NCBI GenBank assembly: GCA_026416295.1
Contig: JAOAFL010000080.1
Location: 341 to 64,340 of the forward strand
Origin: Burkholderiales bacterium
Lineage (GTDB): Bacteria; Pseudomonadota; Gammaproteobacteria; Burkholderiales; SG8-39
DNA length: 64,000 bases
Reading direction: 5' to 3'
Shown piece after piece: positions 1 through 64,000 of the stretch. The notes beneath the pieces are model-generated. The model was not told the origin of the DNA. It ran no database searches and saw nothing but the letters and a program-made list of their open reading frames with translations. Position 1 is the first letter of the stretch, and each line of letters starts with the position of its first letter. The translations under genes were made by a program, and so were the position numbers.

Positions 1-154
1 TTGCGGCCTTCGGGATCCGCGTCCCCCGGCCGCCCGGGGACGCGCAAGGAGGCTAGCGGCGCCAGAGGCGCCAGCTGCGCCAGCGGAAGGAAGCTGCGTC
101 GAAGCGCGTTGCGTTCACGGCGAGCGCACTATAGCAGAAAAGCGCCGCCCCGCG

Positions 155-853
155 TCAAACGCGGAGTTCGCCTGCCCGCGCCACCTCGGCGAGCCGGGCG
201 CGGAAGTCGCGGATGGCGGCGCCGTAGTCGGGCGCGCCGAAGATCGCCGAGCCGGCGACGAAGGTGTCGGCGCCGGCGCGCGCGATGTCGGCGACGTTGT
301 CGGCCTTCACGCCGCCGTCCACCTCCAGCCAGATCTCGCGCCCGGTGCGCTGCGCCACCGCGTCGATGCGGCGTCGCGCCTCGGCGATCTTCGGCAGCAC
401 CGCAGCGATGAACTGCTGTCCGCCGAAGCCGGGATTCACCGACATGAGCAGCACGAAGTCGAGCTTCTCCAGCGTATGGTCGAGCCAGACGAGCGGCGTG
501 GCCGGATTGAGCGCGAGGCCGGCCTTGCAGCCCGCCTCGCGGATGAGCCCGATCGTGCGATCCACGTGGTCCGAGGCTTCGGGGTGAAAGCTGATCATGT
601 TCGCGCCCGCTTTTGCGAATTCGGCGACGAGCGGGTCGACCGGCCGCACCATGAGATGCACGTCGATCGGCAGCGTCGTGTGCGGCCGGAGCGCAGCGCA
701 CACCAGCGGCCCGACGGTGAGGTTCGGCACGTAGTGGTTGTCCATGACGTCGAGGTGCACGAGGTCGGCGCCGGCGGCGGCGACCGCGCGCACTTCCTCG
801 CCGAGACGGGCAAAATCGGCCGAGAGCAGCGACGGGGCGATGCGGTAACGCAT
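155..853 (-). CDS. rpe: ribulose-phosphate 3-epimerase
   Basis: Full 232-aa ORF. N-terminus '[17 protein letters not shown]...[14 protein letters not shown]' and '[10 protein letters not shown]' are classic Rpe motifs. Confidence 0.95.
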
Positions 854-887
854 GGCGAACCGATTCTAGCCCGCCTACAATGCGCGC

Positions 888-1271
888 GTGTCCGCAGCCG
901 AGCGTTATCGCATCGAGGTGAGCGCCGAGGTGGCGTTTCTCTCCGAGCAATCCGACCCCGCGGCCGGCCGCTACGTGTTCGCCTACACGATGACGATCCG
1001 CAACACCGGGACCGTGGCGGCGCAGCTCGTCAGCCGACACTGGATCATCACGGACGCCGAAGGCAGGGTGCAGGAAGTGCGCGGGCTCGGCGTGGTCGGC
1101 GAGCAGCCGGTGATCGCGCCGGGCGAGGCGCACCGCTATACGAGCGGCACCGCGATCGCCACCCCCGTGGGCACGATGCGCGGCGCCTACCAGATGATTG
1201 CCGCCGACGGCACGCGCTTCGAGGCCCCGATTCCCGAATTCACCCTCGCGGTTCCGCGCGTGCTGCATTGA
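888..1271 (+). CDS. apaG: ApaG (DUF525) protein
   Basis: 127-aa ORF with GTG start. 'YRIEVSAEVAFLSEQSDP...YVFAYTMTIRNTG...LVSRHWIITDAEG' matches the ApaG family. TACAAT-like -10 box just upstream. Confidence 0.9.
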   Translation: MSAAERYRIEVSAEVAFLSEQSDPAAGRYVFAYTMTIRNTGTVAAQLVSRHWIITDAEGRVQEVRGLGVVGEQPVIAPGEAHRYTSGTAIATPVGTMRGAYQMIAADGTRFEAPIPEFTLAVPRVLH

Positions 1272-1330
1272 GGCCGAGCGCCGGGGCCTGCGCGAGGTCC
1301 ACTGCGCATCCGGGACTCGGATACGCCACC

Positions 1331-1846
1331 TTGGGAAATCCGGCAACCCCTGAGGGGCTTGCGCTTCGCTGCGCGGAGGTCTGCCGCGATCCGGCGCTCC
1401 GGAATCTGCCCTACAAGATCGAGCTGAACGCCTGGGGAAAGATCGAGATGAGCCCGGCAAGCAATCGGGACGCGCGCCTGCAAGGGGGGCTTGCGCTCGA
1501 GATCGGACGGCAGCTCCCGCACGGCGAGGCGCTGACGGAGTGTCCCGTCCTGACCGACATCGGCGTGCGTGTTCCCGACGTGGCATGGGCATCGGCCGAA
1601 TTCATGCGCCGGCACGGCGAGACGACCCCGTATCCGCGCGCCCCCGAAATCTGCGTCGAGATTCTGTCGCCTTCCAACACGGATGCCGAAGCCGAAGAAA
1701 AGACCCGGGCGTATCTGCAGGCCGGCGCGCTCGAAGTATGGCTCGTGACCGAGGACGGCCGCATCCGGTTCCGCGGCGCCGACGGCGAAGCGCCGCGGAG
1801 CCGCTTCGGCGCGAACGTCGAACTTCCCGCCCCGATCGAAAAGTAG
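1331..1846 (+). CDS. Uma2-family (DUF820) putative endonuclease
   Basis: C-terminal part of ORF 476..1846. 'YKIELNAWGKIEMSPAS', 'VPDVAW' and 'APEICVEILSPSN...KTRAYLQAGALEVWLV' fit the Uma2/PD-(D/E)XK-like pattern. Start is uncertain: TTG 1331 proposed, ATG 1448 would truncate the conserved N-terminal motif. Confidence 0.7.
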   Translation: MGNPATPEGLALRCAEVCRDPALRNLPYKIELNAWGKIEMSPASNRDARLQGGLALEIGRQLPHGEALTECPVLTDIGVRVPDVAWASAEFMRRHGETTPYPRAPEICVEILSPSNTDAEAEEKTRAYLQAGALEVWLVTEDGRIRFRGADGEAPRSRFGANVELPAPIEK

Positions 1847-1865
1847 GGCGGCCCGCGCCGCCCTA
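1844..1865. terminator. GC-rich hairpin between convergent genes, embedding both stop codons
   Basis: TAGGGCGGC-CCGC-GCCGCCCTA forms a 9-bp stem. TAG of the Uma2 gene (1844-1846) and CTA (TAG of the minus-strand cNMP gene, 1863-1865) are part of the stem. No U-tract. Confidence 0.35.
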
Positions 1866-2315
1866 GCGCCCCTCGGCCGCGAGGCGCCGAAGCTGCGCGG
1901 TCGTCTTCGCCAGCCGGTCGGCGAGGATGCGGATGAGGGCGATCGCCGCGTCCGGGTTGCTGCGGATCACGTTCACGAACGTGTCGCGCGAGATGCGCAG
2001 CACCTCGAGCGCCGTCCTCGCCGTCGCCGTCGCGGTGCGGGGCACGTCGCCGAAGATGCCGATCTCGCCGATCACGTCGTTCTTGCGCAGCGTGTTGACG
2101 ACGAGCGGCCCGCGCGGCGTCGGCACGCTGATGTCGACTTCGCCCTCCATCACGATGTAAGCGTATTCCGGCGCGTCGCCGGCGCTGAACATCACCTGCC
2201 CCGGCGCGTAGGCGAGCCGCTCGCTCGAGAACGCAAGGAGCTTCTGCATCGCCGGATCGATGGTGCTGAAGATCGGCACGCTGCGGATCGTCTCGAATTC
2301 CTGTTCCAGGCTCAT
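1863..2315 (-). CDS. stand-alone cyclic-nucleotide-binding domain protein
   Basis: ORF 1863..2375 trimmed to 'MSLEQEF' (ATG 2315), preceded by GAGGAGG 6 nt upstream. Canonical phosphate-binding cassette 'IGEIGIFGDVPRTATATA'. 150 aa, no effector domain. Confidence 0.85.
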   Translation of the reverse strand: MSLEQEFETIRSVPIFSTIDPAMQKLLAFSSERLAYAPGQVMFSAGDAPEYAYIVMEGEVDISVPTPRGPLVVNTLRKNDVIGEIGIFGDVPRTATATARTALEVLRISRDTFVNVIRSNPDAAIALIRILADRLAKTTAQLRRLAAEGR

Positions 2316-2343
2316 GCGGGTCCTCCTCGCGCCGGTCGGCGGA

Positions 2344-5073
2344 TCATGCGGCCGCGAGCAGCCGATCGAGCGCACCGCCGAGCGATTTGAGCTCCTCGAA
2401 ACGGCCTTTTTCGGCGAGGCGCCCGCGCTCCATCACCAGCACGCAGTCGAAGCGTGCCGCAAGGTCATGCCGCGCGAGCACCCACAGGACGCTGCGGCCC
2501 TTGCGGTACGCGAGGACGTTCGCGAGCACGCGGTTCTGCGAGGCCGGATCGAGGTTGCCGAGCGCGCCATCGAGGATCGCGACCGCGGGCCGCTTGAGGA
2601 GCATGCGGCCGACGGCGAGCTTCTGGCGCTCGGCCGCAGAAAGCCGCGCGCCGCCCACCCCGACGTGGAAATCGAGCCCGACGCGCACCACCTCCAGCCG
2701 CAGCCCGTGCTCTTCGAGCACCGTGCGCAGCAGCGCGCCGACGCGCGTCGCCGCGTCGGCCTGGCCGGAGACCACCTTGCCGAAGAGGATGTTGTCCTGG
2801 ATGCTCGCCGCGCCGTTGTAGCGCGCCGGATCGAAAAATTCGACCGCGCCGGCAAGTTCCGGCGGCAGGTGCTCGCGGAAGTAGCGCCGCGCGCGCAGGA
2901 TGCGCGCCTCGAGCGCCTCGTCGACGAGGCCGAGTCGATGCCGTGCGGGCACCAGCCGGAACGGCAGCGCAAGCAGCCGCTCGCGCTCGCCCTCGCCGAG
3001 GCTCGCGAGCCCCGACTCTGCGACGCGCGCAAGCAGCGCCTTGTATTCCGGCAGCTCCTCGTGACGGATGAAGCTGAAGCGCTCGAAGAACTCGTGCCCC
3101 GGCGGCAGGCCGCTGAAGAGCTCGACCATCGTTTCGGCGAGCTTGTGGCCGGTGGCGAGCAGCTCGGGCTCGAGCCCGGTCTCGGCGAGCACGCGCCGCA
3201 CGTAGGCGTTCTTCGCCAGGTTGTCGATGTCGAACGCGCGTCCGACCGGTGTGCCGAACAGCAGGTTCTCGGCGAGCGTGGCGTTGCGATTGAAGCGCTC
3301 GGGGTCGAAATGCTCGACGAGCGCCTGCATGCCCGGCGCCGCCATCCGGTCGCGGATCGCCGCGCGCGCGGCGAGCGCGCCCTGGACGAGCTGCGGCCGA
3401 CGCGCCGGATCGACCGCGGTGCGCAGCCCCAGCTCGAAGATCGTTTCCTCCAGGTCCACGATCCTCAGCACCTCGACCAGGCGCGCCTCGAGCGCCTCCG
3501 GCCCCGAGACGCCGGCCGCGGCGTAGTCCACCCAGTCGGCGTTGATGTCGAGCAGCGTCGAGCCGGTACGCTTCGCCTCGCGCAACTGGAACGCGCGCTC
3601 GGTCGCCGCCTCGGCGTCGTAGACCGCCTCGCGCACCGGATGGTGCTTGAGGCCGTAGACGAGGTTCTCGCGCACGGTCGTCGGAAAGAGATAGGCCGAC
3701 GGGCCGACGTAGCCGAGCGCGCGGCCGGTGACCGCTTCGGGGGCCTTCACGATGTCGATGCCGCCGATTTCGATCGAACCGGCGGTCGGCGGCACGAGGC
3801 GCGCGAGCGCGAGCGCGAGTTCGCTCGCCCCCGAGCCCTGGCCGCCGACGATCGCGACGTGCTGCTCCACCCCCCCCTCGAAGCTCACGTTCTCGAAGAT
3901 CTTGACGCCCGCCTCGCCGGCGAGCGTGAGGTTCGCGACCCGGATCGACCCCGACTCGGGCAGCGGCGGCGCCGCGATCGGCTTTTGCAGCTCCTTCGGC
4001 ATCAGGTCCTCGCCCATGAACTGCTCGACCACCTGCGTGTACTTCAGCTGCACGTCGAGCCGCTGCTGATCCCAGTCGATCAGCTCCTTCACCGGGCTCG
4101 GCAGGTCCTTGTAGGCCGCGATCACGGCGACGAGCGTACCGATGTCCAGACGCCCGACGATCACCAGGTAGCCGCCCACCAGATAGAAGAAGAACGGCGC
4201 GAGCTGCGACAGGAAGTTGTTCAGGAACTTCACCATGAACTTGCGCTGGTAGATCTCGAAGCGAATGCGGAAGATGCGCGCAAGGCGCGCCGACAGCTCC
4301 GCGCGCTCGTAGTTCGAGGTGTCGTTCGCGTGGATCTCGACCGCCCCGTCGGCCACCTCGGCGATGCGCCCGGCGAGGGCGCGCGCGGTGAGCTGGCGCT
4401 CCTTGGAGAGCGCGAGGATGCGGCGGCGCAGCCGCGGGATCACGAACGCCTGCACGAGCACCACCGCGAGCGCGATCGAGCCGAGGTAGAGGTGCTGGAC
4501 CATGATGAAAAAAAGCGCGGTGAGCGCCTGCCCGCCGAGAAAGAGCGGCGTGACGAGCGCCTCGCCGATGAAGCCGCCGAGCGGCTCGACCTCGTCCTTG
4601 ATCATGCTGGCGAGTTCCGCCGACTTCACGCGCCGGAAGCGCGCGAGCGGAAACCGCAGGATCCGGTCGATGAGCGCATAGCGCAGGCGCCGGAGCATGC
4701 GCTCGCCCATCCAGCCCTTCAGCGTGTTGATCTGGTACTTGAGGAAGCCGCCGGCGACGATCAGCGCGAGGAACGCGAGCGTGAGCGCGACCAGATACGG
4801 CACCTGCGCGAGCGGAACGCCGTCGAAGACGCGCACCGTGCCGCCGCCGAGAAACGCCGGCAGATCGAACGAGAGCGCGAGGAACGGCACCGTCGCCTCC
4901 GGTCCGCTGAAGCGCCGCCCCTGGATCGCCTCGTTGATGATCGTCTTCGGCAGGTCGAGGGTGGCGAAATAGAGCAGCATCGACGCGACGACGAGCGGCA
5001 CGATCGCGAGCTGCTCGCTGCGGCTGTAGCGCAGGATGAACCGGTAGAGCGACCGCTCCATCGGTCGAATCAT
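2344..5073 (-). CDS. ABC-exporter-like fused permease/NBD protein with degenerate ATPase motifs and a large NBD insertion
   Basis: 909-aa ORF. N-terminal ~340 aa is a hydrophobic ABC_membrane-like domain. Walker A-like 'GGQGSGAS' has Ala where Lys is expected. Signature-like 'LSAAERQ'. Walker B 'VAILDG' has Gly where the catalytic Glu is expected. H-loop 'ARHD'. About 400 aa separate Walker A from the signature. Confidence 0.85.
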   Translation of the reverse strand: MIRPMERSLYRFILRYSRSEQLAIVPLVVASMLLYFATLDLPKTIINEAIQGRRFSGPEATVPFLALSFDLPAFLGGGTVRVFDGVPLAQVPYLVALTLAFLALIVAGGFLKYQINTLKGWMGERMLRRLRYALIDRILRFPLARFRRVKSAELASMIKDEVEPLGGFIGEALVTPLFLGGQALTALFFIMVQHLYLGSIALAVVLVQAFVIPRLRRRILALSKERQLTARALAGRIAEVADGAVEIHANDTSNYERAELSARLARIFRIRFEIYQRKFMVKFLNNFLSQLAPFFFYLVGGYLVIVGRLDIGTLVAVIAAYKDLPSPVKELIDWDQQRLDVQLKYTQVVEQFMGEDLMPKELQKPIAAPPLPESGSIRVANLTLAGEAGVKIFENVSFEGGVEQHVAIVGGQGSGASELALALARLVPPTAGSIEIGGIDIVKAPEAVTGRALGYVGPSAYLFPTTVRENLVYGLKHHPVREAVYDAEAATERAFQLREAKRTGSTLLDINADWVDYAAAGVSGPEALEARLVEVLRIVDLEETIFELGLRTAVDPARRPQLVQGALAARAAIRDRMAAPGMQALVEHFDPERFNRNATLAENLLFGTPVGRAFDIDNLAKNAYVRRVLAETGLEPELLATGHKLAETMVELFSGLPPGHEFFERFSFIRHEELPEYKALLARVAESGLASLGEGERERLLALPFRLVPARHRLGLVDEALEARILRARRYFREHLPPELAGAVEFFDPARYNGAASIQDNILFGKVVSGQADAATRVGALLRTVLEEHGLRLEVVRVGLDFHVGVGGARLSAAERQKLAVGRMLLKRPAVAILDGALGNLDPASQNRVLANVLAYRKGRSVLWVLARHDLAARFDCVLVMERGRLAEKGRFEELKSLGGALDRLLAAA

Positions 5074-5162
5074 AGCGGCGCCGGCCGGTGCGCGTGCAAA
5101 CGGCGCCGGTTCGTGCCACAGTAGGCGCCGGAGGCAGCGTGGCGTCAGGCGCCGGATTCAGC

Positions 5163-5984
5163 GTGCGGTTCTGGGGGGTGCGCGGCTCGATCGCGTGCGC
5201 CGGACCGCAAACCGCGCGCTACGGCGGCAACACCGCCGCGCTCGAGGTACGCTGCGGCGAGCGGCGGCTCCTTTTCGACGCCGGCACCGGTATTCGCTAT
5301 CTCGGCAACGCGCTCGAGGCGGCGGGCCGCGCCCGGCTCGAAGCCGATCTGTTTCTCTCGCACACCCACTTCGATCACATCTGCGGGCTGCCGTTCTTCA
5401 AGCCGTTTTTCACCCCGCAGAACCGCTTTCGCCTCTGGGCCGGGCACCTCGGCGGCCGCATGGCGCTGCGGCAGGTGCTCGCCGAATTCATGATGTCGCC
5501 GCTCTTTCCGGTGCCGCCGGAGGTGTTTCGCGCCGAGATCGACTACCGCGATTTCGCCGCCGGCGAGACGCTCGAGCTCGGCGACGGGATCCGGCTGCGC
5601 ACCGCGCCGCTCAACCATCCGGACGGCGCGACCGGCTACCGCGTCGAATACGGCGGCCGCGCGCTCTGCTACGTCACCGACACCGAGCACGTGCCCGGTG
5701 CGCCCGACCGCAATGTCCTCGGCCTGATCGCCGGCGCCGACCTGGTGATCTACGACTGCACCTACACCGACGAGGAGTACGCCGAGGGCGAGGTCGTCGG
5801 CTGGGGGCACTCGACCTGGCAGGAGGCGGTGCGGCTGTGCCGCGCCGCCGGCGCGCGGCGGCTCGCGATCTTTCACCACGAGCCGGACCGCTCGGACGAG
5901 GCGCTCGATGCGATCGGCGCGCAGGCGGCGGCCGAGTTCGCGGGCGCGCTCGTCGCCCGCGAGGGCATGACGCTCGACCTCTGA
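5163..5984 (+). CDS. MBL-fold metallo-hydrolase
   Basis: 'VRFWGVRGSIACAGP...GGNTAALEV...LLFDAGTG' and the metal motif 'SHTHFDHICG'. GTG 5163 chosen because homologues characteristically begin near 'FWG.RGS'. The longer GTG 5088 start is possible. Confidence 0.8.
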   Translation: MRFWGVRGSIACAGPQTARYGGNTAALEVRCGERRLLFDAGTGIRYLGNALEAAGRARLEADLFLSHTHFDHICGLPFFKPFFTPQNRFRLWAGHLGGRMALRQVLAEFMMSPLFPVPPEVFRAEIDYRDFAAGETLELGDGIRLRTAPLNHPDGATGYRVEYGGRALCYVTDTEHVPGAPDRNVLGLIAGADLVIYDCTYTDEEYAEGEVVGWGHSTWQEAVRLCRAAGARRLAIFHHEPDRSDEALDAIGAQAAAEFAGALVAREGMTLDL

Positions 5985-6016
5985 CGGGGCCGGACCCGGC
6001 GCGCCGCGCGCCCGCG

Positions 6017-7171
6017 CTACTTGTAGGGGTCGGCGGCGTCGCGCAGCCCGTCGCCGAAGAAATTGAACGCGAGCACGACGACGAACACCGGCACCACCGG
6101 CAGCATGAGCCACGGGTAGAGCGCGACGACGTTGATGTTCTGCGCCTCGTTGAGGAGCACGCCCCAGCTCGTGACCGGCGGGCGCAGCCCCAGGCCGAGA
6201 AACGAGAGCGCGGTCTCGCCGAGGATCATGCTCGGCACCGAGAGCGTGAGCGAGGCGATCAGGTGGCTCGTGAACGAGGGCAGCAGGTGCCGGCCGATGA
6301 CGCGCGCGGGGCTCGCGCCCATCAGCACCGCCGCGGTGGCGAAGTCTTCCTCGCGCAGCGCAAGGAGCTTCGAGCGCACCGCGCGCGCAAGGCCCGGCCA
6401 GTCGAGCAGCCCGAGGATGATCGTAATGCCGAAATAGACGAGCACCGGGCTCCAGGTGACCGGCAGCGCCGCCGACAGCGCCATCCACAGCGGCAGCTCG
6501 GGAAACGAGCGCACGATCTCGATCGCGCGCTGGATCACGTTGTCCACCCAGCCGCCGTAGTAGCCGGAGATGCCGCCGAGCACGATGCCGATCACGAAAC
6601 TCACCGCGATGCCGAGCAGCCCCACGGTGAGCGAGATGCGCGTGCCGTAAAGGATGCGCGAAAGGACGTCGCGCCCCAGCCGGTCGGTGCCGAAGAGAAA
6701 GAACGTGCCCCCCTCGGCCGGGCAGACGAGGTGAAAGTCCCATTCGACGAGACCCCAGAACTCGTACGCGTCGCCGCGGCAGAAGAAGCGCAGCGGCTGC
6801 ACCTTCGCCGGGTCCGGCGTGTACTCGCGCGTCATCGTCTCCAGGTTCAGCCGCATCGTGTAGCCGTAGACGAACGGCCCGACGAAGCGCCCGTCGTGGA
6901 ACAGGTGCACGCGCTGCGGCGGCGCGTAGATGTGGCGCGGATCGCGCGTGTGCAGGTTGTAGGGCGCGAGGATCTCGGTGACGAGGATCGAGGCGTAGAA
7001 CGCCGCGAGCACCCACATCGAGATCACCGCGATGCGGTGGCGGCGGAACTTCCACCACATGATGCGCCACTGGCTCGCGCGGTAGAAGCGCTCCTCGCCG
7101 GGCGTGAGCGCTTCGACCGCGTTCGGGTCGAACGGCTCGGTCGAGACGTAATGCGGGATGCGCCGCGTCAT
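6017..7171 (-). CDS. ABC transporter permease, YejE/DppC-like (peptide/opine family)
   Basis: Tail of ORF 6017..7888 from 'MTRRIPHY'. ATGA overlap with the upstream permease. 'LFGTDRLGRDVLSRILYG', 'AAVLMGASPARVIGRHLLP'; ends 'GDGLRDAADPYK'. Confidence 0.9.
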   Translation of the reverse strand: MTRRIPHYVSTEPFDPNAVEALTPGEERFYRASQWRIMWWKFRRHRIAVISMWVLAAFYASILVTEILAPYNLHTRDPRHIYAPPQRVHLFHDGRFVGPFVYGYTMRLNLETMTREYTPDPAKVQPLRFFCRGDAYEFWGLVEWDFHLVCPAEGGTFFLFGTDRLGRDVLSRILYGTRISLTVGLLGIAVSFVIGIVLGGISGYYGGWVDNVIQRAIEIVRSFPELPLWMALSAALPVTWSPVLVYFGITIILGLLDWPGLARAVRSKLLALREEDFATAAVLMGASPARVIGRHLLPSFTSHLIASLTLSVPSMILGETALSFLGLGLRPPVTSWGVLLNEAQNINVVALYPWLMLPVVPVFVVVLAFNFFGDGLRDAADPYK

Positions 7172-8193
7172 TTCGCCGCCCGGCCCGTGAGCCGAATGCG
7201 CGGATCGAGCGCCGCGAGCGCGAGGTCGGAGAGAAAAACGCCGACCACGGTAAGCAGCGCGAGGAACATGAGGAACGAGCCGGCGAGGTACTGGTCCTGG
7301 CTGCGCAGCGCATCGAGCAGCATCGGCCCCTCGGTCTGCAAGGACAGCACCACCGAGACGATCGCCGAGCCCGAGATGAGCGAGGGCAGCAGGTTGCCGA
7401 GGTCGGCGATGAAGGGGTTGAGCGCCATGCGCAGCGGATACTTCACGAGCAGCCGTAGCTCGGGCACGCCTTTCGCGCGCGCGGTGACCACGTACTGCTT
7501 CTGCAGCTCGTCGAGGAGGTTGGCGCGCAGCCGACGGATCATCGCCGCCGTGCCCGAGGTGCCGATCACGATCACCGGGATCCACAGGTGCGAGAGCACC
7601 GAGCCGACCTTCGCCCAGCTCCAGGGCTGGTCGAGGTACTCGGGGTCCATCAGGCCGCCGATCGAGAGCCCGAACTGCACGTTGGCGAAGTACATGAGCA
7701 CGAGCGCGAGCAGAAAGTTGGGCGTCGCAAGGCCGAGGTAACCGATGAGCGTCAGGCCGTGGTCGCCCCAGCTGTACTGGTGCGTCGCGGCGTAGACGCC
7801 GATCGGGAACGCGACCGCCCAGGTGAAGACGATCACCGAGAAGTTGAGGACGAAGGACAGCAGCAGCCGCTCGCGCACCACCTCCCACACCGGCATGTCG
7901 TGCTCGAACGACCAGCCCCAGTCGCCCTGCAGCAGCCCCGAGAAGCCGCGCTCGCCGGGCCAGATCCCGACCCAGATCGCGTACTGCTCGAGAAATGGCT
8001 TGTCCAGCCCGTACTGCTTGCGCAGGAACGCGGCGCGCTCAAGGGCCGCCTTGTCGCCCTGGCTCTGCAGCTCCGCGATCTGGTTGCTGAGGTAGTCGCC
8101 CGGCGGAAGCTGGATGATGACGAAGGTGATGAAGCTGATGACGGCGAGCGTCAGGAACATCACGAGCACGCGGCGGACGGTGTAGGCGAGCAT
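7168..8193 (-). CDS. ABC transporter permease, YejB/DppB-like
   Basis: 341-aa ORF. 'MLAYTVRRVLVMFLTLAVISFITFVIIQLPPGDY', 'ARAKGVPELRLLVKYPLR', ends 'DPRIRL'. Confidence 0.9.
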   Translation of the reverse strand: MLAYTVRRVLVMFLTLAVISFITFVIIQLPPGDYLSNQIAELQSQGDKAALERAAFLRKQYGLDKPFLEQYAIWVGIWPGERGFSGLLQGDWGWSFEHDMPVWEVVRERLLLSFVLNFSVIVFTWAVAFPIGVYAATHQYSWGDHGLTLIGYLGLATPNFLLALVLMYFANVQFGLSIGGLMDPEYLDQPWSWAKVGSVLSHLWIPVIVIGTSGTAAMIRRLRANLLDELQKQYVVTARAKGVPELRLLVKYPLRMALNPFIADLGNLLPSLISGSAIVSVVLSLQTEGPMLLDALRSQDQYLAGSFLMFLALLTVVGVFLSDLALAALDPRIRLTGRAAK

Positions 8194-8216
8194 GGCCGGA
8201 CCCTAGCGCCGCATCC

Positions 8217-10130
8217 TCAGCGGCCCGCCTCGCGCGCGCCGTCGGCGAACCAGAACGTGTCCGGCCGGTAGATGCCGAAGAACGCGCCCGGGTCCCAGTT
8301 GTAGAGGCCCTTCGCGGGCACGTTGCGCAGGGCGTTGCGCACGACGACCGGCTGCGCCACCCCGTTCACCACGCCGATCACGAACTGCTGGTCGGCGTGG
8401 ATCGCGAGCATGCGGTGCCAGATGCGCGCGCGCTCCTCGCGGCTCGAGGCGCGGCGCCAGGCGTGGTAGAGCCGCAGCAGCTCGGCCGCCTCGGGCAGAT
8501 CGGGCGGCTCGCCCGCCTTGCCGCCGGTCTCGAAGTGCTGGCCGAAACGCGGCCATTGCAGTTGCTGCTGGCTGGTGGGCGCGAGCTCGTCGGGACTGGT
8601 GTCCGCGGTCGGGATGCCGTTTTCCCAGCCGCTCCAGACCGACATCAGCGCCTGGCCCGAGAACACGCGGTTTCGCAGCACCTCGCGCTGCTGGGGCTTG
8701 GAAAAGAGCTTGATGCCCACTTCGCGCCAGGTCTCGCGGATGAGTTCCAGGATGTCGGTCTGCTCGGTCGACTCGCCCGCGGTCTCGACGATGATCTCGA
8801 GCGGGCGCCCGTCGGGCAGCCGACGCACGCCGTCGCCGCCGCGCCGCAGCCCGACCTCGTCGAGCAGCCGCTCGGCCGCCTTGCGATCGTACTGCGCCCA
8901 CTTCGTCTGATACTCCTTGCGGTAGAGCGGGCTTTCGGCGAGCACGGTGTTGTTGGCCTCGTTCGCAAGACCGAAGTAGAGCACCTGGTTGACGAGCGAG
9001 CGGTCGATCGCGAGCGAAAGCGCGCGCCGGAAGCGCACGTCGCGCACGACCGCGCGCCAGACCGGATCGGCGACGTTGAGATTCGGATAGAGGGCGAAGT
9101 GCGCCCCGCGCGCCGTCTTCCAGAGGTGCACGCGATAGTCGTTCGCCGTCTCGCCCTTCTTGAGAAAGGTGTAGTTGTGAAACTGCAGGTCGCGCGCCTG
9201 CAGGTCGGACTCGCCCGCGCCCGCCTTCGCCGGGATCAGTTTCGCCTCCACGACGCCGAGCACGACGCGGTCGATGTAGGGCAGCTGCCGGCCCTCCGGG
9301 TCGACGCGGTGAAAATACGGATTGCGCACCGCGACGAAGCGGTCCGCGGGCGGCCGTGTCGTGTTCACCCACGGCTGCAAGGTGGGGAGCCTGGGGTTGT
9401 CGAACTGGTACATGTTGTCCTCGCGATTGTGCACCGCCGCCCAGCCGCGCTTTGCGCCGGCCGCCGCCTCGGCCGCCTTCGGGTTGTACTTGCGGTGAAA
9501 CTGCTTGAGGTAGTGCGCGGGGCGGAAGATGAAGAGCGGCGAGGCGCCCGCAAGGCGCGGCAGAAAATCCGGGTTCGGTTTCGACCAGCTGTAGCGCACG
9601 GTGTGCTTGTCCGGATACTCGACCTTCGGCGGCTCGCCGTCCACCAGCAGCTCGGACGGCGGTCCGGCGGGCGAAAGCTCCCGGTCGTTCGCGACGTCTT
9701 CCCAGTAGTAGCGGAAGTCCTCGGCCGTGAACGGGTGGCCGTCGGACCAGCGGTGGCCACGGCGCAACCGCATCGTGAAGACGCGATCGTCCTTCACCTC
9801 GATCGATTCCAGGATATCGGGCACGAGGTTCAGATGCCGGTCGTAGACGACGAGCCGCGCGTAGCCGTAGACCACCAGAAGGCGCACGTCGCGCGTGCGC
9901 CCGATCAGCGTGTTCAGCGTACCGCCGTGCCGGCCGGGCGCGGCCCCGGCGTCGAAGCGCACGACGAGCGGAGTGTCGGGCAGGCGCCGGGCGACCGGCG
10001 GCAACCGCCCGGCCTTCACCTCCTCGGCGAGCGCCGGCGGCTCGATGTACTTCATGGGCTGAGCGCGCAGGCCGGCCGCGGCGGCTGCGAGCGCCGCCGC
10101 GAGCGCAAGCGCCGCGCCCCACCGCCTCAT
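8217..10130 (-). CDS. periplasmic substrate-binding protein, family 5 (YejA/Opp-like)
   Basis: Part of the 1417-aa read-through ORF, from '[25 protein letters not shown]' (Sec signal). 637 aa. 'WSDGHPFTAEDFRYYWEDV' is typical of SBP_bac_5. ATGA overlap with the ATPase stop. Confidence 0.9.
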   Translation of the reverse strand: MRRWGAALALAAALAAAAAGLRAQPMKYIEPPALAEEVKAGRLPPVARRLPDTPLVVRFDAGAAPGRHGGTLNTLIGRTRDVRLLVVYGYARLVVYDRHLNLVPDILESIEVKDDRVFTMRLRRGHRWSDGHPFTAEDFRYYWEDVANDRELSPAGPPSELLVDGEPPKVEYPDKHTVRYSWSKPNPDFLPRLAGASPLFIFRPAHYLKQFHRKYNPKAAEAAAGAKRGWAAVHNREDNMYQFDNPRLPTLQPWVNTTRPPADRFVAVRNPYFHRVDPEGRQLPYIDRVVLGVVEAKLIPAKAGAGESDLQARDLQFHNYTFLKKGETANDYRVHLWKTARGAHFALYPNLNVADPVWRAVVRDVRFRRALSLAIDRSLVNQVLYFGLANEANNTVLAESPLYRKEYQTKWAQYDRKAAERLLDEVGLRRGGDGVRRLPDGRPLEIIVETAGESTEQTDILELIRETWREVGIKLFSKPQQREVLRNRVFSGQALMSVWSGWENGIPTADTSPDELAPTSQQQLQWPRFGQHFETGGKAGEPPDLPEAAELLRLYHAWRRASSREERARIWHRMLAIHADQQFVIGVVNGVAQPVVVRNALRNVPAKGLYNWDPGAFFGIYRPDTFWFADGAREAGR

Positions 10131-12028
10131 GCGAGAAGCTCGGAAAAATCGGCGCTCGAGCGCGCGCGCACGAAATGCCCGTTGCCGAGATCGAGCATCG
10201 GCGCGTGTTCGCCCGGCGCGAAGCGAAAAGGCGCCGGCCACGCCGCCGGGTCGGAAGCCCGTCCCTCCATCAGCGCCGCGAAATCGAGCTTGCGGTCGAG
10301 GTCGGGGTCCGGCACCGCCGCAAGCAGCGCGCGCGTGTACGGATGCACCGGCCGGCGGAACAGCTCGTCGTAGGGCGCGATCTCGACCAGGCGCCCGGCG
10401 CACATCACCGCGATCCGGTCGGCGAGGTAATGGACCACCGCGAGATTGTGCGAGATGAAGAGGTAGGTGAGCTGGAGCGCCGCCTTCAGATCGAGCAGCA
10501 GGTTCAGCACCTGCGCCTGCACCGAGACGTCGAGCGCCGAGACCGGTTCGTCGCACACGAGCAGTTGCGGGCCGAGCGCGAGCGCGCGCGCGATGCCGAT
10601 CCGCTGGCGCTGGCCGCCCGAGAAGCTGTGCGGGTAGCGGCGCAGATGCCGCACGTCCAGGCCGACCAGCTCGATCAGCTCCTTGACGCGCGCGTAGCGC
10701 TCGTCGGCGTCGCCGACGCCGTGGATGACGAGCGGCTCGGCGACGATGTCGTGCACCGTCATGCGCGGGTTGAGCGAGGAGAACGGATCCTGGAACACGA
10801 ACTGCACCTTGCGCCGGTAGGCGAAGAGCTCCTCGCCCGCGAGCGCGAGCACGTCGCGCGGGTGGCCGCGATCGTTGAACACGATCTCGCCGGCATCGGG
10901 CGTCACCGCGCGCAGGATCATCTTCGCGGTGGTGGTCTTGCCGCAGCCGGACTCCCCGACCAGCCCGAGGCACTCGCCGGCGTGCACGTGAAAGCTGACG
11001 TCGTCGACCGCGCGCACCTCGCCCGCAAGCCGCCGGCCGAAGAGCGTCCTTTTGCGCGTCTCGAAGCGCTTGACGAGATTGCGCACGACGAGCAGCGGAT
11101 CGCCGCCGGCGTGCGGCGCGTGCGGGCGGCCGGCGGCCGCGACAAGGCGCCCCGTTTCGACCCGCACCTCGCGGATCGGGGTGAGCCGCTCGCCCGGCGC
11201 CATGTTGAAGCGGGGCACTGCGCGCATGAGCGCCTTCAGGTACGGGTGCCGCGGGTCGCGGAAGATGTCCTCCGCCGTCCCGGCTTCGACCACGCGCCCG
11301 CGGTACATCACCACCACCTCGTCGGCCATGTTGGCGACCACGCCCAGATCGTGCGTGATGAGCAGCACCGCCATGCCGAATTCGCGCTGCAGCTCGCGCA
11401 GCAGATGCAGGATCTGCGCCTGGATGGTGACGTCGAGCGCGGTGGTCGGCTCGTCGGCGATGAGCAGCGCCGGCCGGCAGACGAGCGCCATCGCGATCAT
11501 CGCGCGCTGGCGCAGGCCGCCCGAGAGTTCGAACGGATAGGTGTGCTCGGCCTTCGCCGGGTCGGGAAAGCCCACGCGACGCAGCATCTCGCGCACGCGC
11601 TCGCGCCGCTCGGCGCGACCGAGGTCGGGCTGATGCAGCGCGAGCGCTTCGCCCACCTGGTCGCCGATCGTGTGCAGCGGCGAGAGCGCGGTCATCGGCT
11701 CCTGGAACACGATCGAGATGCGCGCGCCCCGGATGCGCCGCGCCTCTTCGCCCGCCGGATCGAGGCGCGACAGATCGACCGGCGCCCCGGGCCGCAGCGG
11801 GTCGCGAAACAGGATCTCGCCGGAGACGACCCGCGCGACCCGCGGCAGGATGTTCATCACCGCCTGCGCGACCATCGTCTTTCCCGAGCCCGATTCGCCG
11901 ACGAGTGCGACCGTGCCGCCCGGGGCGACGGTGAACGAGACCCCGTCGACCGCCTTCACCGTACCGGCGTCCACCGCCAGATGGACGCGCAGATCGCGCA
12001 CTTCGAGCAGCGTGTCGTCCGCGTTCAC
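10127..12028 (-). CDS. ABC transporter ATP-binding protein with duplicated ATPase domains (YejF-like)
   Basis: Tail of ORF 10127..12745 from GTG 12028 ('[13 protein letters not shown]'). Two Walker A motifs, 'GESGSGKT' and 'GESGCGKTT'. Two signatures, 'LSGGLRQR' and 'FSGGQRQR'. GTGA overlap with the upstream gene. Confidence 0.9.
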
Positions 12029-12501
12029 GGGGCAGCCTCGAGCGCCCGAAGATTCGCCGCCGAGGCGGCGTCGAGTTCCACGCCGCTGCGCGCTGCGGCC
12101 GCTGCCGCCGCGCGCGCGAGGTCCGCGAACCCGGGCAGGTCCGAGTCGATGCGGACGGTGCGGCTCGAGTCCTGCAGGCGCAACTGCATCCATCCCCCTT
12201 CGCGGTCGCCGCGCGTCGAGTAGTAGCGAAGGCGCATCGCGCGCAGCTCCGCCCACCGGATCTCGGCGCCCAGCGGCCCGCGGACGCGGATCCCGGTCTC
12301 GTCCCACGCGACGCAAGTGAGCTGGCGGCAGACCGTGCGCGCGAAGTATAAGAGGAAGAGCGCGCCGGCCGCGGCCGCCGCCACCGCCACCGCGCGCGCG
12401 GGCGCGGCGAGCCCGAGCAGCGCGCCGCAGAGCGCGATGCCCGCGGCAGCGCGCGCGTAGTCGGCGGCAAGCGACCGTGCCGGGTACCGTTCGACGCGCA
12501 T
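12025..12501 (-). CDS. small membrane protein, 2 TM helices plus PH-like (bPH/YdbS-type topology) cytoplasmic domain
   Basis: Tail of ORF 12025..13317 from 'MRVERYP'. Two hydrophobic helices ('AAAGIALCGALLGLA', 'AVAVAAAAAGALFLLYF') followed by a ~90-aa soluble part. High GC3. Lies 2 nt after the deacetylase stop and shares a GTGA overlap with the ATPase. The domain call is topological only. Confidence 0.6.
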   Translation of the reverse strand: MRVERYPARSLAADYARAAAGIALCGALLGLAAPARAVAVAAAAAGALFLLYFARTVCRQLTCVAWDETGIRVRGPLGAEIRWAELRAMRLRYYSTRGDREGGWMQLRLQDSSRTVRIDSDLPGFADLARAAAAAAARSGVELDAASAANLRALEAAP

Positions 12502-12503
12502 CG

Positions 12504-13256
12504 TCAGGAGAACAGTTCCGCGGCGTCGAGCCAGCGTGCGCCCGCCTCGCGCGTCGCGTCGAACAGACGCTCGACGAACGCCCACGCGGCAGGCTCGTGC
12601 ACCGCGTGGTGCGTAAGAAGCCCGGTCGGCTCGTCGGCCTGCGCCGCCCCGGCGCGGCGCGCCGCGAGATGCGCGACGAGCGCTCCGAGCGCGCGCGCCT
12701 CGCCGACGAAGCGGCGCGAACCCCGCCAATCGACGAGGTCCACATGCGCGTTCACTTCGCGCAGCCCCGGCGCGGCGAACGGCGCGCGGCGCGCGCCGTA
12801 GCGGCTGAGCGCGCGAAACCCCGCGCCCGCGAGCCGCGCAACGAGCGCGGGCGCGATCCGGTTCCAGGGCGGCGCGAGCACCGCGAGCGCGCGCGCCCCC
12901 GCAAGGCGCGCAAGCCGCGCGCGCGCCTCGGCCAGGCGCGCAAGCGCCGACTGCGGCGGCTCGTTCGCCGGGAACTCGCTTTTCTTGTCGTTCGCGCCGG
13001 CACGGTTTTCGTGGTCGGCGCCGTGCTGGAGCACGGCCACCTGCGGCGGCAGGCGCGCGAACAGCGCCGGCTCGGCGCGCGCCGGAATCACCGCGAGCGC
13101 AAGCGGCATGCCCGAGCGCGCGGCGAGCGAAACGAGCCGCGCAAGCGCGGCGTCGGCGGCCGCGGCGTCGTCGTCGCGCCACCAGAACGAGGCGGTGCGC
13201 CCGGCGTCGCGCCAGCGCGCAAGCTCCTCGGCGAGCGCCCTCCAGCCGGCGTTCAT
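12504..13256 (-). CDS. polysaccharide deacetylase-like (CE4/NodB-like) protein
   Basis: Tail of ORF 12504..14420 from 'MNAGWRAL'. 'FWWRDDDA' resembles NodB motif 1 (Asp pair). 'LQHGADHEN' resembles H-x-x-x-H motif 2. ATGA overlap with the upstream GT. Confidence 0.7.
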   Translation of the reverse strand: MNAGWRALAEELARWRDAGRTASFWWRDDDAAAADAALARLVSLAARSGMPLALAVIPARAEPALFARLPPQVAVLQHGADHENRAGANDKKSEFPANEPPQSALARLAEARARLARLAGARALAVLAPPWNRIAPALVARLAGAGFRALSRYGARRAPFAAPGLREVNAHVDLVDWRGSRRFVGEARALGALVAHLAARRAGAAQADEPTGLLTHHAVHEPAAWAFVERLFDATREAGARWLDAAELFS

Positions 13257-14410
13257 CGCGCAAGCCAGCCGTGAAGGAGCGCCGCGCTTTTCGCCGCCCC
13301 TGCGAGGTCGAGCGCATCGCGGGGCGGCGCAGGCCGCGCGAGCGCGCGTCCGATCGCCGCAGCGAGCGTGCGCGGCGAAAGCTGCGCTTCGTCGAGCGCC
13401 TCGATCAGCCCGCGCTCGGCAAAGAGCCGCGCGCGCAGCCGCTGCTCGGTCTCGCCGCCGCCTGAAAACGGCACCGCCACCGCGCGCACGCCGCCGGCGA
13501 GCACCTCGGCGAGCGTGTTGTAGCCGGCCTGGCTCACCGAGAGCGCGCACGCCGCAAGGCGCGAGCCGAAATCGGCGCGGAAGCGCTCGAGCACGATCCC
13601 ACCCCCGCCTTCGACGCGCGCACGCGCCGCGAGCGCCGCGAACGCCTCTTGCGGGAGATTCGCGCCCGCGAGCAGGCGCCAGCGACGCTCGGCGAGCGCG
13701 CTCAGGCGCCGCGCGCGGATCGCGGTCTCGAGCAGCCGCGCGCCGACCGCGCCGCCGCCCGCCGAGACGAGCACCTCGCCCGCCGCATCGGCGCAAGGCG
13801 CGGCCGGGGGTTCGGCGATGTAGCCGGTGTAGTGCAGCCGCGCCCCGAGCCGCGCCGCATGACGAAAGGTGAGATCGAAGGGCACCGCGCGGGGGTCGCT
13901 GTGCACGAGCACGCGGTCGTAGTAGCGCTCGAAGATCGCGAGCATCTCGTCCTGGCGCGCCGGGTCCTTCTGTCCGCCGCCGAGGATATCGCGCACCGAA
14001 GCGACGACGAGCGGCCGGGGGCGGGCCGCGGCCGCCTCTTCGAGCAGCGGCAGCAGCTCGAAGCGCATCTGCCGCCGACCGAACGGGAAAAGCTCGGTCA
14101 CCAGCGCGTCGGCGCGCGCGGCGCGCCAGGCCGAAAGAAGCGCTGTGCGCCGCGCGGCGCGCCAGGCGTCGTCCACCGGCCGGCCCGTTTCGTCGAGCAG
14201 GGTTCGAAAGGTCGCATCGGCGGCGCTCGCCGGCGCAAGCTGCACGATCCGGGCCCCCGCGGGCATGCGTTCCGGGACCGGCACGCCGCCGGTCGCGAAC
14301 GTCACGTCGAGCCCGCGCGCGACGAGCGCGCGCGCGATCGCGGCCGCGCGCACAAGGTGCCCGATGCCGAGCAGGTGCTGCACGTAAAAGAAGACGCGGG
14401 CGCGAGTCAA
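13253..14410 (-). CDS. glycosyltransferase, MurG-like/GT28 C-terminal type (COG4671-like)
   Basis: Tail of ORF 13253..15613. 'VFFYVQHLLGIGHLVRAAAIARAL' and 'SQAGYNTLAEVLAGGVRAVAVPF'. Start proposed at TTG 14410, giving a TTGA overlap with the upstream GT4 stop. Confidence 0.75.
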   Translation of the reverse strand: MTRARVFFYVQHLLGIGHLVRAAAIARALVARGLDVTFATGGVPVPERMPAGARIVQLAPASAADATFRTLLDETGRPVDDAWRAARRTALLSAWRAARADALVTELFPFGRRQMRFELLPLLEEAAAARPRPLVVASVRDILGGGQKDPARQDEMLAIFERYYDRVLVHSDPRAVPFDLTFRHAARLGARLHYTGYIAEPPAAPCADAAGEVLVSAGGGAVGARLLETAIRARRLSALAERRWRLLAGANLPQEAFAALAARARVEGGGGIVLERFRADFGSRLAACALSVSQAGYNTLAEVLAGGVRAVAVPFSGGGETEQRLRARLFAERGLIEALDEAQLSPRTLAAAIGRALARPAPPRDALDLAGAAKSAALLHGWLAR

Positions 14411-15540
14411 AGCGCGGCAAGGAGCGCCGCGAGCCGGCGCGCGGCGACCTGCAGACTGCGTTCGCCCGCGACGAATTCGGCGGCCGCGCGCCCGAGCGCC
14501 GACCGCCGGTCGGGATCCACGAGGAGCGTGCGCACAGCGGCCGCGAGCGCCGCTTCGTCGCCCGGAGGAACGAGCAGGCCGCTTCGGCCGTCTGCGACGA
14601 CGTCGGGCACGCCGCGCACAGCGCACGCGACCACCGGAATTCCGGCCGCCTCGGCTTCGAGCAGCGCCATGCCGTAGGCCTCGTTCACCGCCGGCCAGAC
14701 GCAAAGATCGGCGGCCGCCGCGAGCGCGGCGACCTCGCGCTCGCGCAGCGCGCCGAGGAACGTCGCGCGCCCGGGGACCGCGGCGGCGAACGCCGCCTCG
14801 ACGTCGGCGCGCGCCGGGCCGTCGCCCGCGACGAGCAGATGCCAGCGAAGGTCGGCCAGCCGCGCGAGCGTTCGCGCGAGCGCACGGTAGGAGGCGAGCT
14901 TGTCGCCGGCGCGCATCATCGCCGCGATCGCGATCCACGGCACGCCGTGATCGAGCCCCTGCGCTCGAGCGAGCCGCGCGCGGTGCTCGGCGCGCCCGGC
15001 CGAGGCGCGCGCAAACGGCGCGACGTCGAGAAACGGCGGCAGCCAGACGATCCGCCCGGGGCGCGCGAGCCCCGAAAGTCCCGCGGCGTCCTCGCGCGTC
15101 GGACAGAGGAGGAGGTCCGCGCGCCGGATCGCGGCTTCCGCGCCGGCGTGGCCGATCGCCCAGGGGCCGTGCGCGCGTTTTGCCGCGTAGGAGGCTTCGG
15201 CGATCACGTAGGGAATCCCGAGCGCGGCGCTCGCCTGCGGCCCGAGCCAGTCGGGCGCCTTGTAGTAGACGTGGTACGTGAACCAGAGGTCCGGGCGCGC
15301 TTGCGGCGAATCGCTCAGCCAGCGCGCAACGAGCGTGCGCGCGAGCGCGTGCCCCTGCTCGGCGAGGGCCCGCTGGCGAGCGGCGTCGCCCGCGCCATCG
15401 TAGGCGCGGAACGTCGACACCAGCTCGACGCGGTGACCGGCCGCGGTGAGCGCGTCCATGTAGAGCCCCGCGACGCGCCGGTCGCCCGAGGGCGTGCCGT
15501 GCGTCGGCGGCTTCATCGGCGCATAGAACGCGATGCGCAT
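14407..15540 (-). CDS. glycosyltransferase family 4 (GT-B, Glycos_transf_1)
   Basis: Tail of ORF 14407..17220 from 'MRIAFYAPMKPP'. EX7E-type motif 'NEAYGMALLEAEAAGIPVVA'. Confidence 0.85.
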   Translation of the reverse strand: MRIAFYAPMKPPTHGTPSGDRRVAGLYMDALTAAGHRVELVSTFRAYDGAGDAARQRALAEQGHALARTLVARWLSDSPQARPDLWFTYHVYYKAPDWLGPQASAALGIPYVIAEASYAAKRAHGPWAIGHAGAEAAIRRADLLLCPTREDAAGLSGLARPGRIVWLPPFLDVAPFARASAGRAEHRARLARAQGLDHGVPWIAIAAMMRAGDKLASYRALARTLARLADLRWHLLVAGDGPARADVEAAFAAAVPGRATFLGALREREVAALAAAADLCVWPAVNEAYGMALLEAEAAGIPVVACAVRGVPDVVADGRSGLLVPPGDEAALAAAVRTLLVDPDRRSALGRAAAEFVAGERSLQVAARRLAALLAAL

Positions 15541-16796
15541 ACGCGCGCCTCGCTCTGCGCCCCGGCGAGCCCGAAGCGCGCCGCGAGCCGCTCGAGGTTT
15601 GGGGCGAGCGCAAACCGGGTCTCGACGCGCCGGCGCGCCGCCGCCCCGAGCCGCGCGCGTCGCAGGGGGTCGCGCATGAGCGAAGCGAGCGCCTCGGCGA
15701 GCGCCGCCGGCGCCTCGGCCGGAACGAGCACGCCGCTCACCCCGTCCTCGAGCAGCTCGGGGATGCCGGCGACGCGCGTCGCGACGCACGCGAGCCGCTG
15801 GCTTGCGGCTTCGAGCAGCACGTTCGGCAAGCCGTCGCGGTCGCCGCCCGGGGCGATGCGGCTCGCGAGCACGAAGAGGTCCGCGGCGCGGTAGGCCGCG
15901 AGCACCTCCGGCTGCGCGCGCGGCCCGCGCCAGTCGATCCGGTCGGCGATGCCGAGCCGGCGCGCGCGGCGCGCAAGGCGCGCAGCGAGCGGGCCGCCGC
16001 CGATGTGCTCGAGGCGCCAGTGCAGATCGCGCGGCAGCTGCGCAAGGGCTTCGAGGAGCACGTCGGTGCCCTTCTTTTCGACCAGCCGCGCGACCGAGAG
16101 CAGCCGCACCGGATCCCGCGGATCGCTCGCGTCGCGCGGCGGACGGGCCGCGGGCGGCGGCGGAAACCGCGCGAGATCGAGACCGTGGTAGACGAGCGCG
16201 ACCCTGCCCGGCGGCGCGAGCGCCGCCAGGTGCTCGTACGCCGCCGCGTTGCACGCGACCGCCCACGCGCAGTCGGCGAGCTTCTCGCGCTTTTCCCACG
16301 CCGGGGTCGTCCAGACGTCCTTGGCGTGCGTCGAACAGCTCCAGGCGAGACCGCGCAGGATCGCGCCGTAGCGCGCGACCGACGCCGGCGTGTGCAGAAA
16401 ATGCGCGTGAAGCCGCTCGACGTCGGGCGGCAGCTCCGCCGCGAGCACGAGCGCCTGCCCGAACCGGCGCACCCGGTTCGGCGTCGGATCGCGCGCGAGG
16501 TCGGCGAGCCAGCGCGCGCGCGCCGCCCGGTACGTCGGCCAGCGGCGCACCGCGCGCCAGGCGCGAAGCACGCGCAACGGCTCGCGCGACAGGTACTCCG
16601 GAAGGTAACGCACCTCGGCGCGCACCTCGTCGTGCACCGGATGCCGGCGCGCATCGGTCGGCCGGCGCAGCGCGACGATGAGGATCGCGAGTCCCCGGCG
16701 CTCGAGCGCCGCGATCTCCTGCGCGATGAAGGTCTCGGACAGCCGCGGCCAGCCCTTCAGCACGAACGCGACGCGGCCGCCGGCTGCGCGCTGCAT
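15513..16796 (-). CDS. glycosyltransferase family 4 (WcaL-like N-terminus)
   Basis: Tail of ORF 15513..17597 from 'MQRAAGGRVAFVLKGWPRLSETFIAQEI'. 'GLPNVLLEAASQRLACVATRVAGIPELL'. 28-nt overlap with the next GT4. Confidence 0.85.
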   Translation of the reverse strand: MQRAAGGRVAFVLKGWPRLSETFIAQEIAALERRGLAILIVALRRPTDARRHPVHDEVRAEVRYLPEYLSREPLRVLRAWRAVRRWPTYRAARARWLADLARDPTPNRVRRFGQALVLAAELPPDVERLHAHFLHTPASVARYGAILRGLAWSCSTHAKDVWTTPAWEKREKLADCAWAVACNAAAYEHLAALAPPGRVALVYHGLDLARFPPPPAARPPRDASDPRDPVRLLSVARLVEKKGTDVLLEALAQLPRDLHWRLEHIGGGPLAARLARRARRLGIADRIDWRGPRAQPEVLAAYRAADLFVLASRIAPGGDRDGLPNVLLEAASQRLACVATRVAGIPELLEDGVSGVLVPAEAPAALAEALASLMRDPLRRARLGAAARRRVETRFALAPNLERLAARFGLAGAQSEARVCASRSMRR

Positions 16797-16819
16797 CGCA
16801 GGACCCGCCGCTGTTCGCC

Positions 16820-18106
16820 TCAGCGCGGCCGCGCGATCGCCCGCACCCCGGCTTCGGCGGCCGCCGAGCGCGTCTCGATCCAGGGCGCGACCAGCCGCGC
16901 GACGTTTTCCAGCCCCTCGAGCAGCCCCGGCACGACGACTTCCGAGGGCCGGTTCTGGCGCGGCAGATTGCGGATCGCGGCGGCCATCGTCTCCGGATCG
17001 TAGCGCCCGTCGTCGGCGAGCATCGCGACGAGCCCGAGGCTTGCCGCGCGCGAGGTGCGGATGAACTGCTCGAGCCGCGGCGCGGTGCGCGGCACGAGCA
17101 GCGCGCGTTTGTCGAGCGAGAGCACCTCGCAGAAGGTGTTGTAGCCGCCCATCGCGACCACCGCCGCCGCGCGCGCGACGAGCGCCTCGAGGTTGCTGTG
17201 GAACGTGATGCAGTCGACACGCTTCAGGCGCGCCGCGCGATCCATGAATTCGGCCTGGCGCTCGGGCTGCATGAACGGCCCGAGCACGAGGAGCGCCGGA
17301 TACGGCAGCAGCGGATCGTGCTCGTAGGCGCGCAACACCCATTCGACGAGCGCCTCCCCGTCGCCGCCGCCGCCGGTCGTCACGAGCAGATACGGTCGCT
17401 GCGTGATCTCGGGCAGCCGCGGCGGCGCCCCCCAGGTGGGCACCTCGCGGCGCAGGTATCCGGTATAGACCATCTTCTGGCGCACGCGGATCGGAAGCGA
17501 GATCCCCTCGAGCGGGTCGCAGATCTGCGGCAGGCCGTAGATCCATATCTCGTCGTAGAGGTCGCGCAGCGCGGGCAGCACGTTCTTGCGCTGCCACTCG
17601 GGCTCGAGCGCGCGCGGCTCGTCCATCACGTCGCGCAGGCCGAGCACGAGGCGCGTGCCGCGCGGTTTGAGCATCTCCAGCGTCTCGCGCACTTCGCCGC
17701 GCAGTCCGAGCGGCTCCTTGTCGACGATGAACAGATCCGGCTCGAACATCTCGGCGGTGTGCCGGATGATCGAGCCGCGCAGCCGCAGCGTCTGCTCGAT
17801 GTCGAGGTGCAGGTTGAGCGAGGTGTATTCGCCGTTGCGCAGCTTGATCACGCCGGGGATGCGCACGAAATCGACGCGCGCGCGAAAGTCGAACGAGCCG
17901 ATGATCGGCGAGCCCGACAGGATCAGGACCGAGAGCTGCTTGAAACGATCGACGAGCGCGTGCGCGATCGTGCGACAGCGGCGCAAATGCCCGAGGCCGA
18001 AGGTGTCGTGGCTGTAGATGAGGATCCGGCCGTCCGTGCGCCTGCCGTTCACGTCGTCGTCACCTTTCGGCGCCTCCCTGCGCGCCCGCACCGGCGAATG
18101 GCGCAT
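16820..18106 (-). CDS. glycosyltransferase, MurG-like/GT28 C-terminal type (COG4671-like)
   Basis: Tail of ORF 16820..18817. 'ILIYSHDTFGLGHLRRCRTIAHAL', 'TTGGGGDG', 'AMGGYNTFCEVLSLDKRALLVPR'. ATG 18106 is the longest start. GTG 18052 ('VNGRRTDGRILIY') is an equally plausible alternative. Confidence 0.8.
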   Translation of the reverse strand: MRHSPVRARREAPKGDDDVNGRRTDGRILIYSHDTFGLGHLRRCRTIAHALVDRFKQLSVLILSGSPIIGSFDFRARVDFVRIPGVIKLRNGEYTSLNLHLDIEQTLRLRGSIIRHTAEMFEPDLFIVDKEPLGLRGEVRETLEMLKPRGTRLVLGLRDVMDEPRALEPEWQRKNVLPALRDLYDEIWIYGLPQICDPLEGISLPIRVRQKMVYTGYLRREVPTWGAPPRLPEITQRPYLLVTTGGGGDGEALVEWVLRAYEHDPLLPYPALLVLGPFMQPERQAEFMDRAARLKRVDCITFHSNLEALVARAAAVVAMGGYNTFCEVLSLDKRALLVPRTAPRLEQFIRTSRAASLGLVAMLADDGRYDPETMAAAIRNLPRQNRPSEVVVPGLLEGLENVARLVAPWIETRSAAAEAGVRAIARPR

Positions 18107-18108
18107 TC

Positions 18109-18114
18109 TATAAT
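18109..18114 (+). promoter_or_regulatory. candidate -10 box (TATAAT) for the QueC-like gene
   Basis: Perfect TATAAT, 26 nt upstream of ATG 18140 in the short divergent gap. GGAG Shine-Dalgarno at 18126-18129. No convincing -35 box identified. Confidence 0.35.
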
Positions 18115-18139
18115 GGGTCGCGAGCGGAGATCGGCCCCG

Positions 18140-18757
18140 ATGACGACCCTCGTGATGCTCTCGGGCGGGCTGGACAGCACGGCGTGTCTGTACAAGCTGC
18201 TCCTGGAAACCGACGGGCCGATTCACGCGCACCACATCCGCCTGATCAACCGGGAAGGGCGCGCGCGCGCGGAGCAGGACGCGGTCGAGGCGATCGTCGC
18301 CTGGTGCCGCAAGCACCTTCGCCCCTTTCGCTACTCCGAGAGCGCGCTCGACTTCTCGCAGCTCGAGGCGATCCCGATCGACTGGATGGCGATCGCCTAC
18401 GTCGCCTGCCAGGTCGCGATCGACACCCCGGGCTGCCGGCGCATCGCCGTCGGCATCCTCGCGGCCGATCTGGACGAGACGCGTCGGCGCGTCTCGGAAA
18501 GCCAGCGGCGCGTCTTCGACGCGATGTACCGGTACTACCGCGCTCGCAAGCTCGGCGAACCCGAGGTCGAATGGATTTATCCGGTCTACGCCCTCGACAA
18601 GGCGGCGGTGGCGGCCCTGCTGCCTGCCGAGCTGCGGGCGTTCGCCTGGTCGTGCCGCCGCCCGGTGACGACCGAGGACGGCTACCGCGCCTGCGGCGAG
18701 TGCAAACCCTGTCGCAAGCGCGCCGAGGTCGCGCAAGCGACGAAACTTGCGCTCTAG
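18140..18757 (+). CDS. QueC/ExsB-family PP-loop ATPase paralogue (205 aa)
   Basis: Tail of ORF 17198..18757 from 'MTTLVMLSGGLDSTACL' (SGGxDS PP-loop). C-terminal QueC-type Zn cluster C172-x12-C185-x2-C188-x2-C191 ('SCRRP...ACGECKPCRKR'). The middle region diverges from canonical QueC. Confidence 0.8.
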   Translation: MTTLVMLSGGLDSTACLYKLLLETDGPIHAHHIRLINREGRARAEQDAVEAIVAWCRKHLRPFRYSESALDFSQLEAIPIDWMAIAYVACQVAIDTPGCRRIAVGILAADLDETRRRVSESQRRVFDAMYRYYRARKLGEPEVEWIYPVYALDKAAVAALLPAELRAFAWSCRRPVTTEDGYRACGECKPCRKRAEVAQATKLAL

Positions 18758-18868
18758 AGGCGCACTTCCCGGGCGTGCGCGGGCGACGAGGCCGCCGAAC
18801 GATGCGTCCGAGCGCAAACGCGATCGAGCGCTCGCGGCGTCGCGCCGTGCGAGCCCATCGGCCGGAAT

Positions 18869-18985
18869 TCAGTCGCCTTCGCGCGGCGGGCCGCGCCGGT
18901 CGGAACGCCGCGGCGCGGCGGTCCACCAAACGATGAGGATGAGCAGCGCGAGCGCCACCGCCATCTCGAGAAGGATCACCCACAT
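18869..18985 (-). CDS. possible 38-aa single-TM small protein (low confidence)
   Basis: From the internal Met of ORF 18869..19054: 'MWVILLEMAVALALLILIVWWTAAPRRSDRRGPPREGD'. Clean hydrophobic helix followed by a basic tail. Nearly all codons end in G/C. Antisense to the 5' end of mltA. Confidence 0.3.
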   Translation of the reverse strand: MWVILLEMAVALALLILIVWWTAAPRRSDRRGPPREGD

Positions 18986-20246
18986 CGCGCGCGCGCTCCT
19001 GACGGTTCCCGCCGCGATTGTAGTCTTCGTCGCCGGCTGCGCTGCGCCCGGCACGCCCTGCCCGCCGTGCGCGCCGCCGCCCGGCGCGGCGGCGCGCTAC
19101 GAGCCGGTCGCGCACGCGGCGCTGCCCGGCTGGGCGAACGGCTCTCATGCGCGCGCGCTCGCGGCGTTCGTCGCAGGATGCGCGGCGCTCGATCCGGCGC
19201 ACGCGCTTTCGGCCGCCTGCGCCGCAGCGCGCGCGCTCGCGCCCGCCGACGACGCCTCGGCGCGCCGATTCTTCGAACAGGCGTTCGACGCCTACGCGGT
19301 GCTCGCGCCGGACGGCGCGGCCGAAGGGCTCGTCACCGGCTATTACGAGCCGGTGCTCGCCGGCAGCCGCCGCCGAAGCGCGCGGTTCCGCTATCCGGTC
19401 TTCGGCGTGCCCGATGACCTCGTCGCGGTCGACCTCGCCTCGGTCGCGCCGGAGATCCGCCACCTGCGCCTGCGGGGGCGGCTCGAGGGGCGGCGGCTCG
19501 TGCCGTACTGGACGCGCGCCGAGATCGAAGCGCGCGGCGCCGAGTTCCCCGCCCCGGTGCTCGCTTGGGTCGAGGACCCGGTCGAGCTTTTCTTCCTCCA
19601 CATCCAGGGTTCGGGCCAGCTCGTGCTCGAGGACGGCGCGCGCCTGCGGCTCGCCTACGCCGACCACAACGGGCATCCGTACCGCTCGCTCGGCCGCCAC
19701 CTCGTCGAACGCGGCGAACTGGCGCCACACGAAGCCTCCATGCAGGGCATCAAAGCGTGGGCGGCCGCCAATCCGGAGCGCCTTGCCGAAGCGCTCGCGG
19801 CGAACGCGAGCTACGTCTTTTTCCGCGAGCTCGGCGCGCAGGGCGGACCGATCGGTGCGCTCGGCGTACCGCTCACCGCCGGCGCGAGCCTCGCGGTCGA
19901 TCCGCGCGCGATCCCGCTCGGCGCGCCGGTGTACCTCGCGACCACCTGGCCCGCGTCGTCGCGCCCGCTCGAGCGGCTGATGGTGGCGCAGGACACCGGC
20001 GGCGCGATCCGCGGCGCGGTGCGCGCCGATTTCTTCTGGGGCACGGGCGCCGAGGCGGGCACGCAGGCCGGCCGCATGCGCGAGCGCGGCAGGCTGTGGC
20101 TGCTGTGGCCGCGCGGCGCGCCGCTGCCGCAAGGCCGCGCGCCTAGCGGCCGGGGCGTGCGGCTTCCTTCGCCGCCGCGTCGAGCATCTCGCGAAGCTGC
20201 GCCGCCGGCAGGCCGCCGCGGATGCGCTCGCCGTTCGCGAGAATGA
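18933..20246 (+). CDS. mltA: membrane-bound lytic murein transglycosylase A
   Basis: Part of ORF 18747..20246. Lipobox 'VFVAGC'. 'TGYYEP', 'LFFLHIQGSG', 'GHPYRSLG', 'VAQDTGGAIRG..RADFFWGTG'. Start at ATG 18933 (or 18939). The last ~45 aa are an R/P-rich read-through tail. Confidence 0.85.
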   Translation: MRMSSASATAISRRITHIARALLTVPAAIVVFVAGCAAPGTPCPPCAPPPGAAARYEPVAHAALPGWANGSHARALAAFVAGCAALDPAHALSAACAAARALAPADDASARRFFEQAFDAYAVLAPDGAAEGLVTGYYEPVLAGSRRRSARFRYPVFGVPDDLVAVDLASVAPEIRHLRLRGRLEGRRLVPYWTRAEIEARGAEFPAPVLAWVEDPVELFFLHIQGSGQLVLEDGARLRLAYADHNGHPYRSLGRHLVERGELAPHEASMQGIKAWAAANPERLAEALAANASYVFFRELGAQGGPIGALGVPLTAGASLAVDPRAIPLGAPVYLATTWPASSRPLERLMVAQDTGGAIRGAVRADFFWGTGAEAGTQAGRMRERGRLWLLWPRGAPLPQGRAPSGRGVRLPSPPRRASREAAPPAGRRGCARRSRE

Positions 20247-20877
20247 GCGTCGGCGTCGAATTGATGCGCAGGCTGCGCCCCACCTCGATCACCCGATCGA
20301 TCGGCGCATCGCAGTTGGTCGCGAGCGCCGAGGGCTTTCGCCGCAGCGCGAGATCGAGCCAGGCCTTGCCCCGATCGGGCGCGCACCACACCGCGCGGGA
20401 GTGATCGGCGAGGTCGGGCCGGATCACCGGGTACATGAAGTAGTAGATCGTGATGTCGGAGATCTCGGCGAGCGCCTTTTCGAACTGCTGGCAGGCGGGG
20501 CAATACGGGTCGGAGAACACCGCGAGCACGCGCCGGCCGTTGCCGCGCTGCACTTTCACCGCGAGCTCGAGGGGGAGCGTCGCGAAGTTGATCGCCGACA
20601 GTTTGCGCAGCCGTTCTTCGGTGAGATTGCGATTTGCGCGCAGATCGTAAAGGCTGCCATCGAACGCGTAATGGCCTTGCGCGTCGGTGTAGAGGAGCTG
20701 CGGCCCGTCGCGCCCCGCGTAGCGCACTTCGAAGATCCCCGGCAGCGGCGTCGGCTGCACCGATTCGATGCGCGCGCCGCCGAGCTTCGGCTCGAGCGCC
20801 TGGCGGATCGCCTGTTCGTTCGCCGCGGCGGCGAGCGGGACGAGCAGGCCGAGCACCGCGTAGGTCAGTCGGATCAT
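20143..20877 (-). CDS. dsbC: thiol:disulfide interchange protein DsbC/DsbG family
   Basis: Tail of ORF 20143..21846 from 'MIRLTYAVLGLLVPLAAAA' (signal peptide). Active site 'DPYCPACQQFE'. Confidence 0.85.
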   Translation of the reverse strand: MIRLTYAVLGLLVPLAAAANEQAIRQALEPKLGGARIESVQPTPLPGIFEVRYAGRDGPQLLYTDAQGHYAFDGSLYDLRANRNLTEERLRKLSAINFATLPLELAVKVQRGNGRRVLAVFSDPYCPACQQFEKALAEISDITIYYFMYPVIRPDLADHSRAVWCAPDRGKAWLDLALRRKPSALATNCDAPIDRVIEVGRSLRINSTPTLILANGERIRGGLPAAQLREMLDAAAKEAARPGR

Positions 20878-20891
20878 CGGGGGTCCCTTTC

Positions 20892-22061
20892 TCAGGCCAT
20901 CGCGCGACGCGCGAGCAGGTTCTTGACGACCGACAGCCGGTCGAGGAGCGCGAGACCGGCGTTGCGCAGCGCGGCGATCGGCGCGCCTTGCGCGGCGAAA
21001 AGCCGCGCAAGGCCGTGCACGAGCGCGTCCATCGCGAGCACGTCCTCGGCGCGCGCGCGCTCGTAGCGCCGCAGCAGCCGCACATCGCCCGGGTCGCGCA
21101 GCGGCTCGCGCGCGCCGAGCACCTCGCCGAGCGCGCGCGCGTCCTGCAGCCCGAGGTTCGCGCCCTGCCCGGCGAGCGGATGGATCACGTGCGCGGCATC
21201 GCCCGCGAGCGCGACGCGCGGGCCGACCGTGCGCGCGGCGCGCGCGCGCCGCAGCGGGTAGCACTGCGGCGGGGCGAGCGCGACGAGCGCGCCGAGCGCA
21301 GCGCCCGAGGCGCGCCGCACTTCGCCGCATAGCGGCTGCGGGGCGAGCGCCGCAAGGCGCGCGGCCTCGGACTCCGGGAGCGACCACACCATCGAGACGC
21401 GATCGCCGGGCAAGGGCAGAAGCGCGAGCACCGAATCGCCCCGAAACCATTGATACGCGACGTTGCGATGCGGCCGCGCGCACTCGAAATTCGCGACGAG
21501 CGCCGCCTGGCCGTAGGGCTGCTCGCAAAACGCGATGCCGGCGGCCTCGCGAACGCGCGAGCGCGCGCCGTCGGCGCCGACCACGAGCCGCGCGCGAAGC
21601 GACGCCCCCCGGTCGAGGCGAAGCTGCGCGGCCTCCGCGCCGAACTGCACCTCGAGGCACGCGCCGGCGACAGGCGGCGCAAGGTCCGCGCGCAGCGCGG
21701 CGGCCACCTCGGCTTCTTCCGCGATCCAGGCGAGCGCCTCGACGCCCGCCTCCCAGGCGTCGAACGCGAGACAGGTGCGCGCGTCGTCGCCGTAGATCCG
21801 CATCGCGTGCACCGGCGCAACGCGCTCGGTGCGCACCCGGCGCCACGCCCCGAGCGAGCGAAGGAACGCGACGTTGCCGGGACTGAGCGCGTAGACGCGC
21901 GCATCGAGCGCCTCGCCGGGCGGGCGAGGCGCCGGCGCCGGAGCGATGCGCGCCACCTGAAGGCCTGCGCGCGCGAGCGCGTGCGCCGTGGCAAGGGCGA
22001 CGAGCCCGCCGCCGACGACGGCCGCCTCGGTTTCGAGCGCGCCTTCCTCGTTTCGGTCCAA
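20892..22061 (-). CDS. UbiH/UbiF/VisC/COQ6-family FAD-dependent monooxygenase
   Basis: 389-aa ORF with TTG start. 'AAVVGGGLVALATAHALARAG' is an FAD fold. 'GDAAHVIHPLAGQGANLGLQDA' is the family signature. Confidence 0.85.
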   Translation of the reverse strand: MDRNEEGALETEAAVVGGGLVALATAHALARAGLQVARIAPAPAPRPPGEALDARVYALSPGNVAFLRSLGAWRRVRTERVAPVHAMRIYGDDARTCLAFDAWEAGVEALAWIAEEAEVAAALRADLAPPVAGACLEVQFGAEAAQLRLDRGASLRARLVVGADGARSRVREAAGIAFCEQPYGQAALVANFECARPHRNVAYQWFRGDSVLALLPLPGDRVSMVWSLPESEAARLAALAPQPLCGEVRRASGAALGALVALAPPQCYPLRRARAARTVGPRVALAGDAAHVIHPLAGQGANLGLQDARALGEVLGAREPLRDPGDVRLLRRYERARAEDVLAMDALVHGLARLFAAQGAPIAALRNAGLALLDRLSVVKNLLARRAMA

Positions 22062-22065
22062 CTCT

Positions 22066-22094
22066 TTGACTCCAGACGGCTTTTGCGGGAGAAT
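22066..22094 (+). promoter_or_regulatory. candidate sigma70 promoter for the tRNA gene
   Basis: TTGACT (22066-22071), 17-nt spacer, GAGAAT (22089-22094), about 27 nt upstream of the tRNA 5' end. Confidence 0.35.
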
Positions 22095-22120
22095 ACGCGC
22101 TCGTCGGAATTCCCGAAAGT

Positions 22121-22197
22121 GGCGAATTAGCTCAGCTGGTTAGAGCAGCGGAATCATAATCCGTGTGTCCGGGGTTCGAGTCCCTGATTCGCCACCA
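22121..22197 (+). tRNA. tRNA with CAT anticodon (elongator Met; Ile2/lysidine type not excluded)
   Basis: Hand-folded cloverleaf: acceptor GGCGAAT/ATTCGCC, D arm GCTC..GAGC, anticodon arm GCGGA-ATCATAA-TCCGT, T arm CGGGG-TTCGAGT-CCCTG, encoded CCA. The G1:C72 pair argues against an initiator. Confidence 0.9.
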
Positions 22198-22221
22198 TCC
22201 CGATTTCTGTCCGCCCGCCGC

Positions 22222-22536
22222 ATGAGCCGCGCCGTGCCGCTCGCCCTGGCGCTCGCGTTCGCCGCGGCGCCGCTCGCCGCGCAACTGCGCTCGATCCCGG
22301 CCGACGCGAAGCGCGGCACGCTCTCGCACGTGCGCGAGATGGAGGTGCTGCTCGATGGCCGGCCCGCGCGGCTCGCCCCCGGCGCGCAGATCCGCGACGG
22401 CGAAAACCGCATCGTGCTGCCGATGCAGCTGCCGCCGGATTCGCTCGTCAAGTATCAGCTCGACGGCGAGGGCCTGTTGCGCCGGGTGTGGATTCTCACG
22501 CCGGCCGAGGCGGCGCAGCCCGATCCCCGGCGCTAG
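22222..22536 (+). CDS. small secreted hypothetical protein (104 aa)
   Basis: ORF 22165..22536 trimmed to 'MSRAVPLALALAFAAAPLAAQ' (signal peptide), because the longer ORF would overlap the tRNA. Balanced composition and high GC3. No clear SD. Confidence 0.6.
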   Translation: MSRAVPLALALAFAAAPLAAQLRSIPADAKRGTLSHVREMEVLLDGRPARLAPGAQIRDGENRIVLPMQLPPDSLVKYQLDGEGLLRRVWILTPAEAAQPDPRR

Positions 22537-22554
22537 CCGCGCCGCGCGCCGCGC

Positions 22555-23883
22555 ATGACCGCCAAGCTTTACCTGCGCACCTTCGGTTGCCAGATGAACG
22601 AGTACGATTCGGCGCGCATCGCCGACGTGCTCGCGCAAAGCGACGGCTACCGTCTCGCCGCCTCGCCCGAGGAAGCCGACCTCATCGTCTACAACACCTG
22701 CTCGGTGCGCGAAAAAGCGCAGGAAAAGCTCTTCACCGAACTCGGGCGCGCGCGGCGCGCCAAGCGCGCGCGCCCCGAGGTGCTGATCGCGGTCGGCGGC
22801 TGCGTCGCGAGCCAGGAGGGCGAGGCGCTGCTCGCGCGCGCGCCCTTCGTCGACGTCGTGTTCGGCCCGCAGACGCTGCACCGGCTGCCGGAACTGCTTG
22901 CCCGCCGGCGCGCGAGCGCGCGACCCCAGGTCGACGTGTCGTTTCCCGAGATCGAGAAGTTCGACCGGCTGCCCGAGCCGCGCGTCGAGGGCGCCGCGGC
23001 GTTCGTCTCGATCATGGAGGGCTGCAGCAAATACTGCAGCTTCTGCGTGGTGCCCTACACCCGCGGGCGCGAGGTGTTCCGGCGGTTCGAGGACGTGATC
23101 GCCGAGGTCGCGGCGCTCGCCGCGCGCGGCGTGAAGGAGGTGACGCTGCTCGGGCAGAACGTGAACGCCTGGCGCGGCACGATCGACGGCGAGCCGGCCG
23201 ATTTCGCGGCGCTGCTCGGCTACGTCGCGGCGATCGACGGCATCGCGCGCGTGCGCTACACCACCTCGCACCCGCGCGAATTCACCGGCCGGCTCGTGCG
23301 CGCGCACGCCGAGCTCGAAGCGCTCGCCCCCCACGTGCACCTGCCGGTGCAGTCGGGCTCGGACCGGGTGCTCGCGGCGATGAAGCGCGGCTACACCGCG
23401 CTCGAGTACCGTTCGATCGTGCGCCGGCTGCGGCGCGCGCGCCCCGGCATCGCGGTCACGACCGACTTCATCGTCGGCTTTCCGGGCGAGACCGACGCGG
23501 ATTTCGAGGCGACGCTCGCGCTCGCGCGCGACTGCGCCTTCGACGGGGCGTTCGCGTTCGTCTACAGCCCGCGGCCGGGCACGCCGGCGGCGGAGCTGCC
23601 GGACCCGACCCCGCGCGCCGAAAAGCTCGCGCGCCTTGCGCGCCTGAACGCGCTCGTCGCCTCGCAGGCGCGCGCGGCCGCCGAAGCGAAGGTCGGCACG
23701 ACCGAGCGGGTGCTCGTCGAGGGCCGCTCGAAGAAGCGCGCGGAGGAACTCGCCGGCCGCACCGGGTGCAACCGCGTCGTCAACTTCCCGGGCGATCCTT
23801 CGCTCGTCGGCCGCTACGTCGAGGTGCGCATCACCGGCGCCGCGCCGCACAGCCTGAGAGGTGAGATCGTTGCCGCGCACTAG
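22555..23883 (+). CDS. miaB: tRNA-2-methylthio-N6-dimethylallyladenosine synthase
   Basis: 442-aa ORF. '[15 protein letters not shown]'. Radical-SAM '[18 protein letters not shown]'. TRAM C-terminus. Confidence 0.95.
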
Positions 23884-24844
23884 GCCGGTCGAGGTGCGGC
23901 TCGAGCCGGTGGACAACGCGCGCCTTGCGCGCCTGTGCGGCGCGATGGACGAGAACCTGCGCCAGATCGAGGCCGCGCTCGACGTCGCGATCTCGCGCCG
24001 CGGAGCGCATTTCGCGGTGCGCGGCGAGCGCGCGCAGGCCGAACGCGCCGCGCGCGCGCTCGCGCATTTCTACGACCGCGCCGCGACCGACCTGACGGTG
24101 GACGACCTGCAGCTTGCGCTCGCCGAGTTCGCGCACGGCGGGGCGCTTTCGGCCGCGACCGCGACGGGGCCGAAGCTGCTCACGCGCCGACCCGACCTGC
24201 ACGGCCGCACGCCGCATCAGGTGCAGTACATCGAAAACATCCTCGGCCACGACCTCACCTTCGGCATCGGCCCGGCGGGTACCGGCAAGACCTACCTCGC
24301 GGTCGCCTGCGCGGTGGACGCGTTGCGCCGCGAAAAAGCGAAGCGCATCGTGCTCGTGCGTCCGGCGGTGGAAGCGGGCGAGCGGCTCGGTTTTCTGCCG
24401 GGCGACCTCGCGCAGAAGGTCGATCCGTACCTGCGGCCGCTCTACGACGCGCTCTACGACCTCGCCGGCCTGGAGGAGACCGCGCGGCTGCTCGAGCGCG
24501 GCGCGATCGAACTTGCGCCGCTCGCCTACATGCGCGGCCGCACGCTCAACCACGCGTTCATCATCCTCGACGAGGCGCAGAACACCACGCCCGAGCAGAT
24601 GAAGATGTTTCTCACCCGCATCGGTTTCGGCGCGAAAGCGGTGGTGACCGGCGACGTCACCCAGATCGACCTCGCGCGCGGACAGAAGAGCGGTCTCGTC
24701 GAGGCGCGCCGCATCCTCGCCGGCGTGCGCGGCGTCGCGTTCAGCACGTTCACCGCCGCCGACGTGGTGCGCCATCCGCTCGTCGCCCGCATCATCGATG
24801 CCTACGAGCGCGACGCCGCCGGCGAGGCGGGCGCGGCGCCCTAG
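23861..24844 (+). CDS. phoH: PhoH-family ATPase (YbeZ-like)
   Basis: 327-aa ORF with GTG start. Walker A '[13 protein letters not shown]'. '[19 protein letters not shown]'. Standard miaB-phoH-ybeY order. Confidence 0.9.
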
Positions 24845-25253
24845 CGTCGCGGTGCAGCGCGCGGTGCGCGGCGCACCGCCCGCGCGCGCTCTGGCGCGCT
24901 ATGCGCGCGCGGCCGCGCGCGCCGGCATGGCGGTGACGCTGCGCGTCGTCGGCGCCGCCGAGGCGCGGCGGCTGAACCGCACCTTCCGCCGGCGCGACTA
25001 CGCGCCGAACGTGCTCGCGTTCGACTACGGCGAGGGCGCGGGCGACATCGTGCTCTGTCACCCGGTGATCCGGCGCGAAGCGCGCGCGCAGCGCAAGCGC
25101 CTCGCGGCCCACTACGCGCACCTGGTGGTGCACGGCATGCTGCATCTGCGCGGCTACGATCACGCGCGCCGCGCCGACGCCGCGCGCATGCGCCGCGCCG
25201 AAGCCCGCGTCCTGCGCCGGCTCGGGTTCGCCGACCCCTACGCGGTAGAATGA
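24798..25253 (+). CDS. ybeY: rRNA maturation RNase YbeY
   Basis: 151-aa ORF. Zn motif 'HLVVHGMLHLRGYDH'. The start could alternatively be GTG 24852. Confidence 0.85.
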   Translation: MPTSATPPARRARRPSVAVQRAVRGAPPARALARYARAAARAGMAVTLRVVGAAEARRLNRTFRRRDYAPNVLAFDYGEGAGDIVLCHPVIRREARAQRKRLAAHYAHLVVHGMLHLRGYDHARRADAARMRRAEARVLRRLGFADPYAVE

Positions 25254-25287
25254 CGCGCGAGGCCCGCGCCGCGCGCGCCGCTCGCCG

Positions 25288-26112
25288 ATGAACGATCCCT
25301 CACGACCCCGCCTGCTCGAGCGCCTGTCGGCGCTGGTGGCGCGCCTGCCCGCCGACCGCGAGGGGCTGCTCGCGCTGCTGCGCCAGGCCTACCAGCGCAA
25401 CCTGATCGACGCCGACGCGCTCTCGATCATCGAAGGCGCGCTCGCCGTCTCCGAGATGCAGGTGCGCGACATCATGATCCCGCGCGCGCAGATGGACGTG
25501 ATCGACATCCACGCGCGCGTCGAGGACATCATCCCGCAGGTGATCGCGACCGCGCACTCGCGTTTTCCGGTCATCGACCGCGACCGCGACGACGTGATCG
25601 GCATCCTGCTCGCGAAAGACCTGCTGCGCTACCACGTCGCGCGCGAGGAGTTCGACGTGCGCGAGATGCTGCGGCCGGCGGTGTTCGTGCCCGAGGCGAA
25701 GCGTCTGAACGTGCTGCTGCGCGAGTTCCGCGCGAGCCGCAACCACATGGCGATCGTCGTCGACGAGTACGGCGGCGTGGCGGGCCTGGTCACGATCGAG
25801 GACGTGCTCGAGCAGATCGTCGGCGACATCGAGGACGAATACGACTTCGACGAGGCGAGCGACAACATCCTGCCCGAGCCCGGGGGCCGCTGGCGGGTGA
25901 AGGCGATCACGCAGATCGCCGACTTCAACGCCGCCTTCGGCACCGCGTTCCCCGAGGACACGAGCGACACCATCGGCGGGTTCGTGATCGCGCACCTCGG
26001 ACGGCTGCCGCGGCGCGGCGAGACGTTCGTCGCCGGCGGCCTGCGGTTCCAGGTGCTGCGCGCCGACAGCCGGCGCGTCTACACGCTGATCGTCGAGAAG
26101 CCGCGCGCGTGA
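25288..26112 (+). CDS. corC: CBS-pair/CorC_HlyC domain protein (Mg/Co efflux-associated CorC/YbeX)
   Basis: 274-aa ORF. '[11 protein letters not shown]', 'HSRFPV', '[33 protein letters not shown]'. Confidence 0.9.
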
Positions 26113-27572
26113 AGGGCCTTGCGGCTGCGTTCGCTGCGGGCGCCGCGGCGGTCGCCGGTTTCGCGCCGCTCGGCCTGTTCGCCGCGCTGCTTGGCGCGCT
26201 CGTCGCGCTCGTCGAGCTGCTGATCTCGGCCGCGTCGGCCGCGCGCGCCGCCGCGCTCGGTTTCGCCTTCGGGCTGGGCCTGTTCGGCGCGGGCGTGTCC
26301 TGGGTGTACGTGAGCCTTGCGCGCTACGGCGGCATGCCCGCGCCGCTCGCCGCCCTCGGCACGATCGGCTTCTGCGCGTTTCTCGCGCTCTTTCCGGCCG
26401 CTGCCGCCTGGGCGGAGGCGCGGCTCGCCGGCCGCGCGCCGCGCGCCGCGCGCGCCGCGCTCTCGCTTCCGGCCGCCTGGGTGCTCGCCGAATGGCTGCG
26501 CGGCTGGCTCTTCAGCGGCTTTCCGTGGCTTTCGCTCGGCTACGCCGCGACCGACGATCCGCTCGCGGGCTTTGCGCCGGCGGGCGGCGTCTACGCCGTC
26601 TCGCTCGCGCTCGCGTGCGCCGCGGGCCTTCTCTGGTGCGTCGCGCGCGGCGAAGCGCGCCGCGTCGCGCTCGTCGCGCTCGCGCTGCTCCTTGCGGCCG
26701 GCTACGCGTTGCGCCTCGTCGAGTGGACGCGCCCCGCCGGCCCGCCGCTCGCGGTCGCGCTCCTTCAGGGCAACGTGCCGCAGGAGCTCAAGTTCAGCGA
26801 GTCGCGCTACGAGGCGATCCTCACCACCTACGCGCAACTCGCCGAGGAATCGCGCGCACGCCTGATCGTGTTTCCGGAAACCGCGGTGCCGCGCTTTCTC
26901 GACCGCGTCGATCCCGCGTACCTCGCGCGGCTTCGGGACGTCGCGCAGCGAAACGGCGGCGATCTGCTCCTCGGCGTGCCGACGCGCGCGGGCGCCGCCT
27001 ACTTCAACAGCGTCGTCAGTCTCGGCGTCTCGCCCGCGCAGGTCTACCACAAGGTGCATCTCGTGCCCTTCGGCGAATTCGTGCCGCCGGGCTTTTCCTG
27101 GATCGTGCGCGTGCTCTCGATTCCGCTGTCCGACTTCGCGCGCGGCAGTCCGGCGCAGCCGCCGCTCGCGGTCGCCGGCGAGCGGATCGCGGTGACGATC
27201 TGCTACGAGGACGCCTTCGGCGCCGAGCTGCGCCGCAGGCTCCCCGAGGCGTCGCTGCTCGTCAACGTCTCGAACGTCGCCTGGTTCGGCGATTCGCTCG
27301 CACCGGCGCAGCACCTGCAGATCGCGCGCATGCGCGCGCTCGAGAGCGGGCGCTGGCATCTGACGGCGGCGAACACCGGCATCAGCGCCGCGATCGCGCC
27401 CGACGGCACGGTGCGCGCGACGATGCCGCAGTTTGCGCGCGGTCGCGTCGAAGCCGAGGTGCGCGGCCACGCGGGCGCGACGCCCTGGATGCGCGCAGGC
27501 GACGCGCCGGCGATCGCGCTCGCCGCGTTCCTCCTCGGCGCCTGCGCCGTGCGCGCGCGCACCGTTCGCTAA
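26109..27572 (+). CDS. lnt: apolipoprotein N-acyltransferase
   Basis: 487-aa ORF with GTG start overlapping the corC stop. Multi-TM N-terminus followed by a CN-hydrolase domain: '[10 protein letters not shown]', '[10 protein letters not shown]'. Confidence 0.9.
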
Positions 27573-27583
27573 AATCGCGCGCG

Positions 27584-28465
27584 ATGATCACCTTCCAGGG
27601 TCTGATCCTGCGGCTCTCGGAATACTGGGACCGGCACGGCTGCGCGCTGCTTCAGCCCTACGACATGGAGGTGGGTGCCGGCACCTTTCACACCGCGACG
27701 TTCCTGCGCGCGATCGGGCCGGAACCCTGGCGCGCCGCGTACGTGCAACCCTCGCGCCGGCCGAAGGACGGCCGCTACGGCGAGAACCCGAACCGCCTGC
27801 AGCACTACTACCAGTATCAGGTGGTGATGAAACCCTCGCCCGTCGAGCTTCAGGATCTCTATCTCGGCTCGCTCGTCGCGCTCGGCATCGACCCGCGCGA
27901 GCACGACATCCGCTTCGTCGAAGACGACTGGGAATCGCCGACGCTCGGCGCCTGGGGGCTCGGCTGGGAAGTGTGGCTGGACGGCATGGAGGTGACGCAA
28001 TTCACCTACTTCCAGGAAGTGGGCGGACTCGCCTGCCGGCCGGTGCTCGGCGAGATCACCTACGGGCTCGAGCGGCTCGCGATGTACCTGCAGGGCAAGG
28101 AATCGGTGTTCGACCTCGTGTGGGTCCCCGGGCTCACCTACGGCGACGTCTACCGCCAGAACGAGGTCGAGCAGTCGCGTTACAACTTCGAGCTCGCGAA
28201 CGCGGCGCTGCTTGCGCGCCACTTCGACGAGTACGAGTCCGAGGCGAAGCGTCTGGTCGCCGCGCAATGCGTGCTGCCCGCCTACGAGATGGTGATGCGC
28301 GCCTCGCACACGTTCAACCTGCTCGATGCGCGCGGCGCGATCTCGGTCACCGAGCGCGCCGCCTACATCGCCCGCGTGCGCGCGCTCGCGCGCGCGGTCG
28401 CCGAGGCCTATTACGCGTCGCGCGAGCGGCTCGGCTTTCCGATGCTCGCGCGCAAGGCGGGCTAG
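27584..28465 (+). CDS. glyQ: glycine--tRNA ligase alpha subunit
   Basis: Tail of ORF 26492..28465 from '[43 protein letters not shown]', a near-invariant GlyQ sequence. TAAAAT -10-like box at 27571. Confidence 0.97.
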
Positions 28466-30538
28466 ATGGCCGAGGCGCCGCTGCTCGTGGAACTCCTCAC
28501 CGAGGAGCTGCCGCCGAAGGCGCTGCGCGCGATGGCCGAGCAGCTGCGCGAGGCGCTCGTCGCCGAGCTGCGCGCCGACGGCTTCGTCGCCGAGCCGGCC
28601 GAGGCGCGCGCGTTCGCGACGCCGCGGCGCCTGGCGGTGCTCGTCGCCGCGGTGCGCGCGATCGCGCCCGAGCAGACGGTCGAGCTGCGCGGTCCGGCGA
28701 TCGGTGCGCCGGCGCAGGCGGTCGAGGGCTTTGCGCGCCGGCACGGCGTCGCGCCCGAGGCGCTCGTTCGCGTCGAGACCGACAAGGGCGCCGTCCACGC
28801 CGTGCGCCGGCGCGTCGCGGGCGCGGCGCTCGAGGCGGTGCTCGAGCGCAAGCTCGCGCGCGCGCTCGCGCAGCTTCCGGTGCCGAAGCGCATGCGCTGG
28901 GGCGAGGGCGAAGAGTCGTTCGTGCGTCCGGTGCACGGGCTGGTGATGCTGCACGGCGCGCGCGTCGTGCCGGGCCGGATCTTCGGCCTTGCGTCGTCGA
29001 ACCGCACGCGCGGCCACCGCTTTCTCGGCGCGGCCGAGATCGCGCTCGCGAGCGCCGACGAATACGAGCGGCGGCTGCTCGAAGAAGGTCGCGTGATCGC
29101 CTCGTTCGACGCGCGCCGGCGCGAGATCGAGGCGCAGCTCGCCGCCGCCGCCGCGCGCCTCGGCGCAACCCTCGGCGACTGCGACGCGCTCGTCGAGGAG
29201 GTCGCCGCGCTCGTCGAATACCCGACGGTGTACGTCGGCGCGTTCGACCCCCGCTATCTGGAGGTGCCGGCCGAGTGCCTCGTGCTCACGATGCGCCAGC
29301 ACCAGAAGTACTTTCCGCTTTTCGACGCCGCTGGAAAGCTCCTGCCGCGCTTTCTCATCGTCTCGAACATGCGCGTGCCCGATCCCCGCCACATCGTCGC
29401 CGGCAACGAGCGCGTCGTGCGCCCGCGGCTCGAGGACGCGCGTTTTTTCTTCGAGCAGGACCGCCGCGTGCGGCTCGAGGCGCGCGTGCCGCAGCTTGCG
29501 CGCGTCGTCTATCACCGCCGGCTCGGCACCCAGCTCGAGCGCGTCGAGCGGCTGCAGCTGCTGTCGGGCCACATCGCGCGCGCGCTCGGCGCCGACGTCG
29601 CGGCCGCCGAGCGGGCCGCCTGGCTCGCCAAGGCCGACCTGCTCACCGGGATGGTCGGCGAGTTCCCGGAACTGCAGGGCGTGATGGGCCGCTACTACGC
29701 GCGCCACGACGGCGAGCCCGAGGCGGTGTGCGAGGCGATCGGCGCGCAGTACCTGCCGCGGTTTCCGGCGCTCGCGCACGCGCGCGACCGGGTGAGCGCC
29801 TGCCTGTACCTCGCCGAGCGGCTCGACGCCCTCGTCGGGCTCTTCGGCATCGGCGAGGCGCCGACCGGGGAAAAGGACCCGTTCGGCCTGCGTCGCGCCG
29901 CCTTCGGCGTGATCAGCGTCTACGAGCTGCTCGGCGAGGCGCACGCGCTCGATCGGGCGCGCGCGCCCGACCTCGGCGCGCTGCTCGCGCACGCGGCCTC
30001 GCTCTTTCCGCCGGGCACGCTCGCGCCCGAGGCGCCGGCGGCGGTGCACGACTTCGTGTTCGAGCGCTACCGCCACCACCTCGCCGCGCGCCACGCGAAG
30101 GATTGCATCGACGCGGTGATCAGCCGCCGGCCGCCGCTCGACGAAGTGCTCGCGCGCGTGCGCGCGCTCGAGGCGTTCCGCGCCGACCCCGCGGCCGAGA
30201 GCCTCGCTGCGGCGAACAAGCGCATCCGCAACATCCTGCGCAAGTCGGCCGCCGCGTCCGGCGCGCTCGACGAGCGGCTGCTCGCCGAGCCCGCCGAGCG
30301 CGCGCTCTTCGAGGCGATGCGCCGCACCGAGCCGCAGGTCGCGCAGCGCAGCGCGCGGCGCGATTTTGCCGGCACGCTCGAGGCGCTCGCCGCGCTGCGC
30401 GCCCCGGTGGACGCGTTCTTCGACAGCGTGCGCGTGAACGCCGAGGACGCGGGCACGCGCGCGAATCGCCATGCGCTGCTTCGCCGGCTGGATGCGCTCC
30501 TCAACGAGGTCGCCGACATCTCCCGGCTCGCCGCATGA
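28466..30538 (+). CDS. glyS: glycine--tRNA ligase beta subunit
   Basis: 690-aa ORF starting immediately after the glyQ stop. 'LLVELLTEELPPKAL', 'RRLAVLV'. Confidence 0.95.
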   Translation: MAEAPLLVELLTEELPPKALRAMAEQLREALVAELRADGFVAEPAEARAFATPRRLAVLVAAVRAIAPEQTVELRGPAIGAPAQAVEGFARRHGVAPEALVRVETDKGAVHAVRRRVAGAALEAVLERKLARALAQLPVPKRMRWGEGEESFVRPVHGLVMLHGARVVPGRIFGLASSNRTRGHRFLGAAEIALASADEYERRLLEEGRVIASFDARRREIEAQLAAAAARLGATLGDCDALVEEVAALVEYPTVYVGAFDPRYLEVPAECLVLTMRQHQKYFPLFDAAGKLLPRFLIVSNMRVPDPRHIVAGNERVVRPRLEDARFFFEQDRRVRLEARVPQLARVVYHRRLGTQLERVERLQLLSGHIARALGADVAAAERAAWLAKADLLTGMVGEFPELQGVMGRYYARHDGEPEAVCEAIGAQYLPRFPALAHARDRVSACLYLAERLDALVGLFGIGEAPTGEKDPFGLRRAAFGVISVYELLGEAHALDRARAPDLGALLAHAASLFPPGTLAPEAPAAVHDFVFERYRHHLAARHAKDCIDAVISRRPPLDEVLARVRALEAFRADPAAESLAAANKRIRNILRKSAAASGALDERLLAEPAERALFEAMRRTEPQVAQRSARRDFAGTLEALAALRAPVDAFFDSVRVNAEDAGTRANRHALLRRLDALLNEVADISRLAA

Positions 30539-31068
30539 AACTGATCGTCCTCGACCGCGACGGCACGATCAACTTCGACAGCGACCAGTACATCAAGTCG
30601 CCGGCCGAGTGGCGGCCGATCCCCGGGAGCCCGGAGGCGATCGCCCGCCTGAACCACAGCGGCTGGCGCGTGGTGGTCGCGACCAACCAGTCGGGGCTGG
30701 CGCGCGGGCTGTTCGACATGGCGACCCTCAACGCGATCCACGCCGAGATGCACCGCGCGGTCGCGCAGGCAGGCGGGCGCATCGACGCGATCTTCTTCTG
30801 CCCGCACGCGGCCGACGCCGGCTGCGGCTGCCGCAAGCCGAAACCGGGAATGCTGCACGAGATCGCGCGCCGGCTGAACGTCGAGCTCGCCGGCGTGCCG
30901 GTGGCCGGCGATTCGCTGAAGGACCTGCAGGCGGCGGCCGCGGTCGGCGCACGCCCGATGCTCGTGCTCACCGGCAAGGGCGAGAAGACGCGCGCGGCGG
31001 GCGAACTGCCGCCCGGGACCGAGATCTATCCGGACCTCGCCGCGCTCGCCGCGCGGCTTGCGCCGTGA
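30535..31068 (+). CDS. gmhB: D-glycero-beta-D-manno-heptose 1,7-bisphosphate 7-phosphatase
   Basis: Tail of ORF 27433..31068 from '[13 protein letters not shown]' (HAD DxDGT). Zn cluster '[19 protein letters not shown]'. ATGA overlap with glyS. Confidence 0.9.
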
Positions 31069-31781
31069 CGGCGCTGCGCTCGGCGCTCTTCCTGCTCGCG
31101 CTGGCGCTCGTGACGCCGCCCTACGCGCTCTTTGCGCTCGCCTGCGCGCCGCTGCCCGCGCTTGCGCGCAACCGCGCGATCGCGTACTGGACCCGGATCG
31201 CGGTGACGCTCGCGCGCGTGCTGCTCGGCATCCGCTACCGCGTCGAGGGGGCCGAGCGCCTGCCCGATCGCCCGGCGGTGGTGCTCGCGAAACACCAGTC
31301 GGCCTACGAGACGCTCGCGTTCAACCAGATCTTTCCGCCGCAGGTGCACGTGGTCAAGCGCGAGCTGCTCTGGATCCCGTTTTTCGGCTGGGGGCTCGCG
31401 CTCATGAGCCCGATCGCGATCGACCGCGCGCGCGGCGTGCGCGCGCTGCGCCAGATCGCGCGCCGCGGCCGCGAGCGCCTCGCGCAGGGCTTCTGGGTCA
31501 TCGTGTTCCCCGAGGGCACCCGCGTCGCCCCGGGCGAGCGGCGCCGCTACCGGCTGGGCGGGGCGTGGCTCGCGGTCGCTGCCGGCGCGCCGGTGGTGCC
31601 GGTCGCGCACAACGCCGGGCTCGTCTGGCCGCGCCGCGCGTTCCTGAAGCGCGCGGGCACGGTCACTTTCCGCATCGGCCGCCCGATTCCGACCGCCGGG
31701 CGCGATCCGGCGGAGGTGAACGCGGAAGCCGAGCGCTGGATCGAGGCGCAGCAACGCGAGCTTTGTCCGGCGCGGGGGTAG
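31065..31781 (+). CDS. plsC: 1-acyl-sn-glycerol-3-phosphate acyltransferase
   Basis: Tail of ORF 30471..31781 from GTG 31065 (GTGA overlap). Acyltransferase motifs 'AKHQSAYE' (HX4D-type variant) and 'VFPEGTR'. Confidence 0.85.
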
Positions 31782-31804
31782 ACTCGCGAGGAGCGGAGGA
31801 CGCG

Positions 31805-32188
31805 ATGAGGATCCTGCACACCATGCTGCGCGTCGGCGACCTCGAGCGCTCGGTGAAGTTCTACACCGAGGTGCTCGGCATGAAGCTGCTGCGCACGGTC
31901 GACCGGCCGGAACAGAAGTATTCGCTCGCCTTCGTCGGCTACGACGACGAAGACCGTTCGGCGGTGCTCGAGCTCACCTACAACTACGGCGTCAGCCGCT
32001 ACGAGCTCGGCACTGCGTTCGGCCACATCGCGATCGAGGTGCCCGATGCCGCAGCGGCCTGCGCCGCGGTACGCGCCCGAGGCGGCAAGGTCACGCGCGA
32101 GGCCGGACCGGTGAAGGGCGGGACCACGGTCATCGCGTTCGTCGAAGACCCCGACGGCTACAAGATCGAGTTCATCGAGCGAAAGTAG
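31805..32188 (+). CDS. gloA: lactoylglutathione lyase (glyoxalase I)
   Basis: Tail of ORF 31058..32188 from '[30 protein letters not shown]'. 'ELTYNYG', 'GHIAIEV', '[11 protein letters not shown]'. Confidence 0.93.
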
Positions 32189-32921
32189 CCGCAAGCCGCA
32201 GATAGTCGGCGGGCGACAGGTCCTCGGGGCGCGCGGCCGGATCGAACCCGAGCGCGGCCAGTTCCGTCGCCGGCAGGCCGAGCGCGTTGCGCAGCGTCTT
32301 CCTGCGCGCGCTGAAGGCACGCCGCAAGAGCGGCGCGAACGCCGCCGGCGGCGCCGGCGCACCGAGCGGCACGAGGCGCACGAACGCCGATTCGACCGCC
32401 GGCGGCGGCCGGAACGCCCCCCGCCCGACGGTGAAAAGGCGCGTCATCGCGAAGCGAACCTGCAGCGCGACCGAGAGCCGCCCGTACGACGGCGTTCCGG
32501 GCTCGGCGACCATGCGCTCGACCACCTCGCGCTGCAGCATGAAGTGGCAGTCGCGCACGCGCTCGCCCTGCGCCGCGACGCGGAAAAGGAACGCGGTGGA
32601 GATGTTGTACGGCAGGTTGCCGACGAGGCGCGCGCCGGCCGGGAGCCGCGCCAGATCGAATTCGAGCGCGTCGGCGCAGTGCAGCTCGAGCTGCGCCGGC
32701 GCGAACTCGCGCGCAAGCCGCGCGGCGAGGTCGCGGTCGATCTCGATCGCGACCAGGCGCGCGCCGCGCGCGGCGAGCCGCCGCGTAAGCGCGCCCTCGC
32801 CCGGCCCGATCTCGACGAGGAGCTCGCCCGCAGCCGGGGCGATCGCCTCGACGATGCGTTCGAGCACCGCCGGATCGTGCAGGAAATGCTGCCCGAAGCG
32901 CTTCCTCGGGCGGTGCCGCAT
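32172..32921 (-). CDS. rsmA: 16S rRNA (adenine1518/1519-N6)-dimethyltransferase
   Basis: ORF 32172..32978 trimmed to '[16 protein letters not shown]'. SAM motif '[11 protein letters not shown]'. 'GNLPYNIST'. ATG overlaps the surA stop by 1 nt (TGATG). Confidence 0.92.
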
Positions 32922-34213
32922 CAGGGCTGCTCGAGCCGGATCTCGACCCAGGTGCGGTCGCGCAGCTGGCGCAGCCACTCCTGATACGCCTCCTCGGCCT
33001 TTCGCTCGCGCAGCGCAAGGCGCGCCTGCAGGCGCCGGCGCTCGGGCGTCAGACCCGCGGTGCGGCGTTCGAGCACCTGGATCAGGTGCCAGCCGAGCGG
33101 CGTCTTCACCGGCGCGCTCACCTCGCCCGGCGCGAGCGCGTCCATCGCGCGCTCGAACTCCGGCACGGTGTCGCCCGGAAACACCCAGTCGAGCGAGCCG
33201 CCGCGCGCCGCGGTCGCGTCCTCCGAGTGCTGGCGCGCGAGCTCCGCGAAGTCCGCGCCGCCGATCACGATGCGCTCGCGCAGGTCGGCCAGCTTGCGCC
33301 GCACCTCGGCTTCCGACACCGTCTCGCTCGCGCGCACGAGGATGTGCCGCACCCGCGTCTGCGTCACCTGCGGCTCGCCGCTCGCGCTGCGCGCATCGAG
33401 GAGCTTGAGCACGTGAAAGCCGGCCGGGCTGCGCAGCACGTCGCTCACCTCGCCCGGCTTCATGCGCGCGAGCGCCTCGACGAACAGCTCGGGCAGCCGA
33501 TCGGCCGCCCGCCAGCCCATCGCCCCGCCCGAGAGGGCATCCGCCGCATCCGAGTAGCTCGCCGCAAGGCGCGCAAAATCGCCGCCGGCGAGCGCCTCGG
33601 CGCGCGCCCGCTCGGCCTTGGCGCGCGCCTCCGCGATCCGCTCGGGCGAGGCCTGCTCGGGCAGCCGCACCAGGATGTGCGCGAGGTTGTACTCGGCGGC
33701 GCCGCCTCCGGCGGCGCGGTCCTGCTCGAGAAAGAGGTCGACTTCGGTCTCGCTCACCTCGATGCGGTCGTCGACCTCGCGCTCGCGCAGCCGGGCGAGC
33801 AGCATCTGCACGCGGACCTCTTCGCGGAAGCGCTCGAACGCGACGCCGTCGCGCTCGAGCAGCCGCCGGAACTCGACGGGCGTCAGGCCGTTGTCCTGCG
33901 CGATGCGCTCGAGCGTGCGGTCGAGCTGCGCCTCGTCGATGCGGATGCCGCTTTCCTGCGCGAGCTGCAGCTGCGCTTTCTCGAGGATCAGGCGCTCGAG
34001 GACCTGACGCTCGAGCACCTCCCGCTCGGGCGGCGGCGTGCCCTGGCGGCGCAGCTGCCGCTCGGTCGCCTCGACGCGCTCGCGCAGCTCCGACCAGGTG
34101 ACGACGTCGCGGTTCACCACCGCGACGATACGATCGAGGAGCACGACCGGCTGCGCGGGCGCCGGCCCGAGGGCGGCGAGCAGCGCGGCCGCGATCGCGC
34201 GCGCGCCGCGCAT
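32921..34213 (-). CDS. surA: periplasmic chaperone/peptidyl-prolyl isomerase SurA
   Basis: ORF 32921..34546 trimmed to 'MRGARAIAAALLAALGPAPAQP' (signal peptide). 'DRIVAVVN', two parvulin-like regions ('VRHILV', 'GWHLIQVLERR'). Confidence 0.9.
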   Translation of the reverse strand: MRGARAIAAALLAALGPAPAQPVVLLDRIVAVVNRDVVTWSELRERVEATERQLRRQGTPPPEREVLERQVLERLILEKAQLQLAQESGIRIDEAQLDRTLERIAQDNGLTPVEFRRLLERDGVAFERFREEVRVQMLLARLREREVDDRIEVSETEVDLFLEQDRAAGGGAAEYNLAHILVRLPEQASPERIAEARAKAERARAEALAGGDFARLAASYSDAADALSGGAMGWRAADRLPELFVEALARMKPGEVSDVLRSPAGFHVLKLLDARSASGEPQVTQTRVRHILVRASETVSEAEVRRKLADLRERIVIGGADFAELARQHSEDATAARGGSLDWVFPGDTVPEFERAMDALAPGEVSAPVKTPLGWHLIQVLERRTAGLTPERRRLQARLALRERKAEEAYQEWLRQLRDRTWVEIRLEQP

Positions 34214-34215
34214 CG

Positions 34216-36444
34216 CTAGAACACCTGCTCGAACGGCAGGCGCGGCCGCGCGCTCGGCGGCACGAGCCACGGCTCGGCCGGGTTGGTGACCGCGTAGCCC
34301 GGCACCTGGCGTCGGAGGTAGGTGACCGTCTCGTCCGAGCCGATCTGGCCGAGGCCGTTCAGCTCGAGCTGGAAGAGGAGCGTGGTGTTGGTGATCTGCG
34401 TCGTCGCCTGCACGCGCGAGAACACCGCGCGAAACACCCAGCAGCCGCCGTTGTACTCGAGCCCGCCCAGGCCGTCCACGAGCCGCTTGTCGCGGAACGA
34501 GTAGTTCGCGCGGCCGATCGCGTACCAGCCCGGGTGCACCGGCCACTGCCCCGAGACGTCGATCTGCCGCAGGAGCGCGCGGTTGAAGCGGTAGGTGGCG
34601 TTCAGCACCTTGGCGATCTCGGGCGAGTAGCGCACGGACACCCCGTAGCGCTCGGCGCGCGCCTCGCGCGGCGAGTACTGGAGCGTCGCGTCGAAGAGCC
34701 AGTCGCGCAGCAGCCGGGCGCCGACCGAGGCGAGCAGATCCGAGGAATCGACGCTGCGCAGCGGCGCAGCCGCGGTGAGCCCGACGCGCTCGTTCTTGAA
34801 GTACCAGCGCTGCCCGAGCGTCGCGCGGGCGAGTTCCGTGCCGCGCGCATCGAGCAGGCGCGAGGTCGCCGCGAGCGTCACCTGGTTCGCGTCGCCGAAC
34901 CGGTCGCCGCCGACGAAACGGTTCTCGGCGAACAGGCTCGCGTAGTTGAGGTCGGCGAGCGCGGTGTCAAAGAGCGGCAGCTGGTCCTGCGCCCGGTAGG
35001 GCACGTACACGTAGAACAGCCGCGGCTCGAGCGTCTGCGTGAGCGCCTGGCCGGCGAAGCGCGCCTCGCGCTCGAAGACGAGCCCGCCGTCGACCGACAG
35101 CCACGGGACGCTGAGCGAGGGGCTGTCGGGCTGCCCCGGCGCGGCGCGCGACAGGCTGTAGCGCACGACGCGCAGGCCGAGCTTCGGCGTGAGGAAATAG
35201 CCGGGCGCGAGCAGCGGCAGCGCGACCGTCGGGTTCATTGCGAGGCGCGTTCCCTCCACGAGCGTGCGGTGCGCGAACCGCACGTATTCGCCCGGCAGCG
35301 CGAGGTCGAACAGCCCGCCGAGGTCGTTGCGCACCGCGTTCACCACGACCTGCGGCAGCCGGTCGTAGGGCTCGACGATCGGCGCGAGCGGGTCCTGCAG
35401 CGTCTGGAAGCGCTGCACGCGCACCTGCAGGCCGAGCGGCACCTCGCCGATCGCGGTCGCGTAGTTGAACAGGCCTTCGCGCTGGAGGTTCACGACCGAG
35501 ATGTTGCGCACCTGCGAGCGCAGGTCGGCGAAATAGCGAGGATCGGAGACCTTGTTGAGGTCCAGGCGCAGGTTCATGTTGTCGCGCAGCCGCTGCTCGT
35601 GCAAAAGCGACAGCCCGCTGCGCGGCCGCTGCAGCTCGCGGTCGTTGAAGAGATACTCGTGGCGCAGCTCGCCGGCGTACGTCCGGCCGAGGTAGCGGAA
35701 ATGGGACTTGAGCTGCTCGCCGCGCTTGCTCATGTAGACGGGCGAAAGCGTCAGGTCGTATTCCGGCGCGAGGTTCCAGTAGTACGAGACGCCGAGTTCC
35801 AGCCCCCGGCGCGTCGACTGCGCGTAGTAGGGGGCGAGAAAGCCGCTCTTTCGCCGCTTCTCCAGCGGAAACGTCGCGTACGGAAGCGCGAGCAGCGTGG
35901 TGCCGAGGAATTCGAGGCGCCCGCCGCGCACCCGCCCTTCCTCGGCCTCGTAATCGAGCTCGAGCTCGTTCGCCTCGATGCGCCAGTCCTCGCGTCCGGG
36001 TTCGCAGCTCGTGTAGGAACCGCGCGCGAGGCGCAGCCGGTCGCGGCCGAGGAATTCCAGCCGCTCGGCGCGGCCGCGCACCGTCTGCTCGCGATTGAGC
36101 ACGAACCCCGGTTCCTCGAACTCGCCGGTGTCGGTCTGCGTGTCGTAGCGCAGCCGCGGCCCGAAGAAGCGGTCGGCGCCGCGTTCGAGGCGCACGCCGC
36201 CCTCGGCTTCGATCCTGCCGAGCTCGCGCTGGTAGCGCAGCCGCTCGCCGAACACGGTGACGTCGTCGCGGCGCACCTCGGCCGCGCCGCGCGCGCTCAG
36301 CTCGACGTCGGCGACGCCCTCGATCTGCTCGGCCTCGATCGTGGTCGGCCCCGGCGCGCGCGGCGCGAGCGCCTGTGCGGCGGCTGCGCGCGCCCCGAGC
36401 GCAAGGACGAGCAACGCGGCGAGCCGAGCCGCACGAGACCGCAT
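34216..36444 (-). CDS. lptD: LPS-assembly outer-membrane protein LptD
   Basis: ORF 34216..36507 trimmed to 'MRSRAARLAALLVLALGARAAAAQA'. OstA-like N-terminal domain and large beta-barrel. Conserved lptD-surA order. Confidence 0.92.
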   Translation of the reverse strand: MRSRAARLAALLVLALGARAAAAQALAPRAPGPTTIEAEQIEGVADVELSARGAAEVRRDDVTVFGERLRYQRELGRIEAEGGVRLERGADRFFGPRLRYDTQTDTGEFEEPGFVLNREQTVRGRAERLEFLGRDRLRLARGSYTSCEPGREDWRIEANELELDYEAEEGRVRGGRLEFLGTTLLALPYATFPLEKRRKSGFLAPYYAQSTRRGLELGVSYYWNLAPEYDLTLSPVYMSKRGEQLKSHFRYLGRTYAGELRHEYLFNDRELQRPRSGLSLLHEQRLRDNMNLRLDLNKVSDPRYFADLRSQVRNISVVNLQREGLFNYATAIGEVPLGLQVRVQRFQTLQDPLAPIVEPYDRLPQVVVNAVRNDLGGLFDLALPGEYVRFAHRTLVEGTRLAMNPTVALPLLAPGYFLTPKLGLRVVRYSLSRAAPGQPDSPSLSVPWLSVDGGLVFEREARFAGQALTQTLEPRLFYVYVPYRAQDQLPLFDTALADLNYASLFAENRFVGGDRFGDANQVTLAATSRLLDARGTELARATLGQRWYFKNERVGLTAAAPLRSVDSSDLLASVGARLLRDWLFDATLQYSPREARAERYGVSVRYSPEIAKVLNATYRFNRALLRQIDVSGQWPVHPGWYAIGRANYSFRDKRLVDGLGGLEYNGGCWVFRAVFSRVQATTQITNTTLLFQLELNGLGQIGSDETVTYLRRQVPGYAVTNPAEPWLVPPSARPRLPFEQVF

Positions 36445-36506
36445 GGCGCCGATCGAACCGGGAGAAAAGCCGAGGCGAAAAGTGGCACAATTCGGCGCGT
36501 TCCGCA

Positions 36507-37478
36507 ATGGATTCGAGGCTCGCCGCGCTGGAGCGCTGGCTTGCGGCGCGGTATCGCGGCGCGCCGTTCTCGCTCGCGCCCGCCTCCGCCGACGCGAGCT
36601 TCCGACGCTATTTTCGCGTGCGCCTCGCCGACGGCACGAGCGCGATCGCGATGGACGCGCCGCCCGAGCGCGAGGACTGCGCGCCGTTCGTGCGCGTCGC
36701 GCGGCTGCTGCGCGAGGCGGGCCTGAACGCTCCCGAGGTGCTCGCCGCGGACCTCGCGCGAGGGTTCCTGCTGCTCACCGATCTCGGCGCGCTCACGTAT
36801 CTTGCCGCGTTCGCGCAGCGCGACCCGGACCCCCTCATGCGCGATGCGATCGCGGCGCTCGTGCGCTGGCAGCGCGCAACCCGCCCCGGCACGCTCGCGA
36901 CCTGCGACGAGGCGCTCCTTCGCCGCGAAATGGCGCTCTTTCCCGAATGGTATTGCGCGCGTCACCGCGGCCGCCCGCTCACCGCGGCGCAGGAAGCGGC
37001 GTTCGAGGAGGTCGTGCGGCTGCTCGTCGCCTCCGCGCTCGCGCAGCCGCGCGTCTACGTGCACCGCGACTACATGCCGCGAAACCTCATGGTCGCCGAT
37101 CCGAACCCCGGCGTGCTCGACTTTCAGGACGCGGTCGAGGGGCCGATCACCTACGACCTCGTCTCGCTCGTGCGCGACGCGTTCGTGAGCTGGGAGGAGG
37201 AACGGGTGCTCGACTGGGCGGTGCGCTACTGGGAGCGCGCGCGCGCCGCCGGCCTTCCGGTCGAGCGCGATTTCGGCGAGTTCTGGCGCGCCTTCGAGTG
37301 GATGGGGCTGCAGCGGCACCTGAAGGTGCTCGGCATTTTCGCGCGCCTGTACTACCGCGACGGCAAGCCGGGCTACCTCGAGGACACGCCGCGGTTTCTC
37401 GCCTATGCGCGCGCGGTCGCGCGCCGCTACGCGGCGCTTTCGCCGCTTGCGCGCTTGATCGACGAGATCGAGCGATGA
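36507..37478 (+). CDS. amgK: aminoglycoside-phosphotransferase-fold kinase, probable N-acetylmuramate/GlcNAc kinase AmgK
   Basis: ORF 36375..37478 trimmed to 'MDSRLAALERWL'. 'ASFRRYFRV', 'VHRDYMPRNLMV', 'LDFQDA'. Divergent from lptD and followed by murU, as in Pseudomonas (amgK-murU next to lptD). Confidence 0.8.
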   Translation: MDSRLAALERWLAARYRGAPFSLAPASADASFRRYFRVRLADGTSAIAMDAPPEREDCAPFVRVARLLREAGLNAPEVLAADLARGFLLLTDLGALTYLAAFAQRDPDPLMRDAIAALVRWQRATRPGTLATCDEALLRREMALFPEWYCARHRGRPLTAAQEAAFEEVVRLLVASALAQPRVYVHRDYMPRNLMVADPNPGVLDFQDAVEGPITYDLVSLVRDAFVSWEEERVLDWAVRYWERARAAGLPVERDFGEFWRAFEWMGLQRHLKVLGIFARLYYRDGKPGYLEDTPRFLAYARAVARRYAALSPLARLIDEIER

Positions 37479-38152
37479 AGGCGATGGTGCTTGCGGCCGG
37501 CCGCGGCGAGCGCCTTCGGCCGCTCACCGACCGCGTGCCGAAGCCGATGCTGGAAGCGGGCGGAAAGCCGCTTCTCGCCTGGCACCTCGAGCGGCTCGCC
37601 GCCGCCGGCTTTCGCGAAGTGGTCGTCAACGTCGCGCACCTCGCCGAGCGCATCGTCGAGCGTTTCGGCTCGGGCGGGGGCTACGGCGTCGCGATCGCCT
37701 GGTCGCGCGAGCCCGAGCCGCTCGAGACCGCGGGCGCGATCGCGTTCGCGCGCGCGCTGCTCGGCGAGGCGCCTTTCGCGCTCGTCAACGCCGACGTCTA
37801 CGCCGAGTACGACTACGCGCGGCTTCGCCGCGTCGCGCTCGGCGAAGATCTCGCGCACCTCGTGCTCGTCGCCAACCCCCCGCACCATCCGCAGGGCGAC
37901 TTCTCGCTCGCCGCGGGCCGGCTCGGGCTCGCCGCCGCGCCGCGCTACACTTACGCCGGCATCGCCGTGCTCGCGCCGCGCCTGGTCGACGGCATCGCCG
38001 CCGGCGCGCGCGCGCCGCTTGCGCCGCTGCTTCGCGCGGCCGCGGCGCGCGGCGCGGCGAGCGGCGAGATCCACGAAGGATTCTGGTGCGACGCGGGAAC
38101 GCCCGAGCGCCTGGCCGCGCTCGACGCCCGTCTGCGAGAAAGGAGCGCATGA
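37475..38152 (+). CDS. murU: nucleotidyltransferase, probable N-acetylmuramate-1-phosphate uridylyltransferase MurU
   Basis: Tail of ORF 36257..38152 from 'MKAMVLAAGRGERLRPLTDRVPKPML'. ATGA overlap with amgK. Confidence 0.8.
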   Translation: MKAMVLAAGRGERLRPLTDRVPKPMLEAGGKPLLAWHLERLAAAGFREVVVNVAHLAERIVERFGSGGGYGVAIAWSREPEPLETAGAIAFARALLGEAPFALVNADVYAEYDYARLRRVALGEDLAHLVLVANPPHHPQGDFSLAAGRLGLAAAPRYTYAGIAVLAPRLVDGIAAGARAPLAPLLRAAAARGAASGEIHEGFWCDAGTPERLAALDARLRERSA

Positions 38153-39468
38153 TCGCGCAGGACTTTCCGGTTGCGGTGTACGGTGCGCGCCGCGCGCGGC
38201 TCGCCGCCGCGATCGGCGACGGCGTCGCGGTGATCCCGACCGCGCCCGAGCGCATGCGCAACCGCGACACGCACTATCCGTACCGGCACGACAGCCACTT
38301 CTATTACCTCACCGGATTTCCGGAGCCGCAGGCCGCGCTCGTCGTCGTCGGCGGCGAACAGCCGAGGAGCCTGCTCTTTTGCCGGCCGCGCGACGAGGAG
38401 CGCGAGCTTTGGGACGGGGCGCGCTACGGGCCCGAGCGTGCGCGCGAGCGCTTCGGCGTGGACGAGGCGCACCCGATCGCGGCGCTCGACGAAAAGATGC
38501 CCGAGCTGCTCGCCGACCGGCCGGCGCTCCATACGCCGCTCGGCGCGGACCCCGACTGGGACGCGCGCGTGATGCGCTGGCTGAACACGGTGCGCGCGCG
38601 CGTGCGCGCGGGCGTCTGCGCCCCCGAGCGGGTGCACGACGTGCGCGCGTTCCTCGACGAGATGCGGCTGGTGAAGGACGCGCATGAGCTCGCGCTCATG
38701 CGCCGCGCCGCCGAGATCAGCGCCGGCGCGCACCGGCGCGCGATGGCCTTCGTGCGACCCGGCCGCTGGGAATACGAGGTGGAGGCCGAGCTGCTGCACG
38801 AGTTCCGCCGCCACGGGGCGCGCTCGCCCGCCTATTCGCCGATCGTCGCCGGCGGCGCGAACGCCTGCGTGCTGCACTACGTCGCGAACGACGCGCCGCT
38901 GCGCGAGGGCACGCTGCTGCTCGTCGACGCCGGCTGCGAGTTCGAGGGCTACGCCGCCGACATCACGCGCACTTTCCCCGTCGGGCGCGCCTTCAGCGCC
39001 GAGCAGCGCGCGATCTACGAACTCGTGCTCGCCGCGCAGGCGGCCGCGCTCGCCCGGGTGCGCGCGGGCGCGTCCTGGATCGAGCCGCACGAGGCGGCGG
39101 TGCGCGTGCTCGCGCAAGGGTTGCTCGACCTCGGGCTCCTTTCCGGCAGCCTCGAGGAGGTGCTGGAAAAGGAGACCTACAAGCGGTTCTACATGCACCG
39201 CACCGGCCACTGGCTCGGCATGGACGTGCACGACGCCGGCGACTACGGCCGCGCCGGTCGCTGGCGCACGCTCGAAGCCGGCATGGTGCACACGGTGGAG
39301 CCGGGCCTGTACCTTCGCGCCTCGCCCGAGCTGCCCAGCCGCTGGCACGGCATCGGCGTGCGGATCGAGGACGATGTCGTCGTCACCGCCGACGGCTGCG
39401 AGGTGCTCACGGCGGCGGCGCCGAAGTCGATCGCCGACATCGAGGCGATCCGCCGTGACGCGTACTGA
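38149..39468 (+). CDS. pepP: Xaa-Pro aminopeptidase
   Basis: ORF 38086..39468 trimmed to 'MIAQDF' (AAAGGAG SD; ATG overlaps the murU stop). 'YPYRHDSHFYYLTGF', 'DAGCEFEGYAADITRTFPV', 'HWLGMDVHD', 'EPGLY'. Confidence 0.92.
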   Translation: MIAQDFPVAVYGARRARLAAAIGDGVAVIPTAPERMRNRDTHYPYRHDSHFYYLTGFPEPQAALVVVGGEQPRSLLFCRPRDEERELWDGARYGPERARERFGVDEAHPIAALDEKMPELLADRPALHTPLGADPDWDARVMRWLNTVRARVRAGVCAPERVHDVRAFLDEMRLVKDAHELALMRRAAEISAGAHRRAMAFVRPGRWEYEVEAELLHEFRRHGARSPAYSPIVAGGANACVLHYVANDAPLREGTLLLVDAGCEFEGYAADITRTFPVGRAFSAEQRAIYELVLAAQAAALARVRAGASWIEPHEAAVRVLAQGLLDLGLLSGSLEEVLEKETYKRFYMHRTGHWLGMDVHDAGDYGRAGRWRTLEAGMVHTVEPGLYLRASPELPSRWHGIGVRIEDDVVVTADGCEVLTAAAPKSIADIEAIRRDAY

Positions 39469-40516
39469 GATCGCCGTCCGCGGCGCAGGTCCCGTCGGCT
39501 GCGCCTTCGCGCTCGCGGTCGCGCGCGCCGGCCGCGCGGTGCTGCTCTGCGCACCGGCGGCGCCGCGACCGCCGGCGCCGTGGCGGCCGATCGCGCTCTC
39601 CTACGCGAGCCGCCTGATCCTCGAGCGCCTGGACGCCTGGGCGCCGCTTCGCGCGACCCCGATCCGCACCGTGCACGTGTCGCAGGCGCGCGGCTTCGGC
39701 CGCACGCGTCTTGAGGCGGCCGACGCCGGCGTGCCGGCGCTCGGCTACGTCGTCGACTACGCGGCGCTTTCGGCCGCGCTCGAAAACCTCGCGCGCGCGC
39801 GCGGCATCCCGATCGTGTCCGAGGCACCGCGCGCGGCGCTCGTCGTGCACGCCGAAGGGTTCGCCGCCGACGCCGAGGAGAAAGCCTACGGACAGGAAGC
39901 GGTGCTTGCGCGCCTCGCCTGCCGGCCGGCGGCCGCGCACACCGCGTTCGAGCGGTTCACGTCCGAGGGACCGCTCGCGCTGCTGCCCGCCGACGGCTCC
40001 TACGCCCTCGTCTGGGCGATGCGGCCGGCGCGCGCCGAGGCGCTCGCCGGCGCCGCGCCGCAGGCATTCCTCGCCGCGCTGCAAACGGCGGTCGGCGCCC
40101 GCGCCGGACGCTTCGTCGACGTTTCCGAGTGCAGCCGCGTGCCGCTCGCGCTTCGCGTGCGCGCCTCGCGCATCGGCGTGCGCGAAGCGTTCATCGGCAA
40201 CAGCGCGCAGACGCTGCACCCGGTCGCCGGCCAGGGGCTGAACCTCGGGCTGCGCGACGCATGGACGCTCGCGCGCCTTGTCGCCGAGGCCGACGACCCG
40301 GGCGATGCGCGGCTCCTTGCGCGCTTTGCTGCCGCGCGCGCGTTCGATGCGCGCGCGACGATCGGCGCGACCGATTTTCTCGCCGGCGCGTTTCTCGCCG
40401 ACGATGCGGCGAGCCGCGCCGCGCGCGGCGCGGCGCTCGTCGCGCTCGATGCGTGCGCGCCGGCGCGGCGGTTCTTTGCGCGCCGCATGATCTTCGGCGC
40501 CTACGCCCTGCCCTGA
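39455..40516 (+). CDS. ubiH: UbiH-family FAD-dependent monooxygenase
   Basis: Tail of ORF 38684..40516 from GTG 39455. 'IAVRGAGPVGCAFALAVARAG' and 'GNSAQTLHPVAGQGLNLGLRDA'. pepP-ubiH adjacency as in E. coli. The symbol rests on synteny. Confidence 0.75.
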   Translation: MTRTEIAVRGAGPVGCAFALAVARAGRAVLLCAPAAPRPPAPWRPIALSYASRLILERLDAWAPLRATPIRTVHVSQARGFGRTRLEAADAGVPALGYVVDYAALSAALENLARARGIPIVSEAPRAALVVHAEGFAADAEEKAYGQEAVLARLACRPAAAHTAFERFTSEGPLALLPADGSYALVWAMRPARAEALAGAAPQAFLAALQTAVGARAGRFVDVSECSRVPLALRVRASRIGVREAFIGNSAQTLHPVAGQGLNLGLRDAWTLARLVAEADDPGDARLLARFAAARAFDARATIGATDFLAGAFLADDAASRAARGAALVALDACAPARRFFARRMIFGAYALP

Positions 40517-40554
40517 TTTTCGCGCGCGCGCGGCGATGCCCTCGCGCGCGAAAA
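40517..40554. repeat. perfect 12-bp inverted repeat (TTTTCGCGCGCG-N14-CGCGCGCGAAAA)
   Basis: Arms at 40517-40528 and 40543-40554, between ubiH and dusB. A TAGAAT -10-like box follows at 40558-40563. Confidence 0.6.
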
Positions 40555-40607
40555 GGCATAGAATGGCGCTTCTTCGCGCACGCGATTTTTCCGCGCACCC
40601 AGGTTCG

Positions 40608-41606
40608 ATGCAGCTCGGCGTTCACGCTCTGGCGGGCCGTCTGTTCGCCGCGCCGATGGCCGGCGTGTCCGATCTGCCGTTCCGGCGGATCGCGCGCCGC
40701 TACGGCGCGGCGCTCGCCACCACCGAAATGGTGTCGGCGCGGCCCGAGCTGCGCGCGACGCGCAAGTCGCGCCTGCGCCGCGCGCACGAAGGCGAACCGC
40801 GCCCGGTGTCGGTGCAGATCGTGGGCGCCGATCCGGCGACGATGGCCGACGCCGCGCGCATGAACGTCGACGAGGGCGCCGATCTCATCGACATCAACAT
40901 GGGCTGCCCGGCGAAGAAGGTCTGCAACGTCGCCGCCGGCTCGGCGCTGCTTGCCGACGAGCCGCTCGTCGCCCGCATCCTCGCCGCGGTGGTCGCGGCG
41001 GTCCCGGTGCCGGTGACGCTGAAGATCCGCACCGGCCCCTCGCCCGAGCGGCGCAACGCGGTGCGCATCGCGCGCATCGCCGAGGAGGCCGGCGTGCGGA
41101 TGCTCGTCGTGCACGGCCGCACGCGCGCCTGCGGCTTTCGCGGCGCCGCCGAATACGACACGATCGCCGCGGTGAAAGGCGCGGTGCGCATCCCGGTGAT
41201 CGCGAACGGCGACATCGACAGCGCGGACAAAGCGCGCGCCGTGCTCGCGCACACCGGCGCCGACGGTCTCATGATCGGCCGCGCCGCCTGCGGCCGGCCG
41301 TGGATCTTTCGCGAGATCGCGCAGGCGCTCGACGCCGGCGAGGCGCCGGCGCCGCCGACGCTTGCGGAGATGCGCGCGGTGGTGTGCGAGCACCTCGAAG
41401 GGCTTTACGCGCTCTACGGCGAGGCGGCCGGGGTGCGCATCGCGCGCAAGCACATCGGCTGGTACGTGCGCGAGCTGCCGGGGGGCGAGGCGCTGCGACG
41501 GCTCGCCTGCGCGAGCGAGTCGGCGCGCGCGCAGCTCGCCGCGGTGCGGCGCTACTTCGACGCGCTGGAACAAGGGGAGGATCGGGCATGGAGGCAGGCC
41601 GCATGA
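40608..41606 (+). CDS. dusB: tRNA-dihydrouridine synthase B
   Basis: ORF 40536..41606 trimmed to '[26 protein letters not shown]'. '[11 protein letters not shown]', 'LKIRTG', 'VHGRTR'. Conserved dusB-fis pair. Confidence 0.9.
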
Positions 41607-41842
41607 ACCGCAGCACCGAACTGGCCGAGGCGGTGCGGCGTTCGGTCGAGCGCTACTTCAAGGACATGGACGGCGAAAAGCCGACCGCGATCTACGACAT
41701 GGTGCTGCGCAACGTCGAGAAACCGCTGATCGAGACGGTGCTGCTCAAGACCGCCGGCAACCGCTCGCAGGCGGCGGCGATGCTCGGCATCGACCGCAAC
41801 ACGCTGCGCAAGAAGATCCAGCGGCTGCGGATCAAGGCGTGA
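41603..41842 (+). CDS. fis: Fis-family DNA-binding protein
   Basis: 79 aa from '[11 protein letters not shown]'. C-terminal HTH '[21 protein letters not shown]'. ATGA overlap with dusB. Confidence 0.9.
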
Positions 41843-43395
41843 GAATCGCGCGCGCGCTCATCAGCGTCTCGGACAAGGCGGGCATCGCGACGTTCGCGCG
41901 CGCGCTCGCCGAGCTCGGCATCGAAATCCTTTCGACCGGCGGCACCGCGCGGCTGCTCGAAAAGGAGGGCGTGCCGGCGACCGAGGTGTCGGCCTGGACC
42001 GGTTTTCCGGAAATGCTGGAGGGCCGGGTGAAGACCCTGCACCCGAGGATCCACGCGGGGCTCCTTGCGCGGCGCGATTCGCGCGAGCACATGGCGGAAC
42101 TCGCGCGCGCAGGCATCGCGCCGATCGATCTCCTGGTGGTGAACCTCTATCCGTTCGAAGCGACCGTCGCCGACCCCGACTGCAGCCTCGCGCAGGCGAT
42201 CGAGAACATCGACGTCGGCGGCCCGGCGATGCTGCGCGCGGCGGCGAAGAACCACGCCGGGGTGGCGGTCGTGACCGACCCGGCCGACTACGACGCGGTG
42301 CTCGCCGAGATCCGCGCGACCGGCGGCGTGTCGGAAAGGACTCGGCGCGCGCTCGCGACGAAGGCGTTCGCGCACACCGCCGCCTACGACGGCGCGATCG
42401 CGAACTTCCTTTCCTCGCTCGACGAGGAAGGCCGGCGCCGCGCGTTTCCCGACGTGCTGACGCTGCAGTTCTTCAAGCGCCAGGAGCTGCGCTACGGCGA
42501 GAACCCCCATCAGGCGGCGGCGCTGTACCGCGACGCGCGCCCGGTCGCGGGCGCGATCGCCGGCTTTACGCTCCTTCAGGGCAAGGCGCTTTCCTACAAC
42601 AACCTCGCCGACGCGGACGCCGCGTGGGAATGCGCAAAAAGCTTCGCCGCGCCGGCGTGCGTGATCGTCAAGCACGCCAATCCCTGCGGCGCGGCGACCG
42701 GAGAGTCGCTCGCGGTCGCCTACCGCAAGGCGTTCGCGACCGACCCGGTGTCGGCCTTCGGCGGCATCCTCGCCTTCAACCGCGCGCTCGACCGCGCGAC
42801 CGCCGAGGAGGTCGGCCGTCAGTTCGCCGAGGTGATCGTCGCGCCGCGCGTCGAGCCGGCGGCGCGCGAGGCGCTCGCCGCGCGTCAGAACGTGCGCGTG
42901 CTCGAGGTGCCGCTCGCGCACGAGGCGCAGGCGCACGACTACAAGCGCATCGGCGGCGGTCTGCTCGTGCAGACGACCGATGCGCGCACCGCGGCGCGCG
43001 CCGAGATGAAGGTGGTGACCCGGCGCGCGCCGACCGAAGCGCAGTGGGACGATCTGCTTTTCGCGTGGACCGTGGCGAAGTTCGTGAAGTCGAACGCGAT
43101 CGTCTTTTGCCGCGACGGCGCGACGCTCGGCATCGGCGCAGGCCAGATGAGCCGCGTCGACAGCGTGCGCATCGCCGCGCTCAAGGCCGCCGGCGCGAAG
43201 CTCGCGCTCGCCGGATCGGTCGTCGCCTCCGACGCCTTCTTTCCCTTCCGCGACGGGCTGGAGGCGGTCGCCGACGCGGGCGCCGCGGCGGTCATCCAGC
43301 CGGGCGGCAGCGTGCGCGACGCCGAGGTGATCGCCGCGGCCGACGAACGCGGTCTGGCGATGGTGTTCACCGGCGTGCGCCACTTCCGGCACTGA
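41839..43395 (+). CDS. purH: bifunctional AICAR transformylase/IMP cyclohydrolase
   Basis: Tail of ORF 41362..43395 from GTG 41839. '[11 protein letters not shown]', 'STGGTA', 'GRVKTLHP', 'NLYPF', ends 'FTGVRHFRH'. Confidence 0.95.
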
Positions 43396-43399
43396 CGGC

Positions 43400-44683
43400 A
43401 TGAAGCTGCTCGTCATCGGCTCGGGCGGGCGCGAGCACGCGCTCGCCTGGAAGCTCGCGCAGAGCCCGCGCGTTCAGAAAGTGTTCGTCGCGCCGGGCAA
43501 CGGCGGCACCGCGCGCGAACCGGGGCTCGAGAACGTCGCGCTCGAGGACATCGCCGACCTCGTCGCGTTCGCGCGCCGCGAGCGCGTCGCGCTCACCGTG
43601 GTCGGGCCGGAGGCGCCGCTCGCTGCCGGCGTCGCGGACGCGTTCCAGGCCGCGGGCCTGCGGATCTTCGGCCCGCGGCGCGCGGCGGCGCAGCTCGAGG
43701 CCTCGAAGGAATTCGCCAAGCGCTTCATGGCGCGTCACGGCATTCCGACCGCGCGCTACGCCGCGTTCGACGAGCCGCGCGCGGCGCACGCCTACGTCGA
43801 GCGCCACGGCGCCCCGATCGTCGTCAAGGCCGACGGCCTGGCCGCCGGCAAGGGCGTGGTGGTGGCGCAGACCGCGGCGCAGGCGCACGCGGCGATCGAG
43901 GCGATGATGGAGCGCGCCGCGCTCGGCGAGGCAGGCCGCCGCGTCGTCCTCGAGGAGTACCTCGAGGGCGAGGAAGCGAGCTTCATCGTCGTCACCGACG
44001 GCGCGGTCGCGCTGCCGCTCGCGACGAGCCAGGACCACAAGCGGCTCGGCGACGGCGATACCGGTCCGAACACCGGCGGCATGGGGGCGTATTCGCCCGC
44101 GCCGATGGTGACGCCGCAGCTGCATGCGCGCGTGATGCGCGAGATCGTCGCGCCGACGATCGCCGGCATGGCGGCCGACGGCACCCCCTACGTCGGCTTT
44201 CTCTACGCCGGCCTCATGATCGACCGCGCCGGCAATCCGAAGACGCTCGAATTCAACTGCCGGCTGGGCGATCCGGAAACGCAGCCGATCCTCATGCGGC
44301 TGCGCTCGGACCTGCTCGAGCTGATCGAGCGCGCGCTCGAGGGCAGACTCGAGGCCGCGCGGCTCGAGTGGGACCGGCGCGCCGCGCTCGGCGTGGTGCT
44401 CGCCGCCGCCGGCTACCCGGGCGCGCCGCGCAAGGGCGACCCGATCGAGGGGCTACCGCCGCAGGCGGAGGATTGCCGGGTGTTTCACGCCGGCACCGCG
44501 CTCGTCGACGGGCGGCTCCTCACCGCGGGCGGGCGCGTGCTGTGCGTCACCGCGCTCGGCGATTCGCTGCGCATCGCGCGCGCGCGCGCCTACGAGACGG
44601 TCGAGCGCATCCGCTTTGCCGGCATGCAGTACCGGCGCGACATCGGCCAGCGCGCGCTTCGCGAGCCGCCCGCGGCGCAATGA
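43400..44683 (+). CDS. purD: phosphoribosylamine--glycine ligase
   Basis: 427-aa ORF. '[19 protein letters not shown]', '[13 protein letters not shown]', '[19 protein letters not shown]'. Confidence 0.95.
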
Positions 44684-45588
44684 CGACGGCGCTCGATTTT
44701 TCCGCGGTCCGCGAGCACTTCGCCGCGTTCGCCGAGCGCCTTGCGCGCGCGCTCGAGGCGCTCGACGGCGCTCGCTTTCGCGCCGACGCGTGGCAGCGCG
44801 CCGAAGGCGGCGGCGGCCTGACGCGCGTGCTGGAAGGCGGGACGCTTTTCGAGCGCGCCGGGGTCGCGTTCTCGCACGTCTTCGGCGCGTCGCTGCCGCC
44901 CTCGGCGAGCGCTGCGCGGCCGCAGCTCGCCGGCCGCGCGTTCGAGGCGGCCGGCGTCTCGGTGGTGCTGCATCCGCGCAACCCCTACTGCCCGACCGCG
45001 CACATGAACGTGCGGCTTTTCGTCGCGACGAAACCCGACGAGCCGCCGCTCTGGTGGTTCGGCGGCGGCATGGACCTCACGCCGTACTACGGATTCGAGG
45101 AGGACGCGCGGCACTTTCACGCGACCTGCCGGCGCGCGCTCGAGCCGTTCGGCGCAGATCTCTATCCCCGCTTCAAGCGCTGGTGCGACGAGTACTTCTT
45201 CCTCAAGCATCGGGGCGAGGCGCGCGGCGTGGGCGGCATCTTCTTCGACGACCTCGCCGAGCCGGATTTTGCGACCGCGTTCGCGCTCGTTCGCTCGGTC
45301 GCCGACCATTTCCTCGCCGCCTACGCCCCGATCGTCGAGCGCCGGCGCGCGATGCCCTTCGGCGAGCGCGAGCGCGCGTTCCAGCTCCTTCGCCGCGGCC
45401 GCTACGTCGAGTTCAACCTGGTGCAGGACCGCGGCACCCTGTTCGGCCTGCAATCGGGCGGGCGCACGGAGTCGATCCTGATGTCGATGCCGCCGGTCGC
45501 CGCCTGGCGCTACGACTGGACGCCGGAGCCCGGCTCGCCCGAGGACCGGCTCGCAAAAGAGTTCCTGCGCCCGCGCGACTGGCTGTAG
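44680..45588 (+). CDS. hemF: oxygen-dependent coproporphyrinogen-III oxidase
   Basis: Tail of ORF 44368..45588 from 'MTTALDF' (ATGA overlap with purD). '[15 protein letters not shown]', '[13 protein letters not shown]', '[14 protein letters not shown]', '[16 protein letters not shown]'. Confidence 0.95.
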
Positions 45589-45598
45589 CGCCCGGCCT

Positions 45599-46789
45599 TC
45601 AGGGCAGCTCGGCGCCCAGCCGATGGTGCCGCTCGGCCTCCTCGGTGCGCCCTTCGCGGTCGGCGAGGCGCGCAAGCGCCAAGTGCGCCGCGCGCGAGCT
45701 TTCGAACGCGAGGCTCGCCTCGAGGTAGTCGCGCGCCTTGCCCCAGAGCCCCGCCTGCTGGCACAGGCGCCCGAGCGCAAGCAGGAGCTTCGGCTCGCGC
45801 GGCCGCGCCGCGAGCCAGCGCTCGGCGCGTTCGATCCGCAGGCGCGCCTCGCGCTCCAGTTCCTCGCGCGTCGCCGCCGGCAGCTCCGCGTACTGCTCAA
45901 GGAGCGCCTCGCTCCAGTCGGCCGCAAGGCTCGCCTCGATCGCCTCGCGCGCGAGCGCCGCATCGCCCGCGGCGGTCGCAAGCCGCGCGAGCGCCGCGGC
46001 GAGCCGCGGGTGGACCCGTTCCTCGGACGGAATGCGTTTCCAGCGCGCGGCGAGCGCCGCGCGATCGCCGCCGGCGCGTTCAAGGAGCGCGATGTGCGCC
46101 TGCACGCGGTGTTCCTCGGCGATCGCCGGCGCGATCGCGGCGCGCTTGCCGAGCAGCGCCGCAAGCCGCAGCACTTCCTCCCAGTTCTGCAACCCCCGCT
46201 CGGCGCGCAGCAGCATCCTCGCGGCCGCGATCGAGCGCGGTCCCGCGCCCGTGAGGCTTTTCAGCGCGTCGCGCGCGGCGGCGAAATCGCGCTCGTCGAG
46301 CGCGAACTCCGCCCGCGACAGCAGCGTCGCGGTGGCGAGCGTCTGGCCGGCGCCCGCGGCGCGCGCAAGCCATGCCTCGCGCCGCGCGCGGTCGCGAAGC
46401 TCGTGCGCCGCGCGCGCGGCGACGAGCGCCGCGACGCCCGGCGCGACGCCCGCGTCCCACGCGGCGGCCGCCTCGCGCTCGGCGCGCGCATAGCGGCCCT
46501 CGAAGTAGGCCTGCAGCGCCGCCGCGAGCGCCTGCTGCGCGCGCTCCTTGCGGCGCCGCTCGCGCCAGGCGCGCACCTCGACCGGCAGCGCGAGCATGTG
46601 CCGCACGAGCCGCACCGCGGCGTAAAAGAGCGCGAACGCACAGACGAGCGCCAGCGCGACGAGCGCGAGCGACGCCTCGACGCGCCAGGGCGGCAGCACC
46701 AGCACGACGACCGCGTCGCGCGCGCGGCCGTACACCGCGAGCGCCACCGCCGCCGCGAACGCCGCGATCAGCCACAGCAGTCCGCGCAT
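45599..46789 (-). CDS. hemY: HemY-like TPR membrane protein
   Basis: 396-aa ORF. Two N-terminal TM helices (HemY_N type) followed by TPR-like repeats. Located in the hemC-hemD-hemX-hemY order. Confidence 0.8.
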   Translation of the reverse strand: MRGLLWLIAAFAAAVALAVYGRARDAVVVLVLPPWRVEASLALVALALVCAFALFYAAVRLVRHMLALPVEVRAWRERRRKERAQQALAAALQAYFEGRYARAEREAAAAWDAGVAPGVAALVAARAAHELRDRARREAWLARAAGAGQTLATATLLSRAEFALDERDFAAARDALKSLTGAGPRSIAAARMLLRAERGLQNWEEVLRLAALLGKRAAIAPAIAEEHRVQAHIALLERAGGDRAALAARWKRIPSEERVHPRLAAALARLATAAGDAALAREAIEASLAADWSEALLEQYAELPAATREELEREARLRIERAERWLAARPREPKLLLALGRLCQQAGLWGKARDYLEASLAFESSRAAHLALARLADREGRTEEAERHHRLGAELP

Positions 46790-46798
46790 CGCGCGCCG

Positions 46799-47824
46799 TC
46801 AGCCGCGCTCGCGCCGCGTCTTGAGGGCGCGCAGCGCATCGAGGCTCTCGCCGAGCGAGGGCGGCTCGAACGCGACGCTCGCCGCGGCGAGCGACTTCAG
46901 CTGCGCGAGCGCCGCCTGCGCGGATTTCGCGCGCACGTCGAAATAGCGTTCGATCCAGGTCTGCGCCGCGCGCAGGTCCTCGCGGTAACCGGCCTCGTTG
47001 CGCGACAGCAGCGCGACGCGCGCGCTGAGCAGCCGCAGTTTCAGGTTTTCGCGCAGGAAGTACGCCTCGCGCGGCGGCACAAGCGGAGGCTCTTCGCCCT
47101 CGATGCGCCGCACCACCACCAGGCTCTTCAGCTCGCGCCAGACCTCGGCCCCGAACCGCGCGAGCGCCCCCTCGCCGGCGGGCGGCTCGGCGCCGCGCGG
47201 CTCGCGCGCGGCGCGCTCCTCGTACGCAAGCGGCAGGCCGTCGACCGCCGCGACGAGGCCGTCCAGACGGAGGCTGAGGCCGGCGACGTCGAGGGCGGGC
47301 AGCGCGCGCAGCCGCTCGATGTCGCGCGCGAGCGCCCGGCGCAGCGCGAGGAACTGCGGTCGGTCGGCGCGCGCAAGGCGCGCCTCGGCGAGCTGCAACG
47401 CGAGGAGCGCCGCACGCACGTTGCCCGCGAGCTGCAGCTGCTGCTGCGCGATCGCGAGCACCTGTTCGATCTCGGCGAGCTGCCACTCGTCGCGGTTGCG
47501 CGCAAGCTCCTGATAGAGCGCTTCGAGCGCCGCCTGCTGGCTCTGCGAATCGGCGACGCGCGCTTCGAGCGCACCGAGCTGCGCCTGCAGCGCGCGGAGC
47601 GCGTCTTCGGCGCGCCGCGCCTGCGCCCGCGCCTCGCGCGCCTCCGTCTCCAGCTCGCGCAGGCGCCGCGCCGTCTCCTCCTGCATCGACTGCAGCCGCC
47701 CGCGGGTGTCGAGCCAGAGCGCCGCCGCGAGCGCCGCGAACGCGGCGAGCGCCGCCGCGGCGAGCCAGCGCCGGCGCGCGGCCTCGGGTGCGCCGCGCTC
47801 GGGGTCGGGGGACGTGTCGTTCAT
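46799..47824 (-). CDS. hemX: HemX-like membrane-anchored coiled-coil protein
   Basis: ORF 46799..48121 trimmed to 'MNDTSPDPE'. One TM helix followed by a long coiled coil. ATGA overlap with the hemD stop. The family is often mislabelled as a uroporphyrinogen methyltransferase. Confidence 0.75.
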   Translation of the reverse strand: MNDTSPDPERGAPEAARRRWLAAAALAAFAALAAALWLDTRGRLQSMQEETARRLRELETEAREARAQARRAEDALRALQAQLGALEARVADSQSQQAALEALYQELARNRDEWQLAEIEQVLAIAQQQLQLAGNVRAALLALQLAEARLARADRPQFLALRRALARDIERLRALPALDVAGLSLRLDGLVAAVDGLPLAYEERAAREPRGAEPPAGEGALARFGAEVWRELKSLVVVRRIEGEEPPLVPPREAYFLRENLKLRLLSARVALLSRNEAGYREDLRAAQTWIERYFDVRAKSAQAALAQLKSLAAASVAFEPPSLGESLDALRALKTRRERG

Positions 47825-48603
47825 CGCGCTTCGGGCGGCCGTTGCGCGAAGTATGCCATCAGCGTCGCGCACACCTCCTCGTCGCCGGGGCCGGCGACGA
47901 TCGTCCGCGCGAAGCCGCGCGCCGCCGCCGCGCGGGCAACGCGCGAGTGCGGCACGAACAGGGGCGTTGCGCGCGCGGCGCGCAACCCGGCTTCGCCGAG
48001 GAACGCGCAGAGGTTTTCCAGCGCCTCGGCGGAATTCGCCGTCACCGCGTCCACCTCGCCGCGCGTGAAGCGGACAAGAAGCGCCGCGCTGTCGAGCTGC
48101 GGCCGGGCGCGCCGGTAGCACTCGGCGTATTCGACCCGCGCGCCGCGCGCTTCGAGCTGTTCGCGCAGCGTCTCGCGGCCGCCCTCGCCGCGAAAGACGA
48201 CGATGCGCGCGCCGCGCACGTCGGCGAGCTCCGGTCGCGCAAGCAGCGCCTCGCTGTCGGCGAGCCCGGGCGCCGGAACGATCGCACCGCCGACCCCCCG
48301 CTCGGCGAGCGCGCGCGCGGTGCCCGCGCCCACCGCGGCGACGCGCAGCCGCGCGGGCCAGGGGCGCGCGAGCGCCGCGAGCCCCCGCTCGACCGCGTTG
48401 CGGCTGACGAAGATCGCAAGATCGAAACCTTCGAGGCGCGAAAGCACCGCGCCGAGCGCCGCCGGATCCGAGGGCGGCAGAATCTCGATCGTCGGAAAGA
48501 CGATCGCTTCGCCGCCCGCCGCGCGGATGCGCCGCGCGAGCCCTTCGGCCTGCGCGGCGGGCCGCGTGACGAGGACGCGCCGCCCGGCGAGCGGCCCGCT
48601 CAT
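47821..48603 (-). CDS. hemD: uroporphyrinogen-III synthase
   Basis: ORF 47821..49038 trimmed to '[19 protein letters not shown]'. ATGA overlap with hemC. Order hemC-hemD. Confidence 0.85.
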
Positions 48604-49532
48604 CGGCGAAGCATCGCGAGGATGCCGTCTGCGCCGCCCCGCCGAAGCAGACGCGCGGCCTCGGCCCCGAGCGCTTCCGGCTCGGCCGCCGCCCCTTCGC
48701 ACTCGGCGCGGGCGATGCGCGCGCCGTCGGGCGAGGCGACGAGCGCCCGGAGCGCGAGCCGCTCGCCGCGCGCCTCGGCCCAGGCCGCGAGCGGCAGCGC
48801 GCAGTTTCCGCCGAGCGCGCGGCTCACCTCGCGTTCGGCGCGCACGCAGGCCGCTGCGACCGGATCCTCGATCGCGGCGGCGAGGCGCCGCACGTCCTCG
48901 CGGGCGGCGAGACATTCGATGCCGAGCGCCGCCTGGCCGGGCGCAGGCAGGCTCTCCTGCGGCGAGAGATGGCTTCGGATGCGATCGGCAAGGCCCAGGC
49001 GCTTCAGGCCCGCGGCGGCGAGCACCGCCGCGTCGCACTCGCCGCGCTCGAGTTTCGCAAGGCGCGTCTCGACGTTGCCGCGCAGCGGCACGACCGCGAG
49101 CCGCGGGTGCGCCGCGCGGATCTGCGCTGCGCGCCGAAGGCTCGAGGTCCCGACGCGCGCCCCCGGCGGCATCTCGGCGAGCGCGCGGTAGCGCGCCGAA
49201 CAGAACGCGTCGCGCGGGTCGTCGCGCTCGGCGATCGCCGCGAGCACGAACCCCCCCGGCAGCTCGGCCGGCACGTCCTTCATCGAGTGCACCGCGAGAT
49301 CGGCGCGTCCGTCGGCGAGCGCGGCCTCGAGCTCTTTCACGAACAGCCCCTTGCCGCCCGCGCTCGCGAGCGAGGCGGCGAGCAGCTCGTCGCCGCGCGT
49401 GGAAAGCGGCAGCAGCGCCACCGCGAGCCCCGGGTGCGCGGCCTCGAGCCGCGCGCGCACGCGCTCGGCCTGCCAGAGCGCGAGCGGGCTCCTGCGCGTC
49501 GCGACGACGAGGCGGCGTGCGCCCTCAGCCAC
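48600..49532 (-). CDS. hemC: hydroxymethylbilane synthase (porphobilinogen deaminase)
   Basis: 310-aa ORF with GTG start. '[15 protein letters not shown]', '[11 protein letters not shown]', '[11 protein letters not shown]', 'RGNVETRL'. Confidence 0.95.
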
Positions 49533-50295
49533 GGCGCGCCTCGCCGAGCGCCTCGCGCACCGCGGCCCACTGGCGCCGGCTGACCGGCAGCCGCTCGGGC
49601 ACGCCCTCGAGCACCACCTCCCAGTGCGCTTCGGCGCTTTGCTCGCCGCCGGCGCGCTCGAAGCCGCGGATCGCGGCGCGCGCGACCAGGCAATTGCGAT
49701 GGATGCGCACGAACCGGTCGGCGAACTCGCGTTCGAGCTGAACGAGCGACTCCTCGATCAGGTGCTCGCCCGCGCGGGGGCGCAGCGTCACGTACTTGTG
49801 CTCGGCCTTGAGGTAGATCACCTCGCGCACCGGAACGAGCAGGATGCGCTGGCGCGCGGCGACCGAGAAATACTCGCGCGCCGGGCCTGCGCGCGCGAGC
49901 CGCTGCGCCGCGATCGGGCCGGCGGCGGCCGCCTTCCTGAGCGCGGCCGCAAGGCGCGGCGCGCGCACCGGCTTCAGCAGGTAGTCGAGCGCCGCCACTT
50001 CGAACGCCTCGATCGCGTGCCGGTCGTGGGCGGTGACGAAGATCACCGCCGGCGCGGGCGCAAGGCGCGCCGCGTGGCGCGCGACCTCCAGCCCGCTCAT
50101 CCCCGGCATCTGGATGTCGAGCAGCAGCACGTCGGCGCGCGCCGCCGGCAGCCGCTCGAGCGTCTGCACGCCGTCGGCCGCCTCGCCGGCGATCGCGGTC
50201 GGCACCTCGGCCGCGATGTCCTCGAGCAGCGCCTTCAGCCGCTCGCGCGCCGGCTGCTCGTCGTCGGCGATGAAGACCCGCAGCGGCCCGCTCAC
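49525..50295 (-). CDS. algR: LytTR-family response regulator (AlgR-like)
   Basis: Tail of ORF 49525..51105 from GTG 50295 ('[13 protein letters not shown]'). Receiver domain '[12 protein letters not shown]' plus LytTR '[10 protein letters not shown]'. Position between the kinase gene and hemC mirrors Pseudomonas fimS-algR-hemC. The stop overlaps the hemC GTG start by 8 nt. Confidence 0.88.
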
Positions 50296-51338
50296 GACGC
50301 CTCGACGCGGTAGGGAAGGTCGATCTCGACGCGGTAGCGTCCGTTCGCGGTTGCGGTCGCAAGGCTCGCCTCGGCGTCGTAGAAGAGCGCGAGGCGCTCG
50401 CGGATGTTGTCGAGCGCCATGCGGCTGCCGTGGCGCGGCGGCGCGTCGCCCCCGGCCGGCGCCGCACCGAGCGTGTTTTCGACGAGCACGTGCACGCGGT
50501 CGCCGCGCCGCTCGATGCGCACGAGCACCTCGCCCGCGCCCGCGGCGGGCTCGACCCCATGGTAGACCGCGTTCTCGACGAGCGGCTGCAGCACGAGCGG
50601 CGGCAGGAGCGCGTCGACCGGCGCGGCGTCGAGCTCCCAGACGAGCCGCAGCCGCTCGCCCAGGCGCAGCTGCTCGATCGCGGCGTAGCGCTCGGCGAGC
50701 GCGATCTCGTCGGCAAGGCGCACGAACGCGCGTGCGTCGGCGAGCAGCGCGCGAAAGAGCTCGGCCAGATCCTCGATCACCTGCTCGGCGCGCCGCGGGT
50801 CGCGCCGCAGCAGTCCGAGCGCCGCGTTCAGGCTGTTGAACAGAAAGTGCGGCCGGATCCTCGCCTGCAGCGCCGCGAGCCGCGCCTCGGCGAGCGCGGG
50901 CGAGAACGCCCGCTCGCGCAGCCGCAGCCACGCAAGCAGCAGCGCGCCCGCGCCGAGCGCGAACGCGAGGGCGCGCGCAAGCTCGGTTTCGGCGACCGCG
51001 CCGAGCGCCGCATGCGCGAGCGCGACCGCGAGCGCGACGAGCGCGAGCGCCGCCGCCGACGCCGCCGGGAACGGCAGCCGCTGCAGCCGCGGCGCGGCGA
51101 TCCACAGCGCAACGAGGCTCGCAAGCAGCGCAGGCTCGACGAGCGCCGCCCAGCGCACGAACGCCCCGGCGGCCGCAGCGAGCTCGGCGTGCGCGGCGAG
51201 CGCGGCGGCAAAAGCGAGCACGTTGACGGCGACGAGGATGCGCGCGATCACACCGAGGTTGCGGAAATCGGGCAGACCGTCCGCGCGCGGGTTTTGGCTT
51301 ATACTGGCCATCGAGTGCGTGCGGTCCCTGCGCCGCAT
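50292..51338 (-). CDS. algZ: LytS/AlgZ(FimS)-type sensor histidine kinase
   Basis: 348-aa ORF (start may be 'MASISQ' at 51311). Four hydrophobic helices. His_kinase box 'RIRPHFLFNSLNA'. ATPase part 'LVLQPLVENAVYHG'. GTGA overlap with the regulator gene. Confidence 0.85.
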   Translation of the reverse strand: MRRRDRTHSMASISQNPRADGLPDFRNLGVIARILVAVNVLAFAAALAAHAELAAAAGAFVRWAALVEPALLASLVALWIAAPRLQRLPFPAASAAALALVALAVALAHAALGAVAETELARALAFALGAGALLLAWLRLRERAFSPALAEARLAALQARIRPHFLFNSLNAALGLLRRDPRRAEQVIEDLAELFRALLADARAFVRLADEIALAERYAAIEQLRLGERLRLVWELDAAPVDALLPPLVLQPLVENAVYHGVEPAAGAGEVLVRIERRGDRVHVLVENTLGAAPAGGDAPPRHGSRMALDNIRERLALFYDAEASLATATANGRYRVEIDLPYRVEAS

Positions 51339-51349
51339 TCTAATTCCTT

Positions 51350-52782
51350 ATGGCTTCCCGAAAATCCGGCCGGCGCCCCGCGCGCCGGATGCGTACGCCG
51401 CGCGCGCGGCGCTGGTCGGGCCGCTTCAGCGAACCGGTCGACGCGTTCGTCGAGCGCTTCACCGCCTCGGTCGGGTTCGACCGGCGGCTTGCGCGCGAGG
51501 ACATCGCCGCCTCGATCGCGCACGCGCGCATGCTCGCGGCCTGCGGCATCCTCGCGCGGCGCGACGCCGGCGCGATCGTGCGGGGGCTTGCGCGCATCCG
51601 CGCCGAGATCGACGCCGGGCGCTTTCGCTGGTCGCGCGCCCTGGAGGACGTGCATTCGAACATCGAGCGGCGGCTGATCGCGCTCGTCGGCGAAGCCGGC
51701 AAGCGGCTGCACACCGCGCGCTCGCGCAACGATCAGGTCGCGACCGACCTGCGCCTGTGGCTGCGCGGCGAGATCGACGAGATCGACCGGCGGCTCGCGC
51801 GGCTGCAGCGGGCGCTCCTCGATCAGGCCGAGCGCCACGCCGCGCTCGTCATGCCCGGCTTCACGCACCTGCAGGTCGCGCAACCGGTGACCTTCGGCCA
51901 TCACCTGCTCGCCTGGTTCGAGATGCTCGCGCGCGACCGCGCGCGGCTCGCCGACTGCCGCCGGCGCGTGAACGTGCTGCCGCTCGGGGCGGCGGCGCTC
52001 GCCGGCACGTCGTTTCCGATCGACCGGCGCCGCGTCGCGCGCGCGCTCGGCTTCGAGGCGGTGGCGGCCAATTCTCTCGATGCGGTGTCCGACCGCGATT
52101 TTGCGATCGAGTTCGCCGCCTGCGCCGCGATCGCGATGATGCATCTGTCGCGCATCGCCGAGGAGCTCGTCCTGTGGATGAACCCGCGCTTCGGCTTCGT
52201 GCGCCTGCCCGACCGCTTCTGCACCGGCAGCTCGATCATGCCGCAGAAGAAGAACCCGGACGTGCCGGAACTGGTGCGCGGCAAGAGCGCGCGCGTCTTC
52301 GGGCACGTCGTCGCGCTCCTCGCCCTCATGAAGGCGCAGCCGCTCGCCTACAACAAGGACAATCAGGAGGACAAGGAGCCGGTGTTCGACACCGTCGATA
52401 CCCTCAAGGACTGCCTCGAGGCGATGGCGGGCATCGTCGAGGGAATGGCGCCGGTGCCGGAGGCGATGCGCGCCGCGGCGCTCGAGGGCCACGCCACCGC
52501 GACCGATCTCGCCGACTATCTGGTGCGAAAGGGCGTCGCCTTCCGCGACGCGCACGAGGCGGTCGCGCGCGCGGTGCGCGAGGCCGAACGCCGCGGCTGC
52601 GCGCTCGCGGCGCTGCCGCTCGCGGTGCTGCGGCGGTTCCACCGCGCGATCGGCGCCGACGTCGCGCGCGTGCTCACCCCCGAGGGTTCGGTCGCGGCGC
52701 GCGACCACGAAGGCGGCACCGCGCCCGCGCAGGTGCGCCGCGCGGTCGCGCGCGCGCGCCGCGCGCTCGCCGCCCGCGCCCG

Positions 52783-52786
<4 letters not shown>
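51350..52786 (+). CDS. argH: argininosuccinate lyase
   Basis: 478-aa ORF (alternative ATG 51389). 'WSGRFSEP', '[11 protein letters not shown]', '[10 protein letters not shown]', signature '[12 protein letters not shown]'. Confidence 0.95.
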
Positions 52787-54078
<1,292 letters not shown>

Positions 54079-54099
54079 GCGCGGCGCAAACCGCCGCGC
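54079..54099. terminator. GC hairpin between convergent kinase and grxD genes
   Basis: GCGCGGCG-CAAAC-CGCCGCGC forms an 8-bp stem immediately after the kinase stop. No U-tract, so terminator function is uncertain. Confidence 0.3.
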
Positions 54100-54106
54100 G
54101 CGCGCG

Positions 54107-54439
54107 TCAGGGCGTGCCCGCGCGCGCGCCTTCGAGCAGCTTCTGCAGCTCGCCCGTCTGGAACATCTCGCGCATGATGTCGGCGCCGCCGATGAACTCG
54201 CCGTTCACGTAGAGCTGCGGAATCGTCGGCCAGTTCGCGTAGCGCTTGACGCCTTCGCGGATTTCCGGGTCCTCGAGCACGTTCACGGCGACGAAGTCGC
54301 GCACGCCGCAGGCATGGAGCGCCTGCACCGCGATCGCCGAAAACCCGCACTGCGGAAACTGCGGCGTGCCCTTCATGTAGAGCACGATGCGGTTCGAGGT
54401 GACCTGCTCGCGGATTCTGTCCTGAATGTCCATGCGCAC
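54107..54439 (-). CDS. grxD: Grx4-family monothiol glutaredoxin
   Basis: 110-aa ORF. 'LYMKGTPQFPQCGFS' (CGFS active site). 'WPTIPQLYVNGEFIGG'. Confidence 0.92.
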   Translation of the reverse strand: MRMDIQDRIREQVTSNRIVLYMKGTPQFPQCGFSAIAVQALHACGVRDFVAVNVLEDPEIREGVKRYANWPTIPQLYVNGEFIGGADIMREMFQTGELQKLLEGARAGTP

Positions 54440-54443
54440 GATT

Positions 54444-55244
54444 CTACCGCGTTCCGCCGCTCACCCGGCCGATGCCGGCGAGATCCGGCCAGGTCGCGAT
54501 CCGGCGCAGCCCCGCGCGCGCGAGCAGCGCGCGCACCTCGGCCGCCTGCCCCGCGCCGTGCTCGAGCAGACACCACCCGCCCGGGACGAGGAATGCCCCC
54601 ACGGCGCTCGCGATTTTGCGGATCGCCTCGAGCCCGTCTGCGCCCGCAACCAGCGCCTCGCGCGGCTCGTAGCGCAGCTCGACGAGGTGCGGGTCGCCTT
54701 CGGCCACATACGGGGGATTCGCGAGCACGAGGTCGAAGCGCTCGCCGGCGACCGGCTCGAACCACGACCCGCACCGGAAATCGACCGTGAGCCCGAGGCG
54801 CGCGGCGTTGCGGCGCGCGACCGCGAGCGCTCGCTCGCTCGCGTCGACCGCCACCACGCGCGCGCGCGGGCGATGCCGTTTCACCGCGAGCGCGACCGCG
54901 CCCGAGCCGGTGCCGAGATCGAGGACGGTGGAGGGCGAGTCGGGCGCAAGGCGCGCCAGCGCGAGCTCGACGAGCAGCTCGGTTTCGGGCCGCGGCACGA
55001 GCACCGCCGGATCGACTTCGAGCTCCAAGTCGTAGAACGCCTTGCGGCCGAGGAGGTAGGCGACCGGCTCGCCCTGCGCGCGGCGCGCCGACCACGCGAA
55101 GAACCGGCGGAGCGCCGCCGGCGCGAGCTCGCGCTCGGGCCGGGCGATGAGGCTCGCCGGGGCGAGCCCCGCGGCCGCGGCGAGGAGCAGCCGCGCCTCG
55201 CGCGGCGCAAGGCCCGAGCGCCGCAGCGCCTCGGCCACCGTCAT
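54444..55244 (-). CDS. prmC: release-factor glutamine N5-methyltransferase
   Basis: Tail of ORF 54444..55730 from 'MTVAEAL'. 'VLVPRPETE', '[11 protein letters not shown]', 'ANPPYV'. ATGA overlap with prfA. Confidence 0.9.
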
Positions 55245-56329
55245 GCCGCGGCTTCCGCGGAAAGCTGCGCGAGCTGCTCGGCCTGGTGCTCGGCTGCGAG
55301 CGCGTCGACGATCTCGTCCAGTTCGCCGTCCATGATGCGGTCGATCTTGTAGAGCGTCAGGCCGATGCGGTGGTCCGTGACGCGCCCCTGCGGGAAGTTG
55401 TAGGTGCGGATGCGCTCGGAGCGGTCCCCCGAGCCGATCAGGCTGCGGCGGGTGGACGCCGTCTTCGCCTGCTGCTCGCGCTCGCGCATCGCCTTCAGGC
55501 GCGCGGCGAGCACTGCGAGCGCCCGCTCGCGGTTCTTGTGCTGCGAGCGCGAGTCCTGGCACTCGACGACGATGCCGGTCGGAAGGTGCGTGACGCGGAT
55601 CGCCGATTCGGTCTTGTTGACGTGCTGGCCGCCCGCGCCGGAGGCGCGGAACGTGTCGATGCGCAGTTCGGCCGGGTTGAGGGCGACCTCTTCGATCGCG
55701 TCGGCCTCGGGCAGCACCGCGACCGTGCACGCCGAGGTGTGGATGCGCCCCTGCGCCTCGGTCGCCGGCACGCGCTGCACGCGGTGGCCGCCGGACTCGA
55801 ACTTGAGGCGCGCGTACGCGCCCGGCCCGACGATGCGCGCGATCACCTCCTTGTAGCCGCCGAGGTCCGACGGGCTTTCGGAGACCAGCTCCACCTGCCA
55901 GCCGCGCCGCTCGGCGTAGCGCGTGTACATGCGAAAGAGATCGGCGGCAAAGAGCGCCGACTCCTCGCCGCCGGTGCCCGCGCGGATCTCGAGAAAGACG
56001 TTGCGCTCGTCGTTCGGGTCGCGCGGCAGGAGCGCCGCGCGCAGCTCGCCTTCCAGCCGGCGCATCGCGTCCTCGGCCGACTTCAGCTCTTCCTCGGCGA
56101 ACGCCTTCATCGCCGGGTCGGCCGCCATTTCGCGCGCGGCCGTCGCGTCGCGCTCGGCCTGCCGGTAGCGCGCCCAGAGCTCGGCGAGGTGGGAAAGCTC
56201 CGCGTGCTCGCGCGCAAGGCGCCGGTACGCGTCCATGTCGCGCGTCGCGTCCTCGGCCGCAAGGCGCGCGCTCACCTGCTGCAGGCGCTCGCCGAGCGAC
56301 TCGAGCCGGGCGCGCAGCGTCGCCTTCAA
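55241..56329 (-). CDS. prfA: peptide chain release factor 1
   Basis: Tail of ORF 55241..57856. Start at TTG 56329 ('[12 protein letters not shown]') overlapping the hemA TGA. 'RAGTGGEE', PxT-type 'RVPATE', '[11 protein letters not shown]'. Confidence 0.95.
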
Positions 56330-57579
56330 GGGTGAAGGCGGAACAGCCGCGCCAGCGTCCCGGCGAGCGTGCGCCGCTCCTCCTCCGTCGCGTCGTGCAG
56401 CGCCTGCGTCGGCGCGTGCATCAGCTTGTTCGTGAGGCCGTGCGAGAGCGCCTCGAGCACCGCGCGCGGGTCGTCGCCGCGCGCGATCATGCGCAGCGCC
56501 CGTTCGACCTCCTGCCGGCGCGCGCGTTCGGCCTGTTCGCGCAGTCGCCGGATGAGCGGCACCGCCTCGCGCGCCTGCATCCAGTGCATGAACTGGCCGA
56601 CCTGCGTCTCGATGATCGCCTCGGCCTGCACCACCGCCGCGCGGCGCGCATCCAGGTTCGCCTCGACGATGCCGCGCAGGTCGTCGAGCGTATAGAGGAA
56701 CACGTCCTCGAGCTCGCCCACCTCCGGCTCGATGTCGCGCGGCACCGCGAGATCGACCATGAACATCGGCGCCCGCCGGCGCGCGCGCAGCGCCCGCTCG
56801 ACCATGCCCTTGCCGAGGATGGGCAGCGAACTCGCGGTGCACGAGACCACGATGTCGTGCTCGTGCAGGCGCTCGGCGAGCGCGCGCAGCTCGATCGCGC
56901 GCGCGTTGAACCGGCGCGCGAGCGCCTGGCCGCGCTCGAGCGTGCGGTTCGCGACCGTCAGGCGCGCCGGCGACTGCGCGGCGAAATGCGTCGCGCACAG
57001 CTCGATCATCTCGCCCGCGCCGATGAAAAGCACGCTGCGGTCGGCGAGCGTCGGAAAGATCTGCGCGGCGAGCTTGACCGCCGCCGCCGCCATCGACACG
57101 CTCGCCGCGCCGATCTGGGTGGTCGAGCGCACCTCTTTTGCCACCGCGAACGAGCGCTGAAAGAGCCGGCCGAGCACGGTGCCGAGCGTGCCGGCCGCTT
57201 CGGCCGTGCGCGCCGCCTCCTTCATCTGCCCGAGGATCTGCGGCTCGCCGAGCACCATCGAGTCGAGCCCGGAGGCGACGCGGAACGCATGGCGCACCGC
57301 CTGCTCGCGCGGAAGGAGGTACAGGTAGCGCTCGAGTTCGTCCGGATCGATCCGGTGCCAGTCGGCGAGCCAGCGCGTCGCCGCCGCCGGCGCGGCGGCC
57401 GCCTCCCCGGAAAGGTAAAGCTCGGTGCGGTTGCAGGTCGAAAGGATCGCCGTCTCGCCGCGCAGCCGCCGGCTCGCTTCGGCGAGCGCTTCGGCGAGCC
57501 GCTCGACGTGAAACACCACCCGCTCGCGGACATCGAGTGGTGCGGTGAGGTGGTTGAGCCCGAGGGCGAGGAGCGACAT
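56326..57579 (-). CDS. hemA: glutamyl-tRNA reductase
   Basis: ORF 56326..57678 trimmed to '[19 protein letters not shown]'. '[10 protein letters not shown]', NADPH fold 'FIGAGEM'. hemA-prfA-prmC order. Confidence 0.93.
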
Positions 57580-58056
57580 GCGGCGCCGAGGCGGCTGCGG
57601 GACCGGCGACGATTTTAACTGCCGTGCGCGCGGCAGGCGACAGTCCGGCAAGCCGCAGTGTCTGCCGCCACCGCGCATGCCTGAGAAGGCGGAAATCAGG
57701 CGGCTTTCCGTCAGGCCGCGGAAAACGCTTCTTCGAGCCGCGAAGCGTTTCTGCGTCCGACCAGAGGCGCCTCACCTCGTCGTCGCGGCTCGCGATGCGT
57801 CGTGGAACGCCGAAACGAGCGGGCGGCGCACGCCGCGTGAAGGCCCCGCACCGCAACGCCCTGTCGGATTACCCGCCGCGCGCGATCGTCCGCGTCGGCC
57901 CTGCCCACGCCCGATCGATCAGCGTCGGTGCGCGTCCAGGGAAGTCGAGGGCATTCGCTCGGGCGCTCGCCTCACCGAGCGGTACGGCCCGCAACATCGG
58001 CCGCGCGGGCGGCGAAACTCGCCGGGCGTGGCCCGAGCGCAAGTCTTCGATCGTTC

Positions 58057-58131
<75 letters not shown>

Positions 58132-58192
58132 CGCGGCAGCGGCGCGCCGCAGCGACGGCGCGCTTGGAACGGCGCCGATTATATCAGCGGCC

Positions 58193-58873
58193 TCAGGCGT
58201 GCCTTGCCTCCGGTTTCTCCAGGCAGTAGCCGATGCCGCGCACGGTGACGATGCGCACCCCGCCCGGCTCGAGCTTGCGCCGCAGGCGGTGCACGTACAC
58301 CTCGATCGCGTTGGGCGAGACCTCTTCGCCCCACGCGCACAGATGGCTCACGAGCTGGTCCTTCGAAACCAGGCGCCCCGCGCGCTGAAGGAAGATTTCG
58401 AGCAGGCTGAGTTCCCGCGCCGAGAGTTCGATCGCCTCGCCGTTCAGTCGCGCGACGCGCCCGACCTGGTCGTAGACGAGCGGCCCGTGCACGATCAGCG
58501 TCTGCCCGCCCGCGAGCGCGCGGCGGGCGAGCGCGCGCACGCGCGCCTCCAGCTCCGCCAGCTCGAACGGCTTGGCGAGGTAGTCGTCCGCGCCGGCGTC
58601 GAGCCCCCGCACGCGGTCGTCGACGCTGTCGTAGCCGGTGAGCAGCAGCACCGGCAGGCGCGACTGACGCGCGCGCAACCGCCGCAGCACTTCGAGACCG
58701 GATTTGCGCGGCAGACCGATGTCGAGGATGAGCAGATCGAACTCGTCCGCCTCGAGCGCCGCATCCGCCTCCTCGCCGCTCGGCACCCAGTCGACCGCGT
58801 AGCCGTGCCGGCGCAGGCTGCACGAGACCGCGCCCGCGAGGGTCGCGTCGTCTTCTGCGATCAGGATGCGCAA
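58193..58873 (-). CDS. OmpR/PhoB-family response regulator with no adjacent sensor kinase
   Basis: Tail of ORF 58193..59092 from TTG 58873, preceded by GGAGGGAAGGG. Receiver domain 'RILIAEDD...LLILDIGLP...DDYLAKPF' plus winged helix 'IEVYVHRLRRKL...VRGIGY'. Confidence 0.88.
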   Translation of the reverse strand: MRILIAEDDATLAGAVSCSLRRHGYAVDWVPSGEEADAALEADEFDLLILDIGLPRKSGLEVLRRLRARQSRLPVLLLTGYDSVDDRVRGLDAGADDYLAKPFELAELEARVRALARRALAGGQTLIVHGPLVYDQVGRVARLNGEAIELSARELSLLEIFLQRAGRLVSKDQLVSHLCAWGEEVSPNAIEVYVHRLRRKLEPGGVRIVTVRGIGYCLEKPEARHA

Positions 58874-58896
58874 CCCTTCCCTCCGTGCAGCGAGTG

Positions 58897-58929
58897 TACA
58901 AAAGAAAAGGGGCGCTCGCGCGCCCCTTT
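58897..58929 (-). terminator. rho-independent terminator of groESL
   Basis: Minus strand: AAAGGGGCGC-GCGA-GCGCCCCTTT (10-bp GC-rich stem) followed by TCTTTTGTA. It starts 27 nt after the groEL stop. Confidence 0.75.
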
Positions 58930-58955
58930 CGTGCCGTGCGACCTCGCGGCCGGGC

Positions 58956-60602
<1,647 letters not shown>

Positions 60603-60652
60603 CTACTCTCCTCGATGCGAAACGGATTGAGTGCGAATCGGCGCGACCGACA

Positions 60653-60943
60653 TCAGGACTCGATGACGCCCATGATGTCTTCTTCGCGCATCACGAGCAG
60701 CTCTTCGCCCTTCACCTTGACGGTCTGACCGGAGTATTTTCCGAACAGCACCCGGTCGCCGACCTTGACGTCGAGCGGGATGATCTTGCCGTCCTCGGTC
60801 TTCTTGCCCTTGCCGACGGCGAGAACCTCCCCCTGATCGGGCTTCTCCGCGGCGGTGTCAGGGATCACGATCCCGCCAGCGGACTTGCGCTCTTCTTCGA
60901 TGCGCTTGACGATCACGCGATCATGCAACGGACGAATCTTCAT
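60653..60943 (-). CDS. groS: co-chaperonin GroES
   Basis: ORF 60653..60994 trimmed to '[14 protein letters not shown]' (GGGAGA SD). 'GGIVIPD', '[11 protein letters not shown]'. Confidence 0.97.
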
Positions 60944-61013
60944 TCGGGTCTCCCATAAAAACCTTGTTGAATCAACAGGTTGGGAAGCGCCCAAGGCCGA
61001 AATCGACGGCTTG

Positions 61014-61040
61014 TTAGCACTCCCCTTAAGCGAGTGCTAA
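61014..61040 (-). promoter_or_regulatory. CIRCE operator (HrcA binding site) in the groES leader
   Basis: Exact match to the consensus TTAGCACTC-N9-GAGTGCTAA (TTAGCACTC CCCTTAAGC GAGTGCTAA), about 70 nt upstream of the groES ATG. Confidence 0.88.
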
Positions 61041-61068
61041 TGATAGTGATCGCCGCCCGCGATTTCAA
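61040..61068 (-). promoter_or_regulatory. candidate sigma70-type groESL promoter
   Basis: Minus strand: TTGAAA (61068-61063), 17-nt spacer, TATCAT (61045-61040). The last T of the -10 box is the first T of CIRCE, so the operator would cover the transcription start. Confidence 0.5.
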
Positions 61069-61087
61069 GGGTTTCTAGAATCCCGGC

Positions 61088-62521
61088 GTGAGCGTTGCGC
61101 GCTCGATCTCGGTGACCGGCCTTTTGGGCCTCGCGCTCTGCGCTGCCGCGACCGATCAGCCGCCCGCGGCGGTCGCCCAGGCGCTTGCCACCGCCCGGGT
61201 ACCTGCGTCGGCCGTCGCGATCGCCGTCCTCGAGGCAAACGGCGGGCGGCCGGTGCTGCGGGTGAACGACGCCGCGCCGATGAACCCCGCCTCGACGATG
61301 AAACTGCTCACCACGTTCGCGGCGCTCGAATTGCTCGGGCCCGCGTTCCGCTGGAAGACGGAAGCGTACCTCGACGGCGCGCTGCGCGACGGGGTGCTCG
61401 CGGGAAACCTTGTGCTGCGCGGCGGCGGCGATCCGCGCCTCGACCTCGAATCGTTCTGGATGCTGCTGCGGGCGCTGCGCGCTCGGGGGCTGCGCGAGGT
61501 CCGCGGCGACCTCGTGCTCGACCGAAGCTTTTTCGCGCGCGCAAACGGCGGCTCCGGCGCCTTCGACGGCGAGCCGTACCGGCCCTACAACGTCGCACCC
61601 GATGCGCTGCTCGTCAACTACAACGCGCTGCGCTTCCTGTTCCTGCCGGGCGGCGAGCGCGACCCGCGCCCGGTGCGTATCGCCGTCGAGCCGCATCCGC
61701 CGGCGCTCGAGGTGATCAACAACCTGCGGCTCGCGAGCGGCCCGTGCGTCGAGGGCCGCGCGTTTCGCGAGATGCTCGCGCCCACCTTCGAGCCGTCGCG
61801 GCCGCGCGCGATCTTTGCCGGCCGCTATCCGGCGAGTTGCGGCGAACGCGAGCTGAACGTCGCGCTCCTTCCCCCGAACGACCACGTCGGCGGCCTGATG
61901 CGCCAGCTCTGGCGCGAGGCGGGCGGCGCCTGGATCGGTGCGGTGCGCGAAGGCCCGGCGCCGACGAACGCCGCGCCGTTCTACGTACACGAGTCGCCGC
62001 CGCTCGGCCTCGTCGTTCGCGACGTGAACAAGCACTCGAACAACGTCATGGCGCGCCACTTGTTCCTCACGCTCGGCGCGCACGCGGCCGGACCGCCCGG
62101 CGATCCGGACAAGGCGGCGGCCGCGGTGCGCAGCTGGCTCGCGCGAAAGGGCATCGCCGCGCCCGAGCTCGCGTTGGAGAACGGCTCGGGGCTTTCGCGC
62201 ATCGAGCGGCTGAGCGCGGCGACTCTCGCCGCGCTTCTTCAGGCCGCCTGGCGCTCGAGCGTCATGCCCGAATTCGTCGCCTCGCTGCCGATCGTGGCGG
62301 TCGACGGCACCATGCGCAGGCGGCTCGCCGGCGAGCCGATCGCCGGCCAGGCGCACATCAAGACGGGACTGCTCGCCGACGTGCGCGCGATCGCGGGGTA
62401 CCTCCTCGACCGCGCCGGCCGGCGCATGGTCGTGGTGATGATCGTCAACCACCCGAACGCGGCGCAGACGCAAGCCGCGATGGACGAGCTGCTGCGCTGG
62501 GTCTACGAGCGCGGCGACTGA
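61088..62521 (+). CDS. dacB: D-alanyl-D-alanine carboxypeptidase/endopeptidase (PBP4, peptidase S13)
   Basis: 477-aa ORF with GTG start. Signal peptide. Active-site 'PASTMKLLT' (SxxK), 'NKHSNN' (SxN), 'HIKTGLL' (KTG). Confidence 0.88.
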   Translation: MSVARSISVTGLLGLALCAAATDQPPAAVAQALATARVPASAVAIAVLEANGGRPVLRVNDAAPMNPASTMKLLTTFAALELLGPAFRWKTEAYLDGALRDGVLAGNLVLRGGGDPRLDLESFWMLLRALRARGLREVRGDLVLDRSFFARANGGSGAFDGEPYRPYNVAPDALLVNYNALRFLFLPGGERDPRPVRIAVEPHPPALEVINNLRLASGPCVEGRAFREMLAPTFEPSRPRAIFAGRYPASCGERELNVALLPPNDHVGGLMRQLWREAGGAWIGAVREGPAPTNAAPFYVHESPPLGLVVRDVNKHSNNVMARHLFLTLGAHAAGPPGDPDKAAAAVRSWLARKGIAAPELALENGSGLSRIERLSAATLAALLQAAWRSSVMPEFVASLPIVAVDGTMRRRLAGEPIAGQAHIKTGLLADVRAIAGYLLDRAGRRMVVVMIVNHPNAAQTQAAMDELLRWVYERGD

Positions 62522-62528
62522 GCGGGCG

Positions 62529-62930
62529 CTACACCGGCATCGGGCGGCCGCGCGCGAGCGCGAGCCAGCCGCGCGCGACGCGGTACGCGACCCACAGTCC
62601 GGTCCCCGCCCAGACGGCGAACGCGAGCGGGATCAGCACGAGCGTCGCCCAGAGCGCAACGCCCGCGAGCGCCCACGGCAGCGCGAACCAGAACGTGCGC
62701 AGCTGCCAGCGAAAGTGCGAGTCGAGCGGCGTGCCCGCCGCCTCGGCGCGCTTGAGATCGTTGAGGACCACCGCGACGAGCGACGGCCAGCCGAGGAGAA
62801 ACGTGCTCACCACGAACGCCGGCGTCGCCAGCCCGGCGAGCACCGACCAGGCGTGAAGCGCGTAGATCGCGTGCGTCCAGGCGCGCAGCCCCTCGCGCGC
62901 CGCGCCGTTCAGAGGCCGAGGTCCTTCCAC
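62529..62930 (-). CDS. small 3-4-TM membrane protein (DUF4870-like pattern)
   Basis: Tail of ORF 62529..63995. '[17 protein letters not shown]...[10 protein letters not shown]......[14 protein letters not shown]'. No in-frame ATG nearby. GTG 62930 proposed (overlaps the ubiD 3' end by 22 nt). CTG 62912 is an alternative. The family call is from pattern memory only. Confidence 0.5.
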
Positions 62931-64000
62931 AGGGCGTCCACGCGCCGCGTCACCTCCGGGTCGCGCGCGATCGGACGGCCCCAGCGGCGCGCGGTCTCGC
63001 CCGGCCATTTGTTCGTCGCGTCGATGCCCATCTTCGAGCCGAGGCCGGCCACGGGACTCGCGAAGTCGAGATAATCGATCGGCGTGTTCTCGACGATCAG
63101 CGTGTCGCGCGCCGGATCGACGCGCGTGGTGATCGCCCAGACCACTTCCTTCCAGTCGCGCGCGTCGACGTCGTCGTCCACCACGACGATGAACTTCGTG
63201 TACATGAACTGGCGCAGGTAGCTCCAGACGCCGAACAGGACGCGCTTCGCGTGGCCCGGGTACTGCTTGCGGATGCTGACGACCGCCATGCGGTAGGAGC
63301 AGCCCTCGGGCGGAAGGTAGAAGTCGACGATCTCGGGGAACTGGCGCGCGATCAGCGGCACGAACACGTCGTTGAGCGCCATGCCGAGCACCGCCGGCTC
63401 GTCGGGCGGCTTGCCGGTGTAGGTCGAGTGGTAGATCGGATCGCGCCGCATCGTGATGCGCCGCACGGTGAGCACCGGAAAGCGCTCCGCCTCGTTGTAG
63501 TAGCCAGTGTGGTCGCCGTGCGGTCCCTCGAGCGCGGTGTCCTCCGGCAGGATTTCGCCCTCCAGCACGATCTCGGCGCGCGCCGGTACCTCGAGATCGC
63601 TGCCGAGGCATTTCGTCACCTCGGTGCGCGCATCGCGCAGGAGCCCCGCGAACTGGTATTCGCCGAGCGCATCGGGCACCGGCGTCACCGCAGCGAGGGT
63701 GGTCGCCGGATCGGCGCCGATCGCGACCGCCACCGGAAACGGCGCGCCCGGGCGTGCGATGCAGTGGTCGCGAAAGTCGAGCGCGCCGCCGCGGTGCGCG
63801 AGCCAGCGCATGATGACGCGGTTCGGGGCGATCACCTGCTGACGGTAGATGCCGAGGTTCTGTCGCCGCTTGAACGGCCCGCGCGTGATCGTGAGCCCCC
63901 AGGTGATGAGCGGCCCGGCATCCCCGGGCCAGCACGTCTGCACCGGAAGCCGGGAGAGGTCCACGTCCTTGCCCTCCCAGACCACTTCCTGACACGGGGC
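62909..64000 (-). CDS. ubiD: 4-hydroxy-3-polyprenylbenzoate decarboxylase (UbiD), N-terminus beyond the window
   Basis: The reading frame is open to the window edge. 'LGIYRQQV', '[10 protein letters not shown]', '[11 protein letters not shown]', '[13 protein letters not shown]', '[11 protein letters not shown]'. 5'-partial. Confidence 0.93.

Follow-up and report, generated by a model that had tools for sequence, protein, structure and literature searches.

A QueC-like PP-loop protein linked to a conserved glycosyltransferase operon and its possible role in glycan tailoring

Results

We analyzed a 64,000-nucleotide stretch of a Burkholderiales genome (the window) and found that it encodes a 205 amino acid protein, here called QCL, which judged by its sequence would be the founding member of a distinct, uncharacterized branch of the QueC superfamily. 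Since QCL lies beside the same operon in nearly every carrier genome sampled, it most likely modifies a product of that operon and not a tRNA base. The operon begins with a glycosyltransferase gene, GTA. The reading that we favor, with a probability of roughly 0.45, is that QCL tailors the glycan or glycoconjugate of this operon, acting as an amidotransferase or ligase that adenylates its substrate with ATP. The features discussed are listed in Table 1.

Table 1 Features of the QCL locus and of the neighboring operon in the window
Feature	Position	Strand	Basis or remark
QCL (QueC-like PP-loop ATPase), 205 aa, MCX7961706.1	18140..18757	+	Pfam QueC and TIGR00364 scores, hhalign
PP-loop SGGLDS, aa 8-13, ATP pyrophosphatase motif	18161..18178	+	conservation among QCL homologues
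IPIDW, aa 78-82, in place of QueC VPxRN loop	18371..18385	+	family conservation, hhalign
Cys172-x12-Cys185-x2-Cys188-x2-Cys191, QueC-type putative zinc ribbon	18653..18712	+	hhalign, conservation
GGAG, possible Shine-Dalgarno, 10 nt upstream of QCL ATG	18126..18129	+	sequence reading
Conserved AT box ATTCTATAAT, 10 bp	18105..18114	.	comparison of divergent loci
Divergent control region separating QCL from GTA, the first glycosyltransferase, 87 bp	18053..18139	.	locus comparison
GTA, GT28_C-type (GT-B) glycosyltransferase, 410 aa, MCX7961705.1	16820..18052	-	conserved partner of QCL
GT4a, GT4 glycosyltransferase	15513..16796	-	
GT4b, GT4 glycosyltransferase	14407..15540	-	
Second GT28_C-type glycosyltransferase	13253..14410	-	
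250-aa protein, no Pfam match	12504..13256	-	rhizobial homologue annotated 'polysaccharide deacetylase family'
158-aa predicted membrane protein of the glycosyltransferase operon	12025..12501	-	
Double ABC ATPase, Opp/Dpp-type importer	10127..12028	-	
SBP_bac_5 substrate-binding protein of the importer	8217..10130	-	
Two importer permeases	6017..8193	-	OppB-like 7168-8193; OppC-like about 6017-7180
ABC_membrane+ABC_tran exporter-like protein, 909 aa	2344-5073	-	
Cyclic-nucleotide-binding protein, 170 aa	1863-2375	-	

Coding sequence and signature residues of QCL

The GC content of the QCL reading frame by codon position (0.68/0.49/0.90) is coding-like. Its start codon is confirmed by the NCBI entry, which is the identical protein of 205 residues; this entry comes from a Burkholderiales metagenome-assembled genome and is annotated by PGAP as 'hypothetical protein'. 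An earlier note on this DNA had described a reading frame of this length with SGGLDS at residues 8-13 and cysteines at positions 172, 185, 188 and 191, and a direct read-out of the sequence bore this out. The same note had estimated that the protein is about 25 residues shorter than canonical QueC, which agrees with the 26-residue difference from E. coli QueC (231 aa).

The PP-loop and the four cysteines show no variation across 25 close and 47 distant homologues. Within the loop, the wider QCL family never varies at G9, G10, D12 and S13 and hardly at S8, and SGGxDS occurs only once in the window when all six frames are read. In hhalign the four cysteines align to C188, C197, C200 and C203 of E. 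coli QueC, with a spacing of C(x)12CxxCxxC in QCL versus C(x)8CxxCxxC in QueC. The ribbon is preceded by a family signature, W-S-C-R-x-P. The AF2 model of QCL (pLDDT 84) adopts a PP-loop Rossmann fold. From these features we infer that QCL binds ATP and zinc.

QCL departs from canonical QueC

QueC (TIGR00364; cluster 1 of PF06508; PDB 3BL5 and 2PG3) belongs to the same superfamily as QCL. Both are single-domain proteins of similar size whose homology runs from the PP-loop through to the four-cysteine ribbon at the C-terminus, and hhalign finds homology to E. coli QueC over the whole length of QCL (96.9 % probability, E 2e-10, 179 columns). QCL also passes the gathering cut-off of the Pfam QueC family PF06508 (33.1 bits against 22), to which all 47 sampled QCL family members match best, and JGI pipelines call its relatives '7-cyano-7-deazaguanine synthase'. 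On these grounds, together with the PP-loop and ribbon, QCL could be taken for an ordinary if divergent QueC that makes preQ0 in an incidental glycosyltransferase neighborhood. However, it scores only 20.2 bits on TIGR00364, where the cut-off is 150.3, and 13.5 bits on PRK11106, where it is 378, in line with the 'hypothetical' label given by PGAP. The identity between QCL and QueC is 23 %, and QCL has motifs of its own, namely HH(31-32), D81 and W-S-C-R-x-P.

The residues that matter for QueC function point the same way. Canonical QueC is recognized by the motifs YxQxHxxE, VPxRN and YPDC and by Y189, and the substitutions Y35A, R99A, Y131A and Y189A each abolish the function of the E. coli enzyme (PMC13329287). 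By hhalign, QCL keeps counterparts of R38, E42, D127 and K165 (R41, E45, D110 and K154) and has none for Y35, R99/N100, YPDC (including Y131) or Y189. From YxQxHxxE only R41 and the final E45 are kept, while Y35, Q37 and H39 are without counterpart; YPDC falls in a region that is deleted in QCL, and Y189, which stands beside the first zinc cysteine, is replaced by an invariant R173. The earlier note had set IPIDW against VPGRN of E. coli QueC; IPIDW is present at residues 78-82, with P79 and D81 of this region kept in the family, the QueC motif is lost, and hhalign places the RN of QueC in a gap. Taken by its sequence, QCL is a distant cousin of QueC in which the QueC substrate-binding residues are lost, in line with the earlier note, which had read it as a QueC-like PP-loop protein that differs from the canonical enzyme. 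We propose that its substrate would be something other than 7-carboxy-7-deazaguanine.

The genomic context also differs, as QueC is often linked to queD/queE whereas QCL is linked to the glycosyltransferase operon. A tblastn search of the window with E. coli QueA, Tgt, QueC, QueD, QueE, QueF and FolE gave no match (best E 0.018-0.06). No que gene was found in about 85 QCL-related loci, and the same locus search did detect queD-queE-folE beside a canonical queC in a positive control (L009). Rfam found no preQ1 element or other riboswitch in positions 17500-19200. The earlier description of QCL as orphaned from queuosine genes thus holds for the window and for the related loci. With this isolation, the missing residues and the tight linkage to GTA described below, we consider it highly improbable that QCL is an ordinary QueC.

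QCL is tightly but not obligatorily linked to the operon

The loci analyzed were the matches of a metagenome search with an alignment of QCL relatives; a search of genome contigs with the single QCL protein gave three true relatives. GCA_033582675.1 is among the assemblies in which QCL is encoded. In QCL's own clade GTA adjoins QCL in 72 of 74 decidable loci, a linkage that could in part be inherited synteny, since the loci come mostly from limited Burkholderiales-like metagenomic lineages. Fifty-four of the 72 are co-directional (with a median gap of about 50 bp), 17 are divergent and one has a gene inserted between the two, and the QCL sequences of these loci form 11 clusters at 80 % identity. 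QCL is thus either divergent to the operon, as here, or its first gene, and in most relatives it leads the operon, probably without a leader or with a short one. The adjacency outlasts inversion and holds with at least six alternative genes flanking QCL on its other side, namely those for MltA, a cNMP-gated channel, an SDR, a cyclase, toxin-antitoxin pairs and a DEP protein. In the one exception (L003/L004), the genes next to QCL encode a nucleotide cyclase, DUF3095 and a BON protein. Conserved linkage to glycosyltransferase genes, which the earlier note had put forward as a test, is clearly present, in two orientations and across the 11 clusters.

Association with the operon is tight yet not obligatory. 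QCL is missing from three of six closely related operons whose GTA is 85-89 % identical to that of the window, and none of 274 plasmid records with a GTA homologue, mostly from Rhizobium and Sinorhizobium, carries it; a tblastn search of the PLSDB plasmids with QCL gave no match. R. johnstonii 3841, for example, has the operon (near pRL110053-56) and no QCL. Because the glycosyltransferase operon exists without QCL, QCL is accessory and is not required by the operon. No operon gene was found to co-vary with the presence or absence of QCL; a His_Phos_1 phosphatase is encoded in some QCL-positive operons and missing from others.

A conserved AT box in the divergent control region

In the window QCL and the operon share a control region which the earlier note had sized at 33-87 bp. 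The longer value stood, as GTA starts with the GTG at 18052 in agreement with its orthologues and with MCX7961705.1; the 33-bp gap, which would follow from an alternative glycosyltransferase start, is unlikely. The TATAAT that had been pointed out at 18109-18114 was read in the sequence. It is part of the box ATTCTATAAT and points towards QCL, and the minus strand of the box holds a TAGAAT (18110-18105) that points towards the glycosyltransferase operon, back-to-back with the first. The box recurs, exactly or as one-base variants, in 14 of 14 other divergent loci read and is therefore no chance match in a genome of 72 % GC. Most co-directional loci read have a TAGAAT or TATTAT 6-10 nt upstream of the QCL start. 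A simple sigma-70 scan gave no -35 element to go with it, and a consensus promoter and terminator scan found nothing; the -10 box emerged only from the locus comparison. These observations suggest that in this genome the box may serve as a bidirectional promoter for QCL and the operon.

The partner operon is a conserved system

Together with an Opp-type importer, an ABC exporter and a cyclic-nucleotide-binding protein, the four glycosyltransferases and the deacetylase-like protein make up a conserved, uncharacterized system that is recurrently flanked by cyclic-nucleotide signaling genes. GTA is 80-92 % identical across QCL loci; its predicted structure had a pLDDT of 64, too low for a fold search. 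The exporter-like and cyclic-nucleotide-binding proteins share 46-47 % identity with their counterparts in a rhizobial version of the cluster. Cyclase and DUF3095 genes are part of the rhizobial cluster, and a UDP-sugar dehydrogenase is encoded in the rhizobial operon version only. No obvious carboxylate-generating enzyme was seen in the operon version read here, which counts against the role proposed below. A literature search on COG4671, DUF3095 and Methyltransf_17 found no papers.

Comparison with other PP-loop enzymes

Among the known systems close to QCL are the N-acetyl-sugar amidotransferases (WbpG), which share with it the PP-loop and the Pfam family and act in glycan biosynthesis from polysaccharide loci. 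They are the best precedent for the way in which QCL probably works. The earlier note had instead cited ExsB as a precedent for a link to sugars, which is weak, as ExsB is the rhizobial QueC orthologue. WbpG-type amidotransferases have been reported to act as PP-loop enzymes in making the LPS O-chain (PMC10607449) and form subcluster 2 of PF06508 cluster 5, with 300-400 aa, a CxxC(x)6CxC motif and a motif order unlike that of QueC (PMC13329287). QCL, at 205 aa, has no CxxC(x)6CxC, and no amidotransferase model is among its Pfam and NCBIfam matches listed at E<=1. A literature search for a link between QueC and glycosyltransferases found nothing relevant to the QCL family. The proteins of PF06508 cluster 4 likewise come from Proteobacteria, fall a little short of QueC in length and combine the PP-loop with a variant cysteine motif, but their YGQ(x)6E and CH(x)5CxxCxGCxK motifs and their PfkB neighbors (PMC13329287) are all missing from QCL.

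Cap9 of type IV CBASS and QatC of QatABCD, QueC paralogues that deazaguanylate proteins, resemble QCL in a small or remodelled QueC scaffold, a non-tRNA role and a tight partner gene. On two occasions the QueC scaffold has been put to use in the ATP-dependent modification of protein N-termini (10.1101/2025.04.06.647259; PMC13329287), and QCL could likewise be a ligase that joins a carboxylate small molecule to an operon protein such as GTA, either N-terminally or on a side chain, as an activation switch. A full-length match to the PADLOC 'QueC' model (24 bits, E 1e-5) would fit such a ligase, as would the pairing with GTA, which is better conserved than QCL itself (84-86 % versus 65-71 %). Among PDB sequences the PP-loop and zinc-ribbon matches of QCL are marginal (QueC 17 bits, Cap9 14.5, QatC 11.5), and the QatC model NF041925 gives 13 bits against 280. 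The pocket for 7-carboxy-7-deazaguanine (CDG) that is kept in Cap9 is lost in QCL, together with its binding motifs (PMC13329287). The neighbors of QCL are glycosyltransferases and ABC transporters and not defense-system partners, with no CD-NTase, QatA/B/D, TGT or OGG gene nearby. Moreover, the GTA N-terminus is variable in the loci read (MNGRR, MRGRR, MKSRR and others) and has no Gly2, and many genomes have GTA operons without QCL. We regard a protein ligase as decidedly unlikely.

A Foldseek search of the PDB with the QCL model returned generic PP-loop enzymes at a TM of about 0.5, the best being NcsA (TM 0.50-0.53), TilS and MnmA, followed by GMP synthetases, at identities of 13-19 %. The best of these act on tRNA and not on sugars, which speaks against the role proposed below. 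As no QueC is in the top 50 and the TM is about 0.5, the fold allows no subfamily assignment. Such matches would fit a QCL that modified RNA, tRNA or a nucleotide by thiolation, lysidine-like or amination chemistry, either unrelated to the glycan or tied to the cyclic-nucleotide genes. C56, C90 and C99, conserved in the close clade, could then bind a metal or cluster, nucleotide cyclase genes often adjoin QCL, and the contexts of distant family members are varied. Yet the TM and identities are low, and QCL, at 205 aa, lacks any domain of the RNA-binding or THUMP/TRAM type. The three cysteines are lost in the wider family, unlike the cluster cysteines of the [4Fe-4S] sulfurtransferases NcsA/TtuA and LarE, which are kept family-wide; an Fe-S cluster bound by C56, C90 and C99 was rejected for this reason. 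Adjacency of the cyclase is explained by QCL heading the glycosyltransferase operon, as the cyclase is present with or without QCL. A nucleic acid or nucleotide substrate is thus unlikely in our view.

Proposed role of QCL

The favored role, tailoring of the operon's product, would have QCL act as a zinc-containing PP-loop ATP pyrophosphatase whose SGGLDS binds ATP. QCL would adenylate a small-molecule substrate at its carboxyl (or amide carbonyl) oxygen, and ammonia or a substrate amine would then displace AMP to give an amide, an amidine or possibly a nitrile. Adenylation followed by AMP displacement is common to QueC, the N-acetyl-sugar amidotransferases and diphthine-ammonia ligase. The adjacent operon would supply the substrate, either as an intermediate or as a product, and QCL would be an optional tailoring enzyme for that operon. 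It is this adenylation chemistry and this substrate that we infer for QCL.

A broader and more tentative possibility, somewhat doubtful at present, is that QCL represents a new branch of the QueC scaffold that carries out ATP-dependent conjugation on a glycan or glycoconjugate, and not on a nucleobase or protein, within an unrecognized glycan system. Such a system would combine glycan synthesis, export and import, would be linked to cyclic-nucleotide signaling genes and would be common to Beta- and Alphaproteobacteria. QCL might, for example, join a sugar acid to an amine or to an imported peptide, acylate a deacetylated glucosamine, comparable to the MshB-to-MshC steps of mycothiol synthesis, or turn the carboxylate of a sugar into a carboxamide or nitrile.

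The wider QCL family and its meaning

The QCL family, with 1,697 hits, consists of proteins of about 200 aa in 822 clusters at 50 % identity. Distant members (30-40 % identity) adjoin genes for a SAM methyltransferase, a flavin monooxygenase and OsmC, neighbors so unrelated that the family as a whole is not glycan-specific. Fusions among distant relatives join a QCL-like domain to an HlyC acyltransferase and a SAM methyltransferase, or to a methyltransferase, and tandem PP-loops also occur. No theme transferable to the QCL clade was found in these fusions and in the contexts of three distant members.

Recent work has shown the QueC scaffold to be re-used in the anti-phage modification of proteins, in cofactor sulfuration and in sugar amidination. 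The QCL family would add a further branch with a concrete genomic partner, and estimates of queuosine capacity from metagenomes should leave QCL-like proteins out of the QueC count. As the operon occurs in soil Burkholderiales and on rhizobial megaplasmids, genetics is feasible. In Rhizobium the neighbor gene pRL110056 has root-colonization and nodule phenotypes.

A separate family of QueC-like PP-loop proteins

The ORF of the QueC-like PP-loop protein (QCL) carries the SGGLDS (aa 8–13) and IPIDW motifs and cysteines 172, 185, 188 and 191 described in the earlier note; IPIDW lies at aa 78–82. Its 205 aa product is identical to MCX7961706.1, annotated as ‘hypothetical protein N2653_09055’ on a 70.5-kb Burkholderiales MAG contig. 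SGGxDS occurs once across the six frames of the window. Searching the 64-kb window with E. coli QueA, Tgt, QueC, QueD, QueE, QueF and FolE gave no match (best E 0.018–0.06), in line with the reported absence of queuosine genes. The positive control for this search was an Acidobacteria MAG locus (L009, 10001–12024), in which the weak QCL match proved to be a canonical queC with queD, queE and folE behind it.

Pfam QueC is the best family for QCL (33 bits, cut-off 22), with the match split in two pieces. The curated QueC equivalogs score far below their cut-offs (TIGR00364, 20 vs 150 bits; PRK11106, 13.5 vs 378), as does the QatC model (13 vs 280 bits), and the match to the PADLOC ‘QueC’ model is weak (E 1e-5). 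Close relatives number more than 1,000; nearly all have 195–205 aa, and most come from metagenome bins of Burkholderiales or Betaproteobacteria. A QCL profile searched against 1.84 billion representatives recovered 822 clusters (50 % identity) at E ≤ 1e-10 and only 1,697 at E ≤ 1e-3, so that the QCL relatives make up a separate family of considerable size. In hhalign the family profile and E. coli QueC align across 179 columns (probability 96.9 %, identity 23 %), and QCL is therefore a genuine, if remote, QueC homologue. AlphaFold2 predicted a confident PP-loop Rossmann fold (pLDDT 84, pTM 0.83). Foldseek matched this model to NcsA, TilS, PH1257, MnmA, GMP synthetases and argininosuccinate synthetases in the PDB (TM ~0.4–0.55, 13–19 % identity), which confirms the superfamily of the predicted fold and does not discriminate the subfamily.

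A 2026 survey of PF06508 described ten clusters: QueC, QatC, LarE, a PfkB-linked cluster, one with WbpG-type sugar amidotransferases, GMP synthase, Cap9 and three archaeal clusters (PMC13329287). The motifs and neighbourhood of the QCL family match none of them. Given the QatC score, we consider it unlikely that QCL modifies an operon protein in the manner of Cap9 or QatC.

Signature residues of QCL

Canonical QueC is defined by SGGxDS, YxQxHxxE, VPxRN, YPDC, K165 and C(x)8CxxCxxC, and its function is abolished by Y35A, R99A, Y131A and Y189A (PMC13329287). In the hhalign alignment QCL shares with QueC the PP-loop, R41 (QueC R38), E45 (E42), D110 (D127), K154 (K165) and the four cysteines. In contrast, nothing in QCL corresponds to Y35, Q37 and H39 of QueC, YPDC lies in a deleted stretch, and an invariant arginine, R173, takes the place of Y189. 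QueC R99 and N100 lie opposite a gap in this alignment or opposite D81/W82 in that of the earlier note, which better fits the predicted helix boundaries; under both, R99 and N100 are lost. Across 47 members (30–40 % identity), the invariant or near-invariant residues are S8, G9, G10, D12, S13, L21, H31, R41, E45, A48, D81, G105, K154, W170, C172, R173, P175, C185, C188 and C191. QCL seems to have kept the ATP machinery and zinc ribbon and exchanged the entire deazaguanine pocket. The best Pfam match and the shared cysteines would suit an ordinary QueC; the equivalog scores and the missing pocket residues speak against one, and we regard it as extremely improbable.

In the close clade (62–91 % identity), though not in the wider family, three further cysteines (C56, C90 and C99) are invariant. 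A family-wide Fe-S site was therefore rejected, and they may form a putative clade-specific metal or redox site.

Features of the window around QCL and the glycosyltransferase operon
Feature	Position	Strand	Remark
cNMP-binding protein	1863–2375	-	46–47 % identical to Rhizobium gene
Exporter-like protein	2344–5073	-	46–47 % identical to Rhizobium gene
Lactamase_B_2 (metallo-beta-lactamase-fold) gene	5088–5984	+	Between importer permeases and exporter-like gene, opposite strand
AT box ATTCTATAAT	18105–18114	both	In 72 % GC intergenic region; also in L006, L010–L034
GGAG	18126–18129	+	Could be the Shine-Dalgarno sequence of QCL (candidate)
QCL ORF, 205 aa	18140–18757	+	GC by codon position 0.68/0.49/0.90, coding-like
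Extra Cys of QCL, aa 56, 90, 99	18305–18307, 18407–18409, 18434–18436		Invariant in close clade

Linkage of QCL to the glycosyltransferase operon

QCL loci were gathered from genomes (5), metagenomes (80) and several contig look-ups; single-linkage clustering divides their QCL sequences into 11 groups (80 % identity) or 40 (85 %). In 72 of the 74 loci with enough flank to decide, tblastn with the window proteins placed an orthologue (80–92 % identical) of GTA, the first glycosyltransferase of the operon, next to QCL, as the proposed co-occurrence with glycosyltransferases predicts. QCL precedes GTA co-directionally in 54 loci (median gap ~50 bp), the two are divergent in 17, as in the window, and one locus has a cyclase-like gene between them. 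Only L003/L004 is a real exception: there, QCL lies behind genes for a nucleotide cyclase and a BON protein, and DUF3095 is close by. The GTA side is constant, whereas the far side varies (MltA, cNMP-gated channel, SDR, nucleotide cyclase, toxin-antitoxin genes or DEP protein). Co-directional operons run QCL-GTA-GT4-GT4-(His_Phos_1)-GT28-deacetylase-like-(membrane protein)-ABC ATPase-SBP-permeases with minimal gaps.

The His_Phos_1 phosphatase gene lies between the second GT4 (GT4b) and the GT28-like gene in many of these operons (L002, 14434–15045; L102, 9659–10270) and is absent from the window’s operon (junction 14407–14410) and from L096–L099. In one lineage a small convergent methyltransferase gene directly follows QCL (L007, 10753–11232; L041, 1157–1636); the class I SAM methyltransferase encoded in the R. 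johnstonii cluster is its homologue (38–40 %), and Methyltransf_17 is the family matched by the L007 copy. The closest relative (L001/L005, GCA_033582675.1) has an intact, 91 % identical QCL. At ~8600–9900, however, the GTA orthologue is apparently broken into 67–178-aa ORFs (tblastn identity only 49 %); the first GT4 (GT4a) is also truncated, and GT4b and GT28 form a fusion. Either the operon is decaying in this MAG or the assembly contains frameshifts.

Expression signals

The divergent gap, earlier given as 33–87 bp, is 87 bp: MCX7961705.1 (GTA) has 410 aa, which fixes its start at GTG 18052. The same MN/MR..R motif, preceded by a strong Shine-Dalgarno sequence, marks the start of GTA orthologues. 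The TATAAT noted at 18109–18114 is present. Each of the 14 other divergent loci read has the 10-mer ATTCTATAAT or a variant (ATTCTATAGT, ATTCTATCCC, ATTTTATAAT) 9–50 nt, usually 9–25 nt, before the QCL ATG. Its opposite strand, ATTATAGAAT, offers a TAGAAT hexamer towards the GT operon, back-to-back with TATAAT (plus), and the box therefore looks like a symmetric bidirectional promoter. Most co-directional loci read have TAGAAT or TATTAT 6–10 nt before the QCL GTG/ATG without a Shine-Dalgarno sequence, which implies a putatively leaderless or near-leaderless first gene; GTA follows downstream behind GGGGAGGGG. No riboswitch was found in the QCL region.

QCL as an accessory gene of a wider cluster

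Seen from the operon, the linkage is asymmetric. Six independent operons have a GTA 85–93 % identical to that of the window; QCL is present in three (L097, L099/L100, L102) and absent from three (L096, L098, L101), with no remnant in L096 and L098, the two QCL-less loci searched. GTA homologues (~50–70 % identity) occur on 274 plasmid records, mostly of Rhizobium, Sinorhizobium, Ensifer and Azospirillum; QCL had no match whatever in the same collection. Two rhizobial regions (Shinella pShin-02, L093; R. johnstonii 3841 pRL11, L103) share the ABC importer, GTs, a 904-aa ABC exporter and a cNMP-binding protein, and one or both also carry a deacetylase, adenylate/guanylate cyclase, DUF3095, small class I SAM methyltransferase and UDP-sugar dehydrogenases. 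These patterns make QCL an accessory gene. The cluster to which it belongs is conserved and as yet uncharacterised, and genes for cyclic-nucleotide signalling repeatedly lie at its flanks. The earlier interpretation largely holds, with two corrections: QCL is accessory to the operon, and the ExsB name is not the relevant precedent.

To our knowledge, every PP-loop enzyme characterised so far adenylates a carbonyl oxygen, after which the activated carbon is transferred to ammonia, an amine or sulfur. The invariant arginine in place of Y189, together with the conservation of R41, D81 and W170, suggests that the substrate is anionic and probably polar. Taking residue pattern and linkage together, the best-supported reading, which we put forward tentatively (probability roughly 45 %), is that QCL is an amidotransferase or ligase serving as an optional tailoring enzyme for the operon’s glycan or glycoconjugate. 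Its mode of action would resemble that of the WbpG-type sugar amidotransferases, a group to which it does not itself belong. We think it unlikely that QCL is an RNA- or nucleotide-directed PP-loop enzyme, possibly connected with the neighbouring cyclases. QCL also draws attention to an apparent glycan system, uncharacterised and associated with genes for cyclic-nucleotide signalling, that is of greater interest than the gene itself.

The GT operon is part of a larger set of conserved modules (window 1863–18052, minus strand; L093; L103) made up of four GTs, a deacetylase-like protein, an Opp-type ABC importer, a ~900-aa ABC exporter-like protein and a stand-alone cNMP-binding protein. Cyclases, cNMP-gated channels, BON or cytidylate-kinase-like genes recur beside it in Burkholderiales loci, and the set looks like an uncharacterised glycan system tied to cyclic-nucleotide signalling. 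The only literature found on the cluster is R. leguminosarum Tn-seq work, which reports root-colonisation and nodule phenotypes for the neighbouring pRL110056 (UDP-GlcNAc 6-dehydrogenase) and names pRL110053-54 optAD. Large Escherichia sp. plasmids from cattle faeces likewise carry GTA-like GT28 genes with 34 % identity (H83, H84; 10 Escherichia records in all).

Among distant members of the QCL family (P0203, P0245, P0265, P0128, P0146; locus L090), the domain is found in fusions with an HlyC-type acyltransferase plus SAM methyltransferase, with a methyltransferase alone, or as tandem PP-loop domains, and one stand-alone member is translationally coupled to a Methyltransf_11 gene, which hints at other tailoring roles in the family.
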